From Thermodesulfovibrionia bacterium (lineage in GTDB: Bacteria; Nitrospirota; Thermodesulfovibrionia; UBA6902): a DNA stretch of 55,742 bases. Each line of letters opens with the position of its first letter. The first letter of the stretch is position 1. This document shows positions 1 through 55,742 of the stretch, piece after piece. The notes beneath the pieces are model-generated. The model was given only the letters and a program-made list of their open reading frames with translations, made no database searches and was not told the origin of the DNA. The position numbers were made by a program, and so were the translations under genes. The DNA lies in the NCBI GenBank assembly GCA_945788685.1, contig CALZMZ010000002.1, positions 1 to 55,742 of the forward strand, given 5' to 3'.

Positions 1-90
1 CAGGAACGAAAATACATATGTCCTGAGTGCAGTGATGCTATTTGTATTCACAATAATAAATGCTATACTTGTGAGCCAATTATTCGATGA
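1..90 (+). CDS. 3' end of an upstream gene (zinc-ribbon-like C-terminal tail, partial)
   Basis: Frame 1 is open from the window edge to TGA at 88-90. It reads QERKYICPECSDAICIHNNKCYTCEPIIR*, with two CxxC pairs. No start codon lies in the window. Confidence 0.35.
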   Translation, partial: QERKYICPECSDAICIHNNKCYTCEPIIR

Positions 91-116
91 AAAATCTTAT
101 TTAATAAAAGAGGGAA

Positions 117-731
117 ATGTTTAGCTCAGAGTTTCTCCTCACATCACTGGTGGTTGTACTGGTACCGGGAACAGGAGTGATTTATACGGTATCAACAGGT
201 CTTTTTCTTGGTTGGAGAGCAGGCATTGCAGCAGCATTCGCTTGCACCGTTGGAATTGTACCGCACTTAATCGCCAGCATTCTTGGGTTATCTGCTATTC
301 TTCATGTGAGCGCTGTAGCCTTTCAGGTTATTAAATATATTGGTGTTGTCTATTTGCTCTATCTTGCGTGGTCAATGTGGCGTGATACAGGGGTATTTAA
401 ATTTAATTCTTCTCAGTCACCAAATGGCGTGTGGAAAGTCGTAAGGAGAGGGTTCCTGATAAATATTCTTAACCCGAAACTGTCGATATTTTTTCTGGCA
501 TTCCTGCCGCTTTTTATTTCACCTGAGACTTCATCTCCGATAATACAAATGGTCCTTCTCGGCATAGTATTCATGGCCATGACATTAATTATTTTTATTC
601 TGTATGGCATTTTGGCAAACGGAGTTCGCAGGTACGTTGTTAATTCTCCGAGGCTGACTGTCATGCTGCAACGATCATTTGCAGCAACCTTTGCAGCCCT
701 TGGTGTCAAGCTTGCAATGTCTGATCAATAA
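117..731 (+). CDS. LysE/RhtB-family amino-acid exporter
   Basis: 204-aa polytopic membrane protein. The N-terminal LVPGTGVIY segment and overall ~6-helix layout are typical of LysE/RhtB translocators. Confidence 0.8.
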   Translation: MFSSEFLLTSLVVVLVPGTGVIYTVSTGLFLGWRAGIAAAFACTVGIVPHLIASILGLSAILHVSAVAFQVIKYIGVVYLLYLAWSMWRDTGVFKFNSSQSPNGVWKVVRRGFLINILNPKLSIFFLAFLPLFISPETSSPIIQMVLLGIVFMAMTLIIFILYGILANGVRRYVVNSPRLTVMLQRSFAATFAALGVKLAMSDQ

Positions 732-756
732 TATCGGCTAAAAAACACATATCGAA

Positions 757-879
757 ATGAAAGACTTACGCAGAAAAGACTTGGCTATTACTGATGAAGA
801 AGCACTTAAGTAAGTCGATAATTATCTGGAGAAGATTATACTACCAATAAAGATCTTATACTATGCCTGCTTTACTTGA
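757..879 (+). pseudogene. Possible remnant of a pyridoxamine-5'-phosphate-oxidase-family gene (N-terminal stub with in-frame stop)
   Basis: Reads MKDLRRKDLAITDEEALK*VDNYLEKIILPIKILYYACFT*. The RRKDxxITD start is the usual N-terminus of PNPOx-like proteins. There is an in-frame TAA at 811-813, and the frame ends just before hicA. Confidence 0.25.
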
Positions 880-923
880 TAATATTCGTGACTTTTCATT
901 TTTCTCCTGATAGACTACTCGAA

Positions 924-1184
924 ATGAGTAAGTATGAAAAATTAATGTTGCGCATATTACGAGGTTCGTCTGATGCAAACATATCTTTTGATGATTTATG
1001 CAACTTATTGATGCAAGTGGGATTCGAAAAACGCACGAGAGGCAGTCATCATATGTTTAGAAAAGAAGGCATACTCGAAAAAATCAATTTGCAACGTGAT
1101 GGAAACAAAGCAAAAGTGTATCAGGTTAGACAAGTTAGAAACATTATTTTAAAATATGAATTAGGAGGAAAATCTGATGTTTAA
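924..1184 (+). CDS. hicA: HicA-family mRNA-interferase toxin
   Basis: 86 aa from the ATG at 924; the track ORF begins at an upstream TTG at 876. It carries the RGSHHMFRKEG motif and a basic C-terminus, and overlaps the downstream hicB by 8 nt. Confidence 0.8.
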   Translation: MSKYEKLMLRILRGSSDANISFDDLCNLLMQVGFEKRTRGSHHMFRKEGILEKINLQRDGNKAKVYQVRQVRNIILKYELGGKSDV

Positions 1185-1389
1185 GTATGAAATCATAATT
1201 TACTGGAGCGATGAGGATAAGGTATATGTAACTGAAGTTCCTGAATTGCCTGGCTGTACTGCGCATGGCGAATCGTATGATAAAGCTTTAGTGAATGCTC
1301 AGGAAGCAATTAGATTATGGATTGATACTGCTAAAGAATTTGGTGATCCGATCCCGGAACCCAAAGGCCGCCGCTTAATGTTTGCTTAG
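1177..1389 (+). CDS. hicB: HicB-family antitoxin (short, UPF0150-type)
   Basis: 70 aa. The YEIIIYWSDEDKVYVTEVPELPGCTAHGESYDKALVNAQEAIRLWI segment is the classic HicB N-terminal fold. GGAGG lies upstream and the gene is translationally coupled to hicA. Confidence 0.85.
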   Translation: MFKYEIIIYWSDEDKVYVTEVPELPGCTAHGESYDKALVNAQEAIRLWIDTAKEFGDPIPEPKGRRLMFA

Positions 1390-1502
1390 CATACCCCCTT
1401 TTAATTTAATATCCCCATTGTCAGCCAGAGTTGAGAATGTTATTATTCTCAATAACCAGCATCGATTACCGAACATAACAAAAATCTTTCAGGAGGTATG
1501 TA

Positions 1503-2627
1503 ATGGCTGATTTATTTGATAAAACTAAAATTAAGGAAATGACTTTGCAGAACCGTCTTGTGCGATCAGCTACATGGGAAGGCATGTGCGATAATGACGG
1601 TAGACCGACAGAAAAACTGATTAACTGTTACCGTGATCTTGCAAAGGGCGGTGTCGGTCTGATAATGACAGGCTATACGTTTGTCAGGCCTGAAGGTAAG
1701 CAGCTTCCGGGGAAGATGGGCATTCATACCGATGAATTTGCAGATGAGATGATATCCATGACAAAAGCTGTCCATGACTCAGGGGGAAAGATATGTATTC
1801 AGCTTGTGCATGCAGGTGGACAGACAGACTCACGTAATGCAGGCAGGCAGCCCTTTGCTCCATCAGCTGTTCAGACAGAACAGTTTCCTGAAATGCCCCG
1901 GGAACTGTCCAAAGACGATATTACAGAAATTGTTACTGCATTTGGTGATGCAGCAAGACGGGCTAAATCTTATGACTTTGATGCTGTCCAGCTTCACGGC
2001 GCGCATGGTTATCTGATTAATCAGTTTCTGTCACCTCATTTAAACAAAAGAACAGATGAATACGGCGGAAGTATTGAAAACCGGTGCCGCTTTCTTCTAG
2101 AGGTTTATCGTACAGTACGGGAAGCAGTTGGAAATGATTATCCTGTCATGATAAAGCTGACCGGGACGGATTTCCTGGATGGGGGTCTAAGCAATGAAGA
2201 GGCTGTATTTGCTGCAAAGAAGCTGTCTGATGAGGGAGTGGATGCTATAGAAGTCAGCGGAGGAACACCGGCATCCGGTGAGCAAAGCCCTGCCCGCACC
2301 AAGATCAACAGGCCGGAGAAGGAAGCTTATCATCTTGAACTTGCAAAGAATATTAAAAAAGCGGTTGACTGTCCTGTAATGGTTGTTGGCGGCTTCAGGA
2401 GTTTTGAAATTGCTGACAGGATTATAAATGAGGACGCTATGGATTATATATCGATGTCCCGTCCATTTATAAGAGAGCATGACCTGGCCAATCGCTGGAA
2501 GCGCGGTGACACAGCGCCTGCAAAGTGTATCTCCTGCAACAGCTGTTTTTTACCGGGTATAAAAGAGGGCGGGATTTATTGTGTAGTGGAAAAAAAGCTG
2601 AAGGAGAAAAAGCAGGAGAGTTCCTGA
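1503..2627 (+). CDS. Old-Yellow-Enzyme-family NADH:flavin oxidoreductase with C-terminal Cys cluster
   Basis: OYE TIM-barrel motifs are present (HGAHGYLINQFLSP, RTDEYGGS). The C-terminus has CISCNSC...C, resembling the Fe-S motif of FadH-type enzymes, but no reductase domain follows. AGGAGG RBS. Confidence 0.88.
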   Translation: MADLFDKTKIKEMTLQNRLVRSATWEGMCDNDGRPTEKLINCYRDLAKGGVGLIMTGYTFVRPEGKQLPGKMGIHTDEFADEMISMTKAVHDSGGKICIQLVHAGGQTDSRNAGRQPFAPSAVQTEQFPEMPRELSKDDITEIVTAFGDAARRAKSYDFDAVQLHGAHGYLINQFLSPHLNKRTDEYGGSIENRCRFLLEVYRTVREAVGNDYPVMIKLTGTDFLDGGLSNEEAVFAAKKLSDEGVDAIEVSGGTPASGEQSPARTKINRPEKEAYHLELAKNIKKAVDCPVMVVGGFRSFEIADRIINEDAMDYISMSRPFIREHDLANRWKRGDTAPAKCISCNSCFLPGIKEGGIYCVVEKKLKEKKQESS

Positions 2628-2752
2628 TCTTATACATTTACTACTGGACTGTCGCACCTCTTTGCTTATTAATTAATATATTACAAGGTAAATTTGCTTT
2701 TATACATGAATGATGATAAACAATATATCATTCAGGTTTACCGGAGGGAAAA

Positions 2753-3958
2753 ATGTACAAAGCAAAAAAAATACCAATATTTCTATTAATTATTGTCACA
2801 GGCAGTTTTTTTATGTACAGTTGCGGATCGAATGCGGATAGGGAACTGACATCAGCCAAATCAGCACCACGTATTACCAAGTCTGATGATAAAGCAATTC
2901 AATACCTGTACAATAAAATGGAACTGATTGCTGCAGAATCACATGATCTCGAGATAATTCATATCGCTTCAATTTTGCCTGTAGAAGTTGACAGCTCAAC
3001 AGTACAGGCAAATGATATTATTATACAGGGGAAAAAAGCCTTTATTGCATATAACTTCGCAGGAGATCCATTCAGAGGCGCTATTCAAATACTTGATATA
3101 AACAAACCTGAACATCCGGAGATTGTACAAGAAATAAAATTTATGGATATGGAAATCAATGCGTTGTACATTGATGGACAAAAACTCTATTTTGCAGGAG
3201 CTGCTGATCCTGATGTCTGGGACTTTAAATCATTTATCGGAAGACTTGATGATTTTGAAGTAATGAATTTAGACAGTGCAGAAAACAGTATTGTGGGACT
3301 CTCAAGCCATGCTGCAACCGGAATAGCAAAGAAAAGTAATTTATATGTCGGGGTAGGGGCTGCCGATGGGAAACTTGAGGTCGTCGATAAGGACCTTAAT
3401 ATAATAGACTCTGTTGATTATCCTGATATAAGAGATGTAGACGAATTTCAGAACGGGATTGTGGCACTTGCAGGAACAACGGATAATACAAATACCCATG
3501 GCAGTGTATTGATTTTTGACAAGAATGATCTTCAGCATCCTGTTGAAATAGCTATTGCCGATTTCAGTTCTGATTACCATAAGGCAACCATTGAGGTGCA
3601 TAAGGGAAAGACACTGCTTCTGGGGCTTTCTGAAGCGGGCTTTAAAGCCATGGATTTAAAAAATGATACGTATGAAATTATCTATGAGTTGGCCAACCCG
3701 GAAGATGAAAACGTACTTGAGACTAATACCAACAGTGTATCTTCAGATGCAGACCTGATCTTTACTGCAAACGGTGCCTTTGGATTCCGAGTGTTTAGGA
3801 TAAATGATTCTGACTTTGAAAATATTGACTTGATCGGTCATGTGTCATTTAAAGACCAGAACTTTTCAGCAAATCATATTGAATTCAAGAGTAAACACCT
3901 GTTTGTTGCAAGCGGTCTGGGGGGAGTGAATATTTACCTGCTGCAACACCTGGATTAA
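2753..3958 (+). CDS. Secreted/lipid-anchored beta-propeller-like protein (LVIVD-repeat-like)
   Basis: Signal peptide with Cys24 (FFMYSCGS). Repeated segments resemble LVIVD repeats (AFIAYNFAG..IQILDINKPEHPEIV; LFVASGLGGVNIYLL). Confidence 0.55.
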   Translation: MYKAKKIPIFLLIIVTGSFFMYSCGSNADRELTSAKSAPRITKSDDKAIQYLYNKMELIAAESHDLEIIHIASILPVEVDSSTVQANDIIIQGKKAFIAYNFAGDPFRGAIQILDINKPEHPEIVQEIKFMDMEINALYIDGQKLYFAGAADPDVWDFKSFIGRLDDFEVMNLDSAENSIVGLSSHAATGIAKKSNLYVGVGAADGKLEVVDKDLNIIDSVDYPDIRDVDEFQNGIVALAGTTDNTNTHGSVLIFDKNDLQHPVEIAIADFSSDYHKATIEVHKGKTLLLGLSEAGFKAMDLKNDTYEIIYELANPEDENVLETNTNSVSSDADLIFTANGAFGFRVFRINDSDFENIDLIGHVSFKDQNFSANHIEFKSKHLFVASGLGGVNIYLLQHLD

Positions 3959-3961
3959 AAA

Positions 3962-4714
3962 TTACATACCCGGACCTTTCTTCAAATGCATCAGAAACTC
4001 AACATTGCCTTTAGGACCCTTTACAGGAGATGTTGCTGATCCCAGGACTTCAAGTCCCATGGATTCTGACCCGGCCTTTATTTTTTCCATGACCTTCATG
4101 TGAATACTCTCTTCCCTCACCACTCCTCCCTTGCCCACATCTTTTCTCCCAGCTTCAAACTGGGGTTTGATTAAGGCCACGATTGACCCTGCAGGTTTTA
4201 AGAATTCCAAAACCTTTGGGATGACTTTCAGAAGAGATATAAAGGAAACATCGATCACTGCAATATCTATTGTATCCTGTACAGAATCATTTTCAATGTA
4301 CCGTATGTTGGTTTTTTCCAGCACTGTAACCCTGCTGTCATTCCTGAGTTTCAGGTCAATCTGGCCATAACCGACATCAACAGCATAAACTTTAACAGCT
4401 CCGTTCTGTAACAGGCAGTCTGTAAAGCCGCCAGTAGATGCACCCACATCCATTGCCACTTTGTTTGATACATCTATATCAAACTCTTTTAATGCATGCT
4501 CAAGCTTCAGGCCGCCACGGCTAACATAGGGCATTTTATGCGCCAGGGTAAGTTCATCATCAGGCCTTACCTGTGCTCCTGCCTTGTCAACAATAATACC
4601 GTTGACTGAAACACTGCCTTCAAGGATCAGGGCCTTTGCCTTTTCCCTGCTTGCAACAAGGCCTTTATCAAAGAGCATCCTGTCCAGACGCTCTTTTTTT
4701 AATGGTGTAGCCAT
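3962..4714 (-). CDS. tlyA: TlyA-family rRNA 2'-O-methyltransferase (S4 domain + FtsJ-like MTase)
   Basis: N-terminal S4 RNA-binding segment (RLDRMLFDKGLVASREKAKALI) and SAM motif DVGASTGGFTD. Conserved position downstream of dxs. Confidence 0.9.
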   Translation of the reverse strand: MATPLKKERLDRMLFDKGLVASREKAKALILEGSVSVNGIIVDKAGAQVRPDDELTLAHKMPYVSRGGLKLEHALKEFDIDVSNKVAMDVGASTGGFTDCLLQNGAVKVYAVDVGYGQIDLKLRNDSRVTVLEKTNIRYIENDSVQDTIDIAVIDVSFISLLKVIPKVLEFLKPAGSIVALIKPQFEAGRKDVGKGGVVREESIHMKVMEKIKAGSESMGLEVLGSATSPVKGPKGNVEFLMHLKKGPGM

Positions 4715-4732
4715 GGAATTTAAGATATGAGG

Positions 4733-6634
4733 TCAGTTTTTATTCTTGATTACTTCCGGAGCGGCTGCTTTTCTGTCAACCAGAGTGAGGGCTTCTCTGG
4801 CTATGCCTTCTGCATCAATGCCGTATTTTTTCCTTAAAAGCTTCTGGGGACCCTGTTCTATAAAACTGTCCGGCAGGCCGAGTATTTTTATCTTAAGTCC
4901 TTCTAAACCGGCTTTGGTCAACTCCTCCAGTACTGCACTACCAAAACCACCGGACACTGCATTTTCTTCCACCGTTATAATCCTTTTGATTTGATCTGCA
5001 TAACCGTAGATCAGGTCCATATCAAGGGGTTTGACAAAGCGGGCATTAATCACCGTTGCACCTATCCCTGCATCACTGATAAATTTTGCTGCTTCAAGTG
5101 CCGGGAGCACTGTACTGCCTATGGCAATGATCAATACATCCTTTCCCTCGTTAACGACTTCTCCATTGCCAAGTGGTATCGTTTTGATATCGCTGCCTTC
5201 GTCGCTGTCCACAACAGAGGCCCTCGGATATCTGATTGCTATGGGACCGTTATGATGTACAGCGGTCTTCAGCATGCACCTGAACTCGTATGCATCTTTT
5301 GGGGCCATAACAACGAGATTGGGGATATGTCTCAGGTATGAAAGGTCAAATGTCCCGTTGTGTGTAGGTCCGTCATCTCCCACTATGCCTGCTCTGTCTA
5401 TTGCGAATACAACAGGCAGTTTCTGAAGACAGACATCATGAATGATCTCATCATACGATCTCTGAAGAAACGTTGAATAGATTGCCACGACCGGTTTTAC
5501 TCCTCTGGTGGCAAGACCTGCGGCAAATGTTGTTGCATGGGGCTCTGCAATTCCGACATCATAAAACTTTTTTGGAAATGTCCTGACAAACTCTGAGAGC
5601 CCGGTGCCTTCGGTCATGGCAGCGGTGATGGCAACAATCCTGCTGTCTTCCTTTGCGAGTTCCGTGAGACAGTTGCCGAATATCTCACTGTATGACTTCG
5701 TAGGTTTTGAAGGTAAGGAACCGGTTTCTATATCAAAAGGTCCGACACCGTGAAAGATGTTCGGATTTTTCTCTGCGGGTTCATACCCTTTGCCTTTCTT
5801 GGTGATGGTGTGAATCAAGACAGGTGACGGGAAATCCCTGAACCGCTGCAGAGTTTCGATAAGTATATCGATTTTATGACCGTCAACCGGACCGACATAT
5901 TCAAACCCCAGTTCTTCAAAGAGCAGTCCGGGCACAATAAAACCCTTTACGGTCTCCTCTGTCTTTTTTGCGATTTTCAGGACAGGCTCACCCACCGATG
6001 GGATTCTCTCAAGAAGATGTTTGGTTTCTTTCTTGAACTTTGTATAAAGATCACCCATAAGCATCCTCCGTAAATAGGCTGACAGGGCGCCCACGTTAGG
6101 AGAGATGGACATTTCATTATCATTCAGAATAACTATCAGGTCTTTCTTTAAATGCCCTACGTGATTGAGCCCCTCAAAGGCAAGTCCGGCGGTCATTGCA
6201 CCGTCACCGATAACAGCGATCGACTTAAAATCCTCTTTCATCTGATCTCTTCCCTCAAGTATGCCAAAAGCGGCAGAGATCGAGGTTGAGCTGTGACCGG
6301 TTCCGAATGAGTCATGGGGGCTTTCTGACATCTTTGGAAAACCTGACAGTCCTTTATGTTTTCTTATCGTTGAAAACCTGTCATACCTGCCTGTCAAAAG
6401 CTTATGGGCATAAGCCTGGTGGCCGACGTCCCAGATGATTTTATCTTTAGGTGAGTCAAAAACATAATGAAGCGCTAAAGTAAGATCGATAGAGCCAAGA
6501 TTTGAGGCAAGATGCCCGCCGTTGGTTGCAACGGTCTCGATGACTATTTCACGCATCTCCTCTGCCAGTTGTTTTAAGTCATCAATTGTCAGATCTTTAA
6601 TGTCCTCAGGACTTTTTATATTTTCTATCTTCAT
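4733..6634 (-). CDS. dxs: 1-deoxy-D-xylulose-5-phosphate synthase
   Basis: 633 aa. Motifs present: GGHLASNLG, DVGHQAY, GDGAMTAG (ThDP) and a transketolase-like C-terminus. ispA-dxs synteny. Confidence 0.97.
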   Translation of the reverse strand: MKIENIKSPEDIKDLTIDDLKQLAEEMREIVIETVATNGGHLASNLGSIDLTLALHYVFDSPKDKIIWDVGHQAYAHKLLTGRYDRFSTIRKHKGLSGFPKMSESPHDSFGTGHSSTSISAAFGILEGRDQMKEDFKSIAVIGDGAMTAGLAFEGLNHVGHLKKDLIVILNDNEMSISPNVGALSAYLRRMLMGDLYTKFKKETKHLLERIPSVGEPVLKIAKKTEETVKGFIVPGLLFEELGFEYVGPVDGHKIDILIETLQRFRDFPSPVLIHTITKKGKGYEPAEKNPNIFHGVGPFDIETGSLPSKPTKSYSEIFGNCLTELAKEDSRIVAITAAMTEGTGLSEFVRTFPKKFYDVGIAEPHATTFAAGLATRGVKPVVAIYSTFLQRSYDEIIHDVCLQKLPVVFAIDRAGIVGDDGPTHNGTFDLSYLRHIPNLVVMAPKDAYEFRCMLKTAVHHNGPIAIRYPRASVVDSDEGSDIKTIPLGNGEVVNEGKDVLIIAIGSTVLPALEAAKFISDAGIGATVINARFVKPLDMDLIYGYADQIKRIITVEENAVSGGFGSAVLEELTKAGLEGLKIKILGLPDSFIEQGPQKLLRKKYGIDAEGIAREALTLVDRKAAAPEVIKNKN

Positions 6635-6643
6635 GACTGTTAA

Positions 6644-7531
6644 TTAATTTCTCCTTGATAATATATATCTGGCGATCTCTGCCAGCGGCTCGGCCCTGTG
6701 GTTAAGGCTTTTTATTGAATCGAGAGAATCATGTATCAGATCCTCTGCAATGCTCTGCGATTTATCCAGTCCGAATATGGAAGGATATGTGTTTTTTCCT
6801 TTTGCACCATCCGCACCGGCAGACTTCCCAAGTTCCTCTCTTGTGCCTGTAACATCAAGGATATCATCAATGACCTGAAATGCAAGACCTATCTTTTCTC
6901 CATAGCTGGTCAGGGCATTGAGTCTGGCCGGGGGTGCTTCTGCCATTAACGCCCCGATGCGCACAGAAGCCCTTATTAATGCACCGGTTTTATGGGTATG
7001 AATGTAGTGAAGCTCTTTTTTCTTTGCTTTTTTGCCCTCGAGAATAATATCTACAGTCTGACCTCCGACCATGCCTTCAGGACCGCTTGCACGCGACAGC
7101 TCACTGATAATATTCACTAGTGTTTTCGGTTTTGCACCGGATTGAGATATCATATGAAAGGCATCTGTCAGCAGTGCGTCACCAGCAAGTATGGCGGTAG
7201 CTTCCCCATACACTTTGTGTGTAGTAGGCTGGTTCCTTCTGAAGTCGTCATCGTCCATGGCGGGGAGATCATCATGTATAAGTGAATATGTGTGTATCAG
7301 CTCAAGTGACGCAGCAACAGGAAGAATTTTATCAGACGTGCCGCCGACCGCTTCAAAGCCTGCAATGCATAGAATGGGCCTCACTCTCTTTCCGCCGGCA
7401 GTGAGAGCATAGCTCATTGCTTCAGACAGGTGTTTGGGGCAGTCCTTGTCTTTTTTCTTTGAGGAAATGTATTTCTTCAGAAAACTGTCCACCAGCTTTC
7501 TTTTTTGTTTCAGGTATACATCCAGCTTCAT
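6644..7531 (-). CDS. ispA: (2E,6E)-farnesyl/geranylgeranyl diphosphate synthase
   Basis: Both aspartate-rich motifs are present (LIHDDLPAMDDDDFRR and FQVIDDILD). Lies directly upstream of dxs. Confidence 0.93.
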   Translation of the reverse strand: MKLDVYLKQKRKLVDSFLKKYISSKKKDKDCPKHLSEAMSYALTAGGKRVRPILCIAGFEAVGGTSDKILPVAASLELIHTYSLIHDDLPAMDDDDFRRNQPTTHKVYGEATAILAGDALLTDAFHMISQSGAKPKTLVNIISELSRASGPEGMVGGQTVDIILEGKKAKKKELHYIHTHKTGALIRASVRIGALMAEAPPARLNALTSYGEKIGLAFQVIDDILDVTGTREELGKSAGADGAKGKNTYPSIFGLDKSQSIAEDLIHDSLDSIKSLNHRAEPLAEIARYILSRRN

Positions 7532-7664
7532 GACAGGTTTATTTCCGGAATTAAATTATCTTAAAACACTATAGTATACAAAATATGCCTTACTTTTGTT
7601 GAAATCCGGGACTGCTCATGTAACTGAGTAAATAATATAGATCATCACCTGTTTAGTTGCAAAA

Positions 7665-7805
7665 AAGGATTCAAGGTTCCAAGTGTTTTGATTAAATGAA
7701 TTAATATGAGTCTTACCCATCCTTTTCACCTAAGCCCGTTTTAAAATTCCTTGCAGTACTTCAGCGTTTCATTCGAATCCTCGAATCCTTGCCTCTTAAA
7801 TCCTT
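7665..7805. repeat. Inverted pair of tandem 8-nt units (AAGGATTC/AAGGTTCC ... GAATCCTC/GAATCCTT/AAATCCTT)
   Basis: Left arm 7665-7683 and right arm 7772-7805 lie in the ispA / acyl-CoA ligase divergent intergenic region. Confidence 0.7.
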
Positions 7806-7984
7806 ATAAATATAGCAATCTTACAGAAGTTGGTCCAATAGTCTTAACTGTGCTGATAATAAATTGTGTAATCATTGCTATGTTTGCTAAAAAAAAGAAT
7901 ATTTATTAATATTCTTTTGTGAATATGCTTATAGACAGGCTTAACATTTTGCATATTAGTATGTAGCATAAGAGGAGACCGGTT

Positions 7985-9469
7985 TTGACATTAAGCTCGA
8001 TGTTGTTGGAAACAGCAAGGAATTATCCTAAAAGAGTTGGCATCAAGTTTGAAGAAAGAGTTCTTAGTTATTCTGAGATAGACAAACGTGCCACTCTCTG
8101 TGCCGGAGGCATTATGGATCTTGGCGTGAAGTCCGGTGACAGGGTGGCGATTCTGATGAAAAACTGTCCTGAGTATATAATTTCCTATTTTGCCATAATC
8201 AGGGCAGGTGCCATTGCAGTTCCAATTAATACTTTTTTAATGCCTGATGAAGTTTCATATATACTCAATGATAGCGGATGCAGTCTGCTCATATATGATG
8301 ATTCCTTTGCCGATCATGTGGTAAAAGTAAAAGACAGTATCAGTACATTGAATTCGGTCAGGATTGGAGATATTCCTGAATGTGAGAAAGAATGTGAAGA
8401 GGGATCAGATAATGATGTTGCGGTTTTTTTATACACTTCAGGAACCACCGGTTTTCCAAAGGGCGCCATGCTCACGAACAGGAACCTCATATCCAATGCG
8501 GAAGCAAGCCGCGAAGTTATGGATATAGTTCCCAGGGACAGATTCCTGCTCTTTCTCCCTCTTTTCCATTCTTTCAGCTTAACGGTCTGCGTCATTCTGC
8601 CTGTGCTTACCGGGGCCAGGATAATTCTGCTTCAGTCAGTAAAACCATTTTCAAAGGTGATCAACAGTATCATCAAGGACAGAATCACCCTGTTTATTGC
8701 TGTTCCAACAATCTATAACATTCTTTCAAGAAAAAGGATCCCTGTTATTGCAAAACTGCTAATGAAGTTTTTGATAAAAATAAGAGTATGTGTCTCCGGC
8801 GCTGCTGCCCTGCCTGAATCTACTATCCATGCATTTGAAGCAAAGTTCAATATTCCGCTGCTTGAAGGGTATGGACTTACTGAAACATCACCTGTAGTGT
8901 CGGTTAACCCGCTTAAAGGGACGAGAAAGCCGTCTTCTGTCGGCCCTCCGGTCCAGGGAGTAGAAGCTGCAGCTGTTGATGGTGAAGGTAACAGGGTGAG
9001 AACGGATGAGGTCGGGGAACTGATTATAAGGGGACCGAACGTTATGAAGGGATACTATAATAAACAGGCAGAAACAGACGAAGTACTAAAGGACGGCTGG
9101 CTGTATACAGGAGACATGGCAAAAATAGATAAAGACGGATACATATATATTGTAGACCGTAAAAAGGACCTGATCATTGTGGACGGGATGAATATATATC
9201 CGAGGGAAGTTGAAGACATTGTCATGGAACTGCATTCCATTGAAGAATGCGCAATGGTTGGTGTAGCAGATGGCAGAGGCTCGGAAATATCAGTTCTGTA
9301 TCTTAAGTGCGCTGAAGATGCAACAGTTGATAAGACTGATGTCGAGGGTTATTTAAAAGAACGCGTTGCCCGTTTTAAAATGCCCAGGAGAATAAAGGTT
9401 ATTGATGATTTTCCCAAAACCGCCACGGGTAAAATAAGGAAAAATGAACTCAGGAAATGGGAGATCTGA
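7985..9469 (+). CDS. AMP-dependent acyl-CoA synthetase (long-chain-fatty-acid--CoA ligase-like)
   Basis: AMP-binding signature YTSGTTGFPKG, plus GYGLTE and a C-terminal TATGKIRK. TTG start with GGAG 8 nt upstream; the ATG at codon 6 is an alternative start. Confidence 0.85.
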   Translation: MTLSSMLLETARNYPKRVGIKFEERVLSYSEIDKRATLCAGGIMDLGVKSGDRVAILMKNCPEYIISYFAIIRAGAIAVPINTFLMPDEVSYILNDSGCSLLIYDDSFADHVVKVKDSISTLNSVRIGDIPECEKECEEGSDNDVAVFLYTSGTTGFPKGAMLTNRNLISNAEASREVMDIVPRDRFLLFLPLFHSFSLTVCVILPVLTGARIILLQSVKPFSKVINSIIKDRITLFIAVPTIYNILSRKRIPVIAKLLMKFLIKIRVCVSGAAALPESTIHAFEAKFNIPLLEGYGLTETSPVVSVNPLKGTRKPSSVGPPVQGVEAAAVDGEGNRVRTDEVGELIIRGPNVMKGYYNKQAETDEVLKDGWLYTGDMAKIDKDGYIYIVDRKKDLIIVDGMNIYPREVEDIVMELHSIEECAMVGVADGRGSEISVLYLKCAEDATVDKTDVEGYLKERVARFKMPRRIKVIDDFPKTATGKIRKNELRKWEI

Positions 9470-9564
9470 TTATTTATATGGTGTTGCAACCAATCAGGTA
9501 CTGGTGAGTATATAAATGCAATAATTATTTAGATATCCGGTATCACTTCGGATAGATTATAATT

Positions 9565-9681
9565 GTCATTCTGAACGGAGTGCAGCGAAGTGAAGTCGAA
9601 GCGACCCTCGCGAAGACCCGCATCGGGAATCTCATGACAGTTCAAGCGGAGATTCTTCATCTCTTCGTTCCTCAGGATGAT
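9565..9681. repeat. Intergenic palindromic element (GTCATTCTGAACGGAG ... CTTCGTTCCTCAGGATGA type)
   Basis: Imperfect inverted arms at 9565-9580 and 9663-9681. The track ORF 9529..9717 is read across it and looks like a repeat artefact. Confidence 0.6.
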
Positions 9682-9849
9682 AATGCACTGCTTATAGCTG
9701 CATAATTGCTCTCGCACTTTCTATTTATTTGAATTTAAAGGGGAATGTAGGATATCATAATATCTTATGAAAGCCGTTTTCTTAATGTTGAAAGCAGAAC
9801 ATAAGGCCATGAGGCTTATAGTAGGTGATGATTCGGGTGTGGAGATATA

Positions 9850-10293
9850 ATGCAAGGGGTTGAGATAAAAGAGCTGTCTGTATTCGAAGATGAACGGGGC
9901 TGGCTAACAGAGATATTCCGAATTGATGAATCCGGTTTCAGGCCTGTCATGTCGTATTTGTCAATGACAAAGCCTGGTCTGGTCAGGGGACCACACGAAC
10001 ATTTAGAACAGACAGACTATTTCTGTTTTTTTGGGAAATTCAGACTTTATCTCTGGGACAACAGACCGGATTCATCTACATTTCAACAGCACAAAGTTAT
10101 TAATACTTCCGGAAAGCCTACACTTGCGGTAGTACCTGCAAGAATAGTACATGCGTATAAGAATATTACAAACGAAGAAGGGCTGGTTATAAATATGCCT
10201 GACAGACTATATAGGGGAGAGGGGAAAAAGGATTCTGTTGATGAAGTGCGGTATGAAGATGACCCTGCATCTCCTTTCAGGATAGAAGAATGA
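9850..10293 (+). CDS. Short cupin, dTDP-4-dehydrorhamnose 3,5-epimerase-like
   Basis: FEDERGWLTEIFR and RGPHEH motifs of RmlC-type cupins. 4-nt overlap with rmlB. Confidence 0.65.
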   Translation: MQGVEIKELSVFEDERGWLTEIFRIDESGFRPVMSYLSMTKPGLVRGPHEHLEQTDYFCFFGKFRLYLWDNRPDSSTFQQHKVINTSGKPTLAVVPARIVHAYKNITNEEGLVINMPDRLYRGEGKKDSVDEVRYEDDPASPFRIEE

Positions 10294-11315
10294 AACTGCT
10301 TGTTACCGGTGGTGCAGGGTTTATTGCATCCAACTATATAAGACATGTACTTCATACGTATCCGGATTATCAGGTGATTAATCTGGACAGCCTTACCTAT
10401 GCCGGAAATCTCGAAAACCTGAAAGATGTAGAAGATTCAGAAAGATATACCTTTATGAAGCGTGATATCTGTGACAGCCATGTTGCAGATGGTCTTGAGT
10501 TTGATGCGATCCTGAATTTTGCTGCTGAAAGTCATGTTGACAGGAGCATTCTTGATGCACAGCCTTTCCTTCAGACCAACATAATGGGAACATACAATCT
10601 TCTGGAAGTCGCAAGGAAGAGGAACTGCACTTTTTTACATGTATCAACTGATGAAGTCTATGGATCGATTGAAGATGGATTCTTTAATGAAGAATCTCCT
10701 TTAATGCCTAACAGTCCTTATGCTGCAAGTAAGGCCTCGTCTGATATGCTTGTCAGGGCATATGTTGAAACTCATAAGATCAATGCCATGATCACAAGAT
10801 GTTCCAACAATTACGGGCCTTATCAGTTCCCTGAAAAACTTATTCCGCTTGTTATACTTAATGCCATAAACAGCAGGCCCATTCCGGTTTACGGTGACGG
10901 CATGAATGTAAGGGACTGGATCCATGTAGTTGACCACTGCAAGGCCGTAGACACTGTTCTTCATAAAGGGACATCCGGACGTGTTTACAATATAGGGTCC
11001 AGGAATGAACAGCCCAATATCGATCTCATTAAAAAAATATTGTCAAAAACTGCTGAAAAGCTGGATCTTGATGAAAATAAACTTATGGGCCTGATCAATT
11101 TTGTTGAGGACAGAAAAGGCCATGACAGGAGATATGCCATAAATCCTTTAATGATAGAGAAGGATCTGGGATGGAAACCTGAGATGACTTTTGACGAAGG
11201 AATAGAAAAGACGATAGAGTGGTATACGACCAATAATCAGTGGTGGGGCCGGATCATTTCAGGTGAATATATCAAGTACTATAATCTGCAATATGGGGAA
11301 AGGCTTGATACGTGA
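10290..11315 (+). CDS. rmlB: dTDP-glucose 4,6-dehydratase
   Basis: GGAGFIASN Rossmann motif, STDEVYG and the YAASKA catalytic motif. 341 aa. Confidence 0.95.
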   Translation: MKLLVTGGAGFIASNYIRHVLHTYPDYQVINLDSLTYAGNLENLKDVEDSERYTFMKRDICDSHVADGLEFDAILNFAAESHVDRSILDAQPFLQTNIMGTYNLLEVARKRNCTFLHVSTDEVYGSIEDGFFNEESPLMPNSPYAASKASSDMLVRAYVETHKINAMITRCSNNYGPYQFPEKLIPLVILNAINSRPIPVYGDGMNVRDWIHVVDHCKAVDTVLHKGTSGRVYNIGSRNEQPNIDLIKKILSKTAEKLDLDENKLMGLINFVEDRKGHDRRYAINPLMIEKDLGWKPEMTFDEGIEKTIEWYTTNNQWWGRIISGEYIKYYNLQYGERLDT

Positions 11316-12151
11316 GAATTGCACTAACAGGCGCCAATGGCATGCTTGGTCATGACATCAGAAAGGTATTTCAGGATGTTGAACTTGTTGCTCTCACCAG
11401 AAAAGACATTGATATAACCAGCCTTGATCAGTCAGTAGCCCGCATAAAGGACATCTCACCTGATTACCTTATTCACAGCGCGGCATATACGGATGTTGAC
11501 GGATGTGAGCAGGACCCGGAAAAGGCCTATCTTGTCAACGGTATCGGGACAAGAAATATTACCATTGGCTGTGAAGAGATCAAATGTCCTGTACTATATA
11601 TAAGTTCGGATTATGTCTTTGACGGCAATAATAAAGAGCCTTATAACGAGTGGGACGTGACTGGTCCTGTGACCAGATATGGGCGTTCAAAATTAATGGG
11701 CGAGCAGTATATTCAATCCCTGACTAACAGGTTTTATATTATCCGGACATCATGGCTGTATGGTGAAAATGGGAAAAATTTTGTCGATACGATTTGCAGG
11801 TTGCTATCTGAAAAGGATGAGATTGAAGTTGTAGATGATCAGGTTGGATCGCCTACGTATACGTATGATCTTGCGGTCAATTTGAGAACGCTTGTTGGAA
11901 AAGGATATGGTATTTATCATATAACCAACTCTTCACACTGCTCATGGTTTGAGTTTGCACAGGAGATAGCCAGGTTAAAAACCAGTAAAACAGAAATAGT
12001 ACCCACAACTACAGAAAAATTTAACAGACCGGCCAAACGGCCTGCATATTCAGTTCTGAATAATACAATGTCAGGGCTTGAAGGGATAGATAATTTGAGG
12101 CACTGGAAAGATGCTCTGGGGGAATACCTGACTAAACAGGCCTGTCAGTAA
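11312..12151 (+). CDS. rmlD: dTDP-4-dehydrorhamnose reductase
   Basis: GTG start overlapping the rmlB stop. GANGMLG, YGRSKLMGE and GSPTYT motifs. Confidence 0.9.
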   Translation: MRIALTGANGMLGHDIRKVFQDVELVALTRKDIDITSLDQSVARIKDISPDYLIHSAAYTDVDGCEQDPEKAYLVNGIGTRNITIGCEEIKCPVLYISSDYVFDGNNKEPYNEWDVTGPVTRYGRSKLMGEQYIQSLTNRFYIIRTSWLYGENGKNFVDTICRLLSEKDEIEVVDDQVGSPTYTYDLAVNLRTLVGKGYGIYHITNSSHCSWFEFAQEIARLKTSKTEIVPTTTEKFNRPAKRPAYSVLNNTMSGLEGIDNLRHWKDALGEYLTKQACQ

Positions 12152-12184
12152 TTCAATAGCAGAAAATATAATAACAGACCGGAT

Positions 12185-12292
12185 CTAGGCCTTATACGTC
12201 ATCTCATCATTATTTTTTGACGATGCAAGTATTGCCATTAACATCATACCTGCTATTGATCCAATAAACAGTCCGAGAAGAAACAAAAACAT
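12185..12292 (-). CDS. Unannotated 35-aa single-TM peptide (paralog of 37944..38054)
   Basis: My own translation is MFLFLLGLFIGSIAGMMLMAILASSKNNDEMTYKA*. GGAGG lies 7 nt upstream of the ATG. The ORF is below the track size cutoff and shares the GLFIGSxxGMxLMAxLAS core with the second copy. Confidence 0.5.
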   Translation of the reverse strand: MFLFLLGLFIGSIAGMMLMAILASSKNNDEMTYKA

Positions 12293-12852
12293 AGATACAC
12301 CTCCCCAGTGATAGTAGTCCATTTACATACAACTTTTATCGTTACTCTTGTATATATCATAAAACTCAGGTCCTGAACAGTAAAAAAAATTAATAATTAT
12401 ATTAAAAGCTTATGAAGAAGTAAAAAAAGAGTACCCCAATCCATATTGATTGAATTGCAGTGGCTCCTAAAATCGTTCATGAAAATTGTAAAGGTTTTCC
12501 TGACTTGTTCAGTAATAGCGATGCACGTAATTCATTCCTGTCCGGGCTTTTGCCATTGAATGTATTTTCCAACTTGACTTTATGTGCTGACTGATCATAT
12601 AATTCTGATGTCTAGGGGATAATGCTGAAGAAAATCATATGACTTCAGGTCCTTTACTTAAGTGTTACGGCTTTTATGATGGGCTTAAGTTAAGTTGATA
12701 TTGCTTACAATTTGGCAGTAGTTCTCTGTGCTATCCCTTTGACTTACCTGTGATACATATTCTTGTCATGCGTCATCGTATGATACTAATTTTTGCAGAA
12801 AGGGGGATACATTCAAAAGCAGTTACTTATTAACAACTTCAAAGGAGGACCA

Positions 12853-13158
12853 ATGACCACATCTGTACTGAATAGAATCGCTGTTGTTATGTTCATGTTG
12901 TTTTCCGCAAGTATTATCTTAGGCAGTCCTGCTTCAGCTGAAATGATCAGCGGGCAAGAAGCAGGGATAATCAATATCAATGATGCTTCATTATCAGAAC
13001 TTGCAGACTTGAAAGGAATAGGAAAGGTAAAAGCAGAAGCGATAATTGCATACAGAAAAAAGAACGGCAAGTTTGAAAGTATTGATGATATTAATAATGT
13101 TAACGGTGTAGGCAGGAAGACTATAGATAAAATCCGGGACAGAATTACAGTTAAGTAA
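12853..13158 (+). CDS. comEA: ComEA-type helix-hairpin-helix DNA-binding protein
   Basis: ATG at 12853 preceded by AAAGGAGGA. Signal/anchor helix followed by INDASLSELADLKGIGKVKAEAIIAYRKKNGKF..VNGVGRKTIDKI (two HhH motifs). Confidence 0.85.
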   Translation: MTTSVLNRIAVVMFMLFSASIILGSPASAEMISGQEAGIININDASLSELADLKGIGKVKAEAIIAYRKKNGKFESIDDINNVNGVGRKTIDKIRDRITVK

Positions 13159-13176
13159 GCCAGAGCATGGCTTGCT

Positions 13177-13379
13177 TTAACCTTTATTATTCACATGGCC
13201 AGGGAGGTTGGCTTTAAAAAAAAGTTTTGGGAGCGGCTTTAGCAGAATATCACCAGAATACCCTCTGTCTGTTGATCAGCATCAGAAAATGATGATATTT
13301 TATTGCATCGTGCCGTATTCAAAACTTTTATTAAAGCTTACCTCCCTGACTCAAATATGTGTGAATGATGCGGGTTAGG
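13177..13379. repeat. ~200-nt long-hairpin element, copy 1 (candidate MITE or rod-shaped sRNA)
   Basis: The two halves pair over most of their length (e.g. AGGGAGGT..GCTTTAA.AAAAGTTTTG with CAAAACTTTT.TTAAAGC..ACCTCCCT). The outer ends are CATTATTCACA / TGTGAATGATG. It aligns end to end with the reverse complement of 23796..23996. Confidence 0.75.
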
Positions 13380-13398
13380 GGACATGGCAGTATAAGAG

Positions 13399-13436
13399 AA
13401 GGGGAGACAGATAGAATCTGTTTCCCCTTTCTTTGT
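13399..13436 (+). terminator. Rho-independent terminator
   Basis: AAGGGGAGACAG - ATAGAAT - CTGTTTCCCCTT followed by TCTTTG. It lies 20 nt after hairpin-element copy 1. Confidence 0.6.
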
Positions 13437-13780
13437 AAGCTTGAAATGAAAAAAATATAATTCAGTAAATGGTATGTATTCCTTCACCCACACCTCGATA
13501 GTCATCATACATGAAATTTATGCAAGGCTCAGGGATTAAAATATTTCCTGACAACCTCCATATATAAAGGCATTTTGTGGACTAATAATTCATGACAGTT
13601 TATTTTAAGAAAATATATTTTTAGGATTAAATGATTTGTGCCGATAAGAATAGCAACTGATTATATATTATGAATATTGCTTATCAACAGGTATAACTGT
13701 AAAATGTATAGAATGTATATTATGGTAACAGTCTTTGAAATGGAACTCTGGCAGACAGAAGTTAAGAATACATTAATATA

Positions 13781-15577
13781 ATGATGAAGAAATACAGACA
13801 GATAGTAATACTTTTATTAGTGACTGTTTTATTTGGATGCAGTACGTTACATAATCTCACAGGGAACAGTGAAAAACAAAATGTAATTCAACCCGAAACA
13901 GGCGACCCGGCAGGACATGAAAATGCCGGCGACTCAATGTCCTCCTTAACAGCTGATGATGAAGATACCTATATGGAAACGGTATTAACGACAGGCGACT
14001 CAGCGATTGAAAACTTATCTGCAGAAATCCTGAACGACAGGGATGAAGAGATTTCATTATCCGGCAGCGACTGTAAGTCATATGTAGCATGTCAGGATAA
14101 CAATGAAGGATTTAATATTGTTGAGGACACGCAAAATGCCGGGAATGATACGGTCACCAATGGACTTGTTTCAGGCGTTTCTGATGAGCAGGACAATATT
14201 GCACAGGAACAGGAGCTTCTTGATTCAGCGCTGGAGTTCTGTAATGCTTCACAGGAATTCTGGTCTGAGGGAAATCTGGAGAAAGCAAATGAGGCCCTTG
14301 ACGAGGCCTATTCATTAGTCCTTGAAGTTAATACTGATGCATATCCTGAACTTGTGCAGCAAAGAGAGGACCTGCGCTTCCTGATCTCCAAGAGGATTCT
14401 GGAAATATATGCATCCCGGTATACCGCTGTTAACGGAAACCATAAGGAAATTCCATTGACAATGAACGAGCATGTTGAAAAGGAGATAAAGCGCTTTCAG
14501 GGACGTGAACGAACGTTTTTTATCGAGTCATATAAACGGTCGGGAAAATACATGGACAGAATACTGGCAGACCTGAAAGAGGCCGGCTTGCCTGAAGAGC
14601 TTGCATGGCTGCCTTTAATCGAAAGCGGATTTAAAACAAAAGCGCTCTCCCGTGCCAGGGCCCTTGGACTTTGGCAGTTTATTCCTTCCACAGGTTATAA
14701 GTTTGGTCTGAAAAGAGATAACTGGATTGATGAAAGGCTGGACCCGGAAAAGTCAACAGCTGCAGCTATAGCATATATGAAAGAACTGCACAATATATTT
14801 GGAGACTGGACAACAGTTCTTGCAGCTTACAATTGCGGAGAGGGACGTGTCCTGAAAAAAATAAGAAACCAGCGCATTAACTATCTTGACAATTTCTGGG
14901 ACCTCTATCAGCAGCTTCCCCGTGAAACGGCAAGATATGTTCCAAGATTTCTGGCAACATTGCATATTCTGAAAGACCCTGAAAAGTTTGGCTTTACACT
15001 GGATGAGATGTACGGGCCTGTTTCTTATGAGACAGTAACGATTAACAAGCCCGTACAACTAAAAATAGTAGCAAACAAGCTGGGTATATCAGGGAAGGAC
15101 CTGACTGAACTGAACACGGAACTAAGACATCAGGTTACGCCTGATACGGAATATTCTCTCAAGGTGCCGGTTGGAATGGGAGAAACTCTACTTGCTTCAC
15201 TGGATGAAATACCAAAATGGTATCCGCCCCAGAATGCATATGTATATCATCGGGTAAAAAAGGGTGAAACCCTTTCTGTGATTGCTCTCAGATACCGTAC
15301 AAGTGTTACAAAAATTGTGAGGGCAAATAATATTAGACGTAAACATATGATCAGGGCTGGAAAGAAACTTAAAATTCCTTTAAGGGGAAGCTCAGCAAAG
15401 AGACTGTATGCATCAAATAATAAACTGTTACCTGATGGAAAATACCGGATTAAAAAAGGTGATTCTCTATGGTTAATCGCCAGAAAATTTAATACAAATA
15501 CAAAAAAGCTGAAGAGAATAAATAATCTCCAATCAACCCGCCTCTATGTCGGTCAATATCTCAAAATAAATGACTGA
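13781..15577 (+). CDS. mltD: Membrane-bound lytic murein transglycosylase D-like lipoprotein (SLT domain + LysM repeats)
   Basis: Lipobox LFGCS. SLT catalytic region LPLIESGFKTKALSRARALGLWQF. Two C-terminal LysM modules (HRVKKGETLSVIALRY; YRIKKGDSLWLIARKF). Confidence 0.88.
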   Translation: MMKKYRQIVILLLVTVLFGCSTLHNLTGNSEKQNVIQPETGDPAGHENAGDSMSSLTADDEDTYMETVLTTGDSAIENLSAEILNDRDEEISLSGSDCKSYVACQDNNEGFNIVEDTQNAGNDTVTNGLVSGVSDEQDNIAQEQELLDSALEFCNASQEFWSEGNLEKANEALDEAYSLVLEVNTDAYPELVQQREDLRFLISKRILEIYASRYTAVNGNHKEIPLTMNEHVEKEIKRFQGRERTFFIESYKRSGKYMDRILADLKEAGLPEELAWLPLIESGFKTKALSRARALGLWQFIPSTGYKFGLKRDNWIDERLDPEKSTAAAIAYMKELHNIFGDWTTVLAAYNCGEGRVLKKIRNQRINYLDNFWDLYQQLPRETARYVPRFLATLHILKDPEKFGFTLDEMYGPVSYETVTINKPVQLKIVANKLGISGKDLTELNTELRHQVTPDTEYSLKVPVGMGETLLASLDEIPKWYPPQNAYVYHRVKKGETLSVIALRYRTSVTKIVRANNIRRKHMIRAGKKLKIPLRGSSAKRLYASNNKLLPDGKYRIKKGDSLWLIARKFNTNTKKLKRINNLQSTRLYVGQYLKIND

Positions 15578-15594
15578 ACATTTGATGTTATTCA

Positions 15595-16713
15595 TTAAAC
15601 CGCCTGTCTGATTATCCGTGCAATGTGTTCTGCCTGCTCCGGCTCAAGCTCGGGGTAAACAGGAATTGAGAGCACTTCCTTTGCTGCGGTTTCAGATACA
15701 GGGAAATCACCTTCAGTGTAATTTAAATATTTAAATGCCTGCTGCAGATGAAGCGGCAACGGATAGTAAACAACAGAGGATATGGAATTATTTTTCATCG
15801 CTTCCTTGATTTTGTCCCGTGAGGGAGATTGTATCGTATATTGGTGATACACGTGATTTCTGTCAGGGAGTTCAACCGGACATGTAACAGTATCACCCAG
15901 GATTGATGTATAAATGTCTGCAATATTGCTGCGTTTCTGATTGTACTCATCAATATGTTTTAGCTTGATTCTCAGTATTGCGGCCTGTATTTCGTCCAGT
16001 CTGCTGTTATAGCCAAGAAATCTGTGCTCATAGGGACCGACCGTTCCATGATTTCTCAGAAGCCTTACCTTATTAATTATATCCGCATTGTTTGAGATCA
16101 TCATGCCGCCGTCCCCGTATGCCCCCAGGTTCTTGCTTGGATAAAAACTGAAGCAGCCCGCACTTCCCATACTTCCTACTGGTATGTTTCTGTACTTTGC
16201 GCCAAAGGCCTGTGCACAATCTTCTATCACATAAAGGTTATATTTATTGGCGATTTCCAAAACTTCAGTCATGTCCACAGATTGTCCAAACAGGTGCACT
16301 ATTACAATTGCAGTAGTTTTTGCTGTTATATTTTCCTCGATTTTTGAAACATTGATATTAAAAGTATCTTCTTTAATATCTACAAAAACAGGTTTTGCAC
16401 CGACATATGCAATTGATTCTGCTGAAGCTATAAAGGTAAAGGGTGTTGTGATGACTTCATCCCCCTGCTTAATCCCGAGTGCCTTAAGGCATAAATGTAA
16501 AGAATCGGTTCCGGATGCCAGACCTATTCCGTGATGCACATTATGGTATGCTGCTATTTCTTCTTCGAGAGACCGGACATTCTGACCAAGAACAAACTGA
16601 CCGCTTTCGATAATTTCCTTCAGGGCAGTCTTGATTTCCTCCTTGATAGGCAGATATTGTGCCTTCAGGTCAAGCATGGGAATAATGTCTTTGTTCAGGA
16701 ATATTTCTGACAT
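15595..16713 (-). CDS. DegT/DnrJ/EryC1-family PLP aminotransferase (GnnB-like by context)
   Basis: Typical DegT layout with a PSKNLGAYGDGG Lys motif. Lies directly downstream of a Gfo/Idh/MocA oxidoreductase in the lipid A cluster. Confidence 0.8.
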   Translation of the reverse strand: MSEIFLNKDIIPMLDLKAQYLPIKEEIKTALKEIIESGQFVLGQNVRSLEEEIAAYHNVHHGIGLASGTDSLHLCLKALGIKQGDEVITTPFTFIASAESIAYVGAKPVFVDIKEDTFNINVSKIEENITAKTTAIVIVHLFGQSVDMTEVLEIANKYNLYVIEDCAQAFGAKYRNIPVGSMGSAGCFSFYPSKNLGAYGDGGMMISNNADIINKVRLLRNHGTVGPYEHRFLGYNSRLDEIQAAILRIKLKHIDEYNQKRSNIADIYTSILGDTVTCPVELPDRNHVYHQYTIQSPSRDKIKEAMKNNSISSVVYYPLPLHLQQAFKYLNYTEGDFPVSETAAKEVLSIPVYPELEPEQAEHIARIIRQAV

Positions 16714-16719
16714 GGCAGT

Positions 16720-17643
16720 TTAATTAGTCAAACCGTGATTAACAAGCCCGGATATTTTTAGAGCAACTTTCAGCGCTTCTTTACCTTCATGACCTGAAAC
16801 AAGGGGTTGGTCTGATCTTGTTACACAATCGATAAAAGACCAAAGCTGTTCCTTTAGTGGTTCTTTTTCTTCAGGTCTTTCAGTGGTTTGCCTGACTTCT
16901 CCGTTGTTTTTTTTCATATACGTTGTAATCTCCTGCCTCTGATAGTCAAGGCTTAAATAAGCATTCTGCTGAAAGACCTTGAGCTGTCTGACTTTATCAG
17001 TGGCCATTCTGCTCGTTACTGCTTCGGCAATACATCCATTTTCAAATTCAATCCATGCGTGTGCCACATCGATATTCTCGGTAAGAACTTTTGCGCCGGT
17101 TGCACGGATGTCTGATATTTCGGAATTCACCAAACTTAATATTATATCTATGTCATGTATCATTAAGTCAAGGGTCACATCCACATCAATGCCTCTCCCC
17201 AGAAATGGGGACAATCTTTGGGATTCGATGAACTGCGGCCTGTCTACCATATTACTTATAAGAGATACTCCAGAATTGAAGCGCTCCAGATGTCCAACCT
17301 GAAATATCAGGTTTCTTTTTTCAGCTTCATGTATGAGAATATCAGCTTCCTCGATTGTTGATGTTATCGGCTTTTCAAGCAGAATACTTTTATTGTGCTT
17401 CAAAAAGTCAATTCCGGTCTGAAAATGGGAAGTAGTAGGGACTGCAATACTTACAGCATCAACAGAGTCGATCACTTCCATATAATTCTGATAGGCATCG
17501 CAGTTATACTGCGATGCGATTTCCCGGGCCCTGTCAAAATTGATGTCAACTACTCCAACAAGCTTTGCATTTTCCATATCTGAAAAAATTCTTGCGTGAT
17601 GCATCCCTATTGAACCCACACCTATGACTGCAACATTAATCAC
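16720..17643 (-). CDS. Gfo/Idh/MocA-family NAD-dependent oxidoreductase (GnnA-like by context)
   Basis: N-terminal VAVIGVGSIGMHH Rossmann motif and an EKP motif. 4-nt overlap with lpxI. Confidence 0.75.
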   Translation of the reverse strand: MINVAVIGVGSIGMHHARIFSDMENAKLVGVVDINFDRAREIASQYNCDAYQNYMEVIDSVDAVSIAVPTTSHFQTGIDFLKHNKSILLEKPITSTIEEADILIHEAEKRNLIFQVGHLERFNSGVSLISNMVDRPQFIESQRLSPFLGRGIDVDVTLDLMIHDIDIILSLVNSEISDIRATGAKVLTENIDVAHAWIEFENGCIAEAVTSRMATDKVRQLKVFQQNAYLSLDYQRQEITTYMKKNNGEVRQTTERPEEKEPLKEQLWSFIDCVTRSDQPLVSGHEGKEALKVALKISGLVNHGLTN

Positions 17644-18467
17644 TTTTTGACTCCAACCACTATTATCCCTGATTTATCAGCTTCGTGTATGAATTTGTTT
17701 TTGTCAACGATGATGCATTTTCCCGCTTCAAGGGCCAGTACCTTTGCTGACACTTTTTTCATTGAGCGCAGTGTTTCAACCCCTGCAACAGGTACGTCAA
17801 AACGCATGTCCTGCTTAGGTTTGCTTACTTTTATGACCACCGCATCTTTTTTGGCAAGTTTTCCCCCTCTGCTGATGGCCTGGTCAGTTCCTTCAATTGC
17901 TTCGACAGCCATGACCGCAAGATTTTTTACTACCACAGTCTGACCGATATCAAGGCCCCCGATTTCTTTTGCAATGTCCCATCCAAAATGAATGTCCTTA
18001 AGGTCCTTTTCAGACGGCTTCCTGCGCGTCATTAAACCCTCGGTGGCAAGAAGATCCCTGGTGAAATCGGTTGTTTTATGGACTGTTATTCCTTTTTTTT
18101 CAAGCTCTTTTACAACAGCGCTCATTATAGTATCATCTGACTGGTTTTTCAGTGAGAAAAGCAGTTTTACTGCCTTAAGGTCTGGAATAATATTCGCCTT
18201 ATTTTCATAGAGAAGAGCCTTCGGGACCTTACCTGCCATAACCACATTGGATATTGAAAGCTTTTTCAGTAACGACAGAAGTCCTCCAAAGCGGCCCAGG
18301 CTTATTTTATGAAATTCATCTGAGATTGGTTTAAGAGACTCATCAGCAGGAGGCTGCAGCGCAATAGCGACTACATAATGGCCCATTTTTTTTGCTTCAG
18401 CAGCAAGGGTCAGAGGCAGTCCTCCCATCCCTGCTATCAGTCCCAGCTTATCCGGCTTTTCAGACAT
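17640..18467 (-). CDS. lpxI: UDP-2,3-diacylglucosamine hydrolase LpxI (DUF1009)
   Basis: KLGLIAGMGGLP N-terminus and a DIGQTVVV motif. Positioned after lpxA. Start taken at ATG 18467; ATG 18488 is an alternative but its RBS spacing is too short. Confidence 0.8.
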   Translation of the reverse strand: MSEKPDKLGLIAGMGGLPLTLAAEAKKMGHYVVAIALQPPADESLKPISDEFHKISLGRFGGLLSLLKKLSISNVVMAGKVPKALLYENKANIIPDLKAVKLLFSLKNQSDDTIMSAVVKELEKKGITVHKTTDFTRDLLATEGLMTRRKPSEKDLKDIHFGWDIAKEIGGLDIGQTVVVKNLAVMAVEAIEGTDQAISRGGKLAKKDAVVIKVSKPKQDMRFDVPVAGVETLRSMKKVSAKVLALEAGKCIIVDKNKFIHEADKSGIIVVGVKK

Positions 18468-18478
18468 ACAGGATGCCT

Positions 18479-19258
18479 TTATCGGCATATGCCTCTTTTA
18501 TTCTTTTCTATAAATTCTATAAAACGCTTTATCTCTTCGGAATGCTTATTTTCAAGTTTTAATTTTTTTATGGCTTCTTTTAATGTAAGTTTGCTCCGGA
18601 AGAGGACCTTGTATGCATGTTTCAGTTCCTTGATTGTTGCCTCCTCAAAATCGTGTCTCTTAAGACCAATCGTATTAAGACCATACAGTTTTGCTCTTTC
18701 TCCGGCTGCGGTTGTAAAGGGGGGAATGTCCTGGGGAATAGCACTGAAGCCGCCGATCATTGAATATGCTCCTATCCTTGTAAACTGGTGAACAGCCACA
18801 TGACCGCCTATAAATACATAATCTTCAACTTCAACATGGCCTGCAAGTGTAGTGGTGTTTGCCATAATAGTATGACTGCCTATATTACAATCATGGGCGA
18901 TATGCACGTATGCCATAAAAAAATTATTATTTCCGATTTTAGTTATCGTGTCTCCGCTAATTGATGCACGGTGTATAGTGATATATTCCCTGATAATGTT
19001 CTTATTGCCGATTTTCACTTTTGTTCGTTCATTATTGTAGCGTGTGTCCTGAGGGGGAAGCCCGATGGATGAGAAGGGGTATACTGTGCAGTCACTGCCT
19101 ATTTCTGTTTCTTCGATTACTACATGGGAGATGAGTTTTGTGTTCCTGCCGATCTTCACTCTTTTGCCGACAATGCAGTACGGACCGATCTCCACTCCTT
19201 CAGACAGCTTTACCCCTGAGTCAACTATTGCTGTACGATGAATTTTAGGTTTAGCCAT
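18479..19258 (-). CDS. lpxA: Acyl-ACP--UDP-N-acetylglucosamine O-acyltransferase
   Basis: [13 protein letters not shown] start followed by left-handed beta-helix hexapeptide repeats. The longer track ORF (to 19432) runs into fabZ and is rejected. Confidence 0.93.
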   Translation of the reverse strand: MAKPKIHRTAIVDSGVKLSEGVEIGPYCIVGKRVKIGRNTKLISHVVIEETEIGSDCTVYPFSSIGLPPQDTRYNNERTKVKIGNKNIIREYITIHRASISGDTITKIGNNNFFMAYVHIAHDCNIGSHTIMANTTTLAGHVEVEDYVFIGGHVAVHQFTRIGAYSMIGGFSAIPQDIPPFTTAAGERAKLYGLNTIGLKRHDFEEATIKELKHAYKVLFRSKLTLKEAIKKLKLENKHSEEIKRFIEFIEKNKRGICR

Positions 19259-19691
19259 TTTCCAGCTCCTGATCAGACACCATGGCTGTAAATTCCGCCT
19301 CTGATACGAGTTTGTCATCAACAAAGGCCTGGCCGGAAAATTTCCATACATTCTTCCTGTTCTGGACTTTATTGACTTCCAGCCGTAACTGGTCACCGGG
19401 AACCACAGGTTTTCTGAATTTTGCCTTTTCAATACTCATGAAGTAGGTAGATTTTCCGTTTGCTCCTGAATGATATGCCAGGATACCTGACACCTGTGCC
19501 ATAGCTTCAACAATGAGGACACCGGGCATTATGGGATAATCAGGAAAGTGTCCCTGGAAAAAAGGTTCATTTGCTGTGACATTTTTTATTCCTATAGCTT
19601 TTACATCGGGTTCTATACTCGTTATCCTGTCAACCAGGAGAAAAGGGTATCGATGGGGAAGTATATTTCGTATTTCAGTGTTGTTCATCAT
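19251..19691 (-). CDS. fabZ: 3-hydroxyacyl-ACP dehydratase
   Basis: [13 protein letters not shown] and FFQGHFP motifs. ATG at 19691 with AAGGAGG 8 nt upstream. 146 aa. Confidence 0.93.
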
Positions 19692-20757
19692 CGGACTGTA
19701 CCTCCTTGCTTGATACATTGGATTTAGGGATGTTATGGGATTGTATCTTATTTTCAATTTCCTGTAAACGCTTTATATATTCAGGCAGTCTGTTCACTAT
19801 GCTCTGGGATCTTAACCACCTGGTGTGAGGAATAGCAGGTCTGCCCGCGTACACCCGGCCCTCCGGGATATCACCGGCGATCCCTGACCCTGCTGCTACC
19901 ACAGCACCTGTTCCTATGGAAACATGATCTTTCACACCAACTTTACCTGCAAGGATAACATTGTCACCTATCACCACACTGCCGCTTATACCCACCTGTG
20001 AGACGATAATACAGTTTTTACCGATAGAAACATTATGGGCAATCTGGACCTGATTGTCGATTTTTGTACCTCTTCCAATTACCGTGTTCCCTGTTGCTCC
20101 CCTGTCGATCGATACATTGGAACCTATCTCAACATTTTCTTCAATAATAACTCCGCCTATCTGGGGGATTTTGTAATGCTCACCCTTTTCCAGAGCATAG
20201 CCGAATCCATCAGATCCTATTACTGTTCCGGAATGAACAATCACGTTTCTTCCTATAAATACTTTTTCCAGGATCGAAACATTGGAATGAATTACGGAAT
20301 CACTGTTAATTGATACCCCACTGGCAATATATGCTCCAGGATAGATAGTTACCCGGTCTCCCAATCGTACATTATCACCAATGTACGCAAAGGGGTATAT
20401 TGAAATATCATTGCCGAAATTGACATTATATCCTACTTCAGCCCTTCCGCTTATACCTGCTGCCGGATGAGGTTTTGAATACATTTTTTCCAGCACCTTT
20501 GCAAAAGCATATTGAGGATTACTTACGATTACTATATTGATTGAATCATCTCTGTTTTTCAGAATCTCTGCAAAACGTTTGTCAGTGATAATTGCAGAGG
20601 CCTTTGTTACAGATGAGTCGGGCAGACTTTTTTTATCGGACAGGAAAGTTATCTCACCCTGCAGAGCGTCTTTTATACCGGTAGCCCCGGTTATTTCGAT
20701 ATAACCGTCACCGATTATTTTGCCGTCAATGAGTTTAGCCAGCTCATGTAGTTTCAT
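19675..20757 (-). CDS. lpxD: UDP-3-O-acylglucosamine N-acyltransferase
   Basis: [13 protein letters not shown]-terminus and long hexapeptide-repeat region. Classic skp-lpxD-fabZ-lpxA order. Confidence 0.93.
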
Positions 20758-20836
20758 TATAGGGGCCTGTTTCAGAGGCTGCGTATGACCTGTTTAATTA
20801 ATAGAATTCCTCGCAGCTCTACTGCGGGTTGTTCAG

Positions 20837-21367
20837 TTACTTCTTAGCCGGAGCAGCTTTTTTTGATGCACTATTAAATTTCTTTATTACAAGATCTGTC
20901 AGATCTTCCTTTTCAGCAAAGTAAACAAGGCCGGCAGAGAATTTTTCAAATATCGCAGTGTATCCCTTTTCCCGGGCTATGTCACTTACCGTTAATCTGA
21001 TATCATTTACAATTTCACTCATGAATTCGTCCTGCTTTTTCTTGACCTCATCCTGAGAATCCTGGACCATTCTCTGGTATTGCTTTGTCAGTTTATCACG
21101 CTCGTTCTGTTTTTCTTTGATAGCCTGGGGGTTTAAGACAGAGGACTGTTTTGCTATTTCCATGTCCAGCTCCTTGATTTTACTCTCTTTATCAGCAATT
21201 GCTGACTGTTTAGCCTGGACCATGCCCTCGAGAACACCAACGGCTTTTATTCCTCTGTCAGACTCATTTAGCGCCCTGTTCATATCAACAAACCCGATCT
21301 TTACATCTGCTGCATGCGCACTCACAACAAAAAACAATGTAATAGCTATAAAAAAAACTTTCTTCAT
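20837..21367 (-). CDS. skp: Periplasmic chaperone Skp/OmpH
   Basis: Signal peptide, KIGFVDMNRAL start of the mature protein and a coiled-coil K/E/Q-rich body. Lies downstream of bamA. Confidence 0.85.
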   Translation of the reverse strand: MKKVFFIAITLFFVVSAHAADVKIGFVDMNRALNESDRGIKAVGVLEGMVQAKQSAIADKESKIKELDMEIAKQSSVLNPQAIKEKQNERDKLTKQYQRMVQDSQDEVKKKQDEFMSEIVNDIRLTVSDIAREKGYTAIFEKFSAGLVYFAEKEDLTDLVIKKFNSASKKAAPAKK

Positions 21368-21452
21368 GAAGCCTCCCGTAATATTAATTAATTATCAAGA
21401 TACATAATACATTATTTATGCATTTTGATGCATCTGATTTTACTATGAAAAT

Positions 21453-23756
21453 CTAAAAAAGTCCTCCCATTGAGAACTCAATTCTGCTTGACTTCTCATC
21501 CTTTCTGGCATCGAGGTTAAAACCCCATTCCAGCCTTATGGGTCCGAATGGAGAGAACCATCTTGCTCCGAATCCCGCAGTACTTCTCAGGTCATTTGCT
21601 GAAATGTCGTTATCGGTATCAAAAGCACCTCCATAATCATAAAAAAAGACCCCTTTAAGACCTGCTTCCTTTGCGATCGGAAAAATCAGTTCAGCATTCA
21701 GGATCGCCTCCAGGTCACCGCCTATTATTTCATCATTCTCATTTCTGGGTCCTCCTTCTCCGAATCCGAGACCTCTGATTGTGTTGATCCCGCCAACATA
21801 AAACCTTTCATATAACGGAAGTTTCTCATCATTGTAACCGGTAGCATAACCCAGTCTGCCGCGAATACTGAATACCGTCTTCCAGAATAACGGGTAAAAT
21901 GATACTGAATCTATAACAGACCGCACAAAGTAATTATCTCCTCCCAATCCGGCAATTGTTGTGTAAAAGGCAGTCCGTCTTCCTGTTGAAGGATCAATAT
22001 AATTGTCACGGGTATCTTTCCATATGGAAGGACTTATACTGCTGGTGAGTCTTTTCCCTTCCTGTTCTTTGATTATTATGGAGGCACCCTCAGATAAATC
22101 TGTTATATTTGCTTCTTCAATACTGTATGAGATTCTTCCTCCTACGTATTCAGAAAATTCTTTTCCAAATCCGATATATCCACCGGTGGCTCTTTTGTCA
22201 TAATCCGGATATTCAGTACTGTCATTATATACACCTATTGAAGCTGATATAGGTCTGTCCATAAACCAGGGGTCCCTGAAAGACAGGTTATAGTTTGTTC
22301 TGCGGCCACTGTGGTCAGCCTTCAACTTGATCTGGTATCCCTTACCAAATAAATTTGATTGTGATATTTCACCCATTATCATGAAACTGTCTATTGAACT
22401 GTAGCCGCCGCCAAAACTTAACATGCCTGTTAATTTTTCTTTTACTCTGATCTCCATATCAATGAAATGATCTTCCGGACGAGGTATTGGATTAATATCT
22501 ACTGATTCAAAATAGTTCAGGTTATTAAGTCGCTGATAACTTCTTTTTAAGAGGTTTTTATTAAATGTATCACCTTCATCAAGTCTCATTTCTCTCCGGA
22601 TTACCTTGTCCCGGGTTTTTGTATTGCCTGAAATATTAATTCTGCCTACACTGAAAATCTCGCCTTCAGTCACAGATAGGGTAATGGAAACTGTTTTTTC
22701 CTTTGGGTTAATGTTTATTACAGGATTTACATCTGCGCGTGCATAGCCTTTATCCATATATTTATCTATGATACTGTCGATGTCAGACCTCAGTGCAGTT
22801 CTATTAAATATCTGTCCGGCCGAGATCGTAATGAGTGCAAAGAGTTCATCTGTTGTATACACAGTGTTGCCCTGGATTTTAATATCTTCAACATTATACC
22901 GGTCTCCTTCAGACAGGGACATTTTTAAATAGAGTTTTTTTCTGTCAGGACTCAATTTGATCTCTGGTTCGGACATTGCAACATAAATATAGCCTTCACT
23001 GTGGTAAAGCCGCCTTATACGTTCCATATCTTCAGCAATCTGATCTTTCTTGTAAATACCGGAGCCTGTCATAAAAGAAAGGAACCATCGTTTTTTTGTC
23101 TTCATGGCCTTCATGACTCTTTCATCAGGAATGGCATTGTTGCCTTCAATCTCTATGCCCCTGATGACTACTTTCGGTCCTTCATCGATCCGGTATGTCA
23201 GGGCAACGGCATCTTCAGTTACGTCCCTTACGATCGGAACGACCGATATCAGCCAGTATCCCTCAGACTGGTAAAAAGAGATAATATTCTGCACATTGTC
23301 GAGTATGAGGGACATGTTAGACACAGCTCCGGCAGTGATGGTGATATTTTCCCTGAGTTTTTCAGTTTCTATTTCATCATTACCCTGAAAATCAATACTT
23401 GTAACAGTAGGTTTTTCAATGAAGATGAAAAAGAGTTTGACCCCGCCTTCATAAGACTCGATCTCTATCCTTATATCTTCGAAATATCCGATTTTATAAA
23501 GGTTTTTGATGTCTTCCTTTACAGCGTCCCTGGAAAAGACCGACCCCTCAGTACTTCTTATTTTCGAAAGTATGGTGGCAGTGCTGATCTTATCATTGCC
23601 TTTTATCTCCAGCGCTTTGATAGTCGGTATTGGTTCAGCCTGTGTTTCAATATCGCCGGCAATTAAAAAAAAGAAAGATAATAATACAGTTGTGAATAAG
23701 CACAGTATTTTTTTGCGCTTTACTGGCTTGTTTCTGAACATGTAAGGTTTTGTCAA
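21453..23756 (-). CDS. bamA: Outer-membrane protein assembly factor BamA
   Basis: 767 aa with POTRA repeats and a C-terminal beta-barrel ending FSMGGLF. TTG start with AGGAG 6 nt upstream; ATG 23741 is an alternative. Confidence 0.95.
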   Translation of the reverse strand: MTKPYMFRNKPVKRKKILCLFTTVLLSFFFLIAGDIETQAEPIPTIKALEIKGNDKISTATILSKIRSTEGSVFSRDAVKEDIKNLYKIGYFEDIRIEIESYEGGVKLFFIFIEKPTVTSIDFQGNDEIETEKLRENITITAGAVSNMSLILDNVQNIISFYQSEGYWLISVVPIVRDVTEDAVALTYRIDEGPKVVIRGIEIEGNNAIPDERVMKAMKTKKRWFLSFMTGSGIYKKDQIAEDMERIRRLYHSEGYIYVAMSEPEIKLSPDRKKLYLKMSLSEGDRYNVEDIKIQGNTVYTTDELFALITISAGQIFNRTALRSDIDSIIDKYMDKGYARADVNPVININPKEKTVSITLSVTEGEIFSVGRINISGNTKTRDKVIRREMRLDEGDTFNKNLLKRSYQRLNNLNYFESVDINPIPRPEDHFIDMEIRVKEKLTGMLSFGGGYSSIDSFMIMGEISQSNLFGKGYQIKLKADHSGRRTNYNLSFRDPWFMDRPISASIGVYNDSTEYPDYDKRATGGYIGFGKEFSEYVGGRISYSIEEANITDLSEGASIIIKEQEGKRLTSSISPSIWKDTRDNYIDPSTGRRTAFYTTIAGLGGDNYFVRSVIDSVSFYPLFWKTVFSIRGRLGYATGYNDEKLPLYERFYVGGINTIRGLGFGEGGPRNENDEIIGGDLEAILNAELIFPIAKEAGLKGVFFYDYGGAFDTDNDISANDLRSTAGFGARWFSPFGPIRLEWGFNLDARKDEKSSRIEFSMGGLF

Positions 23757-23795
23757 ACAAAGCTCCTGAGGAAAAAATTAAGTCGTAGTATAGCA

Positions 23796-23996
23796 CTAAC
23801 CCGCATTATTCACAAATAATTGAGCCAGGAATATAAGTCTTAAAAAAGTTTTGAATACGGCACGATGCAATGAAATATGACCATTCTGTGACGTTGATCA
23901 ACAGATAAAGTGAATTCTGGTGATCTTCTGCTATAGCCGCTCCCAAAACTTTTTTTAAGGCTTACATCCGTGACCGTGTGAATAATGTGGGCTAAG
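23796..23996. repeat. ~200-nt long-hairpin element, copy 2 (inverted relative to copy 1)
   Basis: Its reverse complement aligns with 13177..13379. Identical blocks include the 28-mer ATTGCATCGTGCCGTATTCAAAACTTTT (13302-13329 = rc of 23844-23871) and the 22-mer AAAAAAAGTTTTGGGAGCGGCT (13217-13238 = rc of 23935-23956). Confidence 0.75.
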
Positions 23997-24128
23997 TCAG
24001 TTTTAAAATACAATGAATGTATTATTACTGACCAGTGTCTGACATGCATAATTATCACCATGATAATTATGGTAAAATACTAAACTTAATTCAGGAAAAC
24101 TATGTAAAATGAGCCTTGGAGGAAGCAC

Positions 24129-26621
24129 GTGGAAGAGAAATATAAAGCGCGTAACATAGAAGAGAAATGGCAGGAATACTGGGACGGAAAGGGACTGTTT
24201 TCAGTAGATGAAAAAGTTGATCTGCCCAAATTTTACTGCCTTGAGATGTTTCCTTATCCATCAGGAAAAATCCATATGGGCCATGTGCGGAACTATGTGA
24301 TAGGTGATGTGATCACCCGGTATAAGAAAATGTGCGGATTCAACGTACTTCATCCAATGGGTTGGGACGCCTTTGGCATGCCTGCGGAAAACGCGGCCAT
24401 TAAACATGGTCTGCACCCGTCAAAATGGACTTATGACAATATAGATTACATGAGGCAGCAGCTAAAGAAGCTGGGCCTTGGTTATGACTGGCAGAGAGAG
24501 GTTGCAACCTGCAACCCCGGGTATTACCGATGGAACCAGTGGTTTTTTATTAAAATGCTTGAAAAGGGCCTGGCTTATAAAAAATCATCCTCTGTAAACT
24601 GGTGCCCGTCATGCGAAACCGTGCTGGCCAATGAACAGGTCGTTGATGACGGATGCTGGAGATGTGACACTGCTGTGACTCAGAAAGAGCTTGAGCAATG
24701 GTTTTTCAGGATAACTGATTACGCGGAAGAACTGCTCAAGGATGCAGACACGTTGACAGGCTGGCCTGAAAAAGTCGTTACCATGCAGCGCAACTGGATC
24801 GGTCGCAGCGAAGGAGTGGAAGTTGATTTTAAAATTTCAGGTACAGATAAAAATATGCGTATTTTTACCACGAGGCAGGACACGCTTTATGGCGCAACGT
24901 TTATGAGTATTGCCAGGACACATCCGCTGGTGACCGATCTTGTAAAGGATGAGACGATACTGAAGGCTATCGGATCACTTTCTGATGACCCTGAAGAAAA
25001 AGAAGGTGTCTTTACAGGATTTCATGCTGTTAACCCGCTTACCGGGAAAGAGATACCGATTTATGTTGCCAATTTTGTCTTAATGGAGTATGGAACGGGC
25101 GCTGTAATGGCAGTCCCTGCACATGACCAGAGGGATTTTGAATTTGCAAAGAAATATGATTTACCAATTGAGGTTGTTATCGTTCCTGATGATGCATCTG
25201 CAGAGGATGAAGGGGCAGGGCTTGTCCCTGCCCGTCTTCCTGTTCAAGGGCAGGGACAAGCCCTGCCCCTGCAGCAGGCGTTTGAAAACTATGGTGTTCT
25301 GGTGGAATCAGCTCAATTCTCGGGCCTTTCCAGCAAAGAGGCGAGAGTGGAGATCGCTGATTACCTTGAAAAAGAAGGCATGGGTAAAAAGGTTGTAAAT
25401 TATAAGCTCAGGGACTGGGGGATCTCACGTCAGAGGTACTGGGGTACTCCGATACCTGTTGTCTATTGTCAGTCCTGTGGAACTGTACCGGTACCGGAGA
25501 AAGACCTGCCTGTTATACTCCCTGAAAATGCGGTCCTGACCGGCGCCGGCTCATCGCCTCTGGCAGAGCTTAAGGAATTTGTTGAAACGGTCTGTCCAAA
25601 ATGCGGAAAACAGGCCAGAAGAGACACAGACACGATGGATACGTTTGTTGATTCTTCATGGTATTTTCTCAGATACTGCTCTCCCAGGTCTGAGACCGGC
25701 CCTGTTGATTCCCAGGCTGTTGATTACTGGATGGCAGTTGACCAGTACATCGGCGGAATCGAACATGCTGTTCTTCATCTCCTTTATTCCAGGTTTTTTA
25801 CAAAGGTGGTCAGGGACATAGGCCTGGCCCGGATTGATGAACCTTTCAAAAGCCTTCTGACGCAGGGAATGGTCATAAAGGACGGTGCCAAGATGTCCAA
25901 GTCAAAAGGCAACGTTGTTGACCCTGATTTTCTGGTCAATAAATACGGTACAGATACTGTAAGGATATTCTGCATGTTTGCAGCCCCGCCTGAAAGGGAC
26001 CTTGAGTGGTCGGACCAGGGAGTTGACGGAGCTTACAGGTTTTTAAACCGTATTTGGACATTTGTTTACAAACATCTTGATGTGCTCAGTACTGATATCT
26101 CTCATGAGTTAAATGACATATCCGGGCTGTCACCATCTGCTTCACAGTTATTACGTAAGACGCATCAAACGATAAAAAAGGTCACTACAAGCATAGAACG
26201 TGATTATCATTTCAATACATCCATAGCAGCTCTGATGGAACTGATCAATGAAATGCTGTCCTTTAACTCATCAGATAATGAAGATGTTCTCAGGTTCAGT
26301 GTCCGGCAGATGATACTTCTGATATCCCCGTTTGCTCCGCATGTTTCCGAAGAGCTGTGGAAAGAGACCGCGGGAAAGGGAGGTGTTTTTGATCAGGCCT
26401 GGCCGGAATGGAATGAAGACATTGCAAAGGAGGACGAGATAGAACTGGTAGTGCAGGTAAACAGCAAAGTCAGGGCAAAGATGAAGATCCCTGCAGGTAT
26501 GGATGATGACTCTATTAAGGAAAAGGCATTTGCTGACGCAAAAGTGCAGGAGTATATACAGGACAAACCTCTCAAAAAGGTGATTGTTGTCAAGAGTAAA
26601 CTGGTCAATATTGTAATATAA
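24129..26621 (+). CDS. leuS: Leucyl-tRNA synthetase
   Basis: 830 aa. Class I HMGH and KMSKS motifs and a CP1 editing domain. GTG start. leuS-lptE-holA synteny. Confidence 0.97.
25212..25269. repeat. 58-nt GC-rich nested palindrome inserted in frame in leuS
   Basis: GGGGCAGGGCTTGTCCCTGCCC (25212-25233) is the exact reverse complement of GGGCAGGGACAAGCCCTGCCCC (25248-25269). Each arm is itself a hairpin. 40 of 58 nt are G/C in an AT-rich gene. Confidence 0.9.
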
Positions 26622-26625
26622 GTGG

Positions 26626-26870
26626 GAAGTAAGAAGTAAGAAGTAAGACATAAGAAGTAAGACATAAGACATAAGAACACTGGATTCCCGATAAAGACCT
26701 CGGGAATGACAAATAAAAAACATTTACATGAGCATTAGAAGTAAGTAATTGATAGTGGTAAATTGAAAATGAGACATAATAAATGCAAAGCGGCAAATCG
26801 GAAATCTGAAAGTAGAAAGTTAGTTTTTTTTTACTTCTTACTTCTTAGTTCTTACTTCTTACTTCTCAGT
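26626..26870. repeat. Inverted pair of tandem 7-nt units (GTAAGAA/ATAAGAC x7 ... TTACTTC/TTAGTTC x5-6)
   Basis: Left arm 26626-26678 follows the leuS stop. Right arm 26831-26870 lies inside the 5' end of lptE. The ~150-nt interior contains a GTCATTCCCG-type hairpin (26682-26710). Confidence 0.85.
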
Positions 26871-27320
26871 TCCTGCGGTTATCATATGGTCGGTTCACGG
26901 CTGCTCTCTTTTGATTCGATCCACATCACGCACGTTGATAACAAGACGTATGAACCAAAGCTGGAAGAGAAACTTCATAATGCACTTTCTGAAGAGTTTG
27001 TCACACAGGGGATAAAGGCCGGGGGAGCATCTTCTGATGTGACTCTTGAAGCAGTTATAACCAGATTTGAATTAAGCGCGATCGGCACAATAGATGCATC
27101 TGTCAGGGAACAGGAGATAATTATGTTTGTCGATGTAAGGATTATTGACAGTGGAGATGTTACAGAGTTTAAATCAATTGGGTCTCCGATCAAGATAACA
27201 TTCGAAACAGCAGGCACAGTGCCCCAGGCTGTGGACCAGAGAGACAGGGCATCAATAAAGGCAAGCAGAGAGATCGCAAGGGACATAGTAAGCAGGATCA
27301 TCATAAATTATGCTAAATAA
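26769..27320 (+). CDS. lptE: LPS-assembly lipoprotein LptE
   Basis: Basic n-region, hydrophobic FFYFLLLSSYFLLLSS core and lipobox LSSC. Conserved position between leuS and holA. Confidence 0.75.
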   Translation: MRHNKCKAANRKSESRKLVFFYFLLLSSYFLLLSSCGYHMVGSRLLSFDSIHITHVDNKTYEPKLEEKLHNALSEEFVTQGIKAGGASSDVTLEAVITRFELSAIGTIDASVREQEIIMFVDVRIIDSGDVTEFKSIGSPIKITFETAGTVPQAVDQRDRASIKASREIARDIVSRIIINYAK

Positions 27321-28263
27321 AACTCTCCGCGGAGAAATTGACAAAGGGCTTCCCGGCCCTCTTTATTATCTATGGAGTGAAGAAAGCTGTTTTCTTGAGG
27401 ATGCCCTTTCTGCATATGTAGATGTGGTCATATCATCTCATCCGGCAGACTTTAATTATGATACGTTTGATGCTTCAGCCCCGGTCCAGGAGATAGTCAA
27501 TTCAGCATCGACCCTTCCGTTTATGGCTCCGAGGAGGCTGGTTGTAATAAAGGATTTTCAGGAATTCAAGGCCCCTGCAATAAAGACCCTGAGAAAATAT
27601 CTTGACGCACCCTCAGATACTACCTGTATGCTCATTCTGTCCAGGAAGGCGGCCCGGGCCACTTTAAAGGTGAAATGGAAATCCATCGGTCTGAATATAA
27701 AGGAATGGGAAATCCCTGCGTGGCTGAGACAGGCAGCAGCGACCAGGGGACTGAAGCTCAGCAATGATGCCGTTGATTATCTGATTGAATTTATAGGAAA
27801 TGAAATTGGCATGCTGTTGATGGAAGTTGAAAAGCTCGCTCTTTCAGGCAAGAAGACCATTACTGGTGAAGACATCACTGCTTCCACAGGTATGATGAGA
27901 AAGTACACGACCTTTGATCTCATAGATTCAATAATAGCCGGGCAGACGGCAAGGGCCTTCAGAATCTTAAAGACAATGTTCGGAGGAAGCTCAATGGAGG
28001 CGCCGGTCATACTTGGTACGCTAAACTGGCATTATAAACAGTTTTATTCACTCTGGCTTAATAAAGGGAAACGACCTGCAAGAATGAGAGAAAAGACCTT
28101 CAGGGGACTGAGCAGGTATTTGTCGTCCTACAATGAAGACAGTTTTTTCAATATTTTCAAACACCTTCATGAGGCAGATGTAGGGGTGAAGACCTCTGGA
28201 AGACCTGAACTTGTTATTGAGTTATTACTGATTAAGCTGCTTCAGAAGAGGAGATTGAATTGA
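27310..28263 (+). CDS. holA: DNA polymerase III subunit delta
   Basis: 317 aa with a PLYYLWSEE N-terminus and delta-subunit layout. 11-nt overlap with lptE. Confidence 0.85.
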   Translation: MLNKTLRGEIDKGLPGPLYYLWSEESCFLEDALSAYVDVVISSHPADFNYDTFDASAPVQEIVNSASTLPFMAPRRLVVIKDFQEFKAPAIKTLRKYLDAPSDTTCMLILSRKAARATLKVKWKSIGLNIKEWEIPAWLRQAAATRGLKLSNDAVDYLIEFIGNEIGMLLMEVEKLALSGKKTITGEDITASTGMMRKYTTFDLIDSIIAGQTARAFRILKTMFGGSSMEAPVILGTLNWHYKQFYSLWLNKGKRPARMREKTFRGLSRYLSSYNEDSFFNIFKHLHEADVGVKTSGRPELVIELLLIKLLQKRRLN

Positions 28264-28528
28264 CCATTCGGGAAAGACCGGAAACCCTTCTGGATGCGGT
28301 GTTCCTGTGGATGATTCCTTTTCCTGCTGCTTTGTCAATGGCTGATATGGCTTCTTTCAGTGCTGCCGAAGCACCTTCAATGTTCTTGCTTGCGACCTCT
28401 GCTGAAACTTTCTTGTACAGGGTCTTCAGTTTTGTCTTGACAGACCTGTTCTTGAGTTCCTGTGCTTCAGCCTGTCTGGCCCTCTTTATGGCAGACATGT
28501 TTTTCTTTAGAGCCGGTTGTGCTGGCAA
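28232..28528 (-). CDS. rpsT: 30S ribosomal protein S20
   Basis: SAIKRARQAEAQ..NRSVKTKLKT..AIDKAAGKGIIHRNTASRR is S20-like. TTG at 28528 with GGAGG 7 nt upstream; ATG 28498 is an alternative. The 3' end overlaps holA convergently. Confidence 0.88.
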   Translation of the reverse strand: MPAQPALKKNMSAIKRARQAEAQELKNRSVKTKLKTLYKKVSAEVASKNIEGASAALKEAISAIDKAAGKGIIHRNTASRRVSGLSRMVNSISSSEAA

Positions 28529-28643
28529 TGTATTACCTCCGTATAATTAAGTGCTTGTGTATATTGACGCATCAGGTGCATTGCCCTGATTGGCGAAAAC
28601 AAAGTATTTTTTAACATTTAAAAAGCAGGAAAGTCAAGCTGTT

Positions 28644-30212
28644 ATGGCAGACACGGATGACAGGAGAACTGTTACAAAGGCAGCGGGTCAGATCTCAGTT
28701 GCAACTACAGGAAGCCGCATCCTCGGTTTTATAAGGGACATCCTGCTTGCCAAGATATTCGGAGCTACAGGACTGACCGATGCCTTTTTCATTGCTTACA
28801 GGATTCCCAACATGTTCAGGGAACTCTTTGCCGAGGGTTCCATGTCTGCTGCATTTGTCCCTGTATTTACCGAAACGTTAACAAAAGAGGGCAGGGAAAA
28901 TGCCAGAAGACTGGCCTCAGCAGTGCTGGCCTTTCTGCTTCTGGTGCTTTCAGCGCTGTGTGCTCTGGGGGTCCTTTTTTCTCACCTGATAGTGTCTGTA
29001 ATCGCTCCGGGATTCATTGACAGCCCGGATAAATTCGACCTTACGGTCAAGCTTACCCGGATAATGTTTCCTTTCCTGTTTTTTATAAGTATTGCCGCCT
29101 TTGCCAAGGGGATACTCAATTCTTTAAAACAGTTTTTTATTCCGGCTCTGGCGCCCATATTTCTTAACCTTTCCATAATCAGTTCTGCCCTGCTGTTTGC
29201 TCCCCGTTATACCCAGCCTCTGATGGCCATAGGCATAGCTGTATCAATAGGCGGGGCCCTTCAGGTAGCAATACAGATTCCGTCTCTTGTGAAGGAACGC
29301 TTTATGGTCAGGCCTGCCTTAATAATGGATCACCCGGGATTAAAGAAAATACTTTCATTGCTGCTGCCCGCAATCATTGGAATGGGTGTTGCACAGATCA
29401 ATATATTTGTGAGCACCATTTTTGTGTCCTATTTATCCGGCGGTGCAGCAACATATCTCTACTATGCAATGAGGTTTGTCCACCTTCCCATCGGTGTTTT
29501 CGGTGTTGCAATGGCAACCGCTGTTTTGCCATCCCTGTCAGAACATGCAGCCAATAGAGACAATGATGCCCTGCGCGATACGTTTTCATTTTCATTGCGT
29601 CTGCTGTTTTTCATAACCCTTCCTGCGATGGCCGGGCTGATTACCCTGGCAGGACCTATTATTAATGTGCTGCTTCAGAGAGGCGAGTTCTCCTCCCTTG
29701 CTGCATCAGAGACAGCATATGCGCTTATCTTTTACTCCTCAGGCCTGTGGGCATTTGTCGGCGCACGGATTGTGGCATCGACATTTTATTCCCTTCAGGA
29801 CACAAAGACACCGGTGAAGATAGCAGCGCTTTCAGTAGTGACCAATATTATATTCAGTTTTATTTTGATCGGTCCTTTAAGACATGGAGGTCTTGCCCTG
29901 GCAAATGCAATAGCCTCGGCAGTTAATTTCTTTGTACTTTTTTATGTCCTGAGAAAAAGACTTGTTAAGGTAGACGGCAGAAAAATCGGACGGTCCTTTA
30001 TAAAGACAGCTGCTGCATCATGCCTGATGGGAGCAGCTGGATTTATTGCAGTCCAATCCTCTCTCTGGAACGCAGATGCGTCGCTGATAGAGCGGGCAGG
30101 GACCCTTGCTCTCATTATAGCTTTTTGTGTCGGGCTGTATATATTGACTTCCCATCTCATGAAAAGTGATGAGTTGACGTATCTGATAAGGATGAGGAAA
30201 AAGAAGACGTGA
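28644..30212 (+). CDS. murJ: Lipid II flippase MurJ
   Basis: SRILGFIRDILLAKIFGA N-terminal signature with ~14 TM helices. ATG 28644 preferred over the upstream TTG 28590. Confidence 0.92.
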   Translation: MADTDDRRTVTKAAGQISVATTGSRILGFIRDILLAKIFGATGLTDAFFIAYRIPNMFRELFAEGSMSAAFVPVFTETLTKEGRENARRLASAVLAFLLLVLSALCALGVLFSHLIVSVIAPGFIDSPDKFDLTVKLTRIMFPFLFFISIAAFAKGILNSLKQFFIPALAPIFLNLSIISSALLFAPRYTQPLMAIGIAVSIGGALQVAIQIPSLVKERFMVRPALIMDHPGLKKILSLLLPAIIGMGVAQINIFVSTIFVSYLSGGAATYLYYAMRFVHLPIGVFGVAMATAVLPSLSEHAANRDNDALRDTFSFSLRLLFFITLPAMAGLITLAGPIINVLLQRGEFSSLAASETAYALIFYSSGLWAFVGARIVASTFYSLQDTKTPVKIAALSVVTNIIFSFILIGPLRHGGLALANAIASAVNFFVLFYVLRKRLVKVDGRKIGRSFIKTAAASCLMGAAGFIAVQSSLWNADASLIERAGTLALIIAFCVGLYILTSHLMKSDELTYLIRMRKKKT

Positions 30213-30278
30213 GTATATTGAATATTAAACGGGTATACCACGTTTTGTGATTAGGAATGAAACGTACTGCTTCTAAGT

Positions 30279-30386
30279 CTCCCCCCTTGGGAAAGGCCGG
30301 TACGACTCGATTCCGAGGGATTAAGGGGGTTATTAAAAAATTATTCATTAATAACTCCCCTGCCCCCTCTTTACCAAAGAGGGGAA
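30279..30386. repeat. GC-rich dispersed palindromic repeat (CCCCCCTTGG...GGTACGACTCGATTCCGA...TTAAGGGGG; CCCCCTCTTTACCAAAGAGGGG)
   Basis: Shares the 18-mer GGTACGA(C/G)TCGATTCCGA and CCCCTTAAT/ATTAAGGGG arms with 54435..54550. Confidence 0.7.
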
Positions 30387-30552
30387 TTATTGTTTATGCC
30401 GTATATAATTAAGTCTTATCACGGGAATATTCCTGCAAGTAATGAAAGACAATAGACAAATAAAGTACAGGACAGTAATAATACTGTTTTCTTTAATGAT
30501 CACCGGATTATTATTTATTCAATGTATGAATGATGACAATAGGAGGAAGCAA

Positions 30553-31176
30553 ATGATTGTTAAACGACTGGTCGTAGGACCTCTGCAGGAAAATACCTAT
30601 ATCGTTGGTGATGAAGTAACAAAACGGGCAATGATTATTGATCCCGGCGATGAACCGGACAGGATACTTGATGAAATTAAGGTAAACGGTCTGGAGGTCA
30701 GCGCTATTATTTTTACGCATGCGCATTTTGACCATATAGGGGCTGCCGGCGATCTCAAAAAAGAGACAGGCGCTAAAATCCTCATGCACAAAAATGATAA
30801 AGAAACTTTTTCTCTGGCAAAGGACCAGGCTGCGTTCTGGGGATTTGAGCTTGATGATATTCCAATGCCTGATGAATTTATTGATGAGGGAGATAAAGTC
30901 AAAGTCGGGAACCTCAGTTTTAAAGTCATGCATACTCCGGGGCACAGCAAAGGGGGTATATGTCTTCTGGGAGAGGGCATTGTCCTGACAGGTGACACGA
31001 TCTTTCAGGGTTCAGTAGGAAGAACAGACTTTCCCGGCGGGAGCATCGAGGAACTGAAGAGTTCTTTCAAAAGGCTGATAGAACTTCCCGAAGATTTACA
31101 GATCCTGTCGGGCCATGGTCCGGAGACTACTGTTGGAAGAGAAAGAAAAGAGAATTTTTTTGTAGGAGAGTTATAA
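30553..31176 (+). CDS. MBL-fold metallo-hydrolase (glyoxalase II-like)
   Basis: THAHFDHIG metal motif and HTPGHS. ATG 30553 preceded by AGGAGG, giving a 207-aa product. Confidence 0.85.
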   Translation: MIVKRLVVGPLQENTYIVGDEVTKRAMIIDPGDEPDRILDEIKVNGLEVSAIIFTHAHFDHIGAAGDLKKETGAKILMHKNDKETFSLAKDQAAFWGFELDDIPMPDEFIDEGDKVKVGNLSFKVMHTPGHSKGGICLLGEGIVLTGDTIFQGSVGRTDFPGGSIEELKSSFKRLIELPEDLQILSGHGPETTVGRERKENFFVGEL

Positions 31177-31261
31177 TATTTCAATTCATTCTATTGCGCA
31201 TCCGGCTTGTATCAATGGGGATTAAAAAGCAGTCACTTTTCTATAATCTGCAACCATTAAA

Positions 31262-31286
31262 TCATTCCCGCGAAGGCGGGAATCCA
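31262..31286. repeat. GTCATTCCCG-loop-CGGGAATCCAG hairpin repeat
   Basis: TCATTCCCGCGAAGGCGGGAATCCA. The same stem occurs in inverted orientation at 26682-26710 (TGGATTCCCGATAAAGACCTCGGGAATGAC). Confidence 0.65.
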
Positions 31287-31376
31287 GAACCTTTCTTTAT
31301 ACTGAATGCTGACGGCTGATAGCTGACAGCTTCATCAATCTGACTAACGAATCATTTGAATAATTAATGAATTTTC

Positions 31377-31406
31377 TTGATTTTTCAAAAAATTGCCGGA
31401 TATAAT
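31377..31406 (+). promoter_or_regulatory. Candidate sigma-70 promoter
   Basis: TTGATT - 18 nt - TATAAT, about 165 nt upstream of ORF 31569. Confidence 0.4.
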
Positions 31407-31568
31407 ACGCACATCTTTTTAAAATAGATCAACATCTAAATAATGAGAACAGGACAACATGGGGAATGTACTATCGTACGTATGAATCATTTCAAAATAA
31501 TCGAGCTATAAAGCAAGCTTTCAATATTGAATATAATGACTGCAAGATAATATATTATGTACAGATAA

Positions 31569-31985
31569 ATGAAACTAAAAAGACACATAGAGAAAGATAA
31601 ACTTATTATTACTGAATTTGGAGGTCGTCACACTTACGATGACGCGATTGATGCACTGGATGAATTAATAGATATAAATAAAGGGAATAAGGAAATATAT
31701 GAAATTGTCATTAATTCTGATGACATTGAACTGGACTTCACCCAGAGACAAGTTTCACTGCTGTCAGATAAGATAAAATCTGTTTTTCAGAATTTTGAAA
31801 GGGGCGCGTCAGCTGTTGTTGCTAACAAGGATTTCATTTTTGGAATGTGCAGGATGCTCCAGGCCATGATTGATAATGACCGTATTGCTGTATCAGCGTT
31901 CCGCACAGAAGAACTTGCTCGTCTATGGATCCAGGAAATCAGAAGTTTACATCAAGTCAACAGGATGAACGGGATCAGTACTTGA
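31569..31985 (+). CDS. Hypothetical protein (possibly STAS/SpoIIAA-like fold)
   Basis: 138-aa ORF with no recognisable catalytic motif and no clear Shine-Dalgarno sequence. Confidence 0.45.
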   Translation: MKLKRHIEKDKLIITEFGGRHTYDDAIDALDELIDINKGNKEIYEIVINSDDIELDFTQRQVSLLSDKIKSVFQNFERGASAVVANKDFIFGMCRMLQAMIDNDRIAVSAFRTEELARLWIQEIRSLHQVNRMNGIST

Positions 31986-32140
31986 AAGTGTAAGAAGAAC
32001 TACAAAAGGACATTTTCAAGCCAGGACCCCAAGAACTCATTCATCTTTTTTGCATTGGCTGACAGCTTCCTCAAATTGACAGCAGTAATATCCAATTTTA
32101 ATAGAAGTTATTTTTTTCTGTATTAATTACTGCGGGGTTT

Positions 32141-32656
32141 ATGAAACAAATTATCAGCATTACGTTAATAATTATAGTGATTACTGTTGTTGCCGGTTGC
32201 ACCAAGGGGCCCCCTGCTTATGAAAAGGCATATCTTGGTATGCCGCTGCAGGAATTGCTTGTTTCCTATTCTGAAGCCAAAAAAATACAGGCAGTTCCTG
32301 CTGAAGATGGTAACGACGTGGTCGAGTATTCTTTGCCTCCTGACGGTCATGTCAAAAGGGCAAGCTATTTTTTCCAGGATGATCTGCTGATCGGAATGGT
32401 AATTCTCTATAGTAAAGAAGCAGATTTTGATTATCTGGCAAACCAGCTTGCCCTGAAAAATGGGAAGCCTACTCAGATGAAGACAGTTGATAATACAAGG
32501 GGGGCGCACTGGAGGAGGCCTGGCTCATACATAATGCTGCTCAACGGTATCAGGGGGACACAGGTCAAATTGCCTGTAGGTGAGACCGATGAAATAAAGC
32601 CGGAAGAAATTATACTGATAATCGGGAAAAGACCGGAAAGAAGAAGCAATAAGTAA
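32141..32656 (+). CDS. Hypothetical lipoprotein
   Basis: Signal peptide with lipobox VAGC; 171 aa. The 3' end runs into a GTAAGAA-unit repeat. Confidence 0.55.
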   Translation: MKQIISITLIIIVITVVAGCTKGPPAYEKAYLGMPLQELLVSYSEAKKIQAVPAEDGNDVVEYSLPPDGHVKRASYFFQDDLLIGMVILYSKEADFDYLANQLALKNGKPTQMKTVDNTRGAHWRRPGSYIMLLNGIRGTQVKLPVGETDEIKPEEIILIIGKRPERRSNK

Positions 32657-32700
32657 GAACTAAGAAGTAAGAATATATTATTTACTACTTCTCACTTATT
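32651..32700. repeat. Hairpin built from GTAAGAA-type 7-nt units
   Basis: AAGTAAGAACTAAGAAGTAAGAA (32651-32673) faces TTTACTACTTCTCACTTATT (32681-32700). The unit is the same as at 26626-26870. Confidence 0.65.
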
Positions 32701-33331
32701 ATTAAAATCAACAGAGACATGATCCTTCTGCCTGCTTGCTTTTTTGTCTGTGATTGATAACCGGTTGATAGTTTTAGATGAAGACATAACAACACGGTCT
32801 TTTAACAGAATGATGTCCCGCTGAATAAGCTTGTTTACAGGTTCCGGGCAGACACCTGAAATACCTCAAGACCATTTGCCCCTGAACTGATAAATGATGC
32901 ACGGAGCTTTTAAGGCTTTACGTCCTCAATTTTTCCTGACGCCTTGGGTATTTAATATTCATAATGGACTTCATGTCAGAATCCGATTATATGTTTTGTC
33001 AAAATTCAACTTCTAACATATTGCAAATTAAGGTAAAAACCCAATGTTAGCAATACTATTAATAATATTTATAAAATTTTGTATATATATATTTTTTTTA
33101 TGCAATGTATAATTATAGATAAAGCATGGCAATACTTAACAATTGATTATCAATCCGGTTACTTGTAAATTAGCTGTCATTTTGTATGTAAAGCTGTCAG
33201 CTCTGAAATGTATTAAGGTTCCCAAAGTCATTTTAAGTGAAAACCTGTTTTTACTTAATTTTAAACTGTAGTGATTATGTCTGGATATATTAATTTAATA
33301 AAAAAATAACAGAAAATGAAAAGGAGTTCAT

Positions 33332-34204
33332 ATGATACGAATAATATTATCTGCAGCATTGCTCTTGATATTTTCAGGCCATGCCTTTGCTGCTGAACTT
33401 AACATCGGATTGATTCCTGAACAGAACGTGTTTAAACAGTTCAAGAGATATGAACCGCTTGGTAAATATTTAGAAAAAAAGACCGGACATATAATAAAGT
33501 TTACATCCCTGTCAAGATATGGAAATATCATAGACAGTTTTCACAAAAAGAAGATGGACGGGGCATTCTGGGGCAGTTTTACAGGAGCCATGGCGATCGA
33601 AAAGCTTGGGATTCAGCCTATCGCAAGACCCGTTAATTTTGACGGCACTTCTACCTATCATGGTTACATACTGGTGCATAAAAACAGCGGAATCAGGGAC
33701 ATCAAAGATATGAAGGGCAAGACCGTAGCATTTGTGGAGCAGGCGACAACAGCAGGATATGTTTTCCCGATGGCATATTTTCAGGAACATGGAATAAAAA
33801 ATATCGATACATATTTCAAAGAATATTACTTTACCGGGAGCCATGACGCAGCTATCCATGCTGTATTGAACAAAAAGGTGGATATTGCGTGCGCAAAAAA
33901 CACAGTATATGAAATTCTTTCCAGGGAAGATCCCCGTGTAAAGGACGAACTGGTGATCATTTCCAGGTCCCCGGATGTTCCTTCTAACGGGCTTGGATTG
34001 AGAAAAGAGCTGGCTTTTGGTGTAAAGGCTGAGATCAAACAGACCCTGCTTGATATGCATGAATATCCGGAAGGTAAGGAAGTACTGAGAAATTTTGGTG
34101 TTAAACGTTTTATTGAGACTAACAAGGATGATTATACTCCGGTATTTGATTTAGCTGGACGGGCCGGTATAGATTTGAAGAAATATGAATATGTTAACAA
34201 ATAA
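33332..34204 (+). CDS. PhnD-like periplasmic substrate-binding protein
   Basis: Signal peptide, LNIGLIPEQN start and ATTAGYVFP motif of phosphonate/phosphite-type SBPs. Lies directly upstream of a sensor kinase. Confidence 0.8.
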   Translation: MIRIILSAALLLIFSGHAFAAELNIGLIPEQNVFKQFKRYEPLGKYLEKKTGHIIKFTSLSRYGNIIDSFHKKKMDGAFWGSFTGAMAIEKLGIQPIARPVNFDGTSTYHGYILVHKNSGIRDIKDMKGKTVAFVEQATTAGYVFPMAYFQEHGIKNIDTYFKEYYFTGSHDAAIHAVLNKKVDIACAKNTVYEILSREDPRVKDELVIISRSPDVPSNGLGLRKELAFGVKAEIKQTLLDMHEYPEGKEVLRNFGVKRFIETNKDDYTPVFDLAGRAGIDLKKYEYVNK

Positions 34205-34219
34205 TTAGTTCACAGACAT

Positions 34220-36514
34220 ATGAAACAGAAGATTGTCCTCTCATTATTTGCCCTCTTTGTTTTTTTAGCTGTTGGAACAGTAACAGCTGTGCTGTATATG
34301 TCAAATAACACGTCTGTTCTGCAGAACATAGTAATGCTTCATGAGGTTGAGCAGCTAAGGCGTTCTCTGATAATTAAAATACAGAACGTCCAGGCAGACC
34401 TTTATACAGTTGATACGGAGTTTGCTACTGATTTCGATTTTATAATAAATGAAGCAGCTGATCTTGACAATACTGCGGAGAGATGTTCTTCCTGTCATCA
34501 CTCCCCTGAACTGACAAAGAGGATTAATATGGTCCAGTCACTCATTACTGATTATGAAGTTGCCCTCAGTTATTACCTTACTGCATCAGCAAATACCGGC
34601 AGAATATTCAAGCTTAAATCTGATGCTGCAACAATAGGGAAAGAACTGATAAATCTCGCAGGCGCCATGTCACATAGCGCCAGTAAAAACCTTGCCGAAC
34701 TGTCCAGTGAAACCATGAGCAGGATGAACCACGTTATGACGATACTGTTAATAACAATCGCCGTAACTTTTTTTCTCGGTATCATAGTTGCCGTACATTT
34801 GACAAGGTCTGTGACAAATCCTATAAATGATCTGGTAAATGCTACCGGGAGAATTGCTTCAGGGGACTATGGATCAAAGATATCCTACAGGGACAAAACA
34901 GAATTTGGTGAACTTGCTGAGCATTTTAATACCATGAGCGGAGCAATTAAGGAAGGGTATGAAAAGATCCATAAAGAAATGGCTGACAGGAAACTCGCTG
35001 AAGATGCATTAAGACTGAGTGAAGAAAGACTGCAGACGGTTTTTAATCAGATGCAGGATGTTTTTTACAGAACTGACCAGGAAGACAGGATTATATGGGT
35101 ATCTCGCTCAGCTACAGAAATTCTGGAATATGAATCCGTAGATGAACTGACCGGCAAGTTATTCTCAGAACTCTGTCCAGATCCTGAAGAAAGACAGAAA
35201 TTTCTTAAGGAGATCTTTAACAGGGGAAAAGTGACAAATTATGAAATGGAGATGCTTAAAAGCAACAGGAACATAATTATTGTCAGTGTTAATTCTCATT
35301 TCTATCTCGATGCACATGGAGAAGTTGCAGGGATTGAAGGTTCGATAAGAGACATAACCGAACGGAAAAAATTAGAGGAGAAACACAGAACGATTGAAAA
35401 ACTGGAGTCTGTTGGCATACTGGCAGGCGGTATAGCGCATGATTTTAATAATATTCTGACTTCCATTACCGGAAATATTTCATTGGCCAGGTCATCTCTT
35501 AATTCAGATAATAGTGTATCAGATATTCTTACTGAGGCAGAAGAGGCATGCAGGAGGGCTAATGACCTGACCAATCAGCTGCTTACTTTTGCAAAAGGAG
35601 GTTCTCCGGTCAAGAAAGTTGCCTATTTAAGAAATCAGATAAAGGATGCCGCAAAGTTTGCCTTAAGGGGATCTAATGTTAAATGTGATTTTCAGATGCC
35701 GCCGGACCTGTGGGCTGCAGAAATTGATGAAAGTCAGATAAACCAGGTCATTTACAATCTGGTTATTAATGCGAATCACGCCATGCCTGAAGGAGGAACA
35801 ATAAAAATAGGCGCAGAAAATATTAATATTAACGAGAACAGTAAATTACCTCTGGAAGGAGGGGACTATATTAAAATATCTGTTCAGGACCATGGAATTG
35901 GAATCCCGGGAGAGCAGGTCCAAAAAGTATTTGATCCCTACTTTACAACAAAAAAGAAGGGAAGCGGACTCGGACTTTCCAGTACATATGCGATTATAAA
36001 AAACCATAACGGGCATATTGATGTTGAATCGCAACAGAGAGAGGGATCCACGTTCAGAATTTATCTGCCTGCATCCAGGAAGAATTTGCCTGATAGACAA
36101 ATTAAGAAAGACCAGATCATGACAGGCTCCGGAAAGATTCTGGTAATGGATGATGAAAAGACTGTCAGGATGACAGTGCAGAAAATGCTTTCACATATGG
36201 GATATGAGGTCGAGACTGCAAGAGACGGTACAGAAGCACTTGAAACGTATCAAAAATACAGAGAGAATGGATCTCCATTTGATGCGGTCATAATGGATTT
36301 GACTATTCGGGGTGGAATGGGAGGCAGTGAAGCCATAAAAAAACTGGTTGAGATAGATCCCGAAGTAAAGGCGATCGTATCCAGCGGATATTCAACTGAT
36401 ACAGTCATGTCCAACTATGACGAGTATGGATTCTGCGGGGTCATATCAAAGCCATATGATATGCAAAATTTGAGTATACTGTTGAACAGGATATTAAACG
36501 GGAAATCGAAATGA
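34220..36514 (+). CDS. Hybrid sensor histidine kinase / response regulator (periplasmic helical sensor with CxxCH, HAMP, PAS, HisKA, HATPase, REC)
   Basis: Two TM helices flank a ~150-aa sensor containing CSSCHH. Domains recognised: HAMP, a PAS domain, H-box GIAHDFNNIL, G-boxes (GSGLGLS) and a C-terminal REC (LVMDDE...MDL). Confidence 0.9.
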   Translation: MKQKIVLSLFALFVFLAVGTVTAVLYMSNNTSVLQNIVMLHEVEQLRRSLIIKIQNVQADLYTVDTEFATDFDFIINEAADLDNTAERCSSCHHSPELTKRINMVQSLITDYEVALSYYLTASANTGRIFKLKSDAATIGKELINLAGAMSHSASKNLAELSSETMSRMNHVMTILLITIAVTFFLGIIVAVHLTRSVTNPINDLVNATGRIASGDYGSKISYRDKTEFGELAEHFNTMSGAIKEGYEKIHKEMADRKLAEDALRLSEERLQTVFNQMQDVFYRTDQEDRIIWVSRSATEILEYESVDELTGKLFSELCPDPEERQKFLKEIFNRGKVTNYEMEMLKSNRNIIIVSVNSHFYLDAHGEVAGIEGSIRDITERKKLEEKHRTIEKLESVGILAGGIAHDFNNILTSITGNISLARSSLNSDNSVSDILTEAEEACRRANDLTNQLLTFAKGGSPVKKVAYLRNQIKDAAKFALRGSNVKCDFQMPPDLWAAEIDESQINQVIYNLVINANHAMPEGGTIKIGAENININENSKLPLEGGDYIKISVQDHGIGIPGEQVQKVFDPYFTTKKKGSGLGLSSTYAIIKNHNGHIDVESQQREGSTFRIYLPASRKNLPDRQIKKDQIMTGSGKILVMDDEKTVRMTVQKMLSHMGYEVETARDGTEALETYQKYRENGSPFDAVIMDLTIRGGMGGSEAIKKLVEIDPEVKAIVSSGYSTDTVMSNYDEYGFCGVISKPYDMQNLSILLNRILNGKSK

Positions 36515-36915
36515 ATTATCTTAAAAGCGGTATTGTTATATTTATGGCTGTGATGATCGGGTGCGCATCCATAGGGGAACAAAAGCGGGTGGATCTACTG
36601 AAGATGTTAACTGATCGATATGAAAATGCTCTGCGGTGGGGACAATATGAAACTGCTTTTGCCATGATCGGTACTGATCAAAAAGAAACGGGCATGGCCG
36701 GACCGGATGATCTTAAACATTTTAAAGTTACTTCTTACAGGCTGATAAACAAAAGTATTTCAGCGAGCAGGGATGAAGCCAGACAGAGGGTAGAGATCAG
36801 GTACTATGAAACGAACAACATGATCGAAAAGACATTGATTGATAATCAGATATGGACGTATGATAAGGATGTGGGGAGCTGGTTATTATCGAGCGGACTG
36901 CCTGATTTCAAATAA
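36511..36915 (+). CDS. Small lipoprotein, co-transcribed with the hybrid kinase
   Basis: ATGA overlap with the kinase stop. Lipobox MIGCAS. 134 aa. Confidence 0.6.
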   Translation: MNYLKSGIVIFMAVMIGCASIGEQKRVDLLKMLTDRYENALRWGQYETAFAMIGTDQKETGMAGPDDLKHFKVTSYRLINKSISASRDEARQRVEIRYYETNNMIEKTLIDNQIWTYDKDVGSWLLSSGLPDFK

Positions 36916-36987
36916 TTACCTTTAATTGCATGAGTTAATATTTGCATATTCATTGTATATAAAGGGTTGTAGTGACTTTTTTTAGTA

Positions 36988-37113
36988 GGGTTCAAGGGAT
37001 CAAGGAGTCAAGGGTTCAAGGGAAAGAAAGAATATTAAAGAAAAAAATATTTAAGATATTGGATTAAAAAATTCTTTATCTTTTGTCTGTTCACTTGACC
37101 CCTAGGCCCCTTA
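36988..37113. repeat. Inverted pair of tandem 8-nt units (TCAAGGGN x4 ... CTTGACCCCTAGGCCCCTT)
   Basis: Left arm 36988-37022 and right arm 37092-37113, between convergent genes. Confidence 0.7.
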
Positions 37114-37131
37114 TTTAAGTAAATCTAGATA

Positions 37132-37689
37132 TCAGTTATTACTTACAGCCTCGAGATATATCCTGACGAGCTCAAGGATGTTTTTATACATAAGGTAGTT
37201 TGAAGAGAGTTCACTGAACAGGTCTGTATCTGTAAATTCCGCAGCTATTTTGTAAGACCTCTGCCCCTGCAGTATATAATGTTCTGACAGGCTTGCCCCT
37301 GGAATTACCACCCCTCCCAGTACAAACTCTCTTCCCTTTTTTCTGTTCAGGGCGCAGGGAAACATGCTGAGCATAAAGAGGGTAAAGTCACCTATATGTT
37401 TATGGACCTGGAACTCCCTGTCAAAACTGTCAGCGTTTAAAAGCACACTGCTTTCTGAAAGCATTTCTGCGATGTCCTCCAGCCTGTCTCCTTCTGCATC
37501 TTTTATCCTGTAAAGGTTGTCAGAATTAATAAATCCACAGAGAATCTGCTCTTCAATGTATCTGACTGTTCCGGAGCTGTCAGTGGGATTCATTTCCAGT
37601 CCAAATTCAAGTGCCCTTTTAAAAAGGTCTCTTAGGGGGTGGTCTCTTTTTATACATTCATTATTCAGCATATTCATCACCTCATTCAT
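37132..37689 (-). CDS. Hypothetical cytoplasmic protein
   Basis: 185-aa ORF with no motif I recognise. Confidence 0.5.
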   Translation of the reverse strand: MNEVMNMLNNECIKRDHPLRDLFKRALEFGLEMNPTDSSGTVRYIEEQILCGFINSDNLYRIKDAEGDRLEDIAEMLSESSVLLNADSFDREFQVHKHIGDFTLFMLSMFPCALNRKKGREFVLGGVVIPGASLSEHYILQGQRSYKIAAEFTDTDLFSELSSNYLMYKNILELVRIYLEAVSNN

Positions 37690-37943
37690 ATGTGATTAGC
37701 TACACTTTTTTTTCGATATAATCATGAAGAAACTTTAGCCCGCTCTCGCAATAAAAAATATACCCGGAAATAAAGCATTGTAATAAGTTCTGAATTTGTT
37801 GAGATTAATTAAACAGGAAGGCCATCTTTCCTGAAATGGCAGGATTAATAGTGTTGCAGCTTTACAGTCAAATTCCTGGAAATAAGATTCTATTGCCTGA
37901 CTGCTAAATATGATACTGGTTACTGTTGAACTGGAAACAGTTC

Positions 37944-38054
37944 TTAAATTGAATTACGCCTCATTACATCTTCTTTATGCCCTGATGCGAGCATTGCCAT
38001 CAGGATCATACCAAATAATGAACCTATGAAAAGACCTGCTGCAAACAGTAACAT
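37944..38054 (-). CDS. Unannotated 36-aa single-TM peptide (paralog of 12185..12292)
   Basis: My own translation is MLLFAAGLFIGSLFGMILMAMLASGHKEDVMRRNSI*. GGAGG lies 6 nt upstream of the ATG. A candidate promoter TTGCAA-17-TAATAC sits at 38085-38113 on the minus strand. Confidence 0.5.
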   Translation of the reverse strand: MLLFAAGLFIGSLFGMILMAMLASGHKEDVMRRNSI

Positions 38055-38273
38055 TGTTCTCCTCCTTTTTTGGAAAAGCTGTTTGTATTATCCCTTTATT
38101 TCATAGATTGCAAAATATATGCCTGTAATTAATTAGATATTTTTATAGAAATATTCCAATTGCAGAATAAAGAAAAAACCGTAAACCTCTTTGAATTATA
38201 AATGTTTTCAGGCAAGGATCAAGAATAATTATGGATCAAAATGACAAGATCATGCCATTTTGACATGTACTGA

Positions 38274-39047
38274 TTATGTGGTATTATTGCCACTTTTCAG
38301 TAGTCTGATAAGTTCGTCAAGAACCTGACTCGCATTTTCACTGAAGCACACATCTGCAAGGTTGTCTGTTGGGGTTTCGGTCCGGTTGATGTAAATCAAT
38401 CTTGCATTGCTGTTATGCGCTTCTCTCGGTATTGAGGCCGCAGGTTCAACCTGCAGAGATGAACCTATCATTAAAAAGAGGTCACAGGAAGCAGCACATT
38501 GAAATGCCTTTATCATTTCTGCTTCCGGCATTGATTGACCAAAAGATATGGTTGCCGGCTTAACATGTCCATTACATTTATCACAGGAAGGATCAATTAT
38601 TCCCTGCTCCAGCCACGTTTGCACTTCCGCGATCGGCCACATCTTTCCACAGTCAAGACAGACAGCCTTTCTGTTTGTACCGTGCAGTTCAATAACATGG
38701 GAACTGCCGCTGTCCTGATGCAGTCCGTCTATGTTCTGGGTTATCAGGCATTTCAGCTTTCCCATATGTTCAAGCTCTGCAAGCGCCAGGTGCGCCCTGT
38801 TTGGTTTCGCATCCTTAATTTCCGTGTACAGCTCTTTTTTCATCTTCCAGTATTCAACACGCGCTTCATGACTGGAGATAAACTCCTGATACGTGACGAT
38901 CCTGTATCTGTCCCAGACCCCGCCCTTGCTCCTGAAATCAGAGATACCTGATTCGGTTGAAATGCCTGCTCCGGTAAAGGCGGCAAGGTTTTCGGATGAT
39001 TTTAAAAGAGTTACTGCCTTTGTCAGTCTTTCTTCAAATGAAAGCAT
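38274..39047 (-). CDS. cobB: NAD-dependent protein deacylase (sirtuin, CobB-type)
   Basis: GAGISTESGISDFR, TQNIDGLH and HG motifs, with a zinc ribbon (CLDCG...CDKCNG). Confidence 0.9.
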   Translation of the reverse strand: MLSFEERLTKAVTLLKSSENLAAFTGAGISTESGISDFRSKGGVWDRYRIVTYQEFISSHEARVEYWKMKKELYTEIKDAKPNRAHLALAELEHMGKLKCLITQNIDGLHQDSGSSHVIELHGTNRKAVCLDCGKMWPIAEVQTWLEQGIIDPSCDKCNGHVKPATISFGQSMPEAEMIKAFQCAASCDLFLMIGSSLQVEPAASIPREAHNSNARLIYINRTETPTDNLADVCFSENASQVLDELIRLLKSGNNTT

Positions 39048-39064
39048 TTTTATAATAGGTAATT

Positions 39065-39153
39065 GGTTATAGGTTATAGGTCATAGGGAAAAAACAGGAT
39101 AATTAGATTAAAGGTTAATCCATAACCCATCACCTATTACCCATGACCTATAA
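39065..39153. repeat. Inverted pair of tandem 7-nt units (GGTTATA GGTTATA GGTCATA ... CCATAAC/CCTATTA/CCATGAC/CTATAA)
   Basis: Left arm 39065-39088 and right arm 39120-39153, between the ccsB stop and the cobB start. Confidence 0.75.
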
Positions 39154-39157
39154 ATCT

Positions 39158-39883
39158 TTATTTATCAATCTTTCTTTTAAAAGCGATCAGGATGACAATT
39201 CCGATTATAAAGAGAACTCCTCCTGCCAATGCCCACATCGCGCCCGGTTCCCTGTTGACCTGGAGCAGGGCTATTTTTTGAGGATGAGGTTTAAGGTTTC
39301 TAATATTCACATTAAAACCCTTGAACACCGATGGCGTGTTCGGCATAATTCTGTCAGTCTGTAACGTCTCATTTCCTGATATGTAGTTAACATCAACTTT
39401 CCAGGCAGTAACATACCCATAATAGTCGATCTCAATATCGATTTTCTCAACATTCAGAATGGTGTCATCTGAGATCCTTAACCGGGAACCCTCCATTACA
39501 TTGGCATTTCTCTGGGATGCTCCGAAAGCGCTCAGGAGATGGGCAAGGAGCATAAAGAGAAAACCCATATGTATTATCTGGGGCGCAATCAGGAGAAGCC
39601 ATTGTGTGACCTTTCTCTTTTTGATTATGGAATCAACGCTGCAGAAGAGAGTATTCACTGCAATAACAGCAAGAACTCCGATGATTCCCCATAGCCACCA
39701 GATGTCTTTAACAGGCTGTTTCTGAATCCAGTCAATGAGCGGAATGGAATGGAGCTGCTGAAATGCCTTATTGCCGGGCATGATAAAGGCGCCGACTAAA
39801 AACAGAATCAGCAGTATCCCCAAGAACCAGAGGGTGGTTTTTAACGACAGGAAGAAGTTTAATATGTATCTCAAAATATTCAT
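39158..39883 (-). CDS. ccsB: Minimal ResB/CcsB-like cytochrome c biogenesis protein
   Basis: 241 aa with four predicted TM helices, one carrying conserved-looking His (APQIIHMGFLFMLLAH), and a short periplasmic loop. Lies directly downstream of ccsA. Confidence 0.65.
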   Translation of the reverse strand: MNILRYILNFFLSLKTTLWFLGILLILFLVGAFIMPGNKAFQQLHSIPLIDWIQKQPVKDIWWLWGIIGVLAVIAVNTLFCSVDSIIKKRKVTQWLLLIAPQIIHMGFLFMLLAHLLSAFGASQRNANVMEGSRLRISDDTILNVEKIDIEIDYYGYVTAWKVDVNYISGNETLQTDRIMPNTPSVFKGFNVNIRNLKPHPQKIALLQVNREPGAMWALAGGVLFIIGIVILIAFKRKIDK

Positions 39884-39927
39884 TTCATAATTACGGTCGA
39901 CGAATGACGGACGACGAGCGTCGGGAG

Positions 39928-40629
39928 TTAAAAACTATGCGAACTTTTCATTAACAGACTGACTCCAAGATAAGTAAAGAGCACAATAGCAAACCCAAGG
40001 ATACTCATATAAGCCATGGGTCTTCCTGCCCACCATTGCGCATGCAGCTGGAAACTGTAAAACGCCCACAATATACTTGTCCATAGCTCCTTCGGGGTCC
40101 AAACCCAGTAAGTCCCCCAGGCAAGGTATGCCCATATGCCTCCGAATATCATCGACAATGTAAAAAGACAGTAGCCTATCAGAATAGCCCTGTATTGCAA
40201 TCCTTCCAGCACCGTATCTTTTTCCTTGAGATACATACTGCCGAGGACCGCTGCAATCCCAAACAGCGCATAGGACATAAAGGCAAGAACTACATGGAAT
40301 TCAAACCAGAAAGTTTTCAGCACCGGAGGCAGAGGTGAATTATGAGCCTTTGATAACATTGAAAATGCTGTAAAGGCGGCTGTTACCACAGCAATTATGT
40401 TAAAAAAAGAGTTGCGGTTCCTTAAAGCATATCCAAATGGAATCGAAAAGGCAGCGATGGATGCTGCAAGAAAGGCTATTGTATCATGAGGACCAACCAG
40501 AGGGAGTCTACCCAGCTCTGCGCCTCTTGATACAATATATGCAGCCTGCAGAATGAGACCAAGATAGAGCAGGGGTCTCTTCCACAGTGCAAAAAGATAT
40601 GAACCAAAAGATAGTGCGAGCAATGTCAT
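39928..40629 (-). CDS. ccsA: Cytochrome c biogenesis protein CcsA (System II haem lyase subunit)
   Basis: Trp-rich WWD-type segment GGIWAYLAWGTYWVWTPKELW flanked by His residues (FEFHV, LHAQ). 233 aa. Confidence 0.82.
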   Translation of the reverse strand: MTLLALSFGSYLFALWKRPLLYLGLILQAAYIVSRGAELGRLPLVGPHDTIAFLAASIAAFSIPFGYALRNRNSFFNIIAVVTAAFTAFSMLSKAHNSPLPPVLKTFWFEFHVVLAFMSYALFGIAAVLGSMYLKEKDTVLEGLQYRAILIGYCLFTLSMIFGGIWAYLAWGTYWVWTPKELWTSILWAFYSFQLHAQWWAGRPMAYMSILGFAIVLFTYLGVSLLMKSSHSF

Positions 40630-40705
40630 AGGAGAATATTGTAACTTATCTGGTTTGTTCAGGAAAGTTAATACTAATTAAATCAATTCTGTACATGAAA
40701 GAAGA

Positions 40706-40731
40706 AAAACGCAGGACACGCCCTGCGTTTT
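40706..40731 (-). terminator. Rho-independent terminator after the YedE genes
   Basis: AAAACGCAGG / CCTGCGTTTT stem. On the minus strand it is followed by TTTTTCTTCTTT. Confidence 0.7.
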
Positions 40732-40778
40732 CAGTCTATCTTTATTTTTAAATAAAATTTCAGATTAACTGGTGTTAA

Positions 40779-41363
40779 TCATAGTCCCTTTTTCTCAAGC
40801 CATACAAAAAGGCCTAATCCTCCTGCGACAAAAATAGCGATCACAACCCAGTCATTGGCTCCGAAAACCTGGGGAAGCGTTATGGAACCCTCCCGTCCCC
40901 AGGTAAGTATTGTGTTTCTTACAGAGGGGAATGCCTCGGCAAACAGGGCCGCACCTGCCAGCATCCCGAGCAGACCCCAAAACGCATCGGTGCGCCCTTC
41001 TCCCAGGGCTCCGAGGGATGTGCCGGGACAATATCCGATAAGGCTCCATCCCAACCCGAAGGTAAGCCCGCCGATAATATTGGCGCCTATATTGGTAGGC
41101 AGTATAAGAGGTTTTGCTATCCCCATGTTATGGAGCACTGCAACTCCCACCATACCTGTCAGAATTGCAGAAAAGAAAAATTTCACTATTGTCATATCCA
41201 TTAAGCGAAGAGCGCCCATCTGTTTGTCATAGCGGACTACCCTGCCTTTCTGGAGCCAAATGCGATACCTGTCAAAAGACCGTTTATTAATATACTCATC
41301 TGTTAGCACCTCCACGATAAATAAGATTACTGAAGAGTATTCCTCCGGCAAAAAAACATACAA
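40779..41363 (-). CDS. YeeE/YedE-family sulfur-transport membrane protein, second half-gene (start uncertain)
   Basis: GYCPGTSLGALGEGR conserved-Cys motif with multiple TM helices. The TTG at 41363 overlaps the upstream gene; ATG 41219 is an alternative start. Confidence 0.78.
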   Translation of the reverse strand: MYVFLPEEYSSVILFIVEVLTDEYINKRSFDRYRIWLQKGRVVRYDKQMGALRLMDMTIVKFFFSAILTGMVGVAVLHNMGIAKPLILPTNIGANIIGGLTFGLGWSLIGYCPGTSLGALGEGRTDAFWGLLGMLAGAALFAEAFPSVRNTILTWGREGSITLPQVFGANDWVVIAIFVAGGLGLFVWLEKKGL

Positions 41364-41820
41364 CTACAATGAGACCGCTTAGGGCCAGCTGTACCATGGC
41401 CCCCAGTCCATAACCGCTCGGGCATCCTCCGGCAAGACGTGCTCCAAACATGACAATTAATCCGCCGATGAATGCAAAGGCCCCCCGTTTGACAGGACTA
41501 CTTCCAAATCTGGACGCCCACATGTCCGGCACAGACTTAATCTTAAAACTTCCATCAGTAATGGAAGAAATAAATGCACCTATCAATATTCCGACAACCA
41601 TCATTACCTGCCAGTCCACTTTTGGTGCAAACCAGTTAAAGTAAGTCATGCCTGCAACTTTTTCAGGTGAAAAAAACCGTTCTATAAAACCGCTGACCCT
41701 GACAAAGCATGTTGATGCGCCGAAGTAATTGCCGGCAATCCAGGCGGACACAATGATGACCCCACCTGTGAGGGCACCGGCAAGGTAGGGGCTCCATCCC
41801 CCGTTTCCTTTATTACTCAT
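41296..41820 (-). CDS. YeeE/YedE-family sulfur-transport membrane protein, first half-gene
   Basis: 174 aa with an ARLAGGCPSGYG conserved-Cys motif and four TM helices. Confidence 0.85.
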   Translation of the reverse strand: MSNKGNGGWSPYLAGALTGGVIIVSAWIAGNYFGASTCFVRVSGFIERFFSPEKVAGMTYFNWFAPKVDWQVMMVVGILIGAFISSITDGSFKIKSVPDMWASRFGSSPVKRGAFAFIGGLIVMFGARLAGGCPSGYGLGAMVQLALSGLIVVVCFFAGGILFSNLIYRGGANR

Positions 41821-41962
41821 TTAAATAACCTCCAATTTTATGTTATTAAATATTTTATCACCAATTTAAAACAGCTTAAATTGAGTATATGTATAAAATG
41901 ATTTATTATTTTTGTCATGTTTATACACAGACGCCGAATATCAGTCTGAACAGTAATTATAA

Positions 41963-41978
41963 AGCAAGTACTATGCCA
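41963..41978 (-). promoter_or_regulatory. Sigma-54 (-24/-12) promoter for the YedE genes
   Basis: The minus strand reads TGGCATAGTACTTGCT, i.e. TGGCAT-N5-TTGC with exact spacing, about 143 nt upstream of ATG 41820. Confidence 0.6.
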
Positions 41979-42071
41979 GAATAAATGTTGTTTTTCTATT
42001 TCGTTCGTGTCGTGTGTTAAAATTAAGAATCAATTCAAGTATATTTTAAATCATGCATCAAGGAGTAACCA

Positions 42072-43856
42072 GTGAAAAAATCAAAAAATAAAAAAGGTCT
42101 TTCCGGTATTTCAGGAAGTTTTAAGGGAAGCAGTTTTCATCCTGCAATACTTGAAAGCATAGCAGAAGGGATTGTAGTGATTGGACTGGACCGTAACATA
42201 ATTTTTGTAAATAAAATGGCAAGAGACCTGATAGGTATTCAGAATGAGGCCCCTGAAGGTAGACCATGCAGTGATGTTATACGGACAGATCTATGTAAAA
42301 ATTGTCCCATTGAATCACCTGAGAGCAATGAAAGCTGCTCTTCCTATTTAATGAACATCCAACTTTACAGGAACGATAATGAGTCCATTCCTCTCTGTCT
42401 GAATGTGGCCCCATTATATGATGAAAATGGCGAAGTTGCGGGTTTTATAGAGAACTTCAGGCCCATGAGTGAAGCTGTAAAGGCCATTGAATCCCTTAAG
42501 CAGACCAATGTGGTACTGTCACATGAAAAAGACAAGGTTGATTCGATTATAGAAAGTCTTGCAGATGGTGTGTTTACTGTTGATAAGCATCTCAGGATAA
42601 AAAGCTTTAACAAAGGCATGGAAATTCTTACAGGCCTCAGGGAATCGGACGTAACAGGATTAAAATGCGGAGAGGTGCTGAACGCTGATAACTGCAGTGG
42701 TAATTGTCCTTTTGCACATACGTTAAAGATGGGCTACGGTATTGCAAACGTGAAGGAGCGTATTTCCAGAAGTGATGGAGAGACCATGCCGATATTTATG
42801 AGTACTGCATTTCTTAAAGATGAATCCGGAGAAGATGACTTGATTGCAACAGTAAAGGATTTATCTGAGATTGAAAGGCTCAGAAAAGATGTGAATGAAA
42901 GATATCAGCTCTCCAATATTATTGGAAAAAGCAGCCAGATGCAGCAGATCTTTGAACTTATTGAGGTGCTGGGTGATGCAGACTGTGCAATACTTATAGA
43001 AGGTGAAAGCGGTACAGGCAAGGAACTGGCTTCACGTGCCATCCATCATGAAAGTTACAGACGAAGCAAGCCCTTTGTGAAGGTCAACTGCAGCGCAATA
43101 GTGGAAGGCCTTTTTGAGAGTGAACTCTTTGGACATGTCAAGGGGGCGTTCAGCGGCGCAATAAAAGACAAGGCTGGCAAATTTGAGATTGCTGATAAAG
43201 GGACTGTCTTTCTTGATGAAATTGCAGATATGCCCATCTCCCTTCAGCCAAAGCTCTTGCGAGTTCTTCAGGATATGGAGTTTGAGAGGGTAGGGGACAA
43301 CAGGACCAGAAAAGTTGATGTCAGAATTATTGCTGCTACCAATAAGCGCCTTATTGAAGAAGTGGAGGCTGGCAGGTTCAGGAAGGACCTGTATTACAGG
43401 TTATGTGTTGTGCCCCTGACCTTGCCTGCTTTGAGAGACAGAAAAGAGGACATTCCTCTTCTGGTCAACCATTTTCTGGAAAAGTGCTATATGAAAAACC
43501 CAAACAGGACAAGAATCACTGAAATCACTCCATCCGCACTTTCAGCCATACTGGACTATGACTGGCCCGGAAACATCAGAGAACTTGAGAATGCAATTGA
43601 GCACGCATACATCCGGGCAAGAAAAGATATGATAGACATAGAATCTCTTCCGTTATCATTAACGGGCAATGTCGCTAATAAAAACTCATCAATTAAGTTT
43701 GACGAATCACCTGTAACAATAGATGTTATGCAACGGCATTATATTGACGAGTTAATGAAGAAATATAATGGCAATAAATCCATGGTTGCAAAAGACCTTG
43801 GAATCAGCCGGACCACTCTTTGGAGAAGGCTGAGGGAGGCAGCTTCAGAGCATTAA
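42072..43856 (+). CDS. Sigma-54-dependent transcriptional activator (PAS-PAS-AAA+-HTH)
   Basis: Walker A GESGTGKE, a GAFSGA (GAFTGA-type) loop, ESELFGH and a C-terminal Fis-type HTH ([16 protein letters not shown]). GTG start with AAGGAG upstream. Confidence 0.92.
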
Positions 43857-43857
43857 T

Positions 43858-43917
43858 TGTTTCATGTTGAAACAACCACGTTTCAAAATCTGTTTCAATT
43901 GTGCTTCAAATTGAAAC
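43858..43917. promoter_or_regulatory. Cluster of TGTTTCA/TGAAACA inverted half-sites (candidate activator UAS)
   Basis: TGTTTCAtgtTGAAACA (43858-43874), GAAACaaccacGTTTC (43869-43884), and TGTTTCA-N13-TGAAACA (43891-43917). These lie 95-170 nt upstream of the -24/-12 element. Confidence 0.5.
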
Positions 43918-44011
43918 ATTCCTGATCTTGATAATCATTTGTTCTCTCCTATAAGGGCCCATCCCATATGATAGTTTCAATAAATCAGTATGTTACAAAG
44001 TAATCTCTCGA

Positions 44012-44027
44012 TGGCATCGCAATTGCA
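44012..44027 (+). promoter_or_regulatory. Sigma-54 (-24/-12) promoter for the dsrE-tusA-DUF302-fadL operon
   Basis: TGGCATCGCAATTGCA, i.e. TGGCAT-N5-TTGCA with exact spacing, 103 nt upstream of ATG 44130. Confidence 0.7.
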
Positions 44028-44129
44028 TCAGAATAGACAATTCAAACGAAACTCCATAAATTGAAAATATTTTGCATGACAGCAGTTTATGAAATAAGCC
44101 TGAAATAATAACCTGAACAGGAGGTATAT

Positions 44130-44612
44130 ATGTCAGAAGAGAAGAAAAAAAGGATGGCCATAATAGCTTCAAAGGGTACCCTTGATATGGCATATCCGCC
44201 CCTTGTACTTGCATCAACAGCAGCCGCGATGGAAGTTGAGACAACTATTTTTTTTACATTTTACGGTATGGATATAATCAATAAGAAGAAATATAACCAT
44301 CTGCAGGTTGCGCCGATCGGAAATCCGGCTATGCCGTCGCCGGTTCCCATGCCGAATATCATAGGCATGCTGCCGGGTATGACAGCCATGGGTACTATGA
44401 TGATGAAGAACATGATAAAGGGGATAAACTGGCCCACAATACCCGAGTTTGTTGATACCTGCCTGGAATCGGGCGTAAAGTTGCTTGCCTGCACCCCAAC
44501 CATGGAGATGACCGGCCTTAAGAAGGAAGACCTGGTGGACGGAGTTGTTATAGCTGGTGCTGCTGATTACCTTGATTTTGCACTTGATGCAAATATAAGT
44601 CTGTTCATATAA
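44130..44612 (+). CDS. DsrE/DsrF-like sulfur-relay protein (soluble DsrE2/E3-like)
   Basis: 160 aa with MAIIASKGTLDMAYPPLVLASTAAAM and FFTFYGM motifs and a conserved Cys in LLACTPTMEM. AGGAGG RBS. Confidence 0.82.
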   Translation: MSEEKKKRMAIIASKGTLDMAYPPLVLASTAAAMEVETTIFFTFYGMDIINKKKYNHLQVAPIGNPAMPSPVPMPNIIGMLPGMTAMGTMMMKNMIKGINWPTIPEFVDTCLESGVKLLACTPTMEMTGLKKEDLVDGVVIAGAADYLDFALDANISLFI

Positions 44613-44625
44613 AAAGGAGATTATA

Positions 44626-44853
44626 ATGGATGCTGATTATGTAATTGACTGCAAGGGGCTGAACTGTCCCATGCCGGTCATAAAGACAAAGAAGGCTATA
44701 GATGAGATGGAACCCGGCCAGGTCCTGAAGGTGGAGGCCTCTGATAAGGGTGCTCTTAATGATATGCCTGCCTTTGCAAAGAGGACAGGCAATGAGATCG
44801 TTGAGTCCTCAGAAGAGAACGGCGTATTTATCTTCTATATAAAGAAGGCATAA
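44626..44853 (+). CDS. tusA: TusA/SirA-family sulfurtransferase
   Basis: 75 aa with the canonical DCKGLNCPMPVIKTKKAI active-site Cys-Pro-x-Pro motif. Confidence 0.9.
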   Translation: MDADYVIDCKGLNCPMPVIKTKKAIDEMEPGQVLKVEASDKGALNDMPAFAKRTGNEIVESSEENGVFIFYIKKA

Positions 44854-44877
44854 CATGATTCTACGGAGGAAGATCAT

Positions 44878-45852
44878 ATGAAAAGATTCACCCTGTTGTT
44901 ATTAGTTGTTCTTTTAGCACATTCACCTGTGCTGGCAGCCGAAAAATTCGGTGTCTATATAAAAGTCATTGAAAAGGCCCAGGGCAGTTTAGATGAGGTA
45001 AGTAGTTCGGTCGAAGCCGGACTTAAGAAGGGTGGATGGGAAATTCTCGGGTCTCATAATTCGGGTGTGCCTGAGAAGTGTGGCTTTCGTTCCAGGGCCA
45101 TCTATTTCAGCTCTGAAGCATATGCAGCATCAATTTTAAAAAATGATGTTAAGGCCGCCTTTGCACTTCCATTAAGGGCAGGCATTTATGAGGACGAAAA
45201 GGGAATCAATGTAGCGGTTGTTAATCCATCTTCAATAAACAGGACCATTATCGATGAAACAGGAATGGATGAGTTCTCGCTGGTTACTGCAAATGCCATT
45301 GTTGAAACTATTGCTGGTTCGGTAAAAGGCGATGTTGTCAGGAAACAAGCAGGTCAAATGAGAAAGAGAGGCAAGATAGGAGGGATGGGAGGAGGTGACT
45401 TTCTAAACAAGATTGATGAGATTGTCTCGTTTCCCAACACCTCTGATTCAGCGCTAAGACGGGCAGCAGATAAAGTCAAAGAAGCCATTCTTCAGAATGA
45501 TAAGGAGTGGAAGCTGATGTATAGTTATGACCTTACAGACAGGGGAGCAGTAATTTACGGCGTGACTAAAACTGCCACTGAAGGAAAGGCTTTTAGTATT
45601 GCAGGAGAAAAAAGAGTATCAGATTCGAACATATGTCCAGGAATAGACCATGTGGCTGCCTTTCCGATTGAAGTGGTTGTTTATAAAGACGGGGGACAGA
45701 TTAAGGCAGTTCTTTTGGACGAGATGTACAGGATGAAAATGTATTTTGAGGATGCGGGCAGGTGGGCATTTATGAAGAATATTAAGATGCCGGGACGTAT
45801 AGAAAAGGAAATAGTTGACGTTGTTTCTTCCGGGCTTGACAGCCAGGATTAA
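44878..45852 (+). CDS. Secreted protein made of two DUF302-like halves
   Basis: Signal peptide (LLAHSPVLAAE). The first half has LDEV..VEAGLKKGGWEIL..AAFALPLRAGIYEDEKGINVAVVNP. The second half has AAFPIEVVVYKDGGQIKAVLLDE. Both match the DUF302 LP-x-R/E-hydrophobic-YE/KD-G pattern. Confidence 0.6.
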   Translation: MKRFTLLLLVVLLAHSPVLAAEKFGVYIKVIEKAQGSLDEVSSSVEAGLKKGGWEILGSHNSGVPEKCGFRSRAIYFSSEAYAASILKNDVKAAFALPLRAGIYEDEKGINVAVVNPSSINRTIIDETGMDEFSLVTANAIVETIAGSVKGDVVRKQAGQMRKRGKIGGMGGGDFLNKIDEIVSFPNTSDSALRRAADKVKEAILQNDKEWKLMYSYDLTDRGAVIYGVTKTATEGKAFSIAGEKRVSDSNICPGIDHVAAFPIEVVVYKDGGQIKAVLLDEMYRMKMYFEDAGRWAFMKNIKMPGRIEKEIVDVVSSGLDSQD

Positions 45853-45907
45853 TCACTATAAATTTATGTACATTATCTATATGTACAATATTAAGGAGGA
45901 GAGATAT

Positions 45908-47188
45908 ATGAAGATATTGAGAAGTCTTTTTATCTGTCTTGCAGTGTTGACATTGCTGCTTGGCTCTATTGCGTCATCTCATGCTACAAACGGATATTTT
46001 GCTCATGGTTTTAGCACAAAGAACAAGGCACTGGCCGGTGCTGGTACAGCATTACCGCTGGACTCAATTGCGGCATCAACCAATCCGGCAGGAATGGTAA
46101 GGGTAGGCAGCCGTCTTGATGTGGGAATTTCATTATTCAACCCTAATAGAGAATATACTGTTACTGGTAGCGTTAATGCGTTTCCAGCATTTAGTTTAGA
46201 TCCAGGTACAGTTGAAAGTGATTCAAAGTGGTTCGTTATACCTTCATTAGGTTATAACCGGATGATGAATGACGATTACTCCATTGGAATTTCAATTTAT
46301 GGAAATGGAGGGATGAACACTGATTACGATAAAGCAACATATCTGGCACTTATGCCAGGCTCTTCCCCGACAGGTGTTGACCTAATGCAGTTATTTATTG
46401 TTCCTACGTATTCCAGAAAATTAAATGATAAACACTCAATAGGTCTTAGCCCCATTTTAGCCTATCAACGATTTGAAGCGAAAGGATTAGACACATTTGG
46501 CAATTTAGGTGTTTCCAGCGATGCTGCTAAATTAACAGACAATGATCATGACAATTCTTATGGTGCAGGAGTTAGAGTTGGTTATATGGGAGAGGTTATA
46601 CCTGGATTATATATTGGTGCTTCTTATCAGAGTAGAACATGGATGAGTGAGTACGATGACTATGCAGGTCTCTTTGCTGAACAGGGTGATTTTGATATTC
46701 CATCAAACTGGAGTGTGGGAGTTGCCTATGAAGCAACTTCTGAAATTACATTAGTACTTGATGTTCAGCAAATACGATATAGTGAAGTCAAGTCAATTAA
46801 TAACAAGCTAACGACAACCAATCTGTTGCCCTCTTCTCTTGGCACTGATGACGGTGCTGGTTTTGGATGGGAAGATATGACAGTAGTAAAAATAGGTGCT
46901 CAATGGCAGGCTGCTCCGGATTGGATTGTAAGAGCAGGATACTCTTATGGGGAGCAGCCAATTCCAGACTCAGAGATGTTATTTAATATTATAGCTCCTG
47001 GAGTTATAGAGCACCATATCACTGCTGGATGTACGAAGAAGATTGGAGATCATCAGGAGATTGATCTGGCAATTATGCACGCATTGTCAAATGATGTTAG
47101 CGGTGCTAATGTTTTTGATCCGTCTCAAACGATTGAATTGAAAATGAACCAGTGGGAGTATACAGCAGGGTACTCCTGGAAATTCTAA
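45908..47188 (+). CDS. FadL/OmpP1/TodX-family outer-membrane channel for hydrophobic compounds
   Basis: ATG 45908 after AAGGAGGAG. Signal peptide, then ATNGYFAHGFSTKNKALAGAGTA (the family's N-terminal hatch signature). Beta-barrel ending YTAGYSWKF. Confidence 0.85.
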   Translation: MKILRSLFICLAVLTLLLGSIASSHATNGYFAHGFSTKNKALAGAGTALPLDSIAASTNPAGMVRVGSRLDVGISLFNPNREYTVTGSVNAFPAFSLDPGTVESDSKWFVIPSLGYNRMMNDDYSIGISIYGNGGMNTDYDKATYLALMPGSSPTGVDLMQLFIVPTYSRKLNDKHSIGLSPILAYQRFEAKGLDTFGNLGVSSDAAKLTDNDHDNSYGAGVRVGYMGEVIPGLYIGASYQSRTWMSEYDDYAGLFAEQGDFDIPSNWSVGVAYEATSEITLVLDVQQIRYSEVKSINNKLTTTNLLPSSLGTDDGAGFGWEDMTVVKIGAQWQAAPDWIVRAGYSYGEQPIPDSEMLFNIIAPGVIEHHITAGCTKKIGDHQEIDLAIMHALSNDVSGANVFDPSQTIELKMNQWEYTAGYSWKF

Positions 47189-47208
47189 ATATTTTAAGGT
47201 GTAAATAT

Positions 47209-47243
47209 AAAAACCCTCCTTTATTTCAAAGGAGGGTTTTTTT
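47209..47243. terminator. Bidirectional rho-independent terminator
   Basis: AAAAACCCTCCTT-TATTTCA-AAGGAGGGTTTTTTT between the convergent fadL-like gene and the kinase gene. Confidence 0.85.
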
Positions 47244-47264
47244 GCATTAAAATATGACAGGAGT

Positions 47265-48602
47265 TTACTTGGGAAGAATAAAATAAAAGTTGTTTCCATA
47301 TTGTGTAGCTTCATAGCCTACAGTACCGCCATGAATCTCGATAGCATTCTTGATAAACGAAAGGCCATGTCCTGTCCCTGGCTGGCTTATAACATTACTT
47401 CCTCTGAATTCCTCATTAAATAACCTGTCTCTTTCTTCAGGGGGTATATGGGGACCTGTGCTGAAAACATTGAACTTTACTCCGTCCCTGCCATGACCGA
47501 AATGATTATTGATTATTTCATGTCCATATGAGATATACTTTCTGGTTTCTCCTGAAGCTAATGTTATTTCCTGAGTGTACTTGACAGCATTTGAAAAAAG
47601 ATTGGCATACACCTGTGCGACCAGACCCACATCTACTACAGAAATAATTTCCGATTCAGGTATTCCACTGCTTTTATTGTCAACAGATATCCCCATCCGT
47701 TTCATCTGTTCCATATAGCGGTCGAGTTGAGGCTGGATAACGTCTTTTTTCATATTGCAGGGCTTGGTCCTGGGAGTGAGTCTCCCCTGATCAAAATGGC
47801 TTTTTCTGAATAATGTCTCGATGAAAAGACTCATATTAACATAATGCTTTTCTATGTTCTCAAGTTCTCTTGTGAGGCCCTGATTTATGTCAACCATTTC
47901 CTCTGAAAAATCTTTCATGCATGTCTCATCACATTTTCCTGCAGAGAACTTGTTACTGAAGATGTCGCCCAGCTCGATATTCTTCTCGATTTTCCTCCTC
48001 AAGCCTCTGAGAAACAGTTTATATACCATATTGGGTACAATTATGTTGTGCTCTATGTCAGCTACAAGTGACTTGATGAATCTAAGATGTTCAATGTTCT
48101 TCTGGATAAGGAATTTGTTATGAAGTTTAAAACCTATGCGGTTTGCAAATTTTTCAAAGAACAATTTCTTATGTTTGTCTATTTCCTGTAAAGGATAAAT
48201 GACCAGCAGTCCAAGGACGTCGTCTTTCACCTCAAAGGGAAGTTCTTCTATAAGCGGCTCTTTTCCTCGAATTGTCAAAACCAGCCTGTCATTGCCTGCC
48301 ATATAGGGATGATCGCCCGGCATAATGTCATCAGGAGGAGGGGATTTCAGGGTTCTGGTCTCTCCTTCAGTCATTGCAGCAAGGGACATGGTATTATATT
48401 TGGGATCCACTACATATAGACTTGCATCCAAATTAAAAAAGCCTTTTGGAATGGCAACGCACAGATTGTAAAAATCCTCAAGGCCGCCAAACTCCTGGGA
48501 CAGGTCAAAAAAGGTTTTCAGGGCATTGTTTTCCTGAGCAGTGAAATTATACTGCTGATAATCCCTTTTCTTTGTCTCGATGCGTTCAAATATATGGCTC
48601 AT
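47265..48602 (-). CDS. Cytoplasmic GAF-like sensor histidine kinase (orphan)
   Basis: H-box-like ADIEHNIIVP. HATPase N/G boxes (ANLFSNAVKY, GTGHGLSFIKNAIEIHGG). No TM segment and no adjacent response regulator. Confidence 0.72.
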   Translation of the reverse strand: MSHIFERIETKKRDYQQYNFTAQENNALKTFFDLSQEFGGLEDFYNLCVAIPKGFFNLDASLYVVDPKYNTMSLAAMTEGETRTLKSPPPDDIMPGDHPYMAGNDRLVLTIRGKEPLIEELPFEVKDDVLGLLVIYPLQEIDKHKKLFFEKFANRIGFKLHNKFLIQKNIEHLRFIKSLVADIEHNIIVPNMVYKLFLRGLRRKIEKNIELGDIFSNKFSAGKCDETCMKDFSEEMVDINQGLTRELENIEKHYVNMSLFIETLFRKSHFDQGRLTPRTKPCNMKKDVIQPQLDRYMEQMKRMGISVDNKSSGIPESEIISVVDVGLVAQVYANLFSNAVKYTQEITLASGETRKYISYGHEIINNHFGHGRDGVKFNVFSTGPHIPPEERDRLFNEEFRGSNVISQPGTGHGLSFIKNAIEIHGGTVGYEATQYGNNFYFILPK

Positions 48603-48771
48603 ATTACTCGCAATACGTTAATACAATAAAATGTATCCCCTGTTATATAAAGAGAAACCATGATTTTAATCGTTATTTTGAGGTGAAACCGCTATACCCA
48701 TTCTATCATAATTGTTTTTTTAAATAACACTCCGTCTGATATATATAAGTTAATTCTTCATGTCTGATTCA

Positions 48772-49419
48772 TTACCTCAGTAATACGTACAGGGCACCAA
48801 GTCCTCCGTCACATTGCCGTGCTGATACAAAGGCCACGATATTCTTTCTGTGCCGCTTTGAGAGCAGCCTGACTACAGCGTCTTTCAGCACAGGTCCTTT
48901 TGCTGACCTGAGCCCTCTGCCATGGATTATTTTAATGCACTTATGTCTGTTCTTCAGTGATTCCCTGATAAAATGGTCAACTTCGGCTTGAGCATCCTCA
49001 AGAATTACACCGTGCAGATCAAGGCAGTCCTGTATGGCGTAATGGCCTTTATGAAGTCTGTTGGCCACCGTATCTCCATAGTCTCTATTGATCCATTCTA
49101 TGTATTCCGGGGTGTCAGGCAGATGCACGGGACGCGTGCCGATTACAATCTCTTCAAGAGCTGTAACCGCATCCCTGTCCAGCGTTTTTGATATGCAACT
49201 TACTGATGCTCCTTTTTTCCGGTTCAGCGGGATTTCTCTGAATTCCTTAATTTCACTGACTTCTCTCATCGCATTAATGAACAACATTTCATCGCATACC
49301 GGAGAGGTATTTGCAGTATCAGTGGGAGCAGCTTTTTTCTTTTTCTTCTTAATAAGCCTTTTCAGGTCTTTAAATGAATGGGAAACCAGTGTATCAGATG
49401 ACTGTTTTCTCGTGCTCAT
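48772..49419 (-). CDS. Smr-domain protein
   Basis: C-terminal LDLHGVILEDAQAEVDHFI...IIHGRGLRS...GGLGALYVLL is a typical Smr (MutS2 C-terminal-like) domain. The N-terminus is K-rich. Confidence 0.85.
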   Translation of the reverse strand: MSTRKQSSDTLVSHSFKDLKRLIKKKKKKAAPTDTANTSPVCDEMLFINAMREVSEIKEFREIPLNRKKGASVSCISKTLDRDAVTALEEIVIGTRPVHLPDTPEYIEWINRDYGDTVANRLHKGHYAIQDCLDLHGVILEDAQAEVDHFIRESLKNRHKCIKIIHGRGLRSAKGPVLKDAVVRLLSKRHRKNIVAFVSARQCDGGLGALYVLLR

Positions 49420-49508
49420 GGTCTCATCTCTTCACCCATTATATCAAAAATCAACTTTCGTAATTTGGTATGATGTTCTGAACCGGATTTTGCTCATGAA
49501 GTTACTAT

Positions 49509-49543
49509 TTATTAATAATAAAAAAAGGCGGCTCCAGAACCGG
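49509..49543 (-). terminator. Rho-independent terminator after the cytochrome gene
   Basis: GGCGGCTCC / GGAGCCGCC stem. On the minus strand it is followed by TTTTTTTATTATT. Confidence 0.85.
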
Positions 49544-49572
49544 AGCCGCCTTTCTAAACTTACATGTTGCTA

Positions 49573-52071
49573 TCAGCAGTACCGTCTGCAGGACCGCTCT
49601 TCACAGTCGGTCTTTCCATCACAGTCATTATCTATGCCGTCGGTACACATCGTGCGTCTCCGTTCCCGGGAGGTTGTTGGTACACAGGTCTGCTCACAAT
49701 CCGGATCATCGGCGTCTGTAAGACCATCGCAGTCATTGTCCAGATTGTCATCACAGATTTCTGCTGAAGACTGCATATTCTGAATACACTGAAGTGAACC
49801 GCCCTGACAGTCTGTAGTACCAGCAGCACAGACTCCATTGAGTCCTGTGCTGCAGGACATCCCGCCTCCTGGATTGCCTTCATCAATCTGTCCATCGCAG
49901 TCATCATCTGCACCGTTACAGACTTCAGTCAAAGGAACACACACCTGACAGGCCGCATCGCCGTCACAATCAGTATCATTACAGTCGACCATACCATCAC
50001 AGTCGTTATCAACACCATCAGTGCATGTTTCAGTTGATGGAGTACAGGTTCCACCATCTCCCATCCATGTCGTAGAAGCCATGGTGTATGGATATGACAT
50101 GCCGGTGTTCAGCCATGCCTCAAGCATGACCATGCCGTCATTAGCGAGGAAGGAAACGGATCCATTATTCGCAAGATAGAGGAACTGGATATATTCCCAG
50201 CTCGTAGTCTGATAGAGAAGGTCAATAGATGCCGATGTCGCTCCAGCAGGAGGATTCAGGGAAACCTCATCCCAGTATTCATAAGTACCACCCATGCCCG
50301 GGTTTCCGTACTGGTCATCCGGAACTGGCAGGCAGCTTCTCGATAGACATTCATCATAACTCATACCATAGGTGGGGATGCGGTTGTCATGGGTCATTAT
50401 GTTGTTGAGAACAAAATGAAAGGTCTTCTTGTATGGGCCAAAATCTCCGTTTGCCAGTTCTGCGATTGTTCCTGCAGGATTCCCGGTGTAACGGTCGTAG
50501 CCCAGCGCGATTGGTCCATAGTAGTTTGCATTGACTGCCATGAGCTTCGCTGCCCAGTCCTGAGTGATTCCCGGCTCAGCCTCATATATTTTAGTGTTTG
50601 GGTCATGGAGATCAATAATGGATTCCGCTTCAACATCTGGTCCACCTGCCGGATTTGGCACTGTTACACCGATTGGCCCGTATGCCCCGTCTTCCCTGAG
50701 CAGGTTGTTGTTGACATCATACCATTTGATATTGAGCCACATGCGCCGGCCTTCGGGATAGCCACTGATGAGTTTGTGTCCTGTCAGGTTGACCACCTTG
50801 AGAACATTGCCGTTCACCGATAAAGCAGCGGCGTTTTCAAGCTGTACCTTTGCCCGTGCTGCTCCTTCATCCCAGGAATCTCTCTGAAATCTCTCGAGCT
50901 CATCGGTCAGCCTCAGTTTCCCACGGGTATACAGATACTTCATTGCCTCGGGCATCCAGTAATTGCCTCCCTGCATATCATGGAATGGAAAATCAGTGAG
51001 ACGTGCACCGATGTCATCGTCGCCGTATCCGATCACGGGTGGAAGGTGACATGTCTGGCAGCTGAAGTAGCGGGGCGTTCCGTCTGCATAATCTCCACCA
51101 CGTCCAGCCAATTGAGAAGCATTATAGGCCCTCATAATAGCCCCGTCCCGGAGTTCCGCAGGAAGGGAGGTGTAATTTGAAACCAGGGTTTGGGAAAGCT
51201 GCCCTGCCTTATATTCACTGAATGTCCTTTCTACAATACCGTACTTGTAAGGGGCATTGTTAAAAGCTGCCTTTTCATCAACGGGTGTTCCGAGTGCTCC
51301 GCTGAACGTCCCGGGCTGAAGAGGTACCATTGTCCCATTGTTGGGTGCCAGATCGCCGACAGCGGGATTTGATACGTCATGGCAGGTACCGCAGAAATCC
51401 ACGTCGCGATGGAATTGTGATTGCATGACCGGGTGATCAGCATCAAGAACTCCCGGATCGTAGGGGCCCGGTCTCTCTTCATCACCCCAGAGGACTGCCA
51501 TACCGCTTCCGTAATAACCGATTATATTATTTGGATCGCTGCCGGGGTCTCCATAATCATTTGCAAGAAAAGGAAAGAACTGTACGCCGATATGTTCTGA
51601 ATCATCGGGGTTTGTCATCTTGTGACAGAGTTCACAGAGAACACCATCTGCATCATCCATAGTGATTGCAGAACCGTCCGTAGGAGTAGACCGTCCATCA
51701 TACCATGCCCTCGGGGCGTGACAGCGGAGACATAAATCACCGGATCCGTCGAAATCCTGCTCGGCAATGGCCATCGTGGCCCAGAATATAGGGTCCCTGC
51801 CGGCCTGTGCCATCATGCTGCCTGACCAGCGCTGTGTGAGACTCTCCGGTCTGTCCTCAGCTTCATGGCAGTTCAGGCACGCTTTATTGAGTGTATTGTC
51901 CTGCCATGGACCCGGTACATCTTCGACCGCAGGAATGAGGGTTTTCACTTCCATCGGCTGCGTACCGGGCTGCTGAATTTCATTGGGTACAATATCTGCA
52001 GCATATATAAAACCAGCAATAAAGAGCAGAAGAATACATATTAGAAATGATAAATAATATTTTGCTTTCAT
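49573..52071 (-). CDS. Secreted pentahaem c-type cytochrome with C-terminal Cys/Asp-rich DNDCDG (MopE-type) repeats
   Basis: ATG 52071 (MKAKYYLSFLICILLLFIAGFIYA signal/anchor). Five CxxCH motifs (CLNCH, CLRCH, CELCH, CGTCH, CQTCH). Four C-terminal repeats (TDGVDNDCDGMVD, NGADDDCDGQID, DDNLDNDCDGLTD, TDGIDNDCDGKTD). Confidence 0.85.
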   Translation of the reverse strand: MKAKYYLSFLICILLLFIAGFIYAADIVPNEIQQPGTQPMEVKTLIPAVEDVPGPWQDNTLNKACLNCHEAEDRPESLTQRWSGSMMAQAGRDPIFWATMAIAEQDFDGSGDLCLRCHAPRAWYDGRSTPTDGSAITMDDADGVLCELCHKMTNPDDSEHIGVQFFPFLANDYGDPGSDPNNIIGYYGSGMAVLWGDEERPGPYDPGVLDADHPVMQSQFHRDVDFCGTCHDVSNPAVGDLAPNNGTMVPLQPGTFSGALGTPVDEKAAFNNAPYKYGIVERTFSEYKAGQLSQTLVSNYTSLPAELRDGAIMRAYNASQLAGRGGDYADGTPRYFSCQTCHLPPVIGYGDDDIGARLTDFPFHDMQGGNYWMPEAMKYLYTRGKLRLTDELERFQRDSWDEGAARAKVQLENAAALSVNGNVLKVVNLTGHKLISGYPEGRRMWLNIKWYDVNNNLLREDGAYGPIGVTVPNPAGGPDVEAESIIDLHDPNTKIYEAEPGITQDWAAKLMAVNANYYGPIALGYDRYTGNPAGTIAELANGDFGPYKKTFHFVLNNIMTHDNRIPTYGMSYDECLSRSCLPVPDDQYGNPGMGGTYEYWDEVSLNPPAGATSASIDLLYQTTSWEYIQFLYLANNGSVSFLANDGMVMLEAWLNTGMSYPYTMASTTWMGDGGTCTPSTETCTDGVDNDCDGMVDCNDTDCDGDAACQVCVPLTEVCNGADDDCDGQIDEGNPGGGMSCSTGLNGVCAAGTTDCQGGSLQCIQNMQSSAEICDDNLDNDCDGLTDADDPDCEQTCVPTTSRERRRTMCTDGIDNDCDGKTDCEERSCRRYC

Positions 52072-52186
52072 TACTCTTGTCCTTTCAGTAATAACAATGT
52101 TAAATATATTAAATTCATGCAATTAAACATCATCCCCTTCATAACTCGTATGAAAAAGAGAAATTACATTTATAAATAAAACAATC

Positions 52187-52223
52187 GCCGGATTTCCAGG
52201 ATTTATATGACAGGAAATCCGGC
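52187..52223 (-). promoter_or_regulatory. Strong hairpin in the region upstream of the cytochrome gene (terminator/attenuator-like)
   Basis: GCCGGATTTCC - 15 nt - GGAAATCCGGC. On the minus strand it is followed by GATTGTTTTATTTAT. It lies about 115 nt upstream of ATG 52071. Confidence 0.4.
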
Positions 52224-52661
52224 TATCTTCGTATAGACAGTGAAAACATGTTATTGACCCTCATCCAAGACGGACTCATTAAATCAGGTGCAGTATTAAA
52301 AAATTATTAATATGTATTTAATATCAAGAAATATTGATCATGTCAATCAGTATTTATAACCGAATAAATCAATTAAATAAACGCAAAAAGTTACAATAAA
52401 CTCAGCCACATGTCTCTTGTGACCGCAGGATTTGTTGTATCGAAATTTTTATACCTCCTGGCTAAATAAGCATATTTTTTAAGATTAAGGATGAAAGCCT
52501 GATCTATGCGAAGCCCGGTCTTACTATTCATAGTCGAAAACTATGACCTATTCCCGAAACCAGGGGATTTCACCCATGGTTTGATTGAATATGTAATATT
52601 GTGAAATATGTTATGAAAATGGTGATAATTCAGAAAGGCAATGTGGATTTTTCAGCAGGCT

Positions 52662-54293
52662 TTAATTCATACCAAGGGCCTCTCTAGTCATTTGCTCAGC
52701 TTTACTGAAAACAGCGGCTTTTTCTTCTTCTGTTCTCGCTTCAATATAAAATCTGACTTTAGGTTCTGTTCCGGACGGTCTGATCATGAGCCATGAACCA
52801 TCGTCAAATACGAGTTTAGTGCCATCAACAGTGATCACTTTTTTGATTGTCCGTTCTTTACCATTAATGCGTACCTTTGCTCCTTCCGGATACCTGTCCC
52901 GGATCACAGATAATTTTTCTGTTAACATTCCTCCGGCAAGCGATCTGTCTACATCGATTCCCGAGCGATCAGGGAAATAATGACCAAATTCATCCATGAT
53001 GTCATTAAGGTAATCGCTGATATTCTTGCCTGTGACCGCCATCATCTCAATTGATAAAAGCAAACCAAAGAGAGCATCCTTTTCCAACGTATGATTAAAA
53101 CCTGATATACCATCAGACTCTTCAAAACAGACAATGGCCCGTTCAATGGTATCTTTTGTCATATAAGGTCTGAAATTCTTGAAGCCTACCTGGGTCTCTT
53201 TTACAGGAATTCCCAGTTTTTCTGATATGGCATTTACGAGATTGCTTGTTCCAACAGACTTGACTGCAATGCCTGAAAAGCCTTTGTGGACATGGAGAAA
53301 ATGAAGTGCCATGGCCCCGAAATAATTCATCGGTATCTGGATGTTCGCATCAGCATATCGTATCCTGTCGCCGTCAGGGTCCATAATTATTCCCAATCTG
53401 AAAGCGGCATTACTTTTATGGAGAGTGTCTTCAACGCCTTTCATATTAGTCTCTGAAGGCTCCGGTGCCACTCCTCCAAACAGAACATCATCCTCTGTCC
53501 TGAGATATTTGATTTTACTGCTCTCGCCAATGATCCTTTGAATCCTGTTTCGCGTGGCGCCATGAACATTGTCTATGCAGATAAAACAGTCCCGGGTGTC
53601 AATAAAATTTCTGATCTTATCAACATCAACTGTTTTCCGGTCATTTATAAATTTTATATACTGGTCTGCAGGATCTATCCGGTCAATAGTTGATGGTTCT
53701 GTTTTCTCTATTACAGGAGACCGGGCCATCATCCTGTTTGCGATCGCTTCTATTCTGGTTGTGATCTCAGGTCCGGCAGGACCGCCGTCTGAAGGATTGA
53801 ATTTAAATCCGCCGTAGTTGGCAGGATTATGAGACGGCGTGAGGTTTATTGAACAGGCCGCATGAAGCATCTCAATGGCCGTGGAAAATTCAGGGGTCAC
53901 TGCTTCACCTGCATACCAGGTCCTGATACCATTTTTCTGGAGCAGGCCGAGGACTTCCATCGCAAATTCAGGCCCGAGAAAACGATTGTCATGTCCAACA
54001 ATTACGCCCCTGCTTTTTATTTCATCAAATCCGGACACACCCATTGCTTTCATGACAGAAGGATCACTTTCTTTGAACATTTCAATTATTGCTGATGTTA
54101 CAATTCTGACAGTATTAAATGTATAATCAGTTCCGATCTCACCTCTCCACCCTGACGTGCCGAACACAACCTTGATGGGGTTATTATTTTCATAAGCAAA
54201 TTTCTCTATGACTGATAGCAGGTTTCTGTTTGCATTAACATCAGCAAGTATTATCTTCCAGCATTCCGCAGCATTCTCAAACTCCTTGGTCAT
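52662..54293 (-). CDS. pgm: Phosphoglucomutase (alpha-D-phosphohexomutase family)
   Basis: Active-site TPSHNPANYGGFKFN and metal loop DPDGDR. ATG 54293 preceded by AGGAGG, giving 543 aa. Confidence 0.9.
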   Translation of the reverse strand: MTKEFENAAECWKIILADVNANRNLLSVIEKFAYENNNPIKVVFGTSGWRGEIGTDYTFNTVRIVTSAIIEMFKESDPSVMKAMGVSGFDEIKSRGVIVGHDNRFLGPEFAMEVLGLLQKNGIRTWYAGEAVTPEFSTAIEMLHAACSINLTPSHNPANYGGFKFNPSDGGPAGPEITTRIEAIANRMMARSPVIEKTEPSTIDRIDPADQYIKFINDRKTVDVDKIRNFIDTRDCFICIDNVHGATRNRIQRIIGESSKIKYLRTEDDVLFGGVAPEPSETNMKGVEDTLHKSNAAFRLGIIMDPDGDRIRYADANIQIPMNYFGAMALHFLHVHKGFSGIAVKSVGTSNLVNAISEKLGIPVKETQVGFKNFRPYMTKDTIERAIVCFEESDGISGFNHTLEKDALFGLLLSIEMMAVTGKNISDYLNDIMDEFGHYFPDRSGIDVDRSLAGGMLTEKLSVIRDRYPEGAKVRINGKERTIKKVITVDGTKLVFDDGSWLMIRPSGTEPKVRFYIEARTEEEKAAVFSKAEQMTREALGMN

Positions 54294-54434
54294 CGTTCCT
54301 CCTGGATGTTGTGATTGATTTTGTTTTTTATATATTATCATATGAAATTATTGATTTCTCTAAATCATGCGTTAGGTTGATATTAAGTCTTTATCTATGG
54401 AATTCCTTGATGATTCTATCTGTTTCATTCAAAC

Positions 54435-54550
54435 TCCCTCCCCCTTGACAGGTGAGGGGAAGGGTGGGGGTGTTTTATGAATGTTTTCATAACCCTCCCC
54501 TTAATCCCCTCTCGGTACGAGTCGATTCCGACCCGTCAAGGGAGGGGAGA
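54435..54550. repeat. GC-rich dispersed palindromic repeat (second copy)
   Basis: Outer arms CTCCCTCCCCCTTGAC / GTCAAGGGAGGGGAG, inner arms GAGGGGAAGGGTGGGGG / CCCTCCCCTTAATCCCCTC, and the 18-mer GGTACGAGTCGATTCCGA (54515-54532). Confidence 0.7.
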
Positions 54551-54629
54551 TGCTACGCAATTGTGCTTCAGAGCAATGCATTGATATTAATTGTCTTAAT
54601 CAATACAATGGGTTACAATTATCGTCATT

Positions 54630-55085
54630 ATGAATATTTCTGTTATAGGCGCGGGTACATGCGATAAGGACACGTATGCAATCGCTGAACATATCGGCAA
54701 GCTCATAGCACATAAAGGCGCTGTCCTTGTCACAGGCGGTCTGGGCGGTGTTATGGAAGCAGCTTCAAAAGGTGCCAAAGAGACAGGTGGAACGGTTATA
54801 GGATTACTCCCGGGATTCAGTAAAAAAGATGCAAATGCCTATGTAACCATTCCGGTAATCACAGGACTCAGTCATGCAAGGAACGTTATAGTTGTAAGAT
54901 CAGCAGATGCTGTTATTGCTGTAGCTGGGGAATATGGGACACTTTCAGAAATAGCCATTGCATTAAAGCTTGGCAAGCCTGTCATCGGCCTTAATACATG
55001 GGAAAATATCGAAGGTGTAGTGAAAGCAGATAATGCCGATGATGCGGTGGCCAGGGCATTTGAATTGGCGGGGAAATCAATGTAG
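54630..55085 (+). CDS. TIGR00725/LOG-like Rossmann-fold protein
   Basis: VTGGLGGVMEAASKGA and AGEYGTLSEIAIAL motifs. 151 aa. Confidence 0.78.
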   Translation: MNISVIGAGTCDKDTYAIAEHIGKLIAHKGAVLVTGGLGGVMEAASKGAKETGGTVIGLLPGFSKKDANAYVTIPVITGLSHARNVIVVRSADAVIAVAGEYGTLSEIAIALKLGKPVIGLNTWENIEGVVKADNADDAVARAFELAGKSM

Positions 55086-55107
55086 GGGCATGGCGCGCCA
55101 TGCCCCT
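55084..55107. terminator. Perfect 24-nt GC-rich palindrome between convergent genes
   Basis: AGGGGCATGGCG/CGCCATGCCCCT. The stem sequence resembles the arms of the leuS insert (GGGGCAGGG...CCCTGCCCC). Confidence 0.6.
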
Positions 55108-55114
55108 CCTGTAT

Positions 55115-55742
55115 CTAATTACCTGATTGTTTCTGCAGATACTTATAGAAATCACCTTTTGTGGAGAGTATCAGCCAGTCTTTTTCAGACATGGTCGTCT
55201 TGTAGGTCTCCATGGTTTTTATAAAATTATAAAACTCCCGTGACTCGGGGCTCTGGTTATAGGCCTTCGCATAAATCGTGGTTGCCTCGGCATCAGCCTT
55301 ACCTACTATCTCCTGTGCTGTTTTATAGGCACCGGACTGGATCTTTTTCAGCTCCCTCTCCTTGTCACCGAGAATTTTGGAAGCCCCTCCCTGTCCTTCA
55401 GAACGGAATTTGTCTGCTATCCTCTTACGTTCAGTAATCATTCGCTCGTAAATCTTTTTCTGAACTTCCTCAACATAATTGATTCTTTTCAGCCTCAGAT
55501 CAAGCAGCTCTATGCCCAGTTCAAGGGTGCGGGGAGCTGCATTGGTTATTATGGACCTTGTCAGTACTTCTCTTCCAAATTTTATTTGTTGCAATGTAGC
55601 TGCAATCTCTCCCGCGACCAGCTCATCAGGTAAATTAGGAGTCCTGTTTGTAGAACGTACAATCTCAACAAGCAGGTGTTTGGCAATCGCGTTTCTTGTT
55701 TCACCGTCCAGAATATCATCAAGTCTGGACTGGGCGCCCCTT
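55115..55742 (-). CDS. hflC: HflC-like SPFH/band-7 protease modulator (5' end outside window)
   Basis: The frame stays open to the window edge. The C-terminal part reads YERMITERKRIADKFRSEGQG...AEATTIYAKAYN...EFYNFIKTMETYK, typical of HflC. Confidence 0.82.
   Translation of the reverse strand, partial: RGAQSRLDDILDGETRNAIAKHLLVEIVRSTNRTPNLPDELVAGEIAATLQQIKFGREVLTRSIITNAAPRTLELGIELLDLRLKRINYVEEVQKKIYERMITERKRIADKFRSEGQGGASKILGDKERELKKIQSGAYKTAQEIVGKADAEATTIYAKAYNQSPESREFYNFIKTMETYKTTMSEKDWLILSTKGDFYKYLQKQSGN

Follow-up and report, generated by a model that had tools for sequence, protein, structure and literature searches.

How does the gene of an essential enzyme come to carry a GC-rich palindrome within its open reading frame, and how does such a palindrome persist there? 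This question is raised by leuS of a Thermodesulfovibrionia bacterium (Nitrospirota), in a stretch of 55,742 nucleotides that was analysed as a whole and is referred to below as the window (Table 1). The palindrome has two arms, GGGGCAGGGCTTGTCCCTGCCC (25212-25233) and GGGCAGGGACAAGCCCTGCCCC (25248-25269), which are exact reverse complements of each other with 14 nt between them; each arm alone forms a perfect 8-bp stem with a 5-nt loop, and the inverted repeat reaches 26 nt at 96% (25208-25273). A direct count gives 40 G/C among the 58 nt (69%), compared with 41.8% for the window, and base 25212 is the first base of codon 362, which places the element in frame. These readings, for which intra-arm and inter-arm complementarity was counted directly, agree with a preliminary description of the locus that had reported the same arms, composition and in-frame translation.

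Table 1. Coordinates of the features discussed, numbered from the first nucleotide of the window
Feature	Position	Strand	Remarks
leuS (leucyl-tRNA synthetase)	24129..26621	+	830 aa, intact ORF, hosts the element
Degenerate left head GAAG	25209..25212	+	T to A at position 2 relative to GTAG in L001, L002, L207, L208, L209 and L127
REP unit 1, GGGCAGGG-CTTGT-CCCTGCCC	25213..25233	+	8-bp stem, 5-nt loop; encodes (G)AGLVPA
14-nt spacer GTCTTCCTGTTCAA	25234..25247	+	inverted relative to all related leuS copies
REP unit 2, inverted, GGGCAGGG-ACAAG-CCCTGCCC	25248..25268	+	encodes GQGQALP
Degenerate right head CTGC	25269..25272	+	CTAC in relatives, which is GTAG on the minus strand
Single GTAG-tagged REP-like hairpin GTAG-GGGCATGGC-GCGC-CATGCCCC	55082..55107	+	stem differs from that of the leuS element

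The two units are complementary at 21 of 21 positions and their heads point outward, an HH dimer (REPIN) arrangement that measures 64 nt from head to head. Dinucleotide shuffles yielded 0.08 matches to the hairpin pattern with 3 mismatches allowed, which excludes a chance origin. An 82-nt stretch folds into a single long hairpin, at -58.9 kcal/mol as RNA (z -6.45) and -34.5 as DNA (z -7.8). With a probability of roughly 0.8, we regard the element as an HH dimer of GTAG-tagged REPs that is inserted in frame in leuS and tolerated in the protein as a disordered loop. REPINs are non-autonomous single-strand-DNA elements, and RAYTs, which are IS200/IS605-type HUH enzymes, recognise their hairpins and cut beside the GTAG guide.

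GTAG-tagged REPs, REPINs and RAYT (TnpA_REP) systems have been described previously (Nunvar 2010, PMC2817692; Bertels & Rainey 2011, PMC3116915). REP stem-loops have stems of 5-13 bp and loops of 2-20 nt, and intragenic members are a minority (PMC3733652). Those tagged with GTAG are mostly HH dimers, some of which lie inside ORFs, including tRNA synthetase genes, where dimers encode 20-30 aa (Di Nocera 2013, PMC3733652). The leuS element and its family share with these systems the GC-rich 8-bp stem and 5-nt loop, preceded by GTAG in the family, the pair of inverted units that carry GTAG on their outer sides and enclose a short spacer, and occasional in-frame intragenic dimers of 20-30 aa. In contrast, the heads of the window copy are degenerate, reading GAAG and (minus strand) GCAG in place of the GTAG 5' tag, and this copy lies within leuS rather than in an extragenic location.

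The element belongs to a multi-copy family that includes heterodimers of stem variants, as in known GTAG-REP/RAYT systems. Pattern GGGGCAGGNCNTGTNCCTGCCC matched at least 120 loci in reference genomes, with 159 copies among the matches listed; by our own calculation about 4 chance matches would be expected in 596 Gb, or a few tens if all genomes were GC-rich. GTA precedes 144 of the 159 listed copies, though it is absent from the search pattern, and 145 of them belong to three canonical stem variants. Unit 1 together with its preceding G is identical to 47 listed copies from other genomes. An inverted partner ending in CCCTAC lies at most 130 nt away from 63 of the 159 listed copies (40%), and the distance from GTAG to CTAC among them is 53-134 nt (median 75). 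Another 26 copies were found on IMG/VR contigs. Family copies also occur in frame in other genomes, in genes for HsdM, an ABC permease, a PD-(D/E)XK protein, a Ser/Thr kinase and a RAYT, and among the matches listed intergenic copies in Nitrospirota MAGs are confined to L010, L017 and L047.

A link between this family and RAYTs is provided by a Pyrinomonadaceae MAG (L052), in which an ORF at 1415-1969 on the minus strand scores 105 bits against NF047646 REP_Tyr_transpos (cutoff 80) and matches Pfam Y1_Tnp. GTAGGGGCAGGGCTTGTCCCTGCCC is found immediately upstream of this gene, whose 3' end is accompanied by two inverted copies; RAYT genes with inverted copies on both sides are likewise part of the known systems. 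Furthermore, L109 holds a RAYT-like ORF carrying in-frame family copies. A motif scan with a relaxed HUH regex gave two matches and a strict HUH...Y..NP regex gave none; the relaxed regex detected no RAYT motif in the 55.7-kb window or in the sampled Nitrospirota loci, and the window holds no second copy of the exact leuS stem. RAYTs cut at CT beside the REP, and mutations at position 2 of GTAG reduce or nearly abolish cleavage (Corneloup 2021, PMC8266576). CT is enriched 5' of GTAG in the family as in the known systems, C and T occupying positions -5 and -4 in 71 and 85 of 157 copies, respectively, and the AG that follows the right head of the leuS element is a CT 5' of that head on the minus strand.

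Three other classes of repeat or hairpin were considered and rejected. A CRISPR array does not fit, as in the 71-nt and 28-nt periodic arrays at L034, L051 and L082 the 'spacer' is itself repeated. The absence of any TIR or TSD outside the REP arms speaks against a MITE with target-site duplication, and an intrinsic terminator was set aside because no T-run follows the hairpin and the element lies inside an intact ORF.

The host protein is a LeuS with tRNA-synt_1, LeuS editing (PF13603) and Anticodon_1 Pfam domains. Its nearest relatives come from Nitrospirota/Thermodesulfovibrionia MAGs, the best of 8000 scored homologues being 89% identical. The HD..RDW segment measures 99 aa, compared with 80-81 aa in nearly all of 80 listed LeuS loci from other phyla, a baseline drawn from the metagenome LeuS matches listed, which are mostly distant homologues (52-74%). 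The insert thus adds about 19-20 residues, in agreement with the preliminary description, and is missing from the LeuS of most bacteria and of some close relatives; the best structure match, solved LeuS 6q89 (E 1e-266), has 16 gap positions facing it. The site, previously described as a linker, is a loop inside the CP1 editing domain and not an inter-domain linker. When the insert was mapped onto an AlphaFold model, residues 357-379 had pLDDT below 50 and no secondary structure, and the flanking blocks had values of 86-92, so that the insert is predicted to be a disordered surface loop within this domain. Across LeuS proteins the loop varies widely in both length (80-117 aa) and content. It also gathers unrelated palindromes (L128, L130, L150, L210), and further REPs lie elsewhere in leuS, at aa ~277 and ~527.

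The peptide encoded across the element reads V-G-A-G-L-V-P-A ... G-Q-G-Q-A-L-P-L-Q. Since GAGLVPA...GQGQALPLQ is found in several LeuS, the 20 residues could themselves be the selected feature, for instance an interaction loop, with the palindrome as a by-product. We consider this very improbable: synonymous positions of the arm codons are invariant, whereas flanking codons vary freely; inversion altered the spacer peptide wholly (LEQGG versus RLPVQ); the loop is hypervariable; and the insert is disordered in the model.

A REP dimer in the same leuS frame was found in L001, L002/L003, L125, L004, L207, L208, L209 and L127. Palindromes can break or mis-join de Bruijn graphs, and the X1 unitig ends within the element at 25232, as might be expected of an assembly or chimera artefact. 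However, the element recurs in independent assemblies from different samples and centres (L001; L002 and L003, from two samples; L125), the leuS ORF is intact and in frame, and a 189-nt X1 contig from an unrelated run covers 25232-25420, comprising the spacer, arm 2 and the downstream gene, with 2 mismatches. This recurrence, together with the X1 contig, reduces the likelihood of an artefact to a negligible level. None of the public runs contained the source genome, the best-matching one (Logan contigs) sharing 0.19 of the sampled words.

The preliminary description had left room for a recent, strain-specific landing, and alignment of orthologues contradicts it: lineages that share the element, a homologous spacer, the frame and the right junction have LeuS identities of only 73-77%. 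In the relatives, the right end CCCCTAC(A/G)(A/G) adjoins the conserved GCx TTT (Ala-Phe) codons or lies no more than 1-2 codons from them. The reverse complement of the window spacer, TTGAACAGGAAGAC, matches the L001 spacer at 12 of 14 positions, compared with 3 of 14 in direct orientation, and includes the motif CAGGAAGA that is common to L004, L207, L209 and L002. The spacer motif CAGGAAGAA is common to the leuS copies and is not a family-wide tail, as it accompanies just 4-6 of 157 family copies. The GTAG/CTAC heads are intact in all orthologous leuS copies except L125 and L004; since GTAG is present in most orthologous copies and in about 95% of family copies, the window copy is to be read as a decayed member.

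Conservation of the arms greatly exceeds that of synonymous sites. Four-fold site identity is 0.51 between the window and L001 and 0.31 between the window and L002, whereas the arms of the same pairs are identical at 44/44 and 42/44 positions, and the two differences in L002 produce exactly another canonical variant (GGT/GCC, 36 copies listed). In L208 and L127 the second arm corresponds to the canonical GGGCAACCACAAGGGTTGCCC partner. The heterodimers L207, L208 and L127 have an arm-to-arm pairing of only 13-14/21. Covariation between arms is seen in L004, where a C in one loop is accompanied by a G in the other, and in L209, where the arms are 21/21 complementary and each has an internal mismatch.

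Arm conservation against diverged four-fold sites, covariation in L004 and L209, the very stable fold and the concentration of GTAG hairpins in leuS among the sampled loci of the clade would also suit a selected functional cis-element, acting in ribosome pausing, in mRNA stability or processing, or as a DNA site for a host protein, with REP ancestry incidental. We hold this to be improbable. The element is missing in L205, L206 and about 90% of the LeuS of the clade, and no one structure is kept, as L207, L208 and L127 lose arm pairing that others retain. Moreover, the arms jump among canonical variants rather than drifting through compensatory steps, and the spacer was inverted in the window without loss of the gene. 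Nor does the element belong to an Rfam family: no match reached the gathering score, the only look-alikes being eukaryotic miRNA precursors at 18-35 bits, compared with cutoffs of 48-100.

The shared spacer motif suggests a single old insertion, a reading that we infer from sequence comparison. In a neighbour-joining tree, REP-positive LeuS are spread over at least five places, and the closest relative of the window, L205, and that of L001, L206, are both without the element, L206 having an ancestral-looking loop of 80 aa. Given this scatter, a single old insertion needs recombination or several losses; a sliding-window analysis gave a hint only of recombination in leuS, in the form of a mosaic around nt 810-1150. 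The main competitor is a series of independent REPIN insertions at one hot spot, for example beside native CTAC/CTxCAG Leu-Gln codons that mimic the GTAG guide on the other strand. It would account for the patchy tree, in which REP-positive P0048 is nested in a clade with a different loop hairpin (GEVFSPL), for arms that vary by lineage, for the unrelated palindromes and additional REPs noted above, and for a constant right junction at which native relatives have L-Q/T-E-A-F. The spacer motif common to the lineages and the identical frame in all copies argue against repeated landings, which we regard as unlikely, if still a serious contender.

Under the single-insertion reading, one REP dimer would have entered leuS in an ancestor of this Thermodesulfovibrionia subclade, landing in the one CP1 editing-domain loop that is tolerant of extra residues. 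It would have survived by keeping the frame open and being extruded as a disordered surface loop, and would have persisted because imprecise deletion from an essential gene is lethal. The arms may later have been swapped for other canonical variants, with other genomic REPs as donors in gene conversion or in strand transfer mediated by a RAYT; such exchange is proposed to hold the arms close to the consensus of the family as synonymous sites reach saturation. Among leuS-centred loci of the clade, totalling about 216 kb, convincing GTAG hairpins occur almost solely within leuS, so that these loci do not reveal a pool of REPs for arm re-templating. In the lineage of the window, recombination between the perfect inverted arms, or template switching from one to the other, may have inverted the spacer, and leuS alleles may have been shuffled between lineages by recombination.

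With both GTAG heads lost, the window copy is unlikely still to serve as a good RAYT substrate and is probably an immobilised resident. It is conceivable, although doubtful, that the leuS copy is more than a passive fossil. Its arms would in that case be actively held at consensus, by re-templating that depends on a RAYT or by arm exchange, at a heritable 'safe-harbour' CP1 site, or its hairpin would have been co-opted to modulate leuS translation or mRNA fate. Either way, a visible by-product would be the flip-flop inversion of the spacer.

The hairpin at 55082..55107 lies between convergent ORFs, a typical REP location, and its TAG is the stop codon of the ORF at 54630-55085, a use of the head that is also known from GTAG-REP systems. 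A resemblance of the leuS element to this palindrome had been proposed earlier; kinship is reasonable in view of the same GTAGGGGCA.GG start and the typical REP site, but the stems are different.

Intragenic REP dimers, some of them in tRNA synthetase genes, were already described in 2013, and the leuS element is a new member of this group. In-frame singles and dimers are recorded in glycyl- and isoleucyl-tRNA synthetase genes (Di Nocera 2013, Additional file 3, PMC3733652), and their VGAHPGA-type peptides likewise start with V-G-A from GTAGGGGC. Those cases concern other genes, sites and families (some CGTC-tagged); Additional file 3 lists no LeuS case, its only 'leucyl' match being isoleucyl, and neither the Nitrospirota/Thermodesulfovibrionia host nor this stem family was found in the 2013 catalogue as far as it was searched. 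The leuS copy also differs in its age and in having orthologues in lineages whose synonymous sites are saturated, and no description of arm swapping, spacer inversion or an old orthologous REP copy was found in the REP literature searched. Rickettsia palindromic elements, to which the locus had been likened, resemble it in behaviour, as palindromic repeats in frame in still-functional genes that add surface loops. Membership of that family does not hold: as far as Ogata et al. (2000) are cited in PMC3733652, RPE-4 and RPE-6 carry a CGTC tag, RPE-1 has a greater length and there is no associated transposase, whereas the leuS element lacks a CGTC end, its relatives end in GTAG/CTAC, and host clade and sequence differ; it is of the GTAG-REP/RAYT class. 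The broader proposal of a REP-like mobile hairpin tolerated in an essential gene is borne out by the multi-copy GTAG family, its copies on both sides of a RAYT gene in one genome and the predicted disordered loop.

The locus offers a clean, well-documented example, from an uncultivated phylum, of a RAYT-type REP dimer within the reading frame of an essential gene. Where VGAGLVPA, GQxQxLPLQ and similar peptides turn up in MAG proteomes, they are translated REPs and not protein motifs, and the CP1 loop of LeuS is an insertion-tolerant site that is useful for tagging. One near-invariant 25-mer REP family occurs in Acidobacteriota, Chloroflexota, Poribacteria, Nitrospirota, some Proteobacteria and viral contigs, a host range that bears on the spread of REP/RAYT systems. 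Finally, the orthologous copies in leuS let REP evolution be traced at one locus, through arm replacement, concerted change of both arms, spacer inversion and head decay.

The palindromic element in leuS is real: its two arms, separated by 14 nt, are exact reverse complements lying within the open reading frame (ORF), and each is itself a hairpin with an 8-bp stem and a 5-nt loop. The inverted repeat reaches 26 nt at 96% identity, and G+C is 69% over the 58 nt of the element, compared with 41.8% for the window. With 3 mismatches allowed, the hairpin pattern was matched 0.08 times in shuffled sequence. The stretch folds stably as one long hairpin, both as RNA (-58.9 kcal/mol, z -6.45) and as DNA (-34.5, z -7.8), and no family in Rfam matches it.

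Coordinates of the leuS element and of related features (L052, L109 and L208 are loci from other genomes or metagenomes)
Feature	Location	Strand	Description
Arm 1	window 25212-25233	+	GGGGCAGGGCTTGTCCCTGCCC
Arm 2	window 25248-25269	+	GGGCAGGGACAAGCCCTGCCCC
leuS host ORF	window 24129-26621		830 aa; element begins at codon 362
GTAG-tagged single hairpin	window 55082-55107		GTAGGGGCATGGCGCGCCATGCCCC; between convergent ORFs 54630-55085(+) and 55115-55594(-)
Intergenic hairpin	window 30364-30384		CCCCTCTTTACCAAAGAGGGG; between murJ and MBL-fold gene
Palindromic insert	L208 11606-11633		GTAGGGGCAATTCATGAATTGCCCCTAC (VGAIH...); leuS ~aa 527 (window numbering)
RAYT ORF	L052 1415-1969	-	105 bits to the NCBIfam REP-associated tyrosine transposase model (cutoff 80)
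RAYT-like ORF	L109 4515-5132	+	Split by two in-frame REP copies between HUH and Tyr motifs

A search for the pattern GGGGCAGGNCNTGTNCCTGCCC in 596 Gb, each species being represented by a single genome, listed more than 120 loci, a lower bound, against a calculated chance expectation of about 4. The trinucleotide GTA, absent from the search pattern, precedes 144 of the 159 copies among the matches listed, and three stem variants account for 145 of these 159 (GGC/GCC 62, GGG/CCC 47, GGT/GCC 36). Enrichment of C and T at positions -5/-4 agrees with the CT cleavage site of REP-associated tyrosine transposases (RAYTs; PMC8266576). An inverted partner lies within 130 nt of 63 of the 159 listed copies; such dimers measure 53-134 nt between GTAG and CTAC (64 nt for the corresponding positions in leuS), often with unlike stems and a shared CTTGT/ACAAG loop. 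The RAYT ORF of L052 has a REP directly upstream and two inverted copies overlapping its 3' end; its C-terminus continues into its own flanking REPs. Such an anatomy is typical of GTAG-tagged REPs, which are called REPINs when paired head to head (PMC3733652, PMC3116915).

Hosts among the matches listed are chiefly Acidobacteriota, Chloroflexota and Poribacteria, with Nitrospirota MAGs (L010, where the copy is intergenic, L017 and L047) and some Proteobacteria. Eighteen predicted viral IMG/VR contigs (L211-L228) carry 26 copies, 23 with the GTA prefix and at most 5 on one contig (L214). Such contigs could have carried the family from one phylum to another; alternatively, the prophage calls may contain host DNA. 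Same-orientation tandem REP arrays with 71-nt and 28-nt periods occur in L034, L051 and L107 (Caldilineaceae) and L082 (Poribacteria), and were rejected as CRISPR because the sequence between the REPs is itself repeated. In L092, L013, L049 and L061, from other phyla, in-frame copies interrupt genuine genes: those for an HsdM methylase, whose N6_Mtase domain is split in two, an ABC permease, a PD-(D/E)XK protein and a Ser/Thr kinase domain. A RAYT-like ORF of another genome likewise contains the family in frame.

GTAG and CGTC REPs are known within ORFs, including tRNA synthetase genes; their dimers there encode 20-30 aa, and the GTAG head often provides a TAG stop codon (Di Nocera et al. 2013, PMC3733652), as it does at the end of ORF 54630-55085 in the window. 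The leuS element is thus a further instance of an insertion type already described. The preliminary description had proposed an in-frame REP-like hairpin, which is borne out, and had likened it to Rickettsia palindromic elements (RPEs). The latter also insert in frame into genes, but they either carry a CGTC tag or are longer, and no transposase is associated with them; the assignment is therefore corrected to GTAG-REP/REPIN.

In the protein, the HDQRD-to-RDW segment measures 99 aa, compared with 80-81 aa in almost all of the 80 LeuS loci listed from other phyla, in keeping with the roughly 20 extra residues previously noticed. The best solved homologue, 6q89, has 16 gap positions facing the insert, which lies within the CP1 editing domain, immediately C-terminal of the AHDQRD motif. 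An AlphaFold model built with 56 homologues assigns residues 357-379 a pLDDT of less than 50 and shows them free of secondary structure, against 86-92 for adjacent blocks, which predicts a disordered loop carried by a folded domain.

This loop is hypervariable across the 120 best LeuS homologues (66-89% identity; Nitrospirota/Thermodesulfovibrionia wherever named): the segment from AHDQRD to RDWG, which encloses it, ranges from 80 to 117 aa. A REP-type insert is present in 13 of 121 LeuS, the window included; most of these proteins lack it, and it is shared with relatives rather than restricted to the window. The loop also hosts short in-frame tandem repeats (L205, L208 at ~11040-11098, and proteins P0004, P0005, P0007, P0011, P0025, P0043), among them 7-nt CAGAACN units (TEHRTQS peptides) and 8-nt GCGCGGAA units (AEARKRGS peptides). 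In L130 it holds CCCCCCTTTACTAAAGGGGGG in frame (PPLLKGG), which resembles the murJ-adjacent hairpin of the window; the two may form a second hairpin-repeat family. Palindromic inserts occur at further LeuS sites in P0081, P0090, P0095 and P0097 (~aa 277), and one non-loop insert encodes PPFDKGGLGGF.

When the loop is left out of a neighbour-joining tree of LeuS, proteins with a REP are spread over at least 5 places. L205, the sequence closest to the window, carries a 7-nt-repeat loop in place of the REP, and L206, the closest to L001, an ancestral-looking 80-aa loop. Several independent insertions at one hot spot are possible. DNA was compared for nine of the 13 REP-positive leuS genes (window, L001, L002, L125, L004, L207, L208, L209 and L127): the dimer occupies one common reading frame in all nine, and its right end, CCCCTAC(A/G)(A/G), adjoins conserved Ala-Phe codons or sits 1-2 codons away. 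The relatives' spacers share CAGGAAGAA or close variants, which is no family-wide tail, occurring in only 4-6 of 157 copies elsewhere among the matches listed, so the leuS copies appear to have a common ancestry. Sliding-window comparison of the window gene with L001, L205 and L206 gave a mosaic, nearer L001 at nt 810-1150, around the loop, and nearer L205 in the 3' half, which hints at intragenic recombination or allele exchange between lineages.

The closest REP-bearing relative, L001 (LeuS 89% identical), has the same arms (44/44), bounded outside by GTAG and CTAC. These heads are intact in 6 of 8 relatives; those of the window are GAAG and GCAG, and a GCAG position-2 mutant is barely cleaved in the S. 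maltophilia system (PMC8266576). The window spacer is the reverse complement of its relatives' (12/14 matches to L001 inverted, 3/14 direct); the spacer, or the entire symmetric element, has probably been inverted in the window lineage. Beyond the loop, identity to the window at four-fold degenerate sites is 0.51 for L001 and 0.31, saturated, for L002, whose arms match at 42/44. By sequence comparison, the leuS copy appears old and orthologous.

Arm differences follow no drift pattern. Arm 2 is the exact canonical GGT/GCC variant in L002 and the canonical GGGCAACC-ACAAG-GGTTGCCC unit in L208 and L127; L207 and L209 have a GGGC(T)CCC unit. Changes are matched between arms in L004 and L209, the latter 21/21 complementary despite an internal mismatch in each arm. 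On the reading proposed, the arms would undergo concerted evolution and, in addition, units would be replaced from a REP pool via gene conversion or RAYT strand transfer. Counting against such a pool, nearly all convincing GTAG hairpins across ~216 kb of leuS-centred loci are within leuS itself, including a second REP at ~aa 527 in L208 and relatives. Several features, in part inferred, extend beyond the published descriptions found: orthologous persistence through saturated divergence, arm swapping, spacer inversion, and the recurrence of palindromes and short tandem repeats in one LeuS loop.

Follow-up and report, generated by a model that had tools for sequence, protein, structure and literature searches.

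A sigma-54-controlled gene set of a Thermodesulfovibrionia-type Nitrospirota genome: a FadL-type channel and a secreted double-DUF302 protein alongside sulfur carriers

The window, a 55,742-nucleotide stretch of DNA from a Thermodesulfovibrionia-type Nitrospirota genome, carries a sigma-54-controlled gene set in which a FadL channel and a secreted double-DUF302 protein (DUF302x2) are encoded alongside sulfur-carrier genes (Table 1). Gene identities, folds, promoter elements and a linkage to sulfur genes that is conserved across phyla were established here. The chances are roughly even that the set forms a sigma-54-dependent sulfur-acquisition regulon with an import route for zero-valent sulfur. 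Such import is the best reading of the locus, with a substrate and a direction that we infer. The same FadL/DUF302x2 pairing occurs in at least six phyla, which makes it a testable candidate for the passage of water-insoluble sulfur across the outer membrane.

Table 1 Features of the gene set, with positions in the window
Feature	Position	Strand	Evidence or remark
Terminator-like hairpin after yedE pair	40705..40732	-	12-bp stem, 5 GC pairs, T-run; consensus scan
yedEb, PmpB/YedE-type half-size YeeE/YedE membrane protein, GYCPGT	40779..41299	-	PF04143 positions 18-149 + DUF6691
yedEa, PmpA/YedE-type half-size YeeE/YedE membrane protein, GGCPSG	41296..41820	-	PF04143 positions 175-310, E 6.5e-21
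Sigma-54 -24/-12 element of yedE pair, TGGCATAGTACTTGCT	41963..41978	-	Conserved in L001
Sigma-54 enhancer-binding protein (EBP), PAS-PAS-AAA+-HTH, GAFSGA loop	42072..43856	+	PF00158 E 1.4e-68, two PAS, HTH_8
Candidate activator sites	43858..43918	+	TGTTTCA-N3-TGAAACA 43858-43874; TGTTTCA-N14-TGAAACA 43891-43918
Sigma-54 -24/-12 element of dsrE2-tusA-DUF302x2-fadL, TGGCATCGCAATTGCA	44012..44027	+	dsrE2 ATG 103 nt downstream
dsrE2-like sulfur carrier, 160 aa	44130..44612	+	PF13686 E 3.3e-48
tusA, 75 aa, CPMP motif	44626..44853	+	PF01206 E 4e-27
Secreted tandem-DUF302 protein, 324 aa, invariant Cys68	44878..45852	+	Signal peptide visible in sequence
FadL/TodX-type outer-membrane channel, 426 aa	45908..47188	+	PF03349 FadL/Toluene_X E 6.5e-31
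Intrinsic terminator	47210..47243	+	Fold -23 kcal/mol, z = -6.0, then U7

A sequence-only reading of the window had listed seven genes, and the open reading frame check recovered all of them, with the limits as read except for those of yedEb. The gaps that it gave within the dsrE2-tusA-DUF302x2-fadL run (13, 24 and 55 nt) were correct, and a Shine-Dalgarno sequence precedes each gene of the run. Its sigma-54 elements at both divergent units were also upheld. The pattern TGGCAY-N5-TTGCW was matched exactly twice in the window compared to 0.18 matches expected by chance, a count of two was reached in 1 of 100 shuffles, and both matches have the correct position and orientation for the divergent units. 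Equivalent elements were located upstream of the FadL/DUF302x2 unit in loci L001 (the closest genome), L002, L011, L033, L034, L037, L040 and L050, and the loci with such an element span Nitrospirota, KSB1 and Vicinamibacteria. The terminator claimed after the channel gene was supported by its fold and U7 tract; its position fits the convergent kinase gene as well. A sigma-70-like match (TTGACA-17-TAAATT, 45836-45864) could be a separate driver of fadL, and such matches occur at chance frequency in the region.

The activator encoded between the two units showed the Pfam domain order PAS-PAS-Sigma54_activat-HTH_8, as had been read. Both PAS domains contain Cys clusters (C-x9-C-x2/3-C and C-x9-C-x3-CP), which are kept in the orthologues of full or nearly full length (window, L001, L003, L011 and L012). 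GTTTCA-N0-16-TGAAAC palindromes number two in the window against 0.15 expected, both just beyond the activator's stop codon; in L001, L002, L003, L011 and L012, too, TGTTTCA/TGAAACA half-sites directly follow the end of the EBP gene. The window scan found no such palindrome near the yedE promoter.

Two YeeE/YedE membrane genes had been proposed, and PF04143 was indeed identified on both half-size ORFs; the limits of the second gene did not stand. The longer ORF at 40779-41363, together with the overlap of 68 nt, arose artefactually from ORF extension. yedEb starts at the ATG at 41299, and its start overlaps the yedEa stop as ATGA, an arrangement found also in L001, whose yedEa orthologue is 84% identical. 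Frame analysis and DNA alignment against L001 revealed that 7 nt are missing from yedEb between 41256 and 41255, so that its first 15 codons and the rest of the gene are in different frames. In this sequence the second half of the YedE pair is accordingly either a pseudogene or the product of an assembly error, and the inner-membrane step may consequently be broken here or depend on another importer. Split YedE1E2 was shown by experiment to import zero-valent sulfur (PMC10812762), and PmpAB-type halves were proposed to form a heterodimer (PMC11582611).

Pfam profile searches, set beforehand as a possible refutation, confirmed the DUF302, FadL and DsrE assignments. PF03625 (DUF302) matched the secreted protein in its N-terminal half only (E 1e-5), and the two halves of that protein aligned with each other by hhalign (E 0.002, 88 columns in register). 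The AlphaFold model (pLDDT 90.6) matched 1q9u (Foldseek TM 0.81), 1j3m and 7tj1, which bore out the double-DUF302 idea. Cys68 was present in 70 of 70 sequences from across phyla and was the sole Cys of the mature protein in 17 of these. The tandem family is small and sharply separated: 1.84 billion representatives yielded 250 clusters at E <= 0.001. Single-domain DUF302 proteins are encoded in sox and sqr gene clusters (PMC5037610, PMC11034169, PMC5061849).

The FadL protein has a signal peptide, an NPA motif and a C-terminal Phe. It matched the PDB profiles of TbuX, TodX and CymD (E 3e-27 to 3e-20), its nearest known channels, which are for small hydrophobic molecules, and the top 24 Foldseek matches of its AlphaFold model (pLDDT 85.6) were all FadL-family barrels. 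For FadL homologues a role in sulfur is so far a speculation, raised for Chlorobaculum CT2230 (bioRxiv 10.1101/172254). DsrE2 scored 170.9 bits against the NCBIfam DsrE2 model, under the cutoff of 210, and the Cys of its LLACTPTME motif aligns with the DsrE-like structure 2qs7. TusA scored 45 bits against YedF models, under the cutoff of 79.

The forward census covered 62 species-level double-DUF302 loci flanked on each side by at least 1.5 kb. FadL directly adjoined the double-DUF302 gene on the same strand in 35 of the 62 (Acidobacteriota, 15/15; Nitrospirota clade A, 8/9), and a sulfur gene lay within 5 kb in 37. These sulfur neighbours were split YedE, DsrE2, TusA, DsrC-like, rhodanese, a PhsA-like reductase, type III SQR (676 bits, cutoff 525) and an octahaem tetrathionate-reductase family protein (601 bits, cutoff 375); in Acidobacteriota the order is PhsA-like reductase, FeS, NrfD, YedEa, YedEb, FadL, DUF302x2. 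The adjacency is seen in either order of the two genes and involves different FadL subtypes. In the reverse census, DsrE2 was adjacent in 4/4 close FadL relatives selected solely for long contigs, and sulfur-trafficking neighbours, most commonly DsrE2, were found at 18 of 29 metagenomic window-type FadL loci with good flanks. The proposed linkage of FadL/DUF302 to dsrE/tusA and other sulfur genes thus extends well beyond this genome, and no published description of it was found in the literature. On one point the sequence-only reading needed changing: the four genes downstream of the activator do not make up a fixed unit, and the sub-modules mix freely. L001 and L012 carry EBP-DUF302x2-fadL without dsrE2-tusA, and other Nitrospirota (L081, L084) carry dsrE2-tusA-fadL without DUF302x2. 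The sub-modules are separable, so a fixed four-protein pathway is not required.

FadL and DUF302x2 might instead export zero-valent sulfur that SQR, Phs/Psr-type or tetrathionate-type enzymes generate in the periplasm, for example for extracellular sulfur deposition or relief of sulfane-sulfur stress, which we consider unlikely, though the best placed of the alternatives. Diffusion through FadL-type channels is passive, and the gradient would therefore set the direction; a periplasm-facing PhsA-like reductase, type III SQR or octahaem tetrathionate reductase lies beside the pair in many loci. A periplasm-facing orientation is proposed for the type III SQR in the cable-bacteria model (PMC13293266). 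However, the pair co-occurs with YedE1E2, which works inward (PMC10812762), and with cytoplasmic TusA, DsrE2 and DsrC-like proteins, which makes inward flow the simplest reading; characterised FadL-family proteins are also uptake channels, as their PDB names state.

Next in order, and likewise improbable, is a hydrophobic organic substrate for the channel, either organosulfur (dialkyl polysulfides, thiols, thiophenes) or a non-sulfur compound, with the sulfur carriers processing or detoxifying a released product or linked only indirectly. The nearest solved relatives, TodX, TbuX and CymD, carry monoaromatic hydrocarbons, and tblastn detected no sulfur gene at 11 of the 29 FadL loci with good flanks; the six of these that were inspected had mostly housekeeping contexts. 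Yet the recurrent neighbour clusters held inorganic-sulfur enzymes and carriers and no hydrocarbon- or fatty-acid-degradation genes, and the DsrE2/TusA/YedE linkage spans several phyla and gene orders.

A role for the module with a chalcogen or metalloid other than sulfur (selenium or thio-arsenic species, for example) is very unlikely. The YedE family includes selenium transporters, the window TusA also scores against YedF models, below cutoff, ArsR-like and ArsM-like genes (clusters c41 and c63, by sequence reading) follow the pair in several Thermoanaerobaculia loci, and a DUF302 gene was noted in a cyanobacterial sqr/arsenic operon (PMC5061849). The ArsR/ArsM neighbours are, however, confined to one clade, the linked molybdoenzyme scored best as PhsA (497 bits, vs 143 for ArrA and 156 for YnfE), and the DsrE2, DsrC-like, SQR, rhodanese and LbpA/LplA neighbours are sulfur-specific. 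Least probable of all is that DUF302x2 and FadL are general envelope proteins placed by chance beside DsrE2/TusA: the sub-modules do occur apart, and Nitrospirota clade B double-DUF302 genes are solitary (FadL neighbour in 0 of 16; four have ABC permeases and a CobW-like GTPase as neighbours), but the recurrence across phyla, gene orders and FadL subtypes, the framing of the four genes by short gaps, one promoter and one terminator, and the sigma-54 elements before the pair in three phyla argue for a shared function.

For zero-valent sulfur import, the one-component-per-compartment layout proposed from the sequence agreed with the proteins, as FadL and DUF302x2 have signal peptides, the YedE pair is membrane-bound, and TusA and DsrE2 lack signal peptides. 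The PAS-PAS EBP probably binds the TGTTTCA/TGAAACA repeats and is predicted to activate the two divergent promoters, of the split YedE importer and of dsrE2-tusA-DUF302x2-fadL. Poorly soluble zero-valent sulfur (S8, inorganic or organic polysulfane) would cross the outer membrane via the TodX/FadL-type channel and be taken by the periplasmic tandem-DUF302 protein, as a per- or polysulfide on Cys68 or in a pseudo-dimer pocket. Through contacts that we infer, it would then be passed to the YedEa/YedEb importer, and cytoplasmic TusA and DsrE2 would carry the persulfide to downstream sulfur metabolism.

FisR-type sigma-54 activators are EBPs with sensor-region cysteines that control sulfide-oxidation genes. 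The window EBP resembles them, by description only, in class, sensor-region cysteines and predicted sulfur-gene control, and differs in a sensor of two PAS domains with Cys clusters. The YTD cluster, which the sequence-only reading brought up, comprises yedE-tusA-dsrE with two further small proteins that are now classed as DsrF/H type II (PMC13293266). Like YTD, the locus combines a membrane protein of the YeeE/YedE family with TusA and a member of the DsrE family; these are encoded together in Nitrospirota and Desulfobacterota and are thought to supply sulfane sulfur to cytoplasmic sulfur metabolism. The locus lacks the Chp1/Chp2 (DsrF/H type II) genes and is therefore not a canonical YTD cluster; its DsrE is a single 160-aa DsrE2-type PF13686 protein rather than a subunit of a heterotrimer of about 33 kDa, its YedE is split into two halves and divergently transcribed, and it adds the double-DUF302 protein and FadL, of which no mention was found in the YTD literature.

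Like YedE1E2/PmpAB (PMC10812762, PMC11582611), the yedE pair consists of two adjacent half-size genes with one conserved Cys each that match the C- and N-terminal halves of PF04143; the window pair differs in its sigma-54 promoter, its linked outer-membrane and periplasmic genes and its frameshifted yedEb. Single-domain DUF302 proteins (1q9u, 1j3m) share with the window protein the fold and a recurrent association with sulfur-oxidation genes, whereas the window protein fuses two DUF302-like halves in tandem within a single secreted chain, has an invariant Cys and is paired with FadL. The channel shares with FadL, TodX, TbuX and CymD (1t16, 3bs0, 3bry, 6z34) the fold (TM about 0.7, E down to 6.6e-24), Pfam family, NPA motif, signal peptide and C-terminal Phe, at about 17% identity to the solved members, and its context is sulfur carriers and enzymes rather than fatty-acid or aromatic catabolism.

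Profile HMMs confirmed every family assignment that the sequence-only reading had made for this locus, and the open reading frames it described were present, apart from the boundary and frame of yedEb. The gaps of 13, 24 and 55 nt between dsrE2, tusA, the double-DUF302 gene (DUF302x2) and fadL were also as claimed, and a Shine-Dalgarno sequence precedes each gene. The activator was resolved as PAS-PAS-Sigma54_activat-HTH_8. The DsrE-like protein matched PF13686 (164 bits against a cutoff of 25, E 3e-48), and its closest NCBIfam model was DsrE2 (NF047629; 170.9 bits, under the model's cutoff of 210); judged by sequence, the product is best named DsrE2-like. TusA, which carries the CPMP (Cys-Pro-x-Pro) motif, matched PF01206 (94.3 bits against 28.6, E 4e-27) and scored 52.7 against the NCBIfam TusA equivalog, under its cutoff of 78. 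A Met/Pro-rich loop in DsrE2 (NPAMPSPVPMPNIIGMLPGMTAMGTMMMKNM) is kept in the orthologue of comparison locus L003, and residues 62-85 fall outside the alignment to the solved DsrE-like structure 2qs7. The terminator claimed after fadL proved to be a hairpin of -23 kcal/mol (z = -6.0) followed by seven U. A consensus scan for sigma-70 promoters and terminators gave counts at chance level and missed this hairpin, and no Rfam family was found in the locus at E <= 0.1. The best regional sigma-70-like match (TTGACA-17-TAAATT, 10/12) is of a kind that occurs at chance frequency in the region.

Positions of the features discussed (window coordinates unless a comparison locus is named)
Feature	Position	Strand	Detail
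lpxD-lpxA-lpxI-GFO/IDH-DegT run	15595-20757		about 24 kb upstream of the locus
Same run in comparison locus L081	1-4843		precedes dsrE2-tusA-fadL
CcsB-like and ResB-like genes	39158-40629	-	cytochrome c biogenesis; adjoin the yedE pair
yedEb, ORF as first read	40779-41363	-	68-nt overlap, from an upstream TTG
yedEb, start by comparison with L001	41299	-	ATG; ATGA overlap with the yedEa stop
yedEb, region of the missing 7 nt	41255-41299	-	gap between 41256 and 41255
Activator (EBP)	42072-43856	+
PAS domains of the activator	42072-42920	+	residues 60-210
Segment replaced in L001	43918-44941		promoter, dsrE2, tusA
Met/Pro-rich loop of DsrE2	44310-44400		residues 61-95
DUF302x2	44878-45852	+	secreted, 324 aa
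Sigma-70-like match	45836-45864	+	end of DUF302x2, just before fadL
fadL	45908-47188	+	426 aa
Terminator hairpin	47210-47243
HATPase_c protein	47265-48602	-	445 aa; convergent to fadL
Secreted CxxCH protein	49573-52122	-	849 aa
L032, two FadL-family genes with DUF302x2	4800-8531
L049, two FadL-family genes with DUF302x2	2198-4864
L014, L019, L021, L031, DUF302x2	around 10001

The fadL product matched PF03349 (FadL/Toluene_X) at 107.7 bits against a cutoff of 29.7 (E 6.5e-31). The top 24 Foldseek matches of its AlphaFold model (pLDDT 85.6) were all TodX/FadL/TbuX/CymD barrels (TM 0.6-0.7, E 6.6e-24 to 7.6e-19); the PDB matches include an entry for a 'delta NPA' mutant. The NPA motif is diagnostic for the FadL family; here N59 and P60 show no variation and A61 almost none, and the protein has a signal peptide and a terminal ...YSWKF. 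By profile comparison the protein is much nearer to TbuX, TodX and CymD, which are channels for monoaromatics (E 3e-27 to 3e-20), than to E. coli FadL (about 1e-4).

The DUF302x2 protein matched PF03625 (25.5 bits against a cutoff of 23, E 1e-5) over residues 74-117 only, in its N-terminal half. In its AlphaFold model (pLDDT 90.6, pTM 0.87) the secondary-structure elements follow the same order in both halves, and Foldseek matched about 130 residues to 1q9u (TM 0.81, E 1.7e-6), 1j3m (TM 0.68) and 7tj1 (TM 0.72). An hhalign comparison of half 1 with half 2 placed 88 columns in register (E 0.002, at a probability of only 13.7%) and BLASTP between the halves found no significant match, so that the tandem reading rests mainly on structure; the support for a probable duplication comes solely from profile and model-structure comparisons. 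The double-DUF302 family is small, sharply defined and previously uncharacterised: searches of 5.8 billion sequences and of 1.84 billion representatives yielded 360 relatives and, at E <= 0.001, 250 clusters, respectively. Every one of 70 full-length members, drawn from all phyla, has Cys68, and no other cysteine is universally conserved; in 17 of them the mature protein has no further cysteine. Also kept in at least 95% of the 70 are R100, R162, R285, W211, W296, F175, M286 and D292.

Two overlapping yedE genes had been claimed, divergent from the activator. Both are indeed half-size PF04143 genes, yet the boundary of yedEb was wrong and its frame is shifted. In the Pfam profile search yedEa (GGCPSG) covered profile positions 175-310 and yedEb (GYCPGT) positions 18-149; the two adjacent genes correspond to the N- and C-terminal halves with one conserved cysteine each, as in the PmpAB/YedE1E2-type half-size pairs (PMC11582611), for which a heterodimer equivalent to the full-length transporter was proposed (PMC11582611). 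Relative to L001 (CP070632.1), the closest genome, seven nucleotides are missing from yedEb, so the frame shifts after codon 15 and the opening 15 codons (MSILINGLLTGIAFG) do not share a frame with the rest. The yedEb copy in this sequence is therefore either a pseudogene or an assembly error. The ccsB-yedE region is syntenic in L001, with an extra ~2.2 kb between ccsB and yedE.

The sigma-54 elements of the sequence-only reading held up: TGGCAY-N5-TTGCW occurs exactly twice in the 55.7-kb window (0.18 expected by chance), with one correctly oriented copy ahead of each divergent unit. The exact spacing of -24 GG and -12 GC, the adjacent activator and conservation in relatives point to a sigma-54-dependent operon. 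The activator carries the GAFSGA loop and has no receiver domain; rpoN does not lie within the 55.7-kb window. Directly after the activator stop codon, some 100-150 nt ahead of the -24/-12 element, are the palindromes TGTTTCA-N3-TGAAACA and TGTTTCA-N14-TGAAACA. They are the sole such palindromes in the window (0.15 expected), and five related loci of Nitrospirota carry TGTTTCA/TGAAACA half-sites at the equivalent position. The idea that the yedE promoter shares an activator site was rejected, as no such palindrome is present there; only the -24/-12 element and a short block of that promoter are conserved with L001. When relatives were scanned at 9/11 or more consensus positions (background 0.054 per kb per strand), the FadL/DUF302x2 unit was found to be closely preceded by sigma-54-type elements in Nitrospirota (L001, L002, L011), KSB1 (L033, L034) and Vicinamibacteria (L037, L040, L050). 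The PAS domains of the activator contain cysteine clusters (C-x9-C-x2/3-C with further cysteines, and C-x9-C-x3-CP). The clusters persist in those orthologues whose N-terminal region is present (window, L001, L003, L011, L012), and they could form a sensor of the redox, Fe-S or persulfide kind. The N-terminus of the linked activator is receiver-sized in other phyla, where a histidine kinase lies next to it.

Conservation of the linkage was assessed from both sides. A forward scan of one genome per species returned 80 double-DUF302 loci in Nitrospirota, Acidobacteriota, KSB1, Calditrichota, Bacteroidota/Rhodothermota, Gemmatimonadota and Marinimicrobia; all neighbouring ORFs were clustered without prior labels, and the clusters were then annotated. 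Flanks of at least 1.5 kb were available on each side in 62 loci. Of these, 35 had a same-strand FadL-family gene as direct neighbour (Acidobacteriota 15/15, Nitrospirota clade A 8/9, clade B 0/16), and 37 had at least one sulfur gene within 5 kb. The association of FadL and DUF302 genes with dsrE/tusA and other sulfur genes recurs across phyla. Recurrent neighbours of DUF302x2 included split YedEa/YedEb, DsrE2, TusA, a DsrC-like protein, a secreted rhodanese, a molybdoenzyme with FeS and NrfD subunits that scored best as thiosulfate reductase PhsA, a type III sulfide:quinone reductase (above cutoff) with DUF1641, and an octahaem cytochrome of the tetrathionate-reductase family (above cutoff). 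LbpA/LplA genes of the sHdr type lie near DUF302x2 in a few loci; in L030, L066, L078, L117 and L139, LbpA (GcvH-like) stands beside DsrE2/TusA/FadL genes, in most with an sHdr-type lipoate ligase.

The typical Acidobacteriota order, in one direction, is PhsA-like, FeS, NrfD, YedEa, YedEb, FadL, DUF302x2. DUF302x2 precedes FadL in Nitrospirota clade A and follows it elsewhere. The double-DUF302 gene partners more than one FadL subtype: the channel gene in this position in L004, L005, L007 and L074 is of another subtype, with 20-26% identity to the window FadL. Two FadL-family genes flank or precede the double-DUF302 gene in L032 and L049. In four Thermoanaerobaculia loci (L053, L055, L056, L057), an ArsR-like regulator and an ArsM-like methyltransferase, read from the sequences, follow FadL-DUF302x2. 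In Nitrospirota clade B the double-DUF302 gene is solitary or accompanied by ABC permeases and a CobW-like GTPase. A Nitrospirota subclade with neither FadL nor sulfur neighbours (L014, L019, L021, L031) has two ABC permease-like genes, a long TPR-repeat protein and a CobW-like GTPase, as read from the sequences; Cys68 is still conserved there.

The window-type FadL subfamily, with more than 7,900 matches, is much larger than the DUF302x2 family. In all four close FadL relatives, picked solely by the length of sequence available, a DsrE2 gene adjoins fadL; two are dsrE2-tusA-fadL operons without DUF302, and in one of the four a rhodanese, a DsrE-like gene, a full-length YedE and a second TusA follow. 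A metagenome scan gave 80 window-type FadL loci, 29 with good flanks. A sulfur-trafficking neighbour lay within 3 kb in 18 of the 29 (DsrE2 9, TusA 6, DUF302x2 5, YedE 4); six of the other 11 were inspected and were mostly housekeeping contexts, and one had a half-size YedE missed by tblastn. Taken together, the two censuses indicated that the broader conserved linkage is that of FadL with DsrE2(-TusA), with the double-DUF302 gene a frequent but optional third partner.

L001 is syntenic with the window from ccsB to the kinase gene at 80% protein identity, and has, in place of the promoter, dsrE2 and tusA, 390 nt with its own sigma-54 element; L012 has the same EBP-DUF302x2-fadL arrangement. 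FadL, DUF302x2, dsrE2-tusA and split yedE behave as interchangeable sub-modules, not as one cluster. Beyond fadL, the convergent gene encodes a protein with an HATPase_c match only, without HisKA or an obvious membrane segment, and keeps its position in L001 and L012 (cluster c68). The 849-aa protein further on contains more than one CxxCH haem-binding motif, and towards its C-terminus it has Cys-rich repeats of the MopE metal-binding type (PF11617).

The sequence-only reading had interpreted the locus as an import and relay route, and the analysis supports this in part and sharpens it. Linkage, gene identities, folds and promoter elements stood; membership of a known cluster, a fixed unit and an intact yedEb did not. 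Substrate, direction, contacts and signal we infer, and in the best-supported interpretation the route carries a species of zero-valent sulfur that is poorly soluble inward into the cell. The FadL-type channel would pass zero-valent sulfur through the outer membrane, the tandem-DUF302 protein would carry it in the periplasm via Cys68, the split YedE would take it across the inner membrane, and TusA and DsrE2 would relay it as persulfide in the cytoplasm. The cysteine-rich PAS activator would switch on the whole route through sigma-54. This interpretation is tempered by the separability of the sub-modules, by the fraction of FadL loci without a sulfur neighbour, by Nitrospirota clade B, where none of 16 double-DUF302 genes adjoins a FadL gene, and by the frameshift in yedEb. 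A bolder proposal, which we advance tentatively as more doubtful than probable, is that the TodX/FadL-type channel and the tandem-DUF302 protein form a dedicated, widely distributed uptake system for elemental sulfur (cyclo-octasulfur or polysulfanes), the first outer-membrane S0 route to be identified, with DUF302 domains as periplasmic sulfur carriers via Cys68.

The same parts could, with less probability, work outward and dispose of periplasmic S0, in rivalry to the inward route. The channel might instead take an organic hydrophobic substrate, as its kinship with TbuX, TodX and CymD would allow and its DsrE2 and TusA neighbours would not suggest. Mere co-location of the genes would fit the separate occurrence of the sub-modules, and fits less readily with a linkage that recurs across phyla. 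Another chalcogen or a metalloid, such as selenium or arsenic, is kept only as a low-weight rival because the linked molybdoenzyme scored 497 bits as PhsA, against 143 as ArrA and 156 as YnfE.

How almost insoluble elemental sulfur crosses the outer membrane of S0-oxidising, -reducing and -disproportionating cells is an open problem, and the outer-membrane step of thiosulfate import was described as 'yet to be identified' in a 2026 proteomics paper (PMC13490349). For a FadL homologue of Chlorobaculum, transport of hydrophobic sulfur chains has been a matter of speculation (bioRxiv 10.1101/172254). The inward reading offers a concrete conserved candidate, a FadL-type subfamily linked to DsrE2, TusA, YedE, rhodanese and Phs/Psr-type genes in Nitrospirota, Acidobacteriota, KSB1, Calditrichota, Bacteroidota and others. 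If the reading is true, a function would be assigned to DUF302 domains for the first time, through the DUF302x2 partner. All parts are of small size and readily testable in E. coli, and sulfane-sulfur assays have already been applied to YedE1E2 (PMC10812762).

A search made mostly outside subscription journals found no paper linking FadL or double-DUF302 proteins to DsrE2, TusA or YedE, which amounts to no more than absence of evidence. Sox clusters and an sqr operon are known to contain single-domain DUF302 genes, with no function given (PMC5037610, PMC11034169, PMC5061849); in contrast, the protein described here combines two DUF302-like halves in one secreted chain. Membership of the YTD cluster, which the sequence-only reading had suggested, was not borne out. 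That cluster comprises yedE, tusA, dsrE and two small proteins, Chp1 and Chp2 (PMC9751629), and these DsrF/H type II proteins have now been shown to form with the DsrE-like protein a DsrEFH type II heterotrimer of about 33 kDa (PMC13293266). The present locus has a single 160-aa DsrE2-type protein, followed by DUF302x2 and fadL, and membership was rejected because Chp1/Chp2-type (DsrF/H type II) genes are absent. The locus and its relatives also refine marker-gene reasoning, the sub-modules being interchangeable and not one cluster. The locus is a variant of the YedE/TusA/DsrE sulfur-relay theme, extended by a sulfur-associated FadL subfamily and a double-DUF302 family that are conserved across phyla.
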